From Candidatus Latescibacterota bacterium (GTDB lineage: Bacteria > Latescibacterota > UBA2968 > UBA8231), in contig CBDCXV010000006.1 of the NCBI GenBank assembly GCA_965223905.1, forward strand, positions 1-34,581: a DNA stretch of 34,581 nucleotides, written 5' to 3'. Under the pieces are notes generated by a model, which was given only the letters and a program-made list of their open reading frames with translations, did not search any database and was not told the origin of the DNA. Shown piece after piece: positions 1-34,581 of this stretch; the stretch's first letter is position 1, and each line of letters begins with the position of its first letter. The translations under genes were made by a program, and so were the position numbers.

Positions 1-675
1 GTCAGCTACCTGATCGAGGTCGGAGACCCCGAAAATCTCCTCGATCTCCGCTTCGCCGAGGCGCGTCCCGAGATAGCTGCGCGCATAGTCCGAGCAGTAG
101 CGGCAGTGACAGAGGGACTCGTAGTGATGGGTGGCGTTGAAGCCGTCGAGCCCGACCTCGATGCCTTTGCGCACCATCGCCTTGAGAACCGCCAACCACT
201 TCGGATTGCTCATGCAGCCGCGGTAGGTGCGGTAGGGGCGGCCCTCGATGACACGCCATCTGAGCGATCCGTCCGCATCGCGCTGCATGGCCTCCCCGGC
301 AGCCGCGCACGGCGGCGGCCCCAGCAGGTCGTCGGTCCATGTTTGCGCCCACTTCTCGCCGAACAGACCGAGTCCCTCCTGGTGATTGCCGAAATTCATG
401 GTCGTCGACAGTTGGCCGGTGACGCTGGCACCCGCCTCCCGTATCCGGGGGATGACCTCGGCCGCCATGTCGAGGTTGGCCCGCGCACCGGGCAGGGGCA
501 TCCCCGACCACGACGGTGGGATATTCTCGTCCCCGGCCAGTGAATAGAAGTCCGCTCCGAAGTTCCCCACCTGCACCAGTTGTATTCTCGCCCGGCGTAC
601 GTGATCGACGACCTGAGACGCAGTGGGCAGGGTCCAGTGTTCGATCATGCGGGCGATGCGGCGGTATTCGTCCAT
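1..675 (-). CDS. GH42/GHL-like TIM-barrel protein, N-terminal part (runs off window); not in the ORF track
   Basis: Manual translation from ATG at 675 (GGAGAGAGG upstream) is open to base 1: MDEYRRIARMIEHWTLP...YRGCMSNPKWLAVLKAMVRKGIEVGLDGFNATHHYESLCHCRYC. The CxxNPxW..DG..CxCxxC pattern is typical of GH42/GHL-type barrels. Confidence 0.7.
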   Translation of the reverse strand, partial: MDEYRRIARMIEHWTLPTASQVVDHVRRARIQLVQVGNFGADFYSLAGDENIPPSWSGMPLPGARANLDMAAEVIPRIREAGASVTGQLSTTMNFGNHQEGLGLFGEKWAQTWTDDLLGPPPCAAAGEAMQRDADGSLRWRVIEGRPYRTYRGCMSNPKWLAVLKAMVRKGIEVGLDGFNATHHYESLCHCRYCSDYARSYLGTRLGEAEIEEIFGVSDLDQVAD

Positions 676-857
676 GCTGGCGATGCCTGCCTCTCTCCGT
701 ACTGGCGTTCGGGTTTGTGGTTACCTTGTCGAAAATCCGCGGCCGCGCTGTCTGTCCCGCTTCACTCGAAGCAGGGGCCCTTCCTCGGAGAGCGGCAGCG
801 GGATCGCCTGTGCTCAGGCGACGAACGCCCGGCTCAACTATTGAAAGGTGAACGACC

Positions 858-2300
858 ATGCGACGCCACCGCACCATCTACTTCAACGACGCCCGTCACT
901 ACTACCTGTTCGTCTACGATCCGCCGATGCGGATGGAGGATGCCTGGGTGCCGGTCGACGAGGTGGCCGAAACCTCCGTCGACACCTTCAGCTATGGCGT
1001 CTCCCGCGCGGACGGCCTGTTCTACCCGTCGAAGGTCGGACTGCAATGGGGTTCCGACCGCAAGCCGTTCCGGAACGCCTACGAATGGCGCTGCTGGGAA
1101 AACATGCAGAGCCTCGCCGCGCGCGGGCTCGACCCGCTCCAGGTCCTCGTCGACCGGGCTCACGGGAAGGGCATGGATTTTATCGCCAGCCTGCGACTGG
1201 GGGGATATGGCGGCATGAACCCCGATCACAGCGTCGCCAACGGGGGCCGCGGATTCGTCCATGCCGAGATGCGCGACCACCAGCATGCCGTCGTCGAGGA
1301 GCTGGCCGCATGCTACGATGTCGAGGCGGTCGAGCTCGATTTTTCCGCGGCGCCCGGCGGCTGCGCGCACTGTCTCAATCCCGGCGAGGCGGGAGAGCAG
1401 GCACCCGTATTGACGGACTTCGTCCGCGACTGCGCTGCTGCAGTCAGGGGCCGCTCCGGCGAACCGGGACTGCTCGGGGCGCGTGTCTACCCGACGCGAG
1501 AGCTCAACCGGCGCGCCGGGTTGGAAGTCGAAACCTGGCTCGGCGAGGGCCTCGTCGATTTCGTCATTCCGAGCTCCTACTCCTGTTTCGTCCTCGATTC
1601 CCAGATGCCGATCGCCTGGATCGTCGAGGCAGCCCACCGGAACGAGATCTCCGTGTACGGCATCCTGCAGCCCTTTTTCCACGACGGGCGGCGCACCAAC
1701 ACCAATGTCGAGCACGCCACCCCGGAAAAGATGAGAGCCGCGGCCTCCAACTTCTGGCAGGCCGGCGTGGACGGCCTGTGCACGTGGTTCATGGACTGGC
1801 CCCTGCGGGAGGCGGAGCGGAGCATCCTCACCGAGATCGGCGACGCCGACCTGACCAGGGAGGGGAACAAGCATTACTTCCTGCGCCAGCGCGAAGAGAA
1901 GGTGGACAGCTTCGTCTACGGCGCCGAGCTGCCCGTGGCGATCCCCGCGGACCCGGAAGAGACGCACGAGATCTCCTTCACGATCTCCGACGATCCGGGA
2001 AACGAACGCGTCGGCCGCATGCGGCTGAAATTCAACGTCGCCGACCTCGTCCCCCCGGACCGCTTCGAGGTCAGCCTCAACGGCGTCTCCCTCGAGTCGG
2101 AGCCGTGCCGGCGCTCGCCGCGATGGCACGACGCATTCACCGGGGTGTGGATGGAATTCGACCTCAACAAGGTTCGCCCGGTCAGAGGCGCCAACACGCT
2201 GCAGTTCGCGCTGCGGGAGAGACCCAGGGACTTCGGCGGAGAGATCAGGATCGACGACGTCGAGCTCATCGTCGAGTACGATCTGTACGCCGCGAGCTGA
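858..2300 (+). CDS. family 10 glycosylhydrolase-like (GHL10) TIM-barrel protein, 480 aa
   Basis: RTIYFND start, DPLQVLVDRAHGKGMDFIASLR, VELDF, WLGEGLVDFV, GVDG motifs and a C-terminal beta-rich domain; AAAGGTG upstream. Confidence 0.75.
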   Translation: MRRHRTIYFNDARHYYLFVYDPPMRMEDAWVPVDEVAETSVDTFSYGVSRADGLFYPSKVGLQWGSDRKPFRNAYEWRCWENMQSLAARGLDPLQVLVDRAHGKGMDFIASLRLGGYGGMNPDHSVANGGRGFVHAEMRDHQHAVVEELAACYDVEAVELDFSAAPGGCAHCLNPGEAGEQAPVLTDFVRDCAAAVRGRSGEPGLLGARVYPTRELNRRAGLEVETWLGEGLVDFVIPSSYSCFVLDSQMPIAWIVEAAHRNEISVYGILQPFFHDGRRTNTNVEHATPEKMRAAASNFWQAGVDGLCTWFMDWPLREAERSILTEIGDADLTREGNKHYFLRQREEKVDSFVYGAELPVAIPADPEETHEISFTISDDPGNERVGRMRLKFNVADLVPPDRFEVSLNGVSLESEPCRRSPRWHDAFTGVWMEFDLNKVRPVRGANTLQFALRERPRDFGGEIRIDDVELIVEYDLYAAS

Positions 2301-2467
2301 TCTTCCCGAGCTGCCCAGCGCAGAGTGCGGGACGAAACCGGGAGAAACTTGAAAAGCCCTCCACCCGCTTCCCCTTCCGCTTGAATCGGTTCCCGTAAAG
2401 AACCCCGCCGCTGCGTATCGCGACAGGCACCCCCGGCTGTCCCGAGTTCGTCACACCATTCTTCGGC

Positions 2468-2488
2468 CTTACCCTGAGTGGGTAGGGA
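2468..2488. terminator. possible hairpin between convergent units
   Basis: CCTTACCC-TGAGT-GGGTAGGG stem with one G-U pair; no U-tract. Confidence 0.25.
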
Positions 2489-2503
2489 CAGCCACTCGAC
2501 AAG

Positions 2504-2960
2504 TCACCTCAAGGAGTCCTTGATCAACCCCCAGGAATCCTCGCGCACGGCAGAGTCCGAGGCGCCGACCAGAACCCCATCGGCAAAGCCGTCCGCCCAT
2601 CTAAAGCCTGCTCCATTTGCCAAATGCGGGTCCCGAATACGCTTGCCCGGGTCGACATCAAATATCCAGACCTCCAAGCCGATCACTTTGCCTGCCTCCA
2701 GATCCGATACGATGCTCTCTTGCGGATCCTCCCAGGAAAGGGCATCGACGACGTTACGTAGAACTGAATGACCGAGACGGTCGGATTCTCGCCGTACACC
2801 CCACCGCTGCTCTCGCTGTACGGCGGCTTCACCATCCAATCGTAGACCGGATGCCTTATATCGTGCATGATGCTCGCGCCCCAGATCCCCACGTTCGGTC
2901 CCACCGGGATACGCGCGATGGCGTCGTAAGGTTGCGCCAGACTGTAGGTTTCCAAAGCAA
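2504..2960 (-). pseudogene. 5'-truncated, frameshifted divergent paralog of the tandem CBM9-like genes
   Basis: Frame 1 gives AQPYDAIARIPVGPNVG...DWMVKPPYSESSGGVYGENPTVSVIQFYVT. After a 1-nt shift near 2748, frame 2 gives DALSWEDPQESIVSDLEAGKVIGLEVWIFDVD...ADGFADGVLV...SAVREDSWGLIK. Colinear with the C-terminal half of the array proteins. Confidence 0.75.
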
Positions 2961-2989
2961 GCTTCTCCGGCCCATCCAAGGTTCCTGCA

Positions 2990-3085
2990 TCGACTCGGGA
3001 CGGTCCGACACGGAACAGATGCTTCTCCCGTCCGGAGACCAGACAGGATGGTGATCCGCTCCCTCCTGGTCGGTCAGCCTTAACA
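2990..3085 (-). pseudogene. TolB/PD40-repeat fragment
   Basis: RLTDQEGADHHPVWSPDGRSICSVSDR resembles the last repeat of the 7831-8456 gene (KITQGPANDREPAWSPDGRSICFVSNR). Confidence 0.65.
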
Positions 3086-3231
3086 GGGCGAACGGCAAGA
3101 GCGATCATGGAATGTGCCGACTTCAAACGGCGGTTGGACAGGTCCATAGGATGATAGTCCACACCCGCTCGCAGCGGAGAAGCCTCGACCCCGCGATTGG
3201 TGTTCCCTGTATCCTTCGGGACTGGGGGAAA

Positions 3232-4158
3232 CTATTCGAAAGTCGCCTTGATTCGGGCCCAGGAATCGCTTTCGACCGCCGAATTGTCGGATGACAAGCC
3301 ATCTGGCGTAATCAGAACCCCGTCGGCGAAGTAGTCGGCTGACATATACAACAGATCCCTAAAAGATTCGTAGGATGGGGGGACTGCTAGTGGGTGGATG
3401 GTCTCTATCCCAGGCTGGCTATCAACGTCGAATACCTGAATGTTGAAACCGATGATCTTTCCGGCGAACAGATCGGACCCGTCACTGTCTTCCGGATTCC
3501 CCGTCGGTACCAAGCGGTCAAACGGCGTCACGTAGAATTCCGTCACCGAGAAGATGGGGGATCCGCCGACCACTGCGCCGCCTCCGTGTGCAAACGGAGG
3601 CTGACTGAACCAGTCCGGACTCAAATGATACGCATGGGGGGTGAGGCGAACCTGGGAGCCTCCGTCGAAAACCTCCCCGAGCGCATGGAAAACCTGCGCC
3701 TGCCAAGCGTTCTGCAGCCAATCCTCTGGACCTTCTTCGGGGTACACCACGCCGCCCGAGTGGTCTCCGTCAACGGCAAACTCCACCGAGGAGTCGTGGA
3801 AAACCATAACGTAATTCTCATCCTCGCGGTCGAATTCGTTGACGTATACGTCGTCGACCCTCTCCATGGCGAAGAAAATCCGGTCAGTGGCATCGTGCCA
3901 TCCAAGCCAGATGCGAAAATCCATATCAGAAGGATCGTACGAGCCACCATAAGGTTCCGCGAAGTCCAGCGGGGTGAGCGTGGGCTCCCCGACGATGTTT
4001 TCCCAGTCCTCGACGGAACCGTCCGTAACGTCGATCTCGGCGACGTCGCGGTCGGTCAACTGCACGATAGGATAGATGCGGTTCGCGGGTTGGGCGTCTG
4101 CGACAGAGAGGAAGCCTGCCAAGGAGAGGGCGAGCTTGAGCCAAATGGGGTGTTGCAT
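3232..4158 (-). CDS. secreted CBM9/DOMON-like protein, copy A (308 aa)
   Basis: Signal peptide MQHPIWLKLALSLAGFLSVADA|Q; DG..EDW, DSSVEFAVDGDHSGG and GKIIGFNIQVFDVD motifs resemble CBM9-like domains; tail SAVESDSWARIKATFE; AGGAGG RBS. Fold call is from motif recognition. Confidence 0.8.
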   Translation of the reverse strand: MQHPIWLKLALSLAGFLSVADAQPANRIYPIVQLTDRDVAEIDVTDGSVEDWENIVGEPTLTPLDFAEPYGGSYDPSDMDFRIWLGWHDATDRIFFAMERVDDVYVNEFDREDENYVMVFHDSSVEFAVDGDHSGGVVYPEEGPEDWLQNAWQAQVFHALGEVFDGGSQVRLTPHAYHLSPDWFSQPPFAHGGGAVVGGSPIFSVTEFYVTPFDRLVPTGNPEDSDGSDLFAGKIIGFNIQVFDVDSQPGIETIHPLAVPPSYESFRDLLYMSADYFADGVLITPDGLSSDNSAVESDSWARIKATFE

Positions 4159-4222
4159 CCTGTAATCCTCCTGCCAGAGGGGCGATCCCCGGTATCTTGA
4201 ACCGGTCTTTCCAGAGGCATCA

Positions 4223-4252
4223 ACTTTATTAATTCTGCTGTCCGGCTGTCAA
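4223..4252 (-). promoter_or_regulatory. sigma70-like promoter candidate in array spacer
   Basis: TTGACA-N18-TAAAGT upstream of copy A; equivalent sites upstream of B and C read TAGACA. Confidence 0.45.
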
Positions 4253-4399
4253 AAAGAATGGGTCCACCTCATGGAGAAGGTGTGGGGGAGAACCTGTCGA
4301 ACTGGGACAGGTCCATAGGAGGATAGTCCACACCCGCCCGTAGCGGAGAGGCCTCGCCCCGCGATTGGTGTTCCCTGTATCCTTCGGGCTTGGGGGAAA

Positions 4400-5333
4400 C
4401 TATTCGAAAGTCGCCTTGATCCGGGCCCAGGAATCGCTTTCGACCGCCGAATCGTCGGATGACAAGCCATCCGGCGTGACCAGAACCCCGTCGGCGAAGT
4501 CGTCTGCTGGAATCTGAAACAGACTCGCCCAGTAGGGCAATGGAGGTCTTGGGGCTGCTAGATGGTGGATGGTCTCCACCACCCCAGGCTGATCATCAAC
4601 GTCGGATACCTGAATGTTGAAACCGATGATCTTTCCGCCGAACAGATCGGACACGTCACTGTCTTCCGGATCCGCCGTCGGTACAAAGCGGTCAAACGGC
4701 GTCACGTAGAATTCCGTCACCGAGAAAATGGGGGATCCGCCAACCACTGCGCCGCCTCCGTGTGCAAACGGAGGCTGACTGAACCAGTCCGCACTCAAAT
4801 GATACGCATGGGGGGTGAGGCGAACCTGGGAGCCTCCGTCGAAAACCTCCCCGAGCGCATGGAAAATCTGCGCCTGCCAAGGGTTCTTCAGCCATTCCTC
4901 TGGAGATTCCTCGGGGAACACCGGGCCGCCCGAGTGGTCTCCATCAACGGCAAACTCCACCGAGGAGTCGTGGAAACTCATAATAAACAGACTCTCATCC
5001 TCCCGGTCGTGTTCGTTGACGTATACGTCGTCGACCCTCTCCATGGCGAAAAAAATCCGGTCAGTGGCATCGTGCCATCCAAGCCAGATGCGAAAATCCA
5101 TATCAGAAGGATCGTACGAGCCACCATAAGGTTCCGCGAAGTCCAGCGGGGTGAGCGTGGGCTCCCCGACGATGTTTTCCCAGTCCTCGACGGAACCGTC
5201 CGTAACGTCGATCTCGGCGACATCGCGCGGTCAATTGCATTATTGGATAGATGCGGTCCGGGGGTTGGGCGTTTGCGACAGAGAGGAAGCCTGCCAAGGA
5301 GAGGGCGAGCTTGAGCCAAATGGGGTGTTGCAT
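4400..5333 (-). pseudogene. CBM9-like copy B, frameshifted (or sequencing error)
   Basis: Full-length copy with a 2-nt deletion near 5227 (TTG ACC G--CGC GAT vs TTG ACC GAC CGC GAC in C), which separates the signal peptide from the body. Confidence 0.8.
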
Positions 5334-5576
5334 CCTGCAATCCTCCTGTCAGAGGGGCGATCCCCGGTATCTTGAACCGGTCTGCCCAGAGGCATCAACT
5401 TAATGATTCTGCTGTCCGGCTGTCTAAAAGAATGGGTCCACCTCATGGAGAAGGTGGTGGGGGAGAACCTGTCGAACTGGGACAGGTCCATAGGAGGACA
5501 GTCCACACCCGCTCGCAACGGAGAGGCCTCGACCCCGCGATTGGTGGTTCCCTGTATCCTTCGGGCTTGGGGGAAA

Positions 5577-6503
5577 CTATTCGAAAGTCGCCTTGATCCG
5601 GGCCCAGGAATCGCTTTCGACCGCCGAATCGTCGGATGACAAGCCATCCGGCGTGACCAGAACCCCGTCGGCGAAGTCGTCTGCTGAAATCCGGAACAGA
5701 GTCCAAAAATCGTTGGATGGGGGGGCTGCTAGTTGGTGGATGGTCTCCACCCCAGGCTGATCATCAACGTCGCATACGTGAATGTTGAAACCGATGATCT
5801 TTCCGCCGAACAGATCGGACACGTCACTGTCTTCCGGATCCGCCGTCGGTACAAAGCGGTCAAACGGCGTCACGTAGAATTCCGTCACCGAGAAAATGGG
5901 GGATCCGCCAACCACTGCGCCGCCTCCGTGTGCAAACGGAGGCTGACTGAACCAGTCCGCACTCAAATGATACGCATGGGGGGTGAGGCGAACCTGGGAG
6001 CCTCCGTCGAAAACCTCCCCGAGCGCATGGAAAATCTGCGCCTGCCAAGGGTTCTTCAGCCATTCCTCTGGAGATTCCTCGGGGAACACCGGGCCGCCCG
6101 AGTGGTCTCCATCAACGGCAAACTCCACCGAGGAGTCGTGGAAACTCATAATAAACAGACTCTCATCCTCCCGGTCGTGTTCGTTGACGTATACGTCGTC
6201 GACCCTCTCCATGGCGAAAAAAATCCGGTCAGTGGCATCGTGCCATCCAAGCCAGATGCGAAAATCCATATCAGAAGGATCGTACGAGCCACCATAAGGT
6301 TCCGCGAAGTCCAGCGGGGTGAGCGTGGGCTCCCCGACGATATATTCCCAGTCCTCGACGGAACCGTCCGTAACGTCGATCTCGGCGACGTCGCGGTCGG
6401 TCAACTGCATTATTGGATAGATGCGGTCCGGGGGTTGCGCGTTTGCGACAGAGAGGAAGCCTGCCAAGGAGAGGGCGAGCGTGAGCCAAATGGGTTGTTG
6501 CAT
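5577..6503 (-). CDS. secreted CBM9/DOMON-like protein, copy C (308 aa)
   Basis: Same framework, signal peptide, RBS and tail as copy A. Confidence 0.8.
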   Translation of the reverse strand: MQQPIWLTLALSLAGFLSVANAQPPDRIYPIMQLTDRDVAEIDVTDGSVEDWEYIVGEPTLTPLDFAEPYGGSYDPSDMDFRIWLGWHDATDRIFFAMERVDDVYVNEHDREDESLFIMSFHDSSVEFAVDGDHSGGPVFPEESPEEWLKNPWQAQIFHALGEVFDGGSQVRLTPHAYHLSADWFSQPPFAHGGGAVVGGSPIFSVTEFYVTPFDRFVPTADPEDSDVSDLFGGKIIGFNIHVCDVDDQPGVETIHQLAAPPSNDFWTLFRISADDFADGVLVTPDGLSSDDSAVESDSWARIKATFE

Positions 6504-6744
6504 CCTGTAATCCTCCTGTCAGAGGGGCGATTCCCGGTATCTTGAACCGGTCTGTCCAGAGGCATCAACTTTATTAATTCTGCTGTCCGGCTGTCTAAAA
6601 GAATGGGTCCACCTCATGGGGAAGGTGCGGGGGAGAACCTGTCGAACTGGGACAGGTCCATAGGAGGATAGTCCACACCCGCCCGTAGCGGAGAGGCCTC
6701 GCCCCGCGATTGGTGTTCCCTGTATCCTTCGGGCTTGGGGGAAA

Positions 6745-7668
6745 CTATTCGAAAGTCGCCTTGATCCGGGCCCAGGAATCGCTTTCGACCGCCGAATCGT
6801 CGGATGACAAGCCATCCGGCGTGACCAGAACCCCGTCGGCGAAGTCGTCGGCTGACATATACAACAGATGCCCATAAGATTCGTGGGATGGGGGGACTGC
6901 TAGTTGGTGGATGGTCTCTATCCCAGGCTGATCATCAACGTCGAACACCTCAATGTTGAAACCGATGATCTTTCCGGCGAACAGATCGGACACGTCACTG
7001 TCTTCCGGATCCCCCGTCGGTACCAAGCGGTCAAACGGCGTCACGTAGAATTCCGTCACCGAGAAGATGGGGGATCCGCCAACCACTGCGCCGCCTCCGT
7101 GTGCAAACGGAGGCTGAATGAGCCATTCCGCACTCAATAGATACGCATGGGGGACGAGGCCAACCTGGGAGCCCCCGTCGAAAACCTCCCCGAGCGCATT
7201 AAAAACCTGCACCTGCCAGACCCGCTCCTCTGGAGATTCCTCGGGGAACACCGCGCCGCCCGAGTGGTCTCCGTCAACGGCAAACTCCACCGAGGAGTCG
7301 TGGAAAACCATAACCTCATTCTCATTCTCATCCTCGCGGTCGAATTCGTTGACGTATACGTCGTCGACCCGCTCCATGGCGAAGAAAATCCGGTCAGTGG
7401 CATCGTGCCATCCAAGCCAGATGCGAAAATCCATATCAGAAGGATCGTACGAGCCACCAAAGGGTTCCGCGAAGTCCAGCGGGGTGAGCGTGGGCTCCCC
7501 GACGATGTTTTCCCAGTCCTCGACTGAACCGTCCGTAACGTCGATCTCGGCGACGTCGCGGTCGGTCAACTGCACGATAGGATAGATGCGGTCCGGGGGT
7601 TGGGCGTCTGCGACAGAGAGGAAGCCTGCCAAGGAGAGGGCGAGCTTGAGCCAAATGGGTTGTTGCAT
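6745..7668 (-). CDS. secreted CBM9/DOMON-like protein, copy D (307 aa)
   Basis: Same framework, signal peptide, RBS and tail as copy A. Confidence 0.8.
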   Translation of the reverse strand: MQQPIWLKLALSLAGFLSVADAQPPDRIYPIVQLTDRDVAEIDVTDGSVEDWENIVGEPTLTPLDFAEPFGGSYDPSDMDFRIWLGWHDATDRIFFAMERVDDVYVNEFDREDENENEVMVFHDSSVEFAVDGDHSGGAVFPEESPEERVWQVQVFNALGEVFDGGSQVGLVPHAYLLSAEWLIQPPFAHGGGAVVGGSPIFSVTEFYVTPFDRLVPTGDPEDSDVSDLFAGKIIGFNIEVFDVDDQPGIETIHQLAVPPSHESYGHLLYMSADDFADGVLVTPDGLSSDDSAVESDSWARIKATFE

Positions 7669-7830
7669 CCTGCAATCCTCCTGTCAGAGGGGCGATCCCC
7701 GGTATCTTGAACCGGTCGGCATCCCCAGCGTTGCGATCCACATGGGTTCATTTTCTGACCCTTGCGACATTCTTTCCTGTGAGCGACTGACCGGTCGACC
7801 CACCCGGACTGTCGTTCTTGCGGATTCAGC

Positions 7831-8456
7831 TCAAGGCTCTATGGCTCTAATGGCCCCCTCAACAGGGCGCGCTATCCACTGGGAGAACGCTTCCAGGACG
7901 GTCTCGCGTCTGTTGGAGACGAAGCAGATACTCCTTCCGTCAGGAGACCACGCCGGCTCCCTGTCGTTGGCCGGACCCTGCGTGATCTTGTTCACAGCCG
8001 ATCCATCAGCGGCGATACGGTAGATGTCGGAACTACCGCTTCGGTTCGATGCGAAAGCGATCTCCAAACCGTCAGGAGACCACGACGGCGCTTCGTCGCG
8101 AGCAGGATGATTACTGACATTGATCACTTCGCCGCCGTCGGCGTTGACAATACAGATTTCGCTTTCCCCGTAGCGGGTAGTCTGGAAGGCTATCCAGGAT
8201 CCGTCAGGAGACCACGACGGGCGCATGTCGAAGCTTTCGTGGTTGCTCAGGTTGCGGACATGCAATCCGTTCGTGTCAGCTGTGTAGACCTCGAAGTTAC
8301 CATCGCGTGCCGTGACGAACGCGATTCGACGGCCATCAGGGGACCATACGGGCGAAAATCCATCGCACACAATGCGCCTTGTCGTTTCCTGGGAAGCACC
8401 TTCAGGCCCAGGATCAGGCCGCAGGAGATCAGTACTGCAGGCTTGCGGGAGGTCAT
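7831..8456 (-). CDS. TolB-like PD40-repeat beta-propeller protein, probably frameshifted after its signal peptide
   Basis: Four PxWSPDG repeats. ATG at 8456 (GGAAGGT upstream) encodes signal-like MTSRKPAVLISCGLILGL, which joins EGASQETT... only with a 1-nt shift near 8403. Confidence 0.8.
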
Positions 8457-8555
8457 ACCTTCCAAACCGCCTTGCAGTGAGAGGAATCACCCCGGCTTCG
8501 CCCCGACCTCCCAACCTTTCCCAAGCACTAACCGGTGGTGACCAATGGTGAGGGC

Positions 8556-8591
8556 ATGATAGAGGGGGGGGGGGGGGGAGCGTGAAGTCAA
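8556..8591 (-). promoter_or_regulatory. sigma70-like promoter with a C15 homopolymer in the -35/-10 spacer
   Basis: Minus strand reads TTGACT-TCACGCT-C15-TC-TATCAT; spacer 24 nt; G15 on plus at 8564-8578. Confidence 0.55.
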
Positions 8592-9009
8592 GGATTTTTC
8601 AGTCATGTGACAATCCAGTAAAATATCCCGTCGGAAGGGCCGCCCTCGCGGCTGCCGGCTCGCAAGGGGCGTCCGAGTAAAGTCGGGGTATGGGGAAGGA
8701 AGTAATGTCCCCAGAATCCGCCTCCTGAATGCCCCGGGGTCTTAACCGACGAAGATCGCCCCGTCCGGCCAGTCGTCGTCGAGCATACAATCTGCCAGGC
8801 CCGAGAGACCGGTGTATTGCGGATGAGGTTACTAAAATTACGCTTGCTGAATTATGTATATATCACGGGGAGCACCCTAAAGTTGACATCACACCCCTCT
8901 GTATCAGGCGGAAAATTGTCAACTATTGACCGCTCCTGGTAATAAGTCCCGATGCCCTCCTTGGGGAACGATCAGACCTCGGCGCACTTGTGGCCTGGTG
9001 ACACGGCCG

Positions 9010-9864
9010 TCAAAAACGGCTCGGTTCGCTCATTTCCCGGCGTGCTTTGGCGACCAGGCCGGGCAGGTGGTCGGCATGGGCAAGGCGCTGTTCGAGGTGG
9101 CGCATGCGGGCGGCGTCCGCGGTCTCCACCATGAGGGGGGCGTACACCCGCTCGTACCAGAAACCGGCCAGGCTGGCTATGCACTCTCGCAGCAGGCCTT
9201 CGTCTTCCTCGCGGAAACGCTGCTGCAGGTTTATGGTGAACATGCGCCGGCGAGTGCCGCCGCCGAACGAAGCGTGTTTTATGCGGTGGTTGAAAACCAC
9301 CAGATCGCCCGGTTGCATTTCCAGGGCCACGCACGGGACGTCCGTTCCGGGAATGCCCCAATTCTCCTCGCTGTTGTTCGAGCCCGAGGTAGGGATCGTT
9401 TCATGAACCCCGTCGGCATAGGCTTCGCCGATCCTGTGACTCCCCGGCACAACCCGGAGGCAGCCGCTCAGGCGCCTCACTTCATCGAGATAGAAAGCCA
9501 GTTTGATCGAGCGGTAGCCCGGAGCCCGCCGGTAGCCGTCCGAATGCCAGGCCGTGTCGCCGGCGAAATAGTTGCCGTCACTGGACATGTAGTTGAAATC
9601 TGCGCCCAGGAGTGTGGTCCCGATGCTTTCTACGCGTTCGTCGTCGAGCAGCGCGCACAGATACGGATGCCGGTCAATAAAGGGCAGCAGGGCCGAATTC
9701 CGCTTGTCGTCGTGCGGGCGCTGGTTGTGGCCGCCCCCGTGCTCCGACCACACCGCCTCGAAGGCTTGGGTAATGGCTTCGGCTTCGCTGGCAAAGAGGC
9801 GGGGAAAGTACAAATAGCCGAACAGATCGAAGAAGCGGGCTTTCTGGCTCGTCATCGCGGACAT
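9010..9864 (-). CDS. phytanoyl-CoA dioxygenase (PhyH) family Fe/2OG oxygenase, 284 aa
   Basis: FDLFGYL, WHSDG (HxD), GCLRVVPGSH, PGDLVVFNHRIKHAS, RR; ATG at 9864 with GGAGGA RBS. Confidence 0.9.
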   Translation of the reverse strand: MSAMTSQKARFFDLFGYLYFPRLFASEAEAITQAFEAVWSEHGGGHNQRPHDDKRNSALLPFIDRHPYLCALLDDERVESIGTTLLGADFNYMSSDGNYFAGDTAWHSDGYRRAPGYRSIKLAFYLDEVRRLSGCLRVVPGSHRIGEAYADGVHETIPTSGSNNSEENWGIPGTDVPCVALEMQPGDLVVFNHRIKHASFGGGTRRRMFTINLQQRFREEDEGLLRECIASLAGFWYERVYAPLMVETADAARMRHLEQRLAHADHLPGLVAKARREMSEPSRF

Positions 9865-10058
9865 GAGAAGTCCTCCAATTCGGTCATCTCCTTCTCCTGG
9901 ATCGGTCAACGTCGGTTGTTGATACACAACCGAAGCAGGCCTCGCAAGCATCGCACGCCCTGGCGGTCCTGGCCATGCGGACAGCAAGGGTCCACCTTTA
10001 CCCCGCTCGGGGAAGTTGAAACCCGGAGAAACGTCATATCGGGGAACGGAAACAGAAA

Positions 10059-11672
10059 ATGAACGCAGACGAAGATTATGGATTCGACGTGGCGGGTTTT
10101 CTCCATGTGCCGCAGGTGCTCTCGGCCGCAGAGGTAGCAGCCTGCAACGAGGCGATAGACGCTGCCGGGCGGGAGGAGGACATGCTCGAGTGGCCGGCGC
10201 CGCATGGGGACCCTTTTCAAGCGCTGCGGGAACACCCGGTTCTGAGCGGCTATGTCGAGTCGCTTTGCGGCGCTGGCTTCGCGATCGACAAGCCGCCGGC
10301 ATTGCTCGGCGACGGCAGCGTCGCGGGCCCGGTCCCCCTTTCGGCAGGGGCTCACGAGCGCTGCCGCCGCCTGCGCTATGCCAACTACTCCGATACGCGG
10401 GTCAGCAAGGGAGTCAGGGTATTCCTGGCGCTGGCACCCACGCCGGAATCCGGGGGCGTCGTCCTGGTTCCGGCCAGCCACAATAGATTCCAGGAACCGC
10501 CGCCCGACTTCCTCTCCGGGGCAAAGGATCTCGGGATGACCGAGGAGCCCGTGCTCGAAGCCGGAGATCTGCTCATCTGTGCGGCGACGCTGCTTTGCGG
10601 GGTTCGCGGCCTGCCCGGACGCGTCCTCGAGATGGAGTTCATCAGCCCGGGGGTCAGGCCTGCAGCGGGGTATGCCGAGATCGAAGCTCCGGAATGGACC
10701 GCCGGGTTGACGGCGGCGCAGATGGCCGTCGTCGGCAACAGGACGACGGGGCGCGGCGGCACGGTCGTCTCCGACGGCGAGCGCGCCTGGGTGGAGACGG
10801 TCGAGGAGCCGCCGCCGTCCGTGACCATCAACCTGGACGGACACAGCAAGCCGGATCCCGAGGAACTGTGGTTCTGGGACGTCCGCGGCTACCTCGTGGT
10901 TCGAGGGGTGATGGACGAGGAGTGGCTCGCCGCGGCGAACCGCGCCATCGATGCGGCGATGGCAATGCAGGACCGCCTGCCGGAGGGTCATCCGTCGCGC
11001 ATCGAGGAGGTCCCTGAACAGGCCCTGCGCGAAAACGACTGGAAGTGGCCGGAGGACACTTCTCCGAGGCTCTACGGCGAAATCAACCGGCCGCGAATCG
11101 GCGGACTCTACCAGCTGCCGGAGCCGCATTGCCAGCCGTTTCGCCGCATGATCGGGCACCCTGCCGTCGTCAAACGGCTGAACTGGATGCTCGGATACGG
11201 TTTCCGGGAATCGACGGAACCGATGTGCTGCGTCTACCCGAAAAGGACCTGCGGCGGTTCGCTGCACGGCCAGAACCCGGGGGGCTACACCGAATACAAC
11301 GGACGCCAGCTCGTGGAGCAGACCAATGTGGCGTGGGCCCTGCAGGACGAGTCGCCCGGGTTCGGCGAGGACAGCGGAGGGTTCCTCTGCGTACCGGGAA
11401 GTCACAAGGCGAACTACCCGATCCCGAGGAATCTGACCACCAGTATCGATCTGCCCCAGGTCTGCAAGCCGCCCCTGAAGGCCGGCGACGTCCTCTTTTT
11501 CGGCGGTGTCGCCCACGGCACGACGGCGTGGCGCAGCGACTGGATGCGGCGGACGACCATCCAGTTCATGGGTTCGGGCAACGTGGCCCTACCACCGGGG
11601 AAGAAGGGGGCCGGCTGGCGCTGGAGCTCCGACCCGAACAACCCGGCCAAGCCGGTGCCGGACACGGGGTGA
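10059..11672 (+). CDS. tandem two-domain PhyH-family protein, 537 aa
   Basis: Two PhyH-like modules: FDVAGFLHV...GGVVLVPASH...LEAGDLL and WDVRGYLVV...GGFLCVPGSHK...LKAGDVLFF..AHGT. Confidence 0.85.
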   Translation: MNADEDYGFDVAGFLHVPQVLSAAEVAACNEAIDAAGREEDMLEWPAPHGDPFQALREHPVLSGYVESLCGAGFAIDKPPALLGDGSVAGPVPLSAGAHERCRRLRYANYSDTRVSKGVRVFLALAPTPESGGVVLVPASHNRFQEPPPDFLSGAKDLGMTEEPVLEAGDLLICAATLLCGVRGLPGRVLEMEFISPGVRPAAGYAEIEAPEWTAGLTAAQMAVVGNRTTGRGGTVVSDGERAWVETVEEPPPSVTINLDGHSKPDPEELWFWDVRGYLVVRGVMDEEWLAAANRAIDAAMAMQDRLPEGHPSRIEEVPEQALRENDWKWPEDTSPRLYGEINRPRIGGLYQLPEPHCQPFRRMIGHPAVVKRLNWMLGYGFRESTEPMCCVYPKRTCGGSLHGQNPGGYTEYNGRQLVEQTNVAWALQDESPGFGEDSGGFLCVPGSHKANYPIPRNLTTSIDLPQVCKPPLKAGDVLFFGGVAHGTTAWRSDWMRRTTIQFMGSGNVALPPGKKGAGWRWSSDPNNPAKPVPDTG

Positions 11673-11680
11673 CCTCCTCC

Positions 11681-12541
11681 ATGACGGGTGAACGCCTCCT
11701 CTATGAGATGCACATGCACACGCCGCTGTGCCGGCACGCCCGCGGGGAGCCGGAAGAGTACGCCGAGGTAGCGCAGCGGCGCGGGCTGCGGGGAATCGTC
11801 GTCACCTGCCACAACCCGACAAACGATGGCTGGTCGCGGGACGCGCGCATGAGCGTCGCTGAATTCGACCGCTACGTAGACCTGGTCGAACGGGCGCGGA
11901 CGGCGTGGGCGGGACGGGTGGATGTCCGCCTCGGCATGGAAAGCGACTATGTCCCCGGAATGGAACCGTGGCTGGAGGAGCTGCACGGCAAAGCGGATTT
12001 CCATCACGTCCTCGGTTCCGTTCACCCCCACCTGAGGGAATACAAGGAGCGCTACCATACCGGCGACTTCCAAGCGTTTCAGCGAACCTACTTCGAACAT
12101 CTGGCGATGGCGGCGGAGACCGGGCTCTTCGACACCATCGCCCATCCCGACCTGGTCAAGATCACGGCCCCGGCGGAATGGAGTTTCGAGCGCGCCGCCG
12201 ATGCCGTTCGCCCCAACCTCGACCGCGTTGCCGCTGCCGGCACGGCGATGGAGTTGAACACCTCCGGACTCAACAAGAACCCGTCCGAAATGAACCCCGG
12301 CCGTGAAATGCTCGGCGAGATGCACGAACGCGGCATTCCGGTCGTAGTAGGTGCCGACGCCCACGACCCGCACAGGGTGTCGGCAAACTTCGAGGACGCC
12401 CTCGACGTGCTGAGCGAAGTCGGGTACACGAGTGTCAACATCTTCCTCGACCGTCAGCGCCGGGAGATCCCCATCGACCGGGCCCAGGCAAGCCTGGTGG
12501 GGAATGCGCAGACAACTGCGGACGCCCCACTGACTGCATGA
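11681..12541 (+). CDS. PHP-domain histidinol-phosphatase (HisJ-like), 286 aa
   Basis: HMHTPLCRHA, TCHNP, GMESDY, GSVH, IAHPDLVK, ELNTSG and GADAH motifs. Confidence 0.88.
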   Translation: MTGERLLYEMHMHTPLCRHARGEPEEYAEVAQRRGLRGIVVTCHNPTNDGWSRDARMSVAEFDRYVDLVERARTAWAGRVDVRLGMESDYVPGMEPWLEELHGKADFHHVLGSVHPHLREYKERYHTGDFQAFQRTYFEHLAMAAETGLFDTIAHPDLVKITAPAEWSFERAADAVRPNLDRVAAAGTAMELNTSGLNKNPSEMNPGREMLGEMHERGIPVVVGADAHDPHRVSANFEDALDVLSEVGYTSVNIFLDRQRREIPIDRAQASLVGNAQTTADAPLTA

Positions 12542-13140
12542 TCAGAACCGTCATCTGCGATCTGGGGGGAGTGTATTTCACCGACGGCTCGGCGCTGGCG
12601 ATCGAACGCATAAGCGCGACATACGGTATCCCGCCGGACCGTGTCGGGGACGTGCTGATGGGGGATCTCGGCTCCCGCTACCGCCTCGGCAAGATAACGG
12701 CAACCGACTTCTGGGACGGAGCGAAAAAGGCCTGGGGTCTCGCGGCCCCTGCCGGCGAGATCGAGAGAATCTGGCTGCATGCCTACGAACCGATCGCGGC
12801 AACGGTCGCGCTCGTCGATCGCCTTCGCGCCGCCGGATACGGAACCCTCTTCCTTTCGGACAACGTCCGGGAGAGGATCGACTACCTCGAAGAGACCTAC
12901 GGTTTTCTGCACCGGTTCGACGGCGGCGTTCTCTCTCATCTCGCCGGGTTGCGCAAGCCGGATCCGGGGATCTACGCGCTCGCCCTGGAAAAAGCCGGTT
13001 GTGCCGCGGCGCAGTGCGTCTTCGTCGACGACAAGCCGGCGATGCTGGAGCCGGCGAAGAGGATGGGCATGAGCACGGTCGCCTTCGAAAATCCCGGCCA
13101 GTTGGAGCGGGACCTGCTCAGTCTCGGTCTCGCTTTCTAG
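12538..13140 (+). CDS. HAD-superfamily phosphatase (IA, YihX-like)
   Basis: DLGGV, LSDN, RKPDP and FVDD motifs; ATGA overlap with the upstream gene. Confidence 0.9.
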   Translation: MIRTVICDLGGVYFTDGSALAIERISATYGIPPDRVGDVLMGDLGSRYRLGKITATDFWDGAKKAWGLAAPAGEIERIWLHAYEPIAATVALVDRLRAAGYGTLFLSDNVRERIDYLEETYGFLHRFDGGVLSHLAGLRKPDPGIYALALEKAGCAAAQCVFVDDKPAMLEPAKRMGMSTVAFENPGQLERDLLSLGLAF

Positions 13141-13161
13141 CTTCATCTTTCAGGGGAAAGC

Positions 13162-14874
13162 ATGGGCATTTACTTCGATCTTGGCCGTCCCGTCGTCGGG
13201 GGCTGGTTTCAGGGCGGCTGGGTGCTGCACGACCCGGTGCGGGATCGCGACCTGCTGTGGGGGTCGGAACTGGGGCAGGAAGGGGCGGTGCTGTTCGCCA
13301 TCGACGTCGACAGCGGCAAGGTGGTGGAGGAGCATCGCATCGGCTGCCGCGAATTCAACGCGACCCCCGACCCGGAGACCGGCCTGTTGTGGGTGGCGAC
13401 CAACCACGGCCTCTTCCAACCGGGCCACCTGCTGCTGTTGTGGAGTCCGCACACGCGCCAGCTCACTTCGCACGGCTTTCCCCCCATCAGCGGCCAGCGC
13501 TTCGCCGGCCCCCCCTTCCTTGCCGGCGACGGCCGCATCTATATCGGCTCCCATCCGCACGGGCATGTTAGCAGCTTCGACCCGGGCGAGGGCACCTGGT
13601 GCGACTACGGTTGCCTGGCGCCGGAGCCGATCGTCCCGGGACAGCATATCTGGTGTTATCCGCAAGCGGAAACCGAAGCGGGCGAAATCGTCTGCGCTAT
13701 CACCCGCGATCCGGCCGCGGTGGTCGCCCTCGATCCGCGCACGGGAAGGACGAGAATCCTCGACGAGGCGCCGCCGGCCCCCGCCCGAGCGAAGCCGGCC
13801 CGGGACATTCAACCCCGTTTCCGGCTGGCCGCCGATTACGCCGTCGACGGCGAGGAGCGGCAGAGCGACTACAAGCCGCGCGTGGCGAGCGACATCTGCG
13901 GGCTCAATCCAGGGCCGGACGGCAGGATCTACGGCAGTACGATCATCTCCATGCACATGTTCCGCTTCGACCCGGAAACCCGCCGGCTCGAGGACCTGGG
14001 CCGCGCCGGCTGGAGCAGCGGCGAGATCTACGACGTCATCGGTTACGGCGACAAGGTGTACCTGGGCAGCTACGGCGGCGGCTACTGGGGGGTGTACGAC
14101 CCCGGCAAGCCCTGGGATGCCCAGCGCGAAAACGAGGGCATGTCGCCGACCGCCAACCCGCGAAACTTCGGCCAACTCGGCAAGGACATGAACCGCCCCT
14201 TCGAGTACGCCGTCGGAGCGGATGACCGCATCTACATCGCCTGCCGCGCCAACTACCGCATTCCCGGCGGCGGCCTGGCCCGTTTCGATCCGGCCTCCGA
14301 AGAGATCGAGGTCTTCCGCGACGAGGAGCAGAGCGTGCAGAGCGTCACCGCGGACAGCCGCTTCGTTTACGGGGGCACGAGCATTTCGGGGGGCAGGGGT
14401 TGTATCGAGACGACTACGGAGGGGAAGCTCTTCCTCTTCGACGTGGAAACCGAACGCCGCCTGTTCGAGTGCATTCCCGTGGCAGATGCCGACGCCGTCA
14501 CGTCGCTGGCGGTCAGCTGCACCAGCGGCCTCGTCTACGGCAGCGTCAGCTCAGGTCGGCTGTTCGCCTTCGATGTCGACGAGCGCCAGGTGGTGGATCG
14601 CTGGGAGATGCGTTCCAGGGGAACGCCGCTGATGGGCGTGCCCGAGACCTACGGGATCATCCATCTGACCTGCGGCCACGACGGCGACATCTACGGTGTG
14701 ACCCGGAAAGACGTCTTCAAGCTCGATGTCAGCACGCACCGCATCCACTACCTCGACCAGCCGCCCATCCCCGACCTCTACCAGATCGTCGAGGGCAAAC
14801 CCGGGGTGTTCTACATCGGCGCCCGCGGCCACCTGCTCGAATACCACCTCAAGGACCCAGGGCACTACCGGTAG
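13162..14874 (+). CDS. beta-propeller repeat protein, 570 aa
   Basis: Repeated GxDGRIY(I/G), FRFDP and LFxFD blades; no signal peptide evident. Confidence 0.7.
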   Translation: MGIYFDLGRPVVGGWFQGGWVLHDPVRDRDLLWGSELGQEGAVLFAIDVDSGKVVEEHRIGCREFNATPDPETGLLWVATNHGLFQPGHLLLLWSPHTRQLTSHGFPPISGQRFAGPPFLAGDGRIYIGSHPHGHVSSFDPGEGTWCDYGCLAPEPIVPGQHIWCYPQAETEAGEIVCAITRDPAAVVALDPRTGRTRILDEAPPAPARAKPARDIQPRFRLAADYAVDGEERQSDYKPRVASDICGLNPGPDGRIYGSTIISMHMFRFDPETRRLEDLGRAGWSSGEIYDVIGYGDKVYLGSYGGGYWGVYDPGKPWDAQRENEGMSPTANPRNFGQLGKDMNRPFEYAVGADDRIYIACRANYRIPGGGLARFDPASEEIEVFRDEEQSVQSVTADSRFVYGGTSISGGRGCIETTTEGKLFLFDVETERRLFECIPVADADAVTSLAVSCTSGLVYGSVSSGRLFAFDVDERQVVDRWEMRSRGTPLMGVPETYGIIHLTCGHDGDIYGVTRKDVFKLDVSTHRIHYLDQPPIPDLYQIVEGKPGVFYIGARGHLLEYHLKDPGHYR

Positions 14875-15003
14875 GGTGCCGACCGCCAGCGCCGGCCGCA
14901 GCCCGGAGGGCAGTTACATCGGGCGCCAGGTTATCCGCGGGACGCGGCACTGGTGCGCGCGCAATTCCGCGTGAATTCGACCGCTTACGTACGCGCGCAG
15001 GCA

Positions 15004-16881
15004 CTACACTGCCGGTGTGCAGCCGACCTTCAGCCGCGCCGTGCGACCCGGCCGCCCGAAGGCGTTGACCCCTCGCACCTCCAGTTCGTTCTCGCCAGTG
15101 TGCAGCATCCAGGTCAGCGGCCCCTCGGCAGCCTCCTCCCACTCGCCATCGCCGCCTCCGTCTATACGGACCTGAAAGTGCGCGAAGTTCGGCGTCGCCG
15201 TCTCCACGTCGATTTCCAGGACACCGGCTTCCTCCCCCGCCCGCGGGTACAGGCGCGTCTGGTTGACCGACCAGTTGAAATCGGCCGGCCGCGACGTCTG
15301 CAGCGAGTACTCGGGGTATTTCGGATCGATGTCGACCGACCACCACAGGTAGCCGTCCCAGTGGTACTGGCTGTAGCCATGGTACAGCTCGGCCGGTTCG
15401 GCCTGCACGAGATGGTTGTTTCGCAGAGGAATCCCGAAGCGGGCGAAGAGGCTGCCCCAGGATCCGGTCATTCTCGCCTTCGTCTTCTGCGGCAGCTTGC
15501 TGATTCTCAAGTGATGCGCTTTGCCGGCCTCGTGGAAACGGTGGAACTCGAGGGCGCCGACAGGCACGCCGCGGCTCTCGTACTGGGCGTTGTGCTCGCG
15601 GACGGGCCCGGCATCCTGGAGGATCCACTTCTGCAGTTCGTCGGACCAGACCTCGGCCATGCAGTGATGATCGACGATGAGGACGCGGGCGACGTATCCC
15701 AGCGCCGAAGCGCAACCGGCGAAGACCGCGCCGTAGTGCGTGCACATGCCGAAACCCCAATTTCCCTTGGTCGTCTCGAGGATTTCGAGCGGATCCCACG
15801 TCGGACAGAAGGGATACTTTTCCGCCTGCCAGCCCAGCCACTGGCTGTGAACCCAGTCGCGCAGCAGGGCGAACTTCTCCAGGTCCGTTTTCCCGGCTGC
15901 GACCACCTCTTTCAACCGGTACTGCTTGACCAGGCGATCGACGCGGAAGTGAGGCGTGAGGTAGTCGAAGTCGTACGAGCTGTAGGCGATGTCGGGCTGA
16001 TCGGCATCGAGCAGCTCGACTCCGTCAAGCGAGCCCGGAGCTGCGGCAGAGTCGATGGTCAGCGCAACGCTCTTCAGGACTGGAGTCGCGGACGCCGAAT
16101 CCGAGCTCAGAACTGCGCGCCATTGGGCAAAACGACCCGGGCTTTCGATTGCCGCCCCTGCCTCCCACGGACTCCAGTGCCGTGCCGAAAAGGCAGGGGT
16201 CGAACCGGACCGCATCTCGAAGTCGATCAGCGTCCCCCGGGGCGCTGCCTTTTCGTGGCTCAAGCGCAGGCGGCGGACAGCGACCCGCGGCGCAATGCCG
16301 TTGCCCTCCGGGTCGGCCAGGTCGAAGACCGGCGACACCAGTTCGCCGCGCGGGGCGAACCCCTTCAGGCGCAGGCGCACCAGGTATTCCCCCCGTGTCC
16401 GTCCATCGGGACCAAGGGCATTCCTGTGCCAGGTCCGGCCGCCGTCGAAGCTGCGGCTGCTGCGGCCTCCCGACCCCGGGTCGACGAAGAGGGTCCCGTT
16501 CATGAATACGATCTCGTTGAGACCCTTCTCGAGATGGCGGGCGGCGATGCGCGTCCGGTCCCATCCACCGGTCATCATGCGTTCGGCCTTTTGGTGATGG
16601 TCGATGCGATGGCCGTTGACCATCAGCCGCAGCGGCATGTCCCCGGTGCCGGCACCCTTGACGTAGAAAAGCAGCTCCGCGCTCTTGACCTGGGCCGAGG
16701 GGATATCGAATTCGACACGGGCCCGGTCGTCCCGGCCCAGCTCATCGCCGAGCTCGCCACTGACCCCCTGCTCATTGGTCAGCATCAGGGTGGGAGCCAA
16801 CCTGGCGCTGGTCCGGGCATCGACGAAACGGTCGCGGCGGTAGTCGCGGAAATCACTCTGGACGATTCGAGTGTTGGCCAT
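15004..16881 (-). CDS. transglutaminase-like domain protein
   Basis: GMCTHYG...HHCMAEVWSDELQKWILQD gives a Cys-His-Asp triad; Asp-box-like SFDGGRTW in the N-terminal half; ATG 16881 with AAGGA upstream. Confidence 0.8.
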   Translation of the reverse strand: MANTRIVQSDFRDYRRDRFVDARTSARLAPTLMLTNEQGVSGELGDELGRDDRARVEFDIPSAQVKSAELLFYVKGAGTGDMPLRLMVNGHRIDHHQKAERMMTGGWDRTRIAARHLEKGLNEIVFMNGTLFVDPGSGGRSSRSFDGGRTWHRNALGPDGRTRGEYLVRLRLKGFAPRGELVSPVFDLADPEGNGIAPRVAVRRLRLSHEKAAPRGTLIDFEMRSGSTPAFSARHWSPWEAGAAIESPGRFAQWRAVLSSDSASATPVLKSVALTIDSAAAPGSLDGVELLDADQPDIAYSSYDFDYLTPHFRVDRLVKQYRLKEVVAAGKTDLEKFALLRDWVHSQWLGWQAEKYPFCPTWDPLEILETTKGNWGFGMCTHYGAVFAGCASALGYVARVLIVDHHCMAEVWSDELQKWILQDAGPVREHNAQYESRGVPVGALEFHRFHEAGKAHHLRISKLPQKTKARMTGSWGSLFARFGIPLRNNHLVQAEPAELYHGYSQYHWDGYLWWSVDIDPKYPEYSLQTSRPADFNWSVNQTRLYPRAGEEAGVLEIDVETATPNFAHFQVRIDGGGDGEWEEAAEGPLTWMLHTGENELEVRGVNAFGRPGRTARLKVGCTPAV

Positions 16882-16988
16882 GGCATCCTTTCCGGTGATT
16901 TCGGTTGCTGCGTCCGGTCTCACAAGACCGGCCGGGGATACTTCATCCGTCCTGATTTCGAACCTCGAGCAAACAAGAGGAGAGCCTG

Positions 16989-17732
16989 ATGAAACTTGGT
17001 GAGATGAACTGGCCCGACATCCGCGACATGGACAAGGAACGCGTCGTCGCCGTCTACCCGATCGCTTCCTTCGAGCAACACGGGCATCACCTGCCGCTGC
17101 TCACCGATACGATTCAGCTCGAGGCGATGGTGGAGCGCATGAACGACAGGGCCGGAAATCGCATCGTTACCCTGCCGACGCAGTGGCTCGGCTACTCTTT
17201 TCACCACATGCGATTCGGCGGCAGCCTGACGGCGCGCTCGCAGACTCACATCCGGATGCTCGTCGAGACGGTGGATGGATTGATCCAAGCCGGTTTCGAC
17301 AAGGTGCTGATTGTCAACGGTCACGGGGGCAACGGCGCGGACATGAAGGTAGCCCTCCAGGACCTCAAGGAGTCCCACGCCGACGCACGCGTCTACGGCG
17401 CCTCCTGGTGGGGAGTATCGGCGCCGCAGTTGGACGCCCTGCGCGAAGCGGGACCCAGCGGATCGGGCCACGCCGGCGAAACCGAAACATCGATGATGCT
17501 GGCCCTGCGCCCGGACCTGGTGCGCACCGACCGGCTCCACCGGGACGGAGGCAAGCCCCCTTCTGCCTACACGGGCAGCGTCGACCGGTTTCGCAGAATC
17601 GACGAGCACAGCAGCCGCGGAAACGTCGGCGATCCCTCCTACGGGACGGCGGAAAAGGGGGAGCAGATGCTCGCTGCCGTGGTCGCCTGTCTGGTCGAAA
17701 TCGTCGACGACATTCTGAATGAAACACTATGA
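16989..17732 (+). CDS. creatininase / creatinine amidohydrolase family protein
   Basis: EQHGHHLPLLTD, GYSFHH, NGHGGN and GHAGETETS motifs; GAGGAG RBS. Confidence 0.92.
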   Translation: MKLGEMNWPDIRDMDKERVVAVYPIASFEQHGHHLPLLTDTIQLEAMVERMNDRAGNRIVTLPTQWLGYSFHHMRFGGSLTARSQTHIRMLVETVDGLIQAGFDKVLIVNGHGGNGADMKVALQDLKESHADARVYGASWWGVSAPQLDALREAGPSGSGHAGETETSMMLALRPDLVRTDRLHRDGGKPPSAYTGSVDRFRRIDEHSSRGNVGDPSYGTAEKGEQMLAAVVACLVEIVDDILNETL

Positions 17733-17826
17733 GGCGGTGGCCTTCGTCCGTGCGCCACTGCTGCATCGGCCGGGCCCCGCTCGAACGCTCGCGCTCCGGG
17801 CGGCATCGAGCCTGAGCCGGCACCAC

Positions 17827-17865
17827 GCTGCCGGCGACGCCCGGCAGCAACCCGCCGGAGCGGGT
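17827..17865. terminator. twin hairpins between convergent genes
   Basis: GCTGCCGG-CGACGC-CCGGCAGC followed by ACCCGC-CGGA-GCGGGT. Confidence 0.4.
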
Positions 17866-19448
17866 CACACCTGGTAGGCGAATATCTTGGCCTGGAACAT
17901 CTTCAGCCGGACAGCCACCATTTCGCCCACGCCGGAGAGGTCGCTCCTTCCCTGCCAGGTCACCACCCGGTCGGCAGCATCCCCCGTCAGGCGGTCGCAC
18001 TCCTCGAAGGTGAAGCCCGGGAGCGGGTCGATGTCCCCGTGGAACATGGAGGGCATCATGCGCATGAGCTCCACGCTCACCCACCCACCCGGCAGGCAGC
18101 GGTAGTTCAACCGCAGCTCGTCGTTGCGCCGGTAGAGGGTCGGTATGGTGAACCGCCCCTCGTTCCGCGCCTCGAAACCGCAGAAGCGGTGCGGCTTCCA
18201 CAAGGCCCAGCCCATCTTTCTCGCCTGTTGCTGCGGGAACAGGGCGGCCGCGTACTCCTCCTTGACGTTGTGAAGCCTGGATTCGGCCCAGTACTGGGCA
18301 CCCCAGTGTCCGTCCGGCAGCTCGACGATACCGGAGGCCCCGATCATGCCCTCTTCGCCACTGCCGGGAGGGCCCAGTGTCACGATGGGCCGGCGTTCCG
18401 GGCGGTACCAGATGAGCCCATCCCGGCTGAAGGCTATCTGCACGTCCATCTGGCCGGTCATATGATGGAAGACCGGGGTCAGCATGCCGTGGAGGTCGGT
18501 GCGTCCCGGATAGGGAAAGTAGCTGTGAGCGTAGAAGGAGATGTCGAGGTCGTCCTGGGCGTCGGGGTGCATTACGAGCTTCGAGGCAGGCCAGCGGCGA
18601 AAGTCTTTCGTCCTGCAAAAGCCGTTCGCCCGGCGCACCATCTCGACTTCCTGAACACCTGTCCCGATACCCTTCGGATCCTCCGGGGCAAAGCCTTGAG
18701 GCTGCATGTACGCGTAGTAGGTGCCGCTCTCTTCATCATACCCGGCGACGATGCCCCCGTTGACGGAGTACTCCGCCAGCGGCTCCTCGATCTGCTTCCA
18801 GCCATGGAAGCGGTCCGGGGACGTCCAGCCGACCATCCACCCGCGCAGCACCACCTTGGGGGCCCGGTAGTCCTGCCCGTAGTGCATGGCATCCCACCGC
18901 TTTCTGGCCTCCTCGTCAGCCAGCTTCTCCCATGTGTCGGGATCGTACCAGCCGGCCCCGGCCCCCATGGCCTTGAACCGCTCCTCGGGCGGGGCCGAAG
19001 GGTCCTCGAAAATACCCCCCTCCGGGTGGTTGGCGCGGATGTTGTTCTTTTTCGAGCCGTCGTACTCCACCTCTCCCAGCTCGGGACGGGTCCAATGGTA
19101 GCAGTCGTCGCTGACTGCGTAGCAGGTGCCGGTCCCCGCGGCGTGGTAGAACATGTGGTAGCGGCCATCTTCGTACCACAGGTCGCTCGGAGAGAGCCCT
19201 CCCTTCTCCCACTCGACCTCTCCCTCGAAAACCACGGGGGCCTTGGCGGCCTCTTCTATCCTCAGCTCGATTCCCACGGGCGCGTCGTACAGGTTGTACT
19301 CCCCCTGGCGGGAGACAGACCTGTTGCCGGGAAAGATCTCGGAGACGTCGATCAGCGGCATCCACGTCCCGGGATTGCTTCTGGGCCTTACCCAGTCCCC
19401 CGGGAAAAACCCCTGCCACGGTCCGGAAAGAACTCTCTCTTCAGCCAT
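17865..19448 (-). CDS. GH32/GH130-like beta-propeller plus beta-sandwich protein, 527 aa
   Basis: CYAVSDDCYHWTRPELG, FEDPSAPPEERFKA, QIAFSRDG, LRLNY and VTW..RSDLS..VRLKM motifs; AGGAGG RBS. Confidence 0.7.
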   Translation of the reverse strand: MAEERVLSGPWQGFFPGDWVRPRSNPGTWMPLIDVSEIFPGNRSVSRQGEYNLYDAPVGIELRIEEAAKAPVVFEGEVEWEKGGLSPSDLWYEDGRYHMFYHAAGTGTCYAVSDDCYHWTRPELGEVEYDGSKKNNIRANHPEGGIFEDPSAPPEERFKAMGAGAGWYDPDTWEKLADEEARKRWDAMHYGQDYRAPKVVLRGWMVGWTSPDRFHGWKQIEEPLAEYSVNGGIVAGYDEESGTYYAYMQPQGFAPEDPKGIGTGVQEVEMVRRANGFCRTKDFRRWPASKLVMHPDAQDDLDISFYAHSYFPYPGRTDLHGMLTPVFHHMTGQMDVQIAFSRDGLIWYRPERRPIVTLGPPGSGEEGMIGASGIVELPDGHWGAQYWAESRLHNVKEEYAAALFPQQQARKMGWALWKPHRFCGFEARNEGRFTIPTLYRRNDELRLNYRCLPGGWVSVELMRMMPSMFHGDIDPLPGFTFEECDRLTGDAADRVVTWQGRSDLSGVGEMVAVRLKMFQAKIFAYQV

Positions 19449-19491
19449 TTTTTCGCCCTCCTGAGCGACGCCGCGAGTACGGGCGTGTTGT

Positions 19492-19825
19492 TTACGGCCT
19501 GATCACCGTGCCATCGGCGCGCCGGGCATTGCCCCACCACCTGATACTGGGGCCTGCCGGGTCCTTGACCGGGGAAGCGGGCCGCCAGCTTCTCGTCGCT
19601 GTCAACCCTCAGACCGGGCTTGCCGTTCGGCCACATGTAGCCCCTGCGCACTTCAGGCGTACCTGGGAACACTTCCTTCAACGTCTCGTGGGTGTTCAAG
19701 TAAACCGATGCCTCCTGGATGCCCAAATACCACACGTTCATGTCCAGCATGAGGTTGCCGCGTGCCCGACAGGGGAGACGGCGGCGGAGCCGTGCCAGGC
19801 GGTGCGGACGTTGAAAGCCTCGACC
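19492..19825 (-). pseudogene. C-terminal fragment of an enolase-superfamily (RspA/mannonate dehydratase-like) gene
   Basis: VRTAWHGSAAVSPVGHAA / LMLDMNVWYLGIQE...EVFPGTPEVRRGYMWPNGKPGLRVDSDEKLAARFP / WGNARRADGTVIRP*, spread over frames by two shifts; N-terminal portion absent. Confidence 0.8.
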
Positions 19826-19976
19826 CTTGCGGTCCCGCCTTCAAGCGGCCAAGGTTGTGCCATCCGGAGAAAAATGGCGCATATCGCCTCTGAGTTTGCC
19901 AGTCGAATTACGCGCATCGTAGATGCCAACTTCGAGACACTGCCCTGACCTGTACGTAGCCACTCGTCCACTCTGC

Positions 19977-20723
19977 TCAACCGAAACGCCTGAGATCCGC
20001 CTTGTACTCCCAGCCGAGAAGCTCCCTGGCGCGGTCGACGTCGCAGGTGGCCGCGGCTTCCGGCGTCCCGGCGGCGTGGAAGACGTCGAATTGGACGCTG
20101 TCCGTCTCCAGCGCCAGCCGGCACCCCTCGGCGAGGTCGTGGCGGCAGACCCAGCTTTCGCTGAACCCCGTCATCGGCGTGCCCCCCTTGTTGATCCCGA
20201 GGCGCGCGTCGACGATCGAGCACGGGCGCAGCACGATGATCGACAGCCCCTTGCCCTCGTGAAACTGCCGGCACATCTCCTCCTGCAGGCGCTTGGTGAC
20301 CGCGTAGAGACTGGCGTCGGGGCGCCTTACCTCAGGTCCGAAGAAGATCCCCTCCGGGTGCCTCGTCTGCGCCGAGCCGACGTGGACGACGCGCGCGATG
20401 CCTTTGCGGTCGCAGATCTCGAGCACGTTCCACAGGCCCTTCAGGTTGATGGTGAAGGGCAGGACGTCGCCGTCGCGGTACTCCCCTCCGAGCATGGCGA
20501 GGTGAATGACGCCGTCGATTCCGTCGAGGGCGCTCTCGACTGTCGCGAAGTCGGAGATGTCCCCGTGAACGATCTCCCCCTGCGTCCACTCGCCGTCGAT
20601 CTCCGCGGACTGCTCCCAGGCCTCCGGGCCGGAGTCGAAGGCGCGGATATCGTGCATGCCCTCCAGGTTTGCCAGCACCGCCCGGCCTACCCAGCCGGCA
20701 GCGCCCAGTACCAAGACTTTCAC
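19977..20723 (-). CDS. NAD(P)-dependent epimerase/dehydratase-family SDR (uronate dehydrogenase-like)
   Basis: GAAGWVG, GDISD, VIHLA and YAVTK (YxxxK) motifs. Confidence 0.88.
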   Translation of the reverse strand: MKVLVLGAAGWVGRAVLANLEGMHDIRAFDSGPEAWEQSAEIDGEWTQGEIVHGDISDFATVESALDGIDGVIHLAMLGGEYRDGDVLPFTINLKGLWNVLEICDRKGIARVVHVGSAQTRHPEGIFFGPEVRRPDASLYAVTKRLQEEMCRQFHEGKGLSIIVLRPCSIVDARLGINKGGTPMTGFSESWVCRHDLAEGCRLALETDSVQFDVFHAAGTPEAAATCDVDRARELLGWEYKADLRRFG

Positions 20724-20791
20724 CTCATTCCTCCTTGCTTGCCCGGGTCAGGGGCATAAGCTACGTTGGGAAACAGGCGTCAGACAGCAGC

Positions 20792-20868
20792 GCACCCATA
20801 GCTCAATTGGATAGAGCATCTGGCTTCGGACCAGAGGGTTGGGGGTTCGAGTCCTCCTGGGTGCGCCA
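20792..20868 (+). tRNA. tRNA-Arg(UCG)
   Basis: 77 nt GCACCCA...TGGGTGC-G-CCA; anticodon arm TCTGG-CT TCG GA-CCAGA; T-arm GGGGG-TTCGAGT-CCTCC. Confidence 0.96.
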
Positions 20869-20887
20869 TTTTTTTGGCCCTTCCGCG

Positions 20888-21508
20888 ATGAAACTCGCCC
20901 GCTTTCTACTGGTCCTTTTCTGGTGCTGGCCGCTGACTGTCTCGGGGCAGGAATCGGCAATCTCCGGTGTGTGGGAGCTGCATTCCGAGGATGGCTTCGG
21001 ATCGGTTTCGCTGCGCCTGCAGACTTCGGCAGACGGCAGCCTTTCCCTGAAAGCCACGGGGAGAGCCGGCCCCGAGCTGCTCGACCTGGTCGGGGATGAG
21101 CTCGCCTTCCTTCCGGACAGTCTCGTGGCCGCGGTCGACGGCGCCGGTACCTGGCGGGCGGACGGCGATTCCCTGCGCATCTCCTGGTCGCAGCTGGACA
21201 TCGCCGTAAACGGCGTGCCGATTGCCCGTTTCATCGACGCGCTCGTCGCCGATCTCGCGGACTCCCTGGCAGATGATTTCCAGCTGGAGGAAGAGGAGCT
21301 CGAAGCGTTCCGGGAGTCGGTGGCGAGCATGCTGCTCGGCCAGCTCTCCGGCCTGCTGTTCCTCGACGATTCCGTGGCCGCCCGCTTCAGCGTCGAAGAG
21401 GACCGCCTGACGCTGACGACCTCGGATGGCTCGGTGACGCTCTATCGTGCCGGCGGGGACAGCGCGGTCCGGACCGCCAGCTGGGGCCGCGTCAAGATCA
21501 CACGATAG
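20888..21508 (+). CDS. secreted hypothetical protein with C-terminal SWGRVK tail, 206 aa
   Basis: Signal peptide MKLARFLLVLFWCWPLTVSG|Q; lipocalin-like IxGxW start; tail SAVRTASWGRVKITR. Confidence 0.75.
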   Translation: MKLARFLLVLFWCWPLTVSGQESAISGVWELHSEDGFGSVSLRLQTSADGSLSLKATGRAGPELLDLVGDELAFLPDSLVAAVDGAGTWRADGDSLRISWSQLDIAVNGVPIARFIDALVADLADSLADDFQLEEEELEAFRESVASMLLGQLSGLLFLDDSVAARFSVEEDRLTLTTSDGSVTLYRAGGDSAVRTASWGRVKITR

Positions 21509-21548
21509 GCTTGCCAAGGGCGATTCCGCTCCCTGGCGTCACACTCAC

Positions 21549-22050
21549 TTATTGTTTTTCAACGCTTCCGAGAACGCCAGCGGTGTCAATGCGGGCGACG
21601 ATGCGCATGGTGACGACGTCGTATATGCTGCGTATGTCACCCGAGCGGATGACGAACTCCCCGATTTCCACCTTCGCCTCCCGAGCCTGCAGAACCACCG
21701 GCAGGCCGAAGGGGATGAAGTTGTCGAGGAGGAACCCCTGGTCGTCGAGGAAGCGCAGATCGTAACGCAGCTCCACCGCTCGTTCCGCCGTGCTGCGGAA
21801 CTGTATCCGGTAGAGACCGTCGATTTCGAGTTCGCCTGTGGCGTCGAAGGCCGCGGTCAGGGGCCGCCAGTAGACGCTGTCGACAGCCACGGCCTCTTCC
21901 AGCCCGGCAGGTGCGCCCCCGACCTGGTATTCGCTCGAAAGGTCGAAGATGCCGCGATCGTCCAGGCTGGTGCCGCAGCCGCCGGCAGCGACGAGAGCGA
22001 GCGCGAGCAACGGCGCGCTGGAGTCTTGCGAATGTCGGGATCCGTGCCAC
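21549..22050 (-). CDS. lipoprotein (weakly YcfL/DUF1425-like); start uncertain
   Basis: LALALVAAGGC lipobox and ELRYDLRFLDDQGF. In-frame start is TTG 22010; GTG 22050 would supply a basic n-region (MARIPTFARLQRA) if there is a frameshift near 22012. Confidence 0.6.
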
Positions 22051-22328
22051 AGTCCTGATGGGATGCGGGGCAGTGATCGGGCTGATACGGAGGACGAAAT
22101 TTATCGAAAGGAGGGGCCGATGTTCCCGGCGGACCTGGAGTAAGCTCGCCGAGCGGCAAACCGACCGCCAGCGGCCTGCCGGCCTCGACGCTTCCGGGAC
22201 TGCCGGGTCGGCCCAAAAAACTTTAGTACCGCCGGGCTCGGGGGGCCTGACACTCCTGACCCGGGAATGCATGGAACGAACCTCGGTCAGGGCGGCGGCA
22301 ATCCGCAGGAGCCCCCGGGTACCCAGGT

Positions 22329-24422
22329 TTACCAGCGACCGTAGCGCAGGCCGAAGAAACACCCCGGCCAGGCGAAAACTCCCTCTTCCAACTCTTCCTC
22401 GTAGCTGTTCCCCGACTCGATCAGCCGGGGATGGCCGTCGGTCCACAACTGGTTCAGGGAAACCCCGCCAAACAGCGACGGACGGCCGGGAATGGAGTTC
22501 CCCTTGGGAAGGACCACCCCGGTCTCGAGCCTGATCCGCGACAGGTAGTTGTCAGTTGCCGATGGAACCCTGTAGACACCCGCCTCGATGGGCGGCCAGA
22601 AGTCGATGAAGGCGTCGTAATCCTCTTCGAGGTCGCGGCTGATCCGGTAGCCATGCACGTCGAGGCCGAAGGAGAACCTCCGCCCGCTCTTCCGGACCCC
22701 GACCCCCGGACCGATGGCCCAGAGCCGCCGGCCACCCTCGTCGGCAAAGCCGGTGGTGAAGGAGGTGTGATACAAACGGCCGCCGGAGGCGAGGGTGAAC
22801 AGGTTGAAGCCGACCTCGTCGCGCCAGGTGCTGAAGCTGAAGACCCCGCTGTGCGAGTAGTTGACCAACCCTATGGGCAGGCCGCCGTCGATACGGCCGG
22901 AGAGGTTGGTCACGCCCACCTGCCACCCCTTGACCTGGCTCGCCACGTTCAGGAGACCGATCTGAACGCCCGTGACCTCACCGGCGACATTCATGCCTGC
23001 GAACTGGCCGCCGCGGATCCTGCCGGCGACGTTGGTCCCTGTCGCCACCTGCCAGCCGCGCACCTGCGAGGCGATGTTGATCGGCCCTGCCTGCCCGCCC
23101 TGCAAGGGCCCCACCGCCCAGTTGACGCCCCAGAAGGTCGACTGCCAGCCGACGACCTCCTCGAGCGCCAGGTTTCCGACCCAGCTGACCTGGCTGCCGG
23201 TGCGCTCGCGGGCAAGGCTGACCATCCAGCCGACCTGGACGCCGCGGAACGGCTCGTCCTGGGTATTGGTCAGCAGCCCCATCGTCAGAGGGGTGCGGCC
23301 TTCTCCGGTGACGACTTCGATCTGACGGTCCTCGTTCATCCCCAGGGTGAGGCCCCGCTTCGAACCGCGGCGCAGGCCGGTCTGCTCCGGAGTCAGTGCC
23401 TGAAAGTGGCCGGCGTTCACCTCCGCGAACTCACCCTCCGCCAGGACCCGTTCGGCCAGGCGCCAGCCGGCTCCATCCGTCTGCAGGTACAGGGCGTAGG
23501 CCCCCGGCTCCAATCCCAGGTCCACCGCCCGCCCCGCGGATTTGTTCAGCTCGACGACCAGGCGCTGCCGGGCATTGCGGATATACAGACGGCCTGCGAG
23601 GGCCTCCTCCAGCAACAGACCCGCGGCGTTGCGGCGCACCTCCGTCATCACCACGCCGCCGGTGCCGCGCATCTCCACCTCGTAGGCTGGATGCTGGATT
23701 CCCCCTGCGGTCCCCGTGGTCTGGGACCTCGTCTCGTTGAAGGTGAACTGGTAGGCCTCGTTGAGGGTTACCAGGCCATCGCCGTCCCCATCTGCGGCGC
23801 CGCGCAGGCCGGAGACGAGGAAGTGGGTAAAGAAGGAAGCCTGGAGCAGGTCCGATTCCTGCGCCGCCTCGCCGGCCGAGCTCGAAGTGAGGAAAGCGTA
23901 CCCCTTCATGTCGAAGGACTCGTCGACGAGAAAGGGCGGACGGCGCCTGCCCCCCTTGGCGCGGGTTATGGCCCCGGAGGCACAGGCGTCGAGCACGGCG
24001 ATGTGCACGTCGGCACGGGCCGTCTCCAGGGCGCGGCGCAGAAGCGGATAGCCCAGGCGGTCCCCGGCGAGAAGCAGCCCCTCTTCGTCGGCGTGGCCGG
24101 AGTAGTAGAGCAGCACCTCCAGCCGGTCCCCCCGCCGGCCGGCCGCCTGCACCCGCCGCTCCAACTCGGCCAGACCTTTCTCGAATGCAGCGAGGTCGGG
24201 ATTGCGCAGCAACAGCACGTCGGCCGGATCCAGGCCCCCCATCTCCTCCAACACGTCGACGAAGTTTTCCGCGTCCGAGACGGCATAGCGCAGCAGCTCG
24301 CGATCGACGCCGCCGTTGTTGGCCCCCGCGGCCAGCAGCAGGCGGCGCACCTCGGCCGCTTCCGCCGGCAGGGACAGAACCGCCGCGGCAACGACGGACA
24401 GCAGGGCACACACCAGGTACAT
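22329..24422 (-). CDS. exported caspase-like (peptidase C14) protein with C-terminal GxQ(I/V)GxxN repeats
   Basis: Signal peptide ...LSLPAEA; YYSGHA and LDACASG (His-Cys dyad); SFFTHFLVSGLRGAAD; repeats GVQIGLLNVA and GWQVGVTN; beta-rich C-terminus FFGLRYGRW. Confidence 0.88.
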   Translation of the reverse strand: MYLVCALLSVVAAAVLSLPAEAAEVRRLLLAAGANNGGVDRELLRYAVSDAENFVDVLEEMGGLDPADVLLLRNPDLAAFEKGLAELERRVQAAGRRGDRLEVLLYYSGHADEEGLLLAGDRLGYPLLRRALETARADVHIAVLDACASGAITRAKGGRRRPPFLVDESFDMKGYAFLTSSSAGEAAQESDLLQASFFTHFLVSGLRGAADGDGDGLVTLNEAYQFTFNETRSQTTGTAGGIQHPAYEVEMRGTGGVVMTEVRRNAAGLLLEEALAGRLYIRNARQRLVVELNKSAGRAVDLGLEPGAYALYLQTDGAGWRLAERVLAEGEFAEVNAGHFQALTPEQTGLRRGSKRGLTLGMNEDRQIEVVTGEGRTPLTMGLLTNTQDEPFRGVQVGWMVSLARERTGSQVSWVGNLALEEVVGWQSTFWGVNWAVGPLQGGQAGPINIASQVRGWQVATGTNVAGRIRGGQFAGMNVAGEVTGVQIGLLNVASQVKGWQVGVTNLSGRIDGGLPIGLVNYSHSGVFSFSTWRDEVGFNLFTLASGGRLYHTSFTTGFADEGGRRLWAIGPGVGVRKSGRRFSFGLDVHGYRISRDLEEDYDAFIDFWPPIEAGVYRVPSATDNYLSRIRLETGVVLPKGNSIPGRPSLFGGVSLNQLWTDGHPRLIESGNSYEEELEEGVFAWPGCFFGLRYGRW

Positions 24423-24441
24423 GAGCACAACTCCCCGGAAA

Positions 24442-24718
24442 TTATGAAGCCCCCCCAATCAGGGTGGGCGAGGTTTTTTTCAAGGTGAACCGGTGGAAGC
24501 GAAAGTCGCCGGCCAGCACCCCGGTCTGCAGAAGCTCGGAGCCGCCCGCCATCTTGCGGAAGGTCTCCCGGGGGCCGCCCGCAGGCGTTTCTGTTTCATC
24601 AACACCTGCACGAAGACATCATGGGCGGCGTCGCGCCCCTCCTCTTTGTCGTGCGGTATCTGCCGGCATCGCGTATGACCCTAGGCCCGTAGCGGCGGCA
24701 GAGCTCATCCAGGTCCAT
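24442..24718 (-). pseudogene. ECF sigma factor 5' remnant, apparently fused to the 3' remnant of another gene
   Basis: MDLDELCRRYGPRVI / RCRQIPHDKEEGRDAAHDVFVQVL is a sigma region 2 start (shift near 24673). An unrelated tail follows: ETFRKMAGGSELLQTGVLAGDFRFHRFTLKK...*. Confidence 0.7.
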
Positions 24719-25010
24719 CCATTCCCCGAGGTGTGCAACAGATTGAACACCCGAGGCGGTGCCAGGTGTTACCCGAGCAGAGGATATTTTACCGACAAGG
24801 ATCGAGCGAGCCCGCGCTGACCTTGCATCATGAACATCGAATTCCAGCAAGGTCCGGTCGTACTGGGGTGGTTCCTGACGGCCATAGTTCGACCTGCATC
24901 AGGAGCATGGCCGCCCCCCGCAGGCTGCAGAGACGGATCGATTCCCTTGCCCCTGCCTCCGGGTTCGCGGTAGAATTGGCTTTTCCATCACCACTTACCA
25001 GGACAATCCC

Positions 25011-25949
25011 TTGAACCCTTCCGAAAACCCTCAGCAACCGCTGTTCCGGTTCCTGCAGATGAGCGACCTGCACGTCACCGCCGACCCGGCGCGGGCCCCG
25101 TTCGTCCGCGCTGTCGAGCGCGCCCGCTGGCTCACCTCCGAGCTCGCCGCCGGCAGCCTCGCCGGCATCGACCTCGTCCTCTGCATCGGGGACGCCATCA
25201 ACGGCGGCACTCCGGACAACGCGCGGGAGGACTACGAAGCCTTCAACGCCCTGACCGGGGAGATGTCCCAGCCGCTGCTGGCGGTGCCGGGCAACCACGA
25301 AACCAACGCCCGCGAAGGGGACCCGGAGTACTCCGCCCTCTTCCGGCAGGCGTTCGGGGTCGCGGCCACGAGCCACGCTCACAGGCACGGGGACCTGCTG
25401 TTCCTGATGCTCGACAACTCCGGCTCCAGCACCTGCGGCCCGGAGGTGTACGCGCGCCGCGAGCGCTGGCTGCGCGACACCCTCGAGGCGCATCGCGGCG
25501 TTCCCAAGATCCTCTGCTGCCACGTGCCGCTGGTGCCGATGCGGGACCCCGCGCTGCTGGCCCGGTCGCTGAGAATCGAGTCCTGGATGACGCGCGAGCC
25601 GGAAATCCTCGATCTCGTCGAGGAACACGCCGACAGCGTCATCGCCGTGCTCAGCGGCCACCTTCACGTCACCGGGCTGGTGTGCCGGCAGTCGATCTTT
25701 CACTTCACGGTTTCGGGCACCGCTTCCTACCCGGGGGACTACGCGATCTACTCCGTTTTCGAGGACCGCATCGAGGTGGAGGCGAAACAGCTGCCCCTCG
25801 AGCTCCTCGATCAGGTCACCGACCTGCACGGAGCCGGCCGCCACGGGGTCGACCTGGTCGACGACATCCACCCCACCCACGCCGAGTACGTGATGGGCAC
25901 CTACGACGAGCGCCGTTTCGCCATGCCGATGAAACGGCCGCAGGGGTGA
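25011..25949 (+). CDS. calcineurin-like metallophosphoesterase (Icc/CpdA-like)
   Basis: SDLH, GD, GNHE, CHVP and SGHLH motifs. Confidence 0.9.
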   Translation: MNPSENPQQPLFRFLQMSDLHVTADPARAPFVRAVERARWLTSELAAGSLAGIDLVLCIGDAINGGTPDNAREDYEAFNALTGEMSQPLLAVPGNHETNAREGDPEYSALFRQAFGVAATSHAHRHGDLLFLMLDNSGSSTCGPEVYARRERWLRDTLEAHRGVPKILCCHVPLVPMRDPALLARSLRIESWMTREPEILDLVEEHADSVIAVLSGHLHVTGLVCRQSIFHFTVSGTASYPGDYAIYSVFEDRIEVEAKQLPLELLDQVTDLHGAGRHGVDLVDDIHPTHAEYVMGTYDERRFAMPMKRPQG

Positions 25950-28117
25950 CGCAGGCGCTCGCGGGCCGGCTGCGGCCGCTCCTGGCCGCGGGGCTGTTTC
26001 TCCCTGCCGCCCTCTCCGCCGCGGGCGAGGTCCCGCCCGACACCACGGCCGCCGAGTCGGCAACCCCCTTGCAGTTGCCCGCGGTGGAAGTCACCGCCAC
26101 CCGGGTGCCGTCGCCGCTGCAGGAGGTCCCGTTCAGCGTCGACCGGCTCGGCGCCGGCTCCTTTCGCGGAGAACCCGGGGTCTCCCTCGACGAAGCCCTG
26201 CGGCAGCTTCCCGGAGTCGCCGTGAGCGACCGCGGCAACCTGTCGCAGGGGGACCGCGTCTCGATCCGCGGCATCGGCAGCCGCGCCAGCTTCGGCGTGC
26301 GCGGCATCCGCGTCCTGTTGGACGACGTGCCCCTGACCATGCCGGACGGCCAGTCGCAGCTCAACAACCTCGACCTCCACGCCATCGGGGAGGCCGAGGT
26401 GCTGCGCGGGCCGAGCTCCTGGCTCTACGGCAACGCCGCCGGAGGCGTCATCCATTTCCGCACCCGCCCCGCGGCTGCCGCGGCCGGTTTCGAGCCGGCG
26501 GTGATCGTCGGCTCGGACGGCATGAGACAGGTGCGGGCGTCCGCTGATTTCTCGCGCTCCGGGCACGCTCTCCTTCTCAGCGCCGGCCAGCTCGAGCGGG
26601 AAGGGTACCGCGATCACGCAAGCGGCCTCTGGCGGCGCTTCAATTTCGCCGGCACCCACCCGGTCTCCGGGTCGGTTGCGGTAACCTCGGTGTTCAATTT
26701 CGTCGACGCCCCCTACCTGCTGAATCCGAGCTCCCTGTCCCGCGAGGCCGCGGACAGCGACCCGCGCAGCGCCCGCTTCTTCGTGCGCTCCCAGGGCGCC
26801 TCGAAGCGGTTGCGCCAGGGACAGGGGGGGTTGACGCTGACCGCGGCCCGCGGCCGCAGCCATCTGCAGCTCACCCTCTACGGTCTGGCGCGCTCCCTCG
26901 ACAACCCGATTCCCGGCCGCATCATCGAGCTCGACCGCCGCGGCGGCGGGGTGCGCTCGACCTTCACCCGGCCCCTGCGCCTGGCCGGCAGGGAGGCGCG
27001 CCTGACGGCAGGGGTCGACATCGAAGGCCAGTGGGACGAGCGCGCCGAGTTCGCCAACGAGGGGTTGCCGGAGGAGCGGATCGACGCCCTGCCTGCCTCC
27101 GAGGTGCTCGACGCCGTCGTCTACGGAGAGCGCTCGCTGCTGCAGGACGAGCAGGTGACCGGCCTCGGACCGTTCGCCGCCTTCGACCTCAAGCTGTCTC
27201 CGCGCTTGACCCTGTCGGCAGGCGGCCGTTTCGACCGCTACCGGTTCGAAGCCGGGGACCGCCACCTCGCCGACGGCAGCGACGACAGCGGGGAGCGCAC
27301 CATGAGCCGGTTCAGCCCCGCCATCGGGGTCGCCTTCGCCCCCCGGGAGCAGGTCACCGCCTTCGCCAACTACGCCACCGCCTTCCAGACCCCGACCACC
27401 GTCGAGCTGAACAACCGCCCCGGTGGGGCCGGCGGCTTCAACCCCGACCTCGACCCGGAGCTGCTGCGCAGCCTGGAGGCCGGGCTCAGGGGAGCGTGGA
27501 CCCGGCCGGCACTGGAGTACTCCCTGGCGCTCTTCCGCTTCACCCTCGACGACATGCTGATCCCGTATCAGCTCGCCGGCAGCGACGAGATCTTCTACCG
27601 CAACGCCGGACGCACGGGCAACCGCGGCCTGGAGACGCGGGTCTCCTGGGCGCCGCGGCCGCGGTGGAGGCTTTCGCTGAGCTACTCGTTCGGCGACTTC
27701 ACCTTCGAGGAGTTCGCCGTCGAGAGAGACGGGAAACCGGTGCAGCTCGCCGGCAACCAGGTGCCGGGCACGCCGCGCCACCAGCTCTGGTCGCAGCTGG
27801 AGTACCGCCTCTCCGCATTCACGGGCCGGCTCGAGCTGCGCCGGGTAGGGGAGTACTTCGCCAACGATTTCAACGGGCCGCCCCCGGGAGTCGACAAGCC
27901 TCGGGGCGACTACGTCAACCTCGCCTTCACCACCCTCGACCTCCGCCTCGCGCTGCGGTCGCGGTGGCCTCGCCCCCTGGAGCTGTTCGCCGGCGCCGGC
28001 AATCTCCTCGACGCCGCCTACAGCGGCTCGGTGGTGCCCAACGCCTTCGGCGACCGCTTCTTCGAGCCGGCCCCCGGGCGTTCCGCTGACGCCGGGCTCT
28101 CGCTCCTGTTTGACTGA
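25946..28117 (+). CDS. TonB-dependent receptor, YncD/PqqU-like, 723 aa
   Basis: TonB box VEVTATR; plug SIRGIGSRASFGVRGIRVLLDDVPLTMPDGQSQ; EVLRGPSS.LYG; FFEPAPGR; GTG start overlaps the upstream TGA. Confidence 0.92.
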   Translation: MTQALAGRLRPLLAAGLFLPAALSAAGEVPPDTTAAESATPLQLPAVEVTATRVPSPLQEVPFSVDRLGAGSFRGEPGVSLDEALRQLPGVAVSDRGNLSQGDRVSIRGIGSRASFGVRGIRVLLDDVPLTMPDGQSQLNNLDLHAIGEAEVLRGPSSWLYGNAAGGVIHFRTRPAAAAAGFEPAVIVGSDGMRQVRASADFSRSGHALLLSAGQLEREGYRDHASGLWRRFNFAGTHPVSGSVAVTSVFNFVDAPYLLNPSSLSREAADSDPRSARFFVRSQGASKRLRQGQGGLTLTAARGRSHLQLTLYGLARSLDNPIPGRIIELDRRGGGVRSTFTRPLRLAGREARLTAGVDIEGQWDERAEFANEGLPEERIDALPASEVLDAVVYGERSLLQDEQVTGLGPFAAFDLKLSPRLTLSAGGRFDRYRFEAGDRHLADGSDDSGERTMSRFSPAIGVAFAPREQVTAFANYATAFQTPTTVELNNRPGGAGGFNPDLDPELLRSLEAGLRGAWTRPALEYSLALFRFTLDDMLIPYQLAGSDEIFYRNAGRTGNRGLETRVSWAPRPRWRLSLSYSFGDFTFEEFAVERDGKPVQLAGNQVPGTPRHQLWSQLEYRLSAFTGRLELRRVGEYFANDFNGPPPGVDKPRGDYVNLAFTTLDLRLALRSRWPRPLELFAGAGNLLDAAYSGSVVPNAFGDRFFEPAPGRSADAGLSLLFD

Positions 28118-29085
28118 GCCTCGGCACCTTCCGCCTTGCGCAGGCGGGCGACGAAGAACCCCTCCATGACGCCGTCGGGCCAGATCCGCAGGGCCCGCTT
28201 CAGGCCCGGGTCCAGCTCCTTCTTGCGCCAGCGCGTGATTCCCGCGGACCCGGAGGCCAGCGCAAGCTCGATCCCCTCCAGGCGCAGGCAGCCGAAGCGC
28301 CGCAGGGCCCACTCGACGACGAGCTCGTTCTCTTCCGGGGCGAAGGTGCAGGTGCAGTAGACGAGCAGACCGCCCGGCCTCAGGGCCCGGACCGCGGAGT
28401 ACAGCAGCCGCCTCTGCCGGCGGCCCATCTCCCGGATCTTCCTCTCGCTCCAGCGCGCCAACGGCCGGGGGTCCGTTGTCGTGAAGCGGCCCTCCCCGGT
28501 GCAGGGGGCGTCGAGGAGGACGCGGTCGAAATGCTCCGGCCGCACCCTCCAGACGCCGGCCCCGTCCCTGAGATAGGTGTCGGCGTTCTCCACTCCGAGC
28601 TGCTCGAGGGTGCTCCGCAGGCGGAAGAAGCGCGGCCGCGACGACTCCACCGCGGCGATGCGGCCGCTGTTTCCCATGAGAGCGGCGATGTGGGAGGTCT
28701 TGCCGCCTGGCGCCGCGGCGAGGTCGAGCACCTCTTCCCCCGGCTGCGGATCGAGCACCAGGGCTGGGATCATGCTCGAGGGGTTCTGAATGAACAGCCG
28801 GCCCTCGGCGTTGGCCCGCGTCTCGGTCAGGGCGCGCCGCTGCTCTCCGCCGACCGCGAAGGCGCCGTCGATCCCGGGCACGGGACGCAGCGCGAACCCC
28901 GAGGACTCCAGCTCCGCCCGCAGCGAGCCGGCGTCCGTTTTCAGGCTGTTGCAGCGGAAGGCGGTGGCCCGCTCCTGCTCGAAGGCCGACCAGTCGACCT
29001 CGACCCCGGCATGCGACCCGATTCCGGTCAGGCGCTCGACGAAGGCCGGCGGCAGCGCGGTCCCGGATTCGGACAGACTCTCCAT
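28018..29085 (-). CDS. RsmB/RsmF (NOL1/NOP2/Sun) RNA m5C methyltransferase
   Basis: DLAAAPGGKT, LLDAPCTG, YCTCTF..EENE and EGFFVARL motifs; no NusB-like N-domain or RsmF C-domains evident. Confidence 0.92.
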   Translation of the reverse strand: MESLSESGTALPPAFVERLTGIGSHAGVEVDWSAFEQERATAFRCNSLKTDAGSLRAELESSGFALRPVPGIDGAFAVGGEQRRALTETRANAEGRLFIQNPSSMIPALVLDPQPGEEVLDLAAAPGGKTSHIAALMGNSGRIAAVESSRPRFFRLRSTLEQLGVENADTYLRDGAGVWRVRPEHFDRVLLDAPCTGEGRFTTTDPRPLARWSERKIREMGRRQRRLLYSAVRALRPGGLLVYCTCTFAPEENELVVEWALRRFGCLRLEGIELALASGSAGITRWRKKELDPGLKRALRIWPDGVMEGFFVARLRKAEGAEAQSNRSESPASAERPGAGSKKRSPKALGTTEPL

Positions 29086-29407
29086 GTATCTATGCCCCCT
29101 CCACCGGATGGCCCGGCGCCCGTTTCCCGTTCGACGCCGGGAGCCGCGCGGGACGCTCGAGTCCCCGGATGCTCCGACATACGTTTCGGCTGGTCCGTCT
29201 GCTGCGGGGCTGGCGTGCTTTCAAGGTCGTCCTCTCCTGCTTTACGTGCCATGTAACCGCGCTTGGGGTAGTTTGTGCGCGACACTGTGGAACACCGGAG
29301 ACCCGGTCAAGGACCTGAAACCCACGGCAGGTCCGAGCCCTCACAGGCCGCAGCTTCGGCGAATTGCCTGCCCGACTGTGCCGGCTTTGTGCCCCGAGGA
29401 GAATGAG

Positions 29408-30427
29408 ATGGCGAGGATTCTGCGACAGGCCACCGTCGTGCGTGACGGAAATCACAACGCCTTCACCGATCTTCAGTACTGGCAGGGATGCTACTGGGTA
29501 GCGTACCGCAAGGGCGCGGGCCACGTATCCATGGATGGCGCCGCGACCCTTTCAGTGTCCTGCGACCGCACCCGATTTCGCGAAGTCGCGCAGATTCACA
29601 CGCCCGGCGACAATCGCGACCCCAAGCTTCTGCCGGTGAGCGAGGACCGGATGGCCCTGTACTTCCCGAGCTGGACACGCGGCTACGAGGCCCGGGAACT
29701 GCAGCAATACATCACCTTTTCGGGTGACGGACACGATTGGGAGAAACCCGCTCCCATCCTCTCCTCCGGAAATTGGCTCTGGCGCGTCCGGCGACACGAC
29801 GATCGCTACTACGGACTGATCCAGAACCTTGCCGGGGAGTGGGACCGCGAGGGCATGCCGCACCAGCTCGACCTGGCAGTGAGCGACGACCTGCTCGAGT
29901 GGGAGGTCATCGCCCGGGTTGGCGAGGAGTACGGGCTGAACGAAAGCGACATTTACTGGCGGGACGATGGCGAAGCCTGGATCGTCTCGCGCAGCGTGGT
30001 CAAGCACTTCGGCAGCTGCTTCTGCTCGGCGCAGCCGCCCTACACCGAGTGGCAGGCTACCGAGCTGTCGCCGATGGTGCATGCGCCCGTTTTCCTGCAC
30101 TGCGAAGGAGAGCTCTACGTCGCCGGCCGCAACATGCCTTCCGTCGAAGGGGACGTCACCTTTCCGTTCAAGTCCGCCAGCCTGGGCATCTGGCGGGTCC
30201 GACGCGAAGAGCTCGAACCCGTCCTGCGCATTCCCGCTACCGGCGATTGCTCCTATCCCGGCATGATCCTGGACCCCGAAGGCCGAGTCTGCTTGAGTTA
30301 CCACTCTCAGCACGCATATCACATGGGGGTGCTGCCCCTCCCGTCGCGGGTCCGGCCGCATCCCGACAACGCCGCCTCCCTGCTGGAGGCGGATGACGTG
30401 TACTTCGCCGAACTCGAACTGCCGTGA
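29408..30427 (+). CDS. sialidase/BNR-like beta-propeller protein, 339 aa
   Basis: HNAFTDL, RDPKL, SGDGHDW, WLWRV and GDCSYPG motifs; GAGGAG RBS. Confidence 0.75.
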   Translation: MARILRQATVVRDGNHNAFTDLQYWQGCYWVAYRKGAGHVSMDGAATLSVSCDRTRFREVAQIHTPGDNRDPKLLPVSEDRMALYFPSWTRGYEARELQQYITFSGDGHDWEKPAPILSSGNWLWRVRRHDDRYYGLIQNLAGEWDREGMPHQLDLAVSDDLLEWEVIARVGEEYGLNESDIYWRDDGEAWIVSRSVVKHFGSCFCSAQPPYTEWQATELSPMVHAPVFLHCEGELYVAGRNMPSVEGDVTFPFKSASLGIWRVRREELEPVLRIPATGDCSYPGMILDPEGRVCLSYHSQHAYHMGVLPLPSRVRPHPDNAASLLEADDVYFAELELP

Positions 30428-30523
30428 GCCGCGCACTCACACCACAGCCGCCGGGGATGGAAATCGGCCGCACCGACACCGTCGAGCTGGGCTGACCCCG
30501 CAAACCCGCACCGTCCGTCTCCG

Positions 30524-32464
30524 TTGCCGCGACCCAGGTCGCCCTTCACTGCCAAGGGGTTCATCGTCGGGACCGTGTTCTCGGTCGCGGTGAGCCTGTG
30601 CGCGCCGTACGTCGTCTTCGTGCTCCAGGCCTCGGCCATGGGGATCAACAGCTCCTCGCCGGGGGCCATCTTCTTCTTCTTCCTCCTCGTCTTCGCCGTC
30701 AACGTCCTGCTCGGCCTGGTCGGGAGATGCTTCTCCCTCGGCCGGGGGGATTTCGTCCTCGTCTACGCCATGCTGATGATGGCGGTGACCGCGCCGACCT
30801 ACAACTTCCTCAACTTCCTCATCGTCATAATCACCGGGCCGTACTACATGGCCACCGCGGAGAACGAGTTCGCCTCGATCTACCACCCCTACATCCCCGA
30901 CTGGATGGTTCCCCAGGACCGCTACGCGATCTTCCATCTCTACGAAGGCCTGCCCCGCGGCGAGTCGATCCCCTGGGGAGCCTGGATCGAGCCGCTCGGC
31001 CACTGGTTCGCCTTCTACCTCGCGCTGAGCTTCATGATGTTCTGCATGGCCGCGATCATGCACCGGCAGTGGTCGCGGCACGAGCGCCTCAGCTATCCGA
31101 TGGTGCAGCTGCCGGCGCGCATGCTCGACGGGGCCGACTCACCCGGCGGCCGCATCCTGCCCTTCTTCAGGAAGAGGGGGATGTGGCTGGGTTTCGCCAT
31201 CCCCTTCACGCTTTTCAGCCTCACCGGGCTGAACCACTACTACCCGAGCATACCGGAGTTCCCCTTCTACCTCGGCTGGGTGAACTGGTTTCGAAGTATC
31301 GATGCCTGGGGCGAAGGAATCGCCCTGAGCTACGCCTGGCTCGGCTTCTTCTACCTCGTCGACCTCGACATCTCCTTCAGCATCTGGTTCTTCTACCTCG
31401 TGCTCAAGCTGCAGGGCGGGCTCTTCCGCCGTGTCGGCATCGCCAGCAGCGAGCGGCTCAGCTATTTCGAGTACTCGCAGACCGCGGACTTCTCCCACCA
31501 GGCCGCCGGGGCCGTCATCGTCTTCGTCCTCTACGGCCTGTGGATCGCCCGCCGCCACCTGCGCGACGTCGTCGTCAAGGCCTGGCGGCCCTCGCAGGGA
31601 GTGGACGACAGCGAAGAGCTTATGCCCTACAGGCTGGCCTTCTTCGGCGCGATCGGCTCGGGGATCTTCGTCTGCGCCTGGCTCTGGCGGTCGGGCATTC
31701 CGCTGGTCGTCCTGCCGCTCTTCTTCGGCGTCTGCCTCATCTACTACCTCTTCGTCACCCGCGTCGTCGCCGCCAGCGGGGTGCCGACGGCGCGCCCTCC
31801 CCTGATCGCCCCGTACTTCGTCATATCGGGAATGGGCACCTCCATTCTCGGCGCCAAGGGGATGGTGGCGCTCGGGTTCACGATGGCCTGGCAGGCGGAG
31901 ATGCGGCTGTTTCCGATGCTCGCCTGCGCCAACGCCCTCAAGCTGGCCGAGAGCGTCCCCGGATCGAAGAGACGGCTGCTGTGGGCCATGCTGCTGGCTC
32001 TCATATGCAGTCTGGCCGCGGCAACCTGGATGAACCTGCGCATGGGCTACACCTACGGCGGCAACAACCTCGGCACCTATCCCGGGTTCGCCTACAGCTG
32101 GAACTACCTGCTGTCGTGGATGCACAACCCGACCGCACCCGACCTCCGCGGCTGGGTGTTCACCGGCATCGGCGGGACCGTGGAAGGGCTCCTGCTCCTG
32201 GCGCAGAAGCGCTGGTTCTGGTGGCCACTTCATCCGCTGGGGTTCACCGTCGCCGTCGGCTGGCTCACCAGCGAGATCTGGTTCCCCGCCTTCCTCGCCT
32301 GGGGCCTCAAGGCGGTCATCCTGGGGTATGGCGGGATACGGGTCTACCAGTTCTTCAAGCCGCTCTTCCTCGGCATGATCCTCGGAGAGGTGAGCGTGGC
32401 CGGGTTCTGGGCGGTGGTCGACGCGATCGCCGGGGGCACGGGGAACGTCATCACCTACATGTGA
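30524..32464 (+). CDS. DUF6785/DUF6784-type polytopic membrane protein (putative transporter); start uncertain
   Basis: Many TM segments; IPWGAW, RQWSRHERLSYP, WWPLHPLG and PLFLGMILGE motifs. GTG 30424 overlapping the upstream stop is out of frame. Confidence 0.8.
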   Translation: MPRPRSPFTAKGFIVGTVFSVAVSLCAPYVVFVLQASAMGINSSSPGAIFFFFLLVFAVNVLLGLVGRCFSLGRGDFVLVYAMLMMAVTAPTYNFLNFLIVIITGPYYMATAENEFASIYHPYIPDWMVPQDRYAIFHLYEGLPRGESIPWGAWIEPLGHWFAFYLALSFMMFCMAAIMHRQWSRHERLSYPMVQLPARMLDGADSPGGRILPFFRKRGMWLGFAIPFTLFSLTGLNHYYPSIPEFPFYLGWVNWFRSIDAWGEGIALSYAWLGFFYLVDLDISFSIWFFYLVLKLQGGLFRRVGIASSERLSYFEYSQTADFSHQAAGAVIVFVLYGLWIARRHLRDVVVKAWRPSQGVDDSEELMPYRLAFFGAIGSGIFVCAWLWRSGIPLVVLPLFFGVCLIYYLFVTRVVAASGVPTARPPLIAPYFVISGMGTSILGAKGMVALGFTMAWQAEMRLFPMLACANALKLAESVPGSKRRLLWAMLLALICSLAAATWMNLRMGYTYGGNNLGTYPGFAYSWNYLLSWMHNPTAPDLRGWVFTGIGGTVEGLLLLAQKRWFWWPLHPLGFTVAVGWLTSEIWFPAFLAWGLKAVILGYGGIRVYQFFKPLFLGMILGEVSVAGFWAVVDAIAGGTGNVITYM

Positions 32465-32659
32465 AGGCCGTGTGGGGCATTACTGCTCGGGATAAAGATC
32501 GACTACAAATTTGCCTTCACTTTACCCATTCACCGAGAGTGCTCCTCGTACCACATCCTTACCGAATTCCAGAGATCCCTTCGCTGGGTTGCGGGTGCCT
32601 GCTCTCGTTTTTTTATTCCGGTTGAATTCTCTACCATGGACCTCTTGGGGGAGGCTGAA

Positions 32660-32923
32660 ATGGAACCCTCTGCAACAACTATCGAGTCGGCCCTGCAAAA
32701 CCTGCGGGAGCTTCCGACCCCGGTAACTTCCTGGCAGGTAGAAACGGGTCCGGACGCGACGGAAGAACCCTCCGTGTGGGTATGGGTTATACTGAAGAAT
32801 GAAGATGTCGATTTCGCGACGCGGGCCCAGCTGCGGGACATCGTTCGGGATACGGTACGCCGTCAGACGGACGACCTGTCCTGGGTCTATGTTCGCTTCC
32901 GGGGCTCCTCTGAGACCGTATAA
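32660..32923 (+). CDS. small protein, putative partner of the HEPN gene
   Basis: 87 aa; GGGGGAGG RBS; GPDATEEPSVWVWVIL...VYVRFR; ends 5 bp before the HEPN gene. Confidence 0.65.
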   Translation: MEPSATTIESALQNLRELPTPVTSWQVETGPDATEEPSVWVWVILKNEDVDFATRAQLRDIVRDTVRRQTDDLSWVYVRFRGSSETV

Positions 32924-32928
32924 GTATC

Positions 32929-33438
32929 ATGAGTCTCCATTCAGATCTGCTACGACAGGCCCAACACCTGGCCGTCAGAGAGCCTAAGCGGCCTTCGCAG
33001 GCGAGTTTGCGCCGCGCCATATCGGCTTCGTACTACGCTCTCTTTCACATGCTGGTCGATGAATCAACGGGCCGTATGTTTCCGGGTAGAGATCGGGGTT
33101 CTCTCCGCTCCTGTCTTGCACGGGCATTCGTCCACAGTGACATGAAAAAGGTGGCTCAGCAGTTCTCGAAGAACGACCTCTCGCCAAAACTCCGCCCGGG
33201 CCTGAACGGAGTGACTCTCCAGCCGGAAATCGTAAGGGTCGGTACGGCATTTGTCGACCTTCAACAGGCCCGGCACGAAGCGGATTACGACACTGCGCGT
33301 AGATTCACAAGGCGGGAGGTGCTCGATTTGCTGGAACAGGCGCAACAGGCATTCGAGGGCTGGAAAAAAGTTCGAAAGAGCATCCAGGCGGACACCTTTC
33401 TTGCGGGACTGCTTGCCTTCGGAAACATGCGGACCTGA
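32929..33438 (+). CDS. HEPN-domain protein, 169 aa
   Basis: LRRAISASYYALFH and LQQARHEADY motifs; predicted all-helical. Confidence 0.78.
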   Translation: MSLHSDLLRQAQHLAVREPKRPSQASLRRAISASYYALFHMLVDESTGRMFPGRDRGSLRSCLARAFVHSDMKKVAQQFSKNDLSPKLRPGLNGVTLQPEIVRVGTAFVDLQQARHEADYDTARRFTRREVLDLLEQAQQAFEGWKKVRKSIQADTFLAGLLAFGNMRT

Positions 33439-33666
33439 GCAAAGGAATTACGTGCTCTTTCCGTATGGCAGCATACACAAAGAAGAATACCTATCCACCC
33501 CTTGAAATTATGATCATCTGATTGCTCCTGTTGAGTTACTGCTTAAGGGTAGCCCTGCTAGAGGTGTAGCCCTTTGTGGAAATGGCGTCCGTGAGGGAGA
33601 CCGGGCCCTCGCTTCTCCGGCTCGCTTCGCTGCCTGACGGTTTCATCCTCGAGACTCGGGCGCGGA

Positions 33667-34581
33667 TCACTCTTCGTCTCTGCCGCAGAAGCGAAGCGCG
33701 TACAGGTCGGCGTCGTACATGACAAACCGCAGACGCACCGGCCTCCCGGCCAGGGGACCCACCCCGGCCCCCGATTTCCACTGCACCGCCAGGTCCGTCT
33801 GGTCCTGAAATAGCTCCGCCGAATCCGCCAGCGACAGCCCTGGGAAGGGCCTGGCGGTTTCGTCCTGGACCTCGACGCGGATGCTGCCGGCCGCGGAGGT
33901 GGACATGTTGAGCCGCAGCTGATCGCCGCTGAAGATCAGGGGCCTGGTGGTGAACTGGCCGCCGCTGTAGGGCGCCTGCACCGAAGCGAAGCCGTCGAGG
34001 CGCAGCGTCAGGCGGCGGACGCAGGAGGTCGGCATGCGCCAGTGCTCGGTCATGTAGAGCGACAATTCCGCCGGTCCGGTGCGCAGCAGGCCGCGCATGA
34101 CGTAGACGCTGCGGTCGTGCCAGTTGCCGGGGTCGGGGCCCGGGCGCACGAAGGCTTCGGGGAAGAGGCGGTCGAAGCGGAGGCCGTCGCGGCTGCTCAT
34201 CAGCACGGCGTCGTTGATCCCGGGGTACGGCCAGCCGGGCGTGGGGCTGCGGCTGTCGACAAAGCGCGAGGGGAACATCAGGTAGAGGCCGCGGGAACGC
34301 TCGTAGGGAACGCAGGAATTGGTGTACAGGTGCTCCAGCGGCGCGGCGCCCGTGTCGATCGCTTGCAGCCGACTCCAGTGGACGAAGTCGTCGGAGGTGG
34401 CGCCGCGGATCCAGCGCACGCCTTCCTTGAAAGCGCGGGTGGCGCCGTGGCCGAGCTCGCCGTCGCGGCGAATGCCCCGGGTGTACATGACGTAGCGGCC
34501 GTTCCACGGGTCGCGGAAGGCGATGTTGTGCGAGTCGAACGGGCCTTCGGTCTGCACGGGGTCGGGGTTCTTGCGCCAGTG
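33667..34581 (-). CDS. GH32/GH130-like beta-propeller protein, C-terminal part (5' end outside window)
   Basis: Open to the window edge; FDSHN, SDDFVHWS, SSRDG, LRLDGFAS and RPVRLRFVMYDADLYALRF motifs; same broad family as 17865-19448. Confidence 0.8.
   Translation of the reverse strand, partial: HWRKNPDPVQTEGPFDSHNIAFRDPWNGRYVMYTRGIRRDGELGHGATRAFKEGVRWIRGATSDDFVHWSRLQAIDTGAAPLEHLYTNSCVPYERSRGLYLMFPSRFVDSRSPTPGWPYPGINDAVLMSSRDGLRFDRLFPEAFVRPGPDPGNWHDRSVYVMRGLLRTGPAELSLYMTEHWRMPTSCVRRLTLRLDGFASVQAPYSGGQFTTRPLIFSGDQLRLNMSTSAAGSIRVEVQDETARPFPGLSLADSAELFQDQTDLAVQWKSGAGVGPLAGRPVRLRFVMYDADLYALRFCGRDEE

Follow-up and report, generated by a model that had tools for sequence, protein, structure and literature searches.

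The 34,581 nucleotides of DNA from a Candidatus Latescibacterota bacterium that were analyzed here in full (called the window in the following) carry a tandem array of three intact genes and a pseudogene, probably a young expansion within a family, specific to its lineage, of exported CBM9-fold proteins that stand alone and whose loops are diversifying. Self-BLAST of the window places the repeated block at exactly 3136-7717 on the minus strand and bears out the tandem array of near-identical frameworks described there in an earlier note on this sequence, units A to D being mutually 92.5–93.4% identical. From start codon to start codon the unit periods are 1165, 1170 and 1175 bp. The features are collected in Table 1.

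Table 1. Positions of features in and around the array, counted from the first nucleotide of the window.
Feature	Position	Strand	Basis and remarks
Remnant downstream of A: PD40 fragment, then divergent homolog of the same domain	2504..3100	-	ORFs
Tandem block of four units, each one gene plus conserved ~240-bp spacer	3136..7717	-	Self-BLAST, unit alignment
Copy A, intact, 308 aa, the protein modelled	3232..4158	-	ORF, AF2 model
Conserved C-terminal tail of A, residues 292-308, ...SAVESDSWARIKATFE	3235..3285	-	Motif census
V4 of A, residues 241-275	3334..3438	-	7-paralog alignment
V3 of A, residues 170-186	3601..3651	-	7-paralog alignment; pooled pN/pS 6.9
V2 of A, residues 137-158	3685..3750	-	7-paralog alignment; many sites P>0.95
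V1 of A, residues 108-121	3796..3837	-	7-paralog alignment
V0 of A, residues 67-73	3940..3960	-	7-paralog alignment; two sites P>0.95 in M2a
Signal peptide of A, residues 1-22, ending ...LSVADA before QP	4093..4158	-	Read from sequence; cleavage site inferred
Spacer upstream of A	4159..4399	-	Consensus scan, alignment
Copy B, broken gene, 2-bp deletion near 5227/5228	4400..5333	-	Sequence, unit alignment
Copy C, intact, 308 aa, 86-87% identity to A	5577..6503	-	ORF
Copy D, intact, 307 aa, 90% identity to A	6745..7668	-	ORF
PD40 beta-propeller ORF upstream of array	7831..8514	-	Pfam PD40 E 4e-42

The gene anatomy of the array is the same from unit to unit: a promoter-like site or its aligned counterpart, a ribosome-binding site (RBS), a signal peptide and an ORF of 307-308 amino acids, that of B being broken. 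In the spacer of A a consensus scan predicts the promoter-like TTGACA-18-TAAAGT at 4252-4223, and AGGAGG lies 8 nt before the ATG. Spacers equivalent to this one align at 5334-5576 and 6504-6744; D is preceded by 49 bp of such spacer sequence (7669-7717). Promoter-like sites were predicted by the scan for A and C; B has a similar sequence at the aligned place, and no Rfam family was found in the spacer. The signal peptide of A, which has no lipobox cysteine, lies within residues 1-23, modelled by AF2 with a pLDDT below 50. With these elements, the signal peptide being predicted to be of the Sec type, each unit looks self-contained. The copies are presumably expressed. The ORFs hold signal peptide, domain and tail only, and Pfam finds no catalytic domain in them; they are thus no CBMs in the strict usage of CAZy, where a CBM is part of a carbohydrate-active enzyme.

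The four copies counted in the earlier note are there as units, but it had overlooked that B is a broken gene, because the 2-bp deletion shifts the reading frame. The sole ORF listed for B begins at an internal ATG (5101), and tblastn recovers the gene in two pieces (5223-5333 and 4403-5230). By unit alignment ATG, RBS and signal-peptide sequence are retained in all four units, B included.

The region from 6621 to 8278, comprising copy D and the 3′ two-thirds of the PD40 ORF, is duplicated on contig C1 with 92.8% identity (BLAST). A PD40 propeller gene also adjoins one of the close paralogs at other loci (paralog E, see below). In the remnant downstream of A the divergent homolog is distributed over three frames, with profile matches on two pieces; the remnant finishes with the tail motif (...SAVREDSWGLIKDSLR) and is 91% identical to C1:1337019-1337477.

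The window is a short contig in its entirety (34.6 kb), from a genome of 11 contigs whose contamination is 5.1%; the far end of the window is 96–99% identical to another short contig, and the public contigs compared are too short to bridge the copies. These points would fit an assembly artefact in which strain alleles of one gene were strung together, an explanation that we consider very unlikely: a divergence of about 7% separates the units, whose spacers are also distinct, close copies are present also at two other loci with different flanks, and some relatives assembled into one to three contigs likewise have four to six family genes in a row (six in assemblies of one or two contigs). Besides, B and C are identical over stretches of more than 500 bp, at which a short-read assembly would break and not produce an array.

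The family is large. In this Latescibacterota-like genome tblastn gives 77 matches, and a profile search 85 ORF pieces, of which 37 are full-length and 48 partial. Three genomes of its own genus have 42, at least 74 and 61 matches, respectively; one other genome is also expanded (31 matches), the remaining genomes of the same taxonomic family have 0-6, and no match was found in two sister families, represented by 12 genomes. Within this lineage-specific family the array has branched off recently. The earlier description as a four-copy repertoire is right as to the array, but the four copies are only a young part of a family that occupies dozens of loci in a genome. In the literature we found no bacterial CBM9 example of a tandem diversifying expansion.

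CBM9 is a conserved helper module of xylanases. The AF2 model of A (pLDDT 79.7, pTM 0.81) matches the CBM9 structures 7nwn, 7nwo and 1i82_A with VIA Z scores of 19.4, 19.0 and 18.7, respectively, the last over 188 of 189 residues with an rmsd of 2.5, and Foldseek matches it to CBM9 with an E of 2.6e-9; the mature protein (~285 aa) is, as modelled, a CBM9-type β-sandwich. Pfam does not recognize A, C or D, for which it gives no match even at E ≤ 10, and none of 84 family members matches PF06452 (CBM9_1) at E ≤ 0.1. A link to CBM9_1 is provided by a distant paralog encoded on contig C2: its score on PF06452 is 34.5 bits (cut-off 23.4), and hhalign aligns it with the family profile at a probability of 99.2% (E 6e-20, 262 columns). 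A widened family profile matches 1i82_A with an E of 0.0012, and in the nearest ESM Atlas clusters 37%, 13% and 100% of the members have CBM9_1. The designation CBM9-like in the earlier note therefore holds for the fold and, via the paralog, for a bridge to CBM9_1, but not for a direct Pfam match.

A constant framework with hypervariable segments, as had been described, was found again, and every one of the V1-V4 peptide strings quoted earlier is present as given. When A to D are aligned with three further close paralogs from elsewhere in the genome (E, F and G), a fifth variable segment, V0, emerges. Among A to D 58 of the 297 mature alignment columns are variable. On the residues of A these are 54, with an index of dispersion of 2.65 in 12-residue windows, a value reached in none of 10,000 permutations; a cruder clustering statistic (variable neighbour within 3 residues) is marginal (p 0.05). 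Most of the variable residues (39 of 54) belong to the most variable third of positions among 56 distant homologs (Fisher OR 8.1, p 1e-10). The differences among the copies thus cluster in five loop segments, the lowest pLDDT of the loops (58) being that of residues 141-150 in V2. That indels in the segments are in-frame is borne out by the unit alignment (they occur in V0, V1, V2 and V4), and that the differences are mostly non-synonymous by codon comparison. Not borne out is a richness in aromatics: F, W and Y make up 13.0% of the V segments versus 12.3% of the framework.

The ratio pN/pS is 0.29 in the framework versus 1.36 in the V segments. With site classes defined independently, by entropy in the 56 distant homologs, it rises over the three thirds from 0.19 via 0.52 to 1.41 (1.01-2.05) and is 2.21 (1.39-4.34) at the 15% most variable sites. 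Codon site models (the author's own implementation, 10 sequences, NEB posteriors) favour M2a over M1a with an LRT of 84.5 and 13% of sites at an omega of 4.3, a value that cassette swaps and alignment error in the indel-rich loops may inflate; in three partitions, each with its own tree, the LRT is 18.2, 26.4 and 39.1, and in null simulations with mosaic trees (n = 6) it is 0 to 6.75. After masking, by which B and all gap-adjacent columns were removed, neutrality is no longer rejected in the V0/V1 partition (LRT 3.9, p 0.14), whereas the other two keep 21.7 and 23.0; residue 271 is then the sole site with P>0.95 in the V4 partition (partition 3). The site-wise dN/dS comparison proposed earlier as a check has thus given a loop omega above 1 with neutrality rejected, and the loops appear to be under selection to change. 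Synonymous divergence, too, is greater in the V segments than in the framework (pS 0.152 versus 0.085), so that not all of their divergence is new: part of it is of older date or has come in by conversion.

The raised pS could also be taken to indicate ordinary paralogs with unconstrained surface loops, in which relaxed selection and gene conversion of the framework, without adaptive diversification, account for the pattern. The pooled pN/pS values near 1 in V0, V1, V2 and V4 (0.97-1.25), the loss of significance in the masked V0/V1 partition and the many partial ORF pieces, a birth-and-death pattern expected under weak constraint, agree with this. We nevertheless think it unlikely, because M1a, which M2a beats also in the two other masked partitions, already has a neutral class, because pN/pS well above 1 is found at sites chosen from independent homologs, and because loop length class and reading frame are kept and identical cassettes persist across assemblies.

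In CBM9 modules the sugar is clamped between two aromatics, Trp71 and Trp175 in TmCBM9-2 and Tyr89 and Trp191 in CkCBM9.3, and Gln96 of TmCBM9-2 bonds the ligand, according to the part of the source available to us (PMC8280721). Two agreeing alignment routes, both weak (domain scores of 10-15 bits) and based on sequence rather than on coordinates, align residue 120 (V1) with Trp71, residue 271 (V4) with Trp175 and residues 145-147 (V2) with Gln96 of TmCBM9-2. By these alignments V1, V2 and V4 correspond to the canonical ligand site; V0 and V3 are probably close to the slot, and the loops may form one single site. Residues 120/271 are F/Y in A and D, F/Q in B, F/R in C, L/A in E, H/L in F and F/S in G. 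Both positions are therefore aromatic in only two of the seven close copies, as far as the weak alignments go, and other loop aromatics might substitute. Although the array proteins presumably bind glycans, the ligand need not be a sugar, since the clamp is complete in so few copies. The invariant D130, D132 and G136 (motif VDGDHSGG) might bind metal; three calcium sites are a trait of CBM9 modules.

With the clamp incomplete in five of seven copies, the fold might be used without a glycan, as a DOMON-type cofactor or redox module or as a protein-protein adaptor whose loops touch a protein partner. The second-tier structural matches are indeed DOMON-type haem subunits (NxrC, Z 10.9; ethylbenzene dehydrogenase gamma, Z 10.7), no glycoside hydrolase is attached to the array proteins, and a PD40 propeller gene is neighbour to both the array and paralog E. 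This explanation is quite improbable, however, in view of the Z scores of about 19 for CBM9 modules as compared with about 11 for DOMON-type proteins (the cytochrome domain of cellobiose dehydrogenase, with a Z of 6.2, is well under the CBM9 scores), of the sequence bridge, which goes to CBM9_1, and of the invariant columns, among which no haem-ligand pair is evident.

Recombination among the copies is significant (PHI p ≤ 0.0005). From the ORF start at 5101 onward B and C have no framework codon difference and 19 V differences; the differences are confined to the V segments, chiefly V4. The V4 of B is found unchanged in P0007 and that of C in P0025, there together with a different V1 and V2, and in other assemblies the loop "cassettes" recur in other combinations. 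What varies is a repertoire of germ-line paralogs, on which substitutions, in-frame indels and gene conversion have acted. "Antibody-like, diversifying", the wording of the earlier note, is apt as an analogy of architecture only, no targeted or somatic diversifier having been found.

Two candidates for such a diversifier were tried and rejected: a DGR target, there being no nearby reverse transcriptase, no template repeat and indels in four of the five segments, and silent-cassette antigenic variation of the pilE/pilS type, the sequences for translation start and export being present in every unit. Six reverse-transcriptase matches in the genome, the possible role of B as silent donor and the observed cassette-like replacement of V4 might speak for a dedicated mutator of either kind, which we nonetheless regard as scarcely credible. 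This contig is without a reverse transcriptase, and the one nearest to any close paralog lies about 64 kb from it. A BLAST search of the whole genome with the array returns gene copies only and no template repeat, and the variants are separated by indels, a kind of change that DGRs do not produce. A start codon and a signal peptide of its own are kept by each of three array copies and by each of the three close paralogs at other loci, and the RBS is common to the four units, so that there is no single expression site.

The C-terminal tail is a modular motif, [ST]-A-V-x3-[ST]-W-[GA]-x-[IVL]-K, followed by 0-15 residues without a membrane anchor. In the model of A its pLDDT is below 50, with a short helix at 300-306. 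The motif census finds the same tail at the end of about 50 other proteins of unrelated sequence in the genome; 20 tail-bearing proteins that were scanned contain at least 10 different Pfam domains, including PD40, WD40, LVIVD, molybdopterin oxidoreductase, FGE-sulfatase, Temptin, Sortilin/BNR and lamin-tail. The tail looks like an undescribed sorting tag with a presumed role in routing proteins, and suggests a protein-sorting signal absent from current family libraries. Such a tag on so many unrelated proteins would mean that Latescibacterota and allied phyla have a route of sorting or anchoring that is new.

The young expansion with diversifying loops, which we prefer, could operate as follows. 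The V1, V2 and V4 loops would surround the slot in which canonical CBM9 holds its sugar, and the copies would differ mainly in these slot loops, both clamp-equivalent positions included, so that the set would offer different ligand specificities. New variants would arise by ordinary mutation, as positively selected substitutions and in-frame indels; gene conversion would move loop cassettes among copies, those at other loci included, while keeping the framework near uniform; duplication and decay, as in copy B, would turn the family over; and the tail would direct the proteins to a common destination or partner. A further-reaching proposal, which we put forward tentatively, is a germ-line repertoire of lectin-like CBM9-fold receptors, all routed by the undescribed C-terminal tag: positive selection would maintain the differences between the slot loops, gene conversion would shuffle these loops, and dozens of proteins would recognize varied host, prey or polymer glycans.

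The CBM9 fold occurs here as a free exported protein in dozens of copies in one lineage, and change is fastest at positions aligned with the sugar-holding residues of solved CBM9 modules. If the copies bind different ligands, they would be a natural binder library on one scaffold, which would give insight into polymer or host recognition by uncultured Latescibacterota and be a starting point for glycan-probe engineering.

With the CBM9 modules of thermophile xylanases, TmCBM9-2 (PDB 1I82) and CkCBM9.3 (PDB 7NWN/7NWO), both of Pfam PF06452, the array proteins have in common the β-sandwich fold over the whole module and the motifs IDG..D.W, W.D...LY.A..V.DD, D..E.F.D and G..IGF...V.D.D. They differ in being exported and stand-alone with no enzyme attached, in being about 95 residues longer (about 40 of these extend the stretch around V3 beyond its canonical length), in scoring under the Pfam threshold, in having variable instead of conserved clamp aromatics, in the added conserved tail and in the dozens of paralogs per genome. 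BACUNI_03838, a putative carbohydrate-binding protein of Bacteroides uniformis (PDB 4JPQ), has the same fold and is likewise stand-alone (Z 17.0, 199 residues aligned, 8% sequence identity); we know of no multi-copy, hypervariable arrangement for it.

DGR variable proteins and antigenic-variation cassettes are exemplified by Mtd of the Bordetella phage and by pilE/pilS of Neisseria. A constant scaffold with variation at ligand-contacting residues, which in the array are predicted ones, is common to all of them, and segment exchange by gene conversion is shared with the cassette systems. Unlike DGR systems the array has no reverse transcriptase, template repeat or adenine-specific pattern, and it has indels; unlike cassette systems it lacks a single expression site, and each intact copy is a complete gene that begins with a start codon and signal peptide of its own. 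The bivalve C1q-domain proteins, as the accessible part of their description presents them, are a tandemly expanded lectin-like family under diversifying selection (PMC6835236). They are eukaryotic, immune-related and of a different fold, but resemble the array in that a secreted lectin-like domain has been duplicated in tandem and its binding surfaces, which in the array are predicted ones, vary.

The array on the minus strand of the window (3136-7717) consists of four head-to-tail units, the gene copies A, B, C and D, which are 92.5-93.4% identical to one another in a self-BLAST; the limits from this self-BLAST are those that the earlier note had proposed. Each unit comprises an ORF of 307-308 codons and a conserved spacer of approximately 240 bp, within which AGGAGG lies 8 nt before the ATG. 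Promoter-like sequences are found 5' of A (TTGACA-18-TAAAGT) and 5' of C (TAGACA-18-TAAAGT), both of them consensus matches only. No Rfam family was matched in 2400-8800. Tandem Repeats Finder did not detect the array because its period exceeds the 500-bp limit of the tool.

Coordinates of the array, its variable segments and neighbouring ORFs (nucleotides of the window, or residues of copy A for V0 to V4)
Feature	Position	Strand	Remark
Copy D, start codon	7668	-	
Copy C, start codon	6503	-	
Copy B, start codon	5333	-	
Copy A, start codon	4158	-	
C-terminal tail of A	3235-3285		
Segment V0	residues 67-73		seven close paralogs
Segment V1	residues 108-121		seven close paralogs
Segment V2	residues 137-158		seven close paralogs
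Segment V3	residues 170-186		seven close paralogs
Segment V4	residues 241-275		seven close paralogs
PD40 propeller ORF	7831-8514		upstream of array; Pfam
Decayed PD40 fragment joined to divergent homolog of array domain	2504-3100		downstream of array
PhyH (phytanoyl-CoA dioxygenase) ORF	9010-10302	-	
PhyH ORF	10059-11672	+	
PHP-domain ORF	11687-12541	+	
Tail-bearing ORF	20510-21505	+	

Copy B is a pseudogene, owing to a deletion of 2 bp near 5227/5228. Among the Logan contigs from sequencing runs, which are short, no record bridges two copies, so that the order of the array and the frameshift in B stand as assembled. The window is a complete contig (34.6 kb) of a 7.9-Mb genome in 11 contigs (93.6% complete, 5.1% contamination). 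Two of its stretches, 26435-32468 and 33667-34581, are 99.2% and 96.1% identical to positions 1-6033 and 10082-10996, respectively, of another contig of the genome, C4, which bears on the trust to be placed in the assembly of the array's contig; short contigs sharing this identity may represent strain variants or a large duplication. Window 6621-8278, containing copy D together with the neighbouring part of an ORF for the beta-propeller domain PD40, is duplicated on contig C1 at 92.8%, and since the flanks outside this duplication differ, the two loci are paralogous, not allelic. In the RNA-library run X20, five contigs of about 100-290 bases are 95-99+% alike to parts of the window (for example 4639-4924 and 5736-5836), three of them in B and C, one a short D fragment and one within the PD40 gene upstream; they are not proof of transcription of the copies.

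The array is one recent burst in a large, lineage-specific, birth-and-death family. Two other contigs carry three close paralogs (E, F and G), whose identity to A is 82-85%. Searched with the family profile, the genome yields 85 ORF pieces (E ≤ 1e-5), 37 of which span at least 260 of the 315 profile positions, while many of the remaining pieces are neighbouring fragments, i.e. broken copies. Matches at E ≤ 1e-20 were obtained in 15 of 31 genomes (the organism's own and 30 relatives): 42, at least 74 and 61 within the genus, and 31 in one and 0-6 in the other genomes of the same family outside the genus; the 12 genomes of two sister families gave no match at this threshold. Runs of six family genes in succession are present in relatives whose assemblies have one or two contigs, which indicates that tandem arrays are normal for this CBM9-like family. 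A scan of genome_contigs yielded one locus (L013), a single copy in a Candidatus Latescibacterota MAG, and a scan of metagenome_contigs no relative. After the single ortholog at L013 (5959-7200 of MAG OZ242214.1) comes sequence similar to the spacer between the copies of the window, as judged from a similar peptide in a spurious ORF translation; the spacer may thus be conserved beyond the organism's own genome.

The seven close paralogs A to G differ mainly in five segments (V0-V4) separated by constant framework. The strings quoted for V1-V4 in the earlier note are all correct, and all five segments fall between strands of the AlphaFold2 model. Clustering of the variable sites is significant in dispersion and independent-class tests, which supersede a marginal statistic based on a variable neighbour within 3 residues (p 0.05). 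A richness of the segments in aromatic residues, also claimed from the first inspection, is not supported. Nei-Gojobori counts pooled over the 21 pairs gave for the framework a pS of 0.085 and a pN of 0.025 (ratio 0.29) and for the V segments a pS of 0.152 and a pN of 0.207 (ratio 1.36), with a ratio of 6.9 for V3 alone. Because the segments had been chosen after seeing the data, the sites were re-classed by their entropy in 56 homologs less than 55% identical to A. From the low through the middle to the top third pN/pS then rises from 0.19 through 0.52 to 1.41 (bootstrap interval 1.01-2.05), and in the top 15% it reaches 2.21 (1.39-4.34).

Codon site models (our own implementation with F3x4 and every branch length optimised) were fitted to the seven paralogs and three orthologs from two related genomes. 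M0 gave an omega of 0.66; M2a (lnL -3858.25), with an omega of 4.3 at 13% of sites, was favoured over M1a (lnL -3900.50) with an LRT of 84.5, and every site with P>0.95 under M2a falls in the V segments. Since recombination is present, the test was repeated on three partitions, each on its own tree, giving LRTs of 18.2, 26.4 and 39.1. After removal of B and of all gap-adjacent columns, which left 252 of 305 columns, these became 3.9 (not significant; the V0/V1 partition), 21.7 and 23.0. When six null data sets were generated under M1a with the differing trees of the three partitions and then fitted on a single tree, the LRTs were 0, 0, 0.55, 3.9, 4.6 and 6.75. In view of the masked and simulated values, positive selection on V2, V3 and V4 is well supported, within the bounds of a home-made implementation and ten sequences; on V0 and V1 it depends on the gap-adjacent columns. 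The proposal that the family is diversifying has thus withstood both the pN/pS counts and the codon models.

Recombination is evident from the PHI test, in which none of 2000 permutations was as low as the observed value, with or without B, and the topology differs among the partition trees. Compared from the first codon of B's listed ORF (5101) onwards, B and C show no framework-codon difference, synonymous or non-synonymous; their V segments differ by indels and by 19 substitutions, almost all of them in V4. In the spacers B is like D and C is like A. V2 and V3 are common to D and G, and V1 to A and G; one type of V4 occurs in F, D, A and G and another in C and E. P0007, a close homolog from another assembly, has exactly the V4 of B, and C's V4 is found in P0025, likewise from another assembly, beside quite different V1 and V2. 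This mosaic pattern is the signature of gene conversion, also between loci, by which loop cassettes are moved and the framework is homogenised. The raised pS of the V segments is consistent with cassettes older than the present frameworks.

Two dedicated mechanisms of variation were considered and rejected, because the observations run against their defining features. Against a DGR, none of the six RT matches in the genome lies on the array's contig, BLAST of the array against the whole genome finds gene copies only, and the variants differ by in-frame indels. Against switching from silent cassettes, all four units keep start codon, RBS and signal-peptide sequence. The label "antibody-like", given to the family in the earlier note, holds as an analogy of architecture and for nothing beyond that analogy.

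All family members end in ...[ST]AVExx[ST]W[AG]RIKAxx. Six-frame translation of the genome gives 35,869 ORFs of 100 amino acids or more; they contain W[AG]x[IVL]K 157 times, in 107 cases at most 15 residues from the stop codon. Of these terminal motifs, 51 are in family ORFs and 56 in other ORFs, for most of which the match to the family profile is confined to approximately the final 20 positions or is absent; four of the 56 look like distant family members. Positions outside the search pattern are conserved in the 56 as well (T/S at -7 in 46, V/I at -5 in 41, S/T at -1 in 51), and since third codon positions are free, the tail is conserved at the protein level. Of the 56, 20 were scanned with Pfam, which found domains in 13 and none in seven; the domains are of at least ten kinds, namely PD40, WD40, LVIVD, molybdopterin oxidoreductase (Oxidored_molyb), FGE-sulfatase, Temptin_C, FlgD_ig, Sortilin/BNR, lamin-tail (LTD) and CBM9_1. 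With at most 15 residues remaining, no membrane-spanning stretch can follow the motif, and without room for a membrane anchor the tail is unlike an exosortase-type signal. None of the four proteins scanned against NCBIfam brought up a model for it, and a literature search with the motif strings gave nothing relevant among the hits listed. The tail, in its general form [ST]-A-V-x3-[ST]-W-[GA]-x-[IVL]-K with a further 0-15 residues before the stop, is a candidate for a new sorting or docking tag. An ORF of the window far from the array (20510-21505) also ends in it: ...DSAVRTASWGRVKITR.

The tail is likewise found on PD40 proteins elsewhere in the genome. At several loci a PD40 gene or fragment immediately precedes a family member (window 7831-8514 and 2981-3082; contig C1 93559-96148 and 1333053-1337477). 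The PD40 ORF adjoining the array ends abruptly after a repeat, and just 5' of it, at 8560-8580, the minus strand has a homopolymer of about 15 C, which is 3 bases shorter in one public contig. Public contigs of three runs part from the window at 3082, which places a junction there. Farther out, the two PhyH ORFs, which run in opposite directions, share 10059-10302; one of their start calls, if not both, is therefore probably set too far upstream. A PHP-domain ORF follows; no connection of these ORFs (9010-12541) to the array was found. Other ORF picks across the window are mostly without Pfam match, and their strand may be wrong.

Pfam matched nothing in A, C and D (E ≤ 10), and all of the 84 homologs scanned were likewise without a match. 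NCBIfam did not recognise the family, and the narrow family profile found nothing among PDB sequences. The AlphaFold2 model, built on the 84-sequence alignment, is a beta-sandwich (pLDDT 79.7, pTM 0.81), least confident in V2 to V4, the signal peptide and the 17 C-terminal residues. The top three Foldseek ranks are CBM9 structures (E 2.6e-9 to 2e-8). The best VIA-align Z-scores are 19.4, 19.0 and 18.7, 1i82_A being aligned over 188 of 189 residues at 2.5 A; they are followed by that of a stand-alone protein from Bacteroides (Z 17.0) and, at Z about 11, by those of haem subunits of the DOMON type. In sequence, a distant paralog from the same genome scores 34.5 bits on Pfam CBM9_1 (cut-off 23.4) and matches the family profile with 99.2% probability, and the widened profile reaches 1i82_A (E 0.0012). 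The nearest ESM Atlas clusters, in which Latescibacterota, Gemmatimonadota and Poribacteria are the commonest phyla, have CBM9_1 in 37%, 13% and 100% of their members. Fold matches and sequence bridges together place the family within the CBM9 fold, as a divergent branch of exported, stand-alone proteins, in agreement with the CBM9-like reading made before any search. Literature searches on CBM9 expansion or hypervariability gave no relevant description among the hits listed; the part of PMC6081418 available to us reports CBM9-annotated proteins in a sponge metaproteome and nothing further on the topic, and that of PMC12993501 does not mention the family.

In the reference module TmCBM9-2 (1i82_A), the sugar is held in a clamp of Trp71 and Trp175, with a hydrogen bond to Gln96, according to PMC8280721. 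Two routes, one through the distant paralog (phmmer for its alignment with 1i82_A, hhalign for that with the family), the other from the widened profile to 1i82_A, concur, with weak domain scores of 10-15 bits, in placing Trp71 at residue 120 (end of V1), Gln96 at residues 145-147 (V2) and Trp175 at residue 271 (V4). Residue 271, which from A to G is Y, Q, R, Y, A, L and S, is the sole site with P>0.95 in the masked V4 partition (class omega 12.6). Given a fold match with a Z of about 19, three of the five variable segments should meet at the canonical slot, where TmCBM9-2 holds its sugar.

Follow-up and report, generated by a model that had tools for sequence, protein, structure and literature searches.

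The stretch of DNA analysed here (the window; 34,581 nt) is a whole contig, C6, of an 11-contig, 7.9-Mb genome (G000; 93.6% complete, 5.1% contaminated). At 3136-7717 it holds a tandem array of four ~1170-nt units, each with one minus-strand gene for a protein of ~308 aa with a predicted CBM9 fold. Three of these genes are intact: A (3232-4158; CBM9-like, 308 aa), C (5577-6503; 308 aa) and D (6745-7668; 307 aa), which is transcriptionally the first of the array. The remaining gene, B (4400-5333), is of a 311-aa type with a frame disrupted by a deletion of 2 nt at ~5227; B-type proteins P0123 and P0124 are intact on other contigs. The proteins share a conserved framework with variable segments V0 to V4, and C carries B-type V0-V3 together with a C-type V4. 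A broken remnant of a more distant family member lies at 2504-2961, and a gene of PD40 (TolB-like) repeats (7831-8514) lies upstream of the array, both on the minus strand. Sigma70-like promoter sequences, as consensus matches only, precede C (6568-6597; 9/12) and A (4223-4252; 10/12) on that strand. The conserved 3' intergenic element of the repeat unit (5445-5576, minus strand) has small hairpins; with its equivalents after A, B, D, E and G, it is marked by a 9-bp hairpin and a pyrimidine-rich stretch, has no Rfam match, and is possibly a small RNA or a processing signal.

Three further close paralogs were found outside the window, E and F on contig C1 and G on contig C11, and a profile search of the genome returned 73 family loci, of which 38 are intact, 16 split and 18 partial, B being the remaining one. 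Relatives are labelled Latescibacterota or Gemmatimonadota, which makes Latescibacterota the probable phylum of the genome; among the sequencing-run matches, many are labelled sponge or coral metagenome, each run with a small share. A duplicate (97% identity) of the PD40 gene's 3' part and of the region upstream of D (7660-8278) lies before E (C1:94480-95095); gene and array thus seem to have been duplicated as one. The E-F unit is split by a 1575-nt IS-like element (L029, C1:96154-97728; weak UPF0236 match), of which the genome has 14 copies at 99.8-100% identity. A promoter-bearing piece of the repeat unit (~45 nt; 6574-6615) recurs at C11:485844, C11:96672 and C10:1619998 without a close paralog. 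A run of 15 Gs upstream of the PD40 gene (8564-8578), one of 11 genomic G/C runs of at least 14, may be either a phase-variable tract or a product of the assembly.

The family is predicted to have the CBM9 beta-sandwich fold. An alignment of 81 sequences folded to a beta sandwich (predicted structure; mean pLDDT 82), which Foldseek matched to 7nwn (E 8e-9) and VIA to 1i82_A (Z 18.1, rmsd 2.5, 188 of 189 residues aligned) and 4jpq_B (Z 16.4), with the following rows at 10.9 and below. Identity to CBM9 structures is 11-14%. None of the 81 members match Pfam CBM9_1 (PF06452) at E 0.1, and sequence searches of Pfam, NCBIfam and PDB returned no meaningful family. Profile-profile comparison with 10 PF06452-positive proteins was weak (local probability 4-14%, global 12-72%), and ESM Atlas neighbours at 0.92-0.93 have CBM9_1 in 18% and 65% of members. 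An excerpt of a CBM9 study (PMC8280721) places one of the two CBM9 clamp aromatics on the helix that connects strands 4 and 5 and the other on the loop leading into the last strand. A weak profile alignment pairs F121 of C with the aromatic that precedes the D.VE motif, and it sets V4 against the last loop. Judging by topology and this alignment, V1 would end at the first clamp site and V4 would fill the second; given these positions, V4 plausibly shapes the predicted binding site, and the loops would line a putative glycan-binding site.

The proteins are probably secreted, based on an N-terminal hydrophobic stretch recognized by eye and a C-terminal tail motif. In the genome, 58 ORFs terminate in this motif, among them 38 of the family, and the motif is never found at a distance of 30 residues or more from an ORF end, a distribution suggestive of a sorting signal. 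The 20 non-family ORFs with the same ending (20510-21508 in the window plus 19 others) make it a candidate lineage-specific sorting signal.

Within the array, copies B and C are identical over 563 nt spanning V0-V3 (B 4611-5173, C 5779-6341, both minus strand; in C, V1 at ~6141-6188, V2 at ~6027-6092 and V3 at ~5949-5993). The first-pass annotation of this DNA had proposed identity over more than 500 nt, at about 4617-5170 and 5785-6340; exact extension to 563 nt without a difference bears this out, and the proposed limits were correct to a few bases. It had also described the V4 regions (B 4510-4610, C 5687-5778, minus strand) as differing in sequence and length, and indeed they differ by substitutions and in-frame indels, B being longer by 9 nt. 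Beyond V4, B and C are again identical for 140 nt (B 4370-4509, C 5547-5686, minus strand), of which 135 nt are identical in D too; B 4284-4504 also equals D 6629-6849 over 221 nt. Across 1182 aligned columns, V4 holds 20 of the 43 B/C difference events, indels included. Another 14 differences lie in the 5' part (B 5174-5405), so a simple recent duplication does not account for B and C.

An even spread of B/C differences had been named beforehand as a refutation, and the spread is uneven. Uniform placement of the 43 events never produced a run of at least 563 nt (0/100000; mean longest run 115), and placement of just the 23 events outside V4 gave the same result (0/100000). Because the framework is conserved in all copies, we also confined a permutation test to polymorphic sites (191 ungapped coding sites, seven close paralogs). 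B equals C at 95 consecutive sites, which none of 10000 permutations equalled; the longest matching run in the next best of the 21 paralog pairs is 20.

To trace the V4 alleles, we compared loop combinations across 63 full-length rows out of 86 aligned (seven from the genome and 56 database proteins, which are related strains rather than independent samples). The V4b of B is exact in six of the 63 rows, while that of C is exact in two and near-identical in four more. The V4 of C recurs exactly, with the same peptide, in P0006, and P0003 and P0127-P0129 have near-exact versions; V1-V3 are different in all of these (V0-V3 in P0006). The V4 of B occurs on other V1-V3 in P0126. The V4 region of B was also found verbatim in Logan contigs, with no differences in three of four runs (155, 125 and 158 nt) and two in the fourth; the runs belong to four studies, and the source sample might be among them. 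Between B and C, ~6 of 15 synonymous V4b sites differ, a count that depends on the alignment. By these comparisons, both V4 types are old, pre-existing alleles rather than fresh mutation.

Since both alleles occur elsewhere, the earlier suggestion that V4 is locally hypermutated is not supported. Variable regions of diversity-generating retroelements (DGRs) often lie near the 3' end of a gene, and here the differences are packed into ~100 nt close to the gene's 3' end in a genome with six reverse-transcriptase (RT) matches. Two of these matches are partial; of the other four, which were typed, three are nearest to group II intron RTs and one to retron Ec67; the window has no RT, and the genome (93.6% complete) gave no Avd match. 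The remark that the changes are not adenine-restricted, and so not a standard DGR pattern, was right: A is involved in eight of 19 V4 substitutions in the codon alignment (coding strand), in no loop comparison do more than 44% of mismatches have A on either side, and loop queries against the assembly turned up no template repeat and matched only the seven full-length paralogs. The same search gave no sign of the short silent cassettes with V4 sequences that had been proposed as a thing to look for, and it found no second copy of C's V4 in the genome (93.6% complete). Verbatim recurrence, indels and synonymous changes all argue against a recent B/C duplication followed by local hypermutation, DGR-type or other, an explanation that we regard as scarcely credible.

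We hold with high confidence that homologous recombination among paralogs made C, whichever the order of events. The bounds of the identical tract lie in conserved framework, as expected of homologous recombination. The genome has two full-length recA genes over the family cut-off (C10:1781341-1782309 and C9:611396-612367), and mutS is intact, so no loss of mismatch repair is seen that would explain frequent exchange.

Our preferred reading, to which we give a probability of roughly 0.55, is that C is a recent mosaic produced by a B-to-C conversion tract that stopped at V4. C rather than B is called the mosaic because the pairing of B's V1-V3 with its V4b recurs elsewhere, while C's combination is found only here. 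B's V1-V3 block occurs in six of the 63 rows, five of them with B's V4b (B, P0001, P0123, P0124 and P0125), and C alone has it with C's V4b (1/63, known from this assembly only). The B haplotype is thus stable and widespread and C's combination new, and B is the likely donor of the shared tract. In the conversion reading, the presumed donor adjoins C, and C keeps its own 5' end. Of the possibilities raised in the first-pass annotation, gene conversion that homogenised the rest but spared V4 is the best supported, by the tract statistics and the loop-combination data.

In the proposed sequence of events, an older C gene would have had the C-type V4 with other V0-V3 loops. Gene conversion from the neighbouring B would then have overwritten ~0.4-0.6 kb of C, with crossovers in near-invariant framework, roughly at C 6219-6341 on one side and 5779-5841 on the other, and the tract would have ended at the divergent V4. 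We infer that the transfer ran from B to C and depended on RecA. Over longer times, the framework would keep the fold and provide the homology, point mutation and indels would slowly create loop alleles, and recombination would reassort them, so that the family would form a repertoire of binders.

The reverse order is possible but doubtful: position C would first have become B-like, by tandem duplication or a conversion of ~800 nt, and then have received the C-type V4. The exchange would have been a double crossover that placed a 90-145-nt patch from a since-lost paralog or another strain, and we rate this version as tentative too. C is identical to B to either side of V4 (563 and 140 nt), which fits a V4 patch equally well; moreover, the five other carriers of a C-type V4 differ from C in the framework just after and before V4. 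V4 distance is also nearly uncorrelated with that of the other loops (Spearman 0.03-0.18: V3 0.03, V0 0.04, V2 0.14, V1 0.18; 595 non-independent pairs from 35 proteins, a set without P0013, P0018 and P0022, which are near copies of the genome's genes, or the long P0028 and P0029), which indicates that V4 moves as a module. Against this order, the genome (93.6% complete) has no donor of a C-type V4, the 14 differences at C's 5' end against none in the tract call for one more event, and the 3' stretch is common to D too and thus not specific to B and C. The B-to-C conversion reading, for its part, needs a second, 3' homogenisation event, and D shows such homogenisation too.

We also considered an artefact of assembly or polishing, in which C would have been overwritten or made chimeric, within the conserved framework, by reads that belong to B or to another strain. 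Several features of the assembly speak for it: C's combination is unique to this assembly, the 2-nt deletion in B (54 nt beyond the 563-nt tract) is unexplained, 16 of the 73 family loci are split, and among the pieces listed in four runs no Logan contig bridges V3 to V4 of C. In addition, the bin contains overlapping haplotype contigs. C6 26435-32468 is 99.2% identical to contig C4 1-6033, and C6 33667-34581 is 96% identical to C4 10082-10996; by this overlap, the bin holds two haplotypes of the C6/C4 region, and thus E, F and G may lie on a different chromosome from A-D. The V1 region is less informative, since the gaps in Logan contigs there (no cover at B 4984-5140 in three of four runs and none at C 6083-6239) prove nothing in either direction. 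On the other side, both V4 alleles are real, and shared tracts with a different V4 are seen in another genus and in the pair P0006 and P0031 as well. All 27 ORFs of the related genome G002 that match C6 at 85% or more do so unbroken (overlapping shadow ORFs included), which indicates that C6 is not indel-rich. Altogether, we consider such an artefact distinctly unlikely.

The B/C pair is one case of loop shuffling that, on the sequence comparisons, runs through the family and recurs in another genus (G012). In the seven paralogs, the 61 informative sites form incompatible pairs in 41% of cases, and neighbouring sites are more compatible than chance (PHI-type p = 0.0005). The 63 rows contain 53 distinct six-loop combinations, and 11 of 35 V4b alleles pair with more than one V1-V3 block, some of these blocks only slightly different. 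P0006 and P0031, whose contigs are equal in length, have V0-V3 in common and differ in V4. G012 has at least 15 full-length copies in four regions with the same framework/loop design and a recombination signal of its own (p = 0.0002, 15 copies); there, two adjacent copies are identical over 239 nt across V1-V2 and different in V3 and V4. These four tandem clusters (G012:C2, L021-L024), which also include several broken copies, are better suited to breakpoint mapping than the array in the window.

The loops also differ from the framework in their apparent constraint, pN/pS being 0.26 for the framework (95% CI 0.14-0.45) and 1.36 for the loops (1.00-1.97). These values no more than suggest positive selection on the loops, because variability was the criterion by which the loops were delimited, the lower bound reaches 1.00, and ratios of this kind are inflated by recombination; selection would presumably favour loop diversity. 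In copy G (C11:1964383-1965315), an 18-nt insertion in V0 resembles a local tandem duplication, which may be one route to new loop lengths.

The array is not conserved in place: between the same flanks, G002 has other family members and IS remnants (L047 3187-6435, with the family members on the opposite strand). Further intergenic sites with swapped cargo were found at L026 4024-5430 (G002), L031 2364-4333 (G001) and C10:324853-326935 (G000), and the close copy of G002 occupies the site of unrelated gene pairs in G000 and G001. A scan of metagenome contigs returned two loci with 16-residue matches only, and a scan of genome contigs returned two loci, one of them a true relative.

Could a dedicated system, such as a site-specific recombinase, integron-like cassettes or a pilE-G4-like cis signal, move the loop modules? 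The modularity itself would fit (53 combinations in 63 rows, and V4b alleles with several V1-V3 blocks), as would the same pattern in independent expansions, the presence of family genes at sites where cargo is swapped between species, and two G4-type motifs upstream of the PD40 gene. However, no recombinase family was found among 19 window ORFs scanned in one search or nine scanned in another, and no integron integrase passed the cut-off (TIGR02249: best score 127, cut-off 265 bits). The assembly yielded no silent cassettes, and G4 motifs occur at 97 per Mb genome-wide, with none inside the array. No Rfam match was found in 2300-9000, and the search for short flanking repeats of the tprK type gave nothing specific; a 5-nt word lies near both V4 edges in B and C, the two copies compared, without a control. 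Entire haplotypes, the B type among them, stay the same over several contigs, which indicates that shuffling is slow. We therefore judge programmed shuffling very unlikely. A more far-reaching idea, that secreted CBM9-fold binders trade five or six binding-site loops between copies fast and possibly under regulation, in an antibody-like diversification, is speculative and rather improbable.

Reshuffling of hypervariable loops by gene conversion between paralogous genes is a familiar mechanism in Neisseria opa and comparable antigens of pathogens. Excerpts on Neisseria opa genes (PMC13183285, PMC4534519) describe complete copies with a conserved framework and hypervariable loops, diversity that arises mostly as existing loop alleles are shuffled by recombination and gene conversion, and near-identical pairs inside one genome. 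Here, too, several full-length copies combine a conserved framework with hypervariable segments, and existing loop alleles are reassorted by recombination; this shuffling works as in opa, on an unrelated fold. Opa is, in those excerpts, an outer-membrane adhesin of a human pathogen with phase variation by CTCTT repeats, whereas the present proteins are predicted CBM9-like sandwiches with five to six variable segments, encoded in tandem arrays. Membership of the Opa family was rejected given the CBM9-like fold, the lack of a Pfam Opa match and the lack of a simple repeat array in the 5' ends of the genes.

The vlsE/vls, tprK and Anaplasma msp2 systems, as outlined in an excerpt (PMC4534519), are patchwork genes with tracts of hundreds of bases and variable parts between invariant regions, features shared by the tract and the several variable regions described here. 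In that account they pair one expression site with silent cassettes or short donor sites, whereas all donors found here are full-length genes, two of them with a promoter consensus of their own. A cassette-to-expression-site system of this kind (vlsE, tprK, msp2, pilE) was rejected, as no silent partial cassettes or short donor sites were found in the assembly. The promoter matches before A and C argue against a single expression locus, and B does not qualify as a standing silent cassette, since P0123 and P0124 are intact B-type proteins.

CBM9 modules such as those of T. maritima Xyn10A (CBM9-2, 1i82) and C. kristjanssonii (CBM9.3, 7nwn), known here from an excerpt (PMC8280721), share the predicted fold, but they are appended to enzymes, whereas the present proteins stand alone, have long insertions and are only 11-14% identical to them.

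Tandem gene arrays commonly undergo concerted and birth-and-death evolution. The present family resembles such arrays in its identical tracts between array copies (B/C 563 nt, B/D 221 nt), its many broken copies and its differences in copy number and location between species. Unlike in concerted evolution, homogenisation is confined to the framework, and loop alleles are kept and reassorted as a combinatorial repertoire.

The B/C case itself is one ordinary event of a process that runs through the family. The novelty lies in the setting, namely an unnamed family with a predicted CBM9 fold and dozens of copies in an uncultured lineage, and a pattern repeated in separate expansions of two genera; we found no description of this family or of its loop shuffling in the open-access literature. 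Because the intact P0124 and C differ essentially only in V4, they provide a natural single-loop swap for the role of V4 in binding, and a scaffold that tolerates five to six variable loops may interest binder engineering. If the antibody-like diversification were real, B and C would represent a newly formed pair of variants that differ in a single loop, and cells of one population would display different repertoires of binders.
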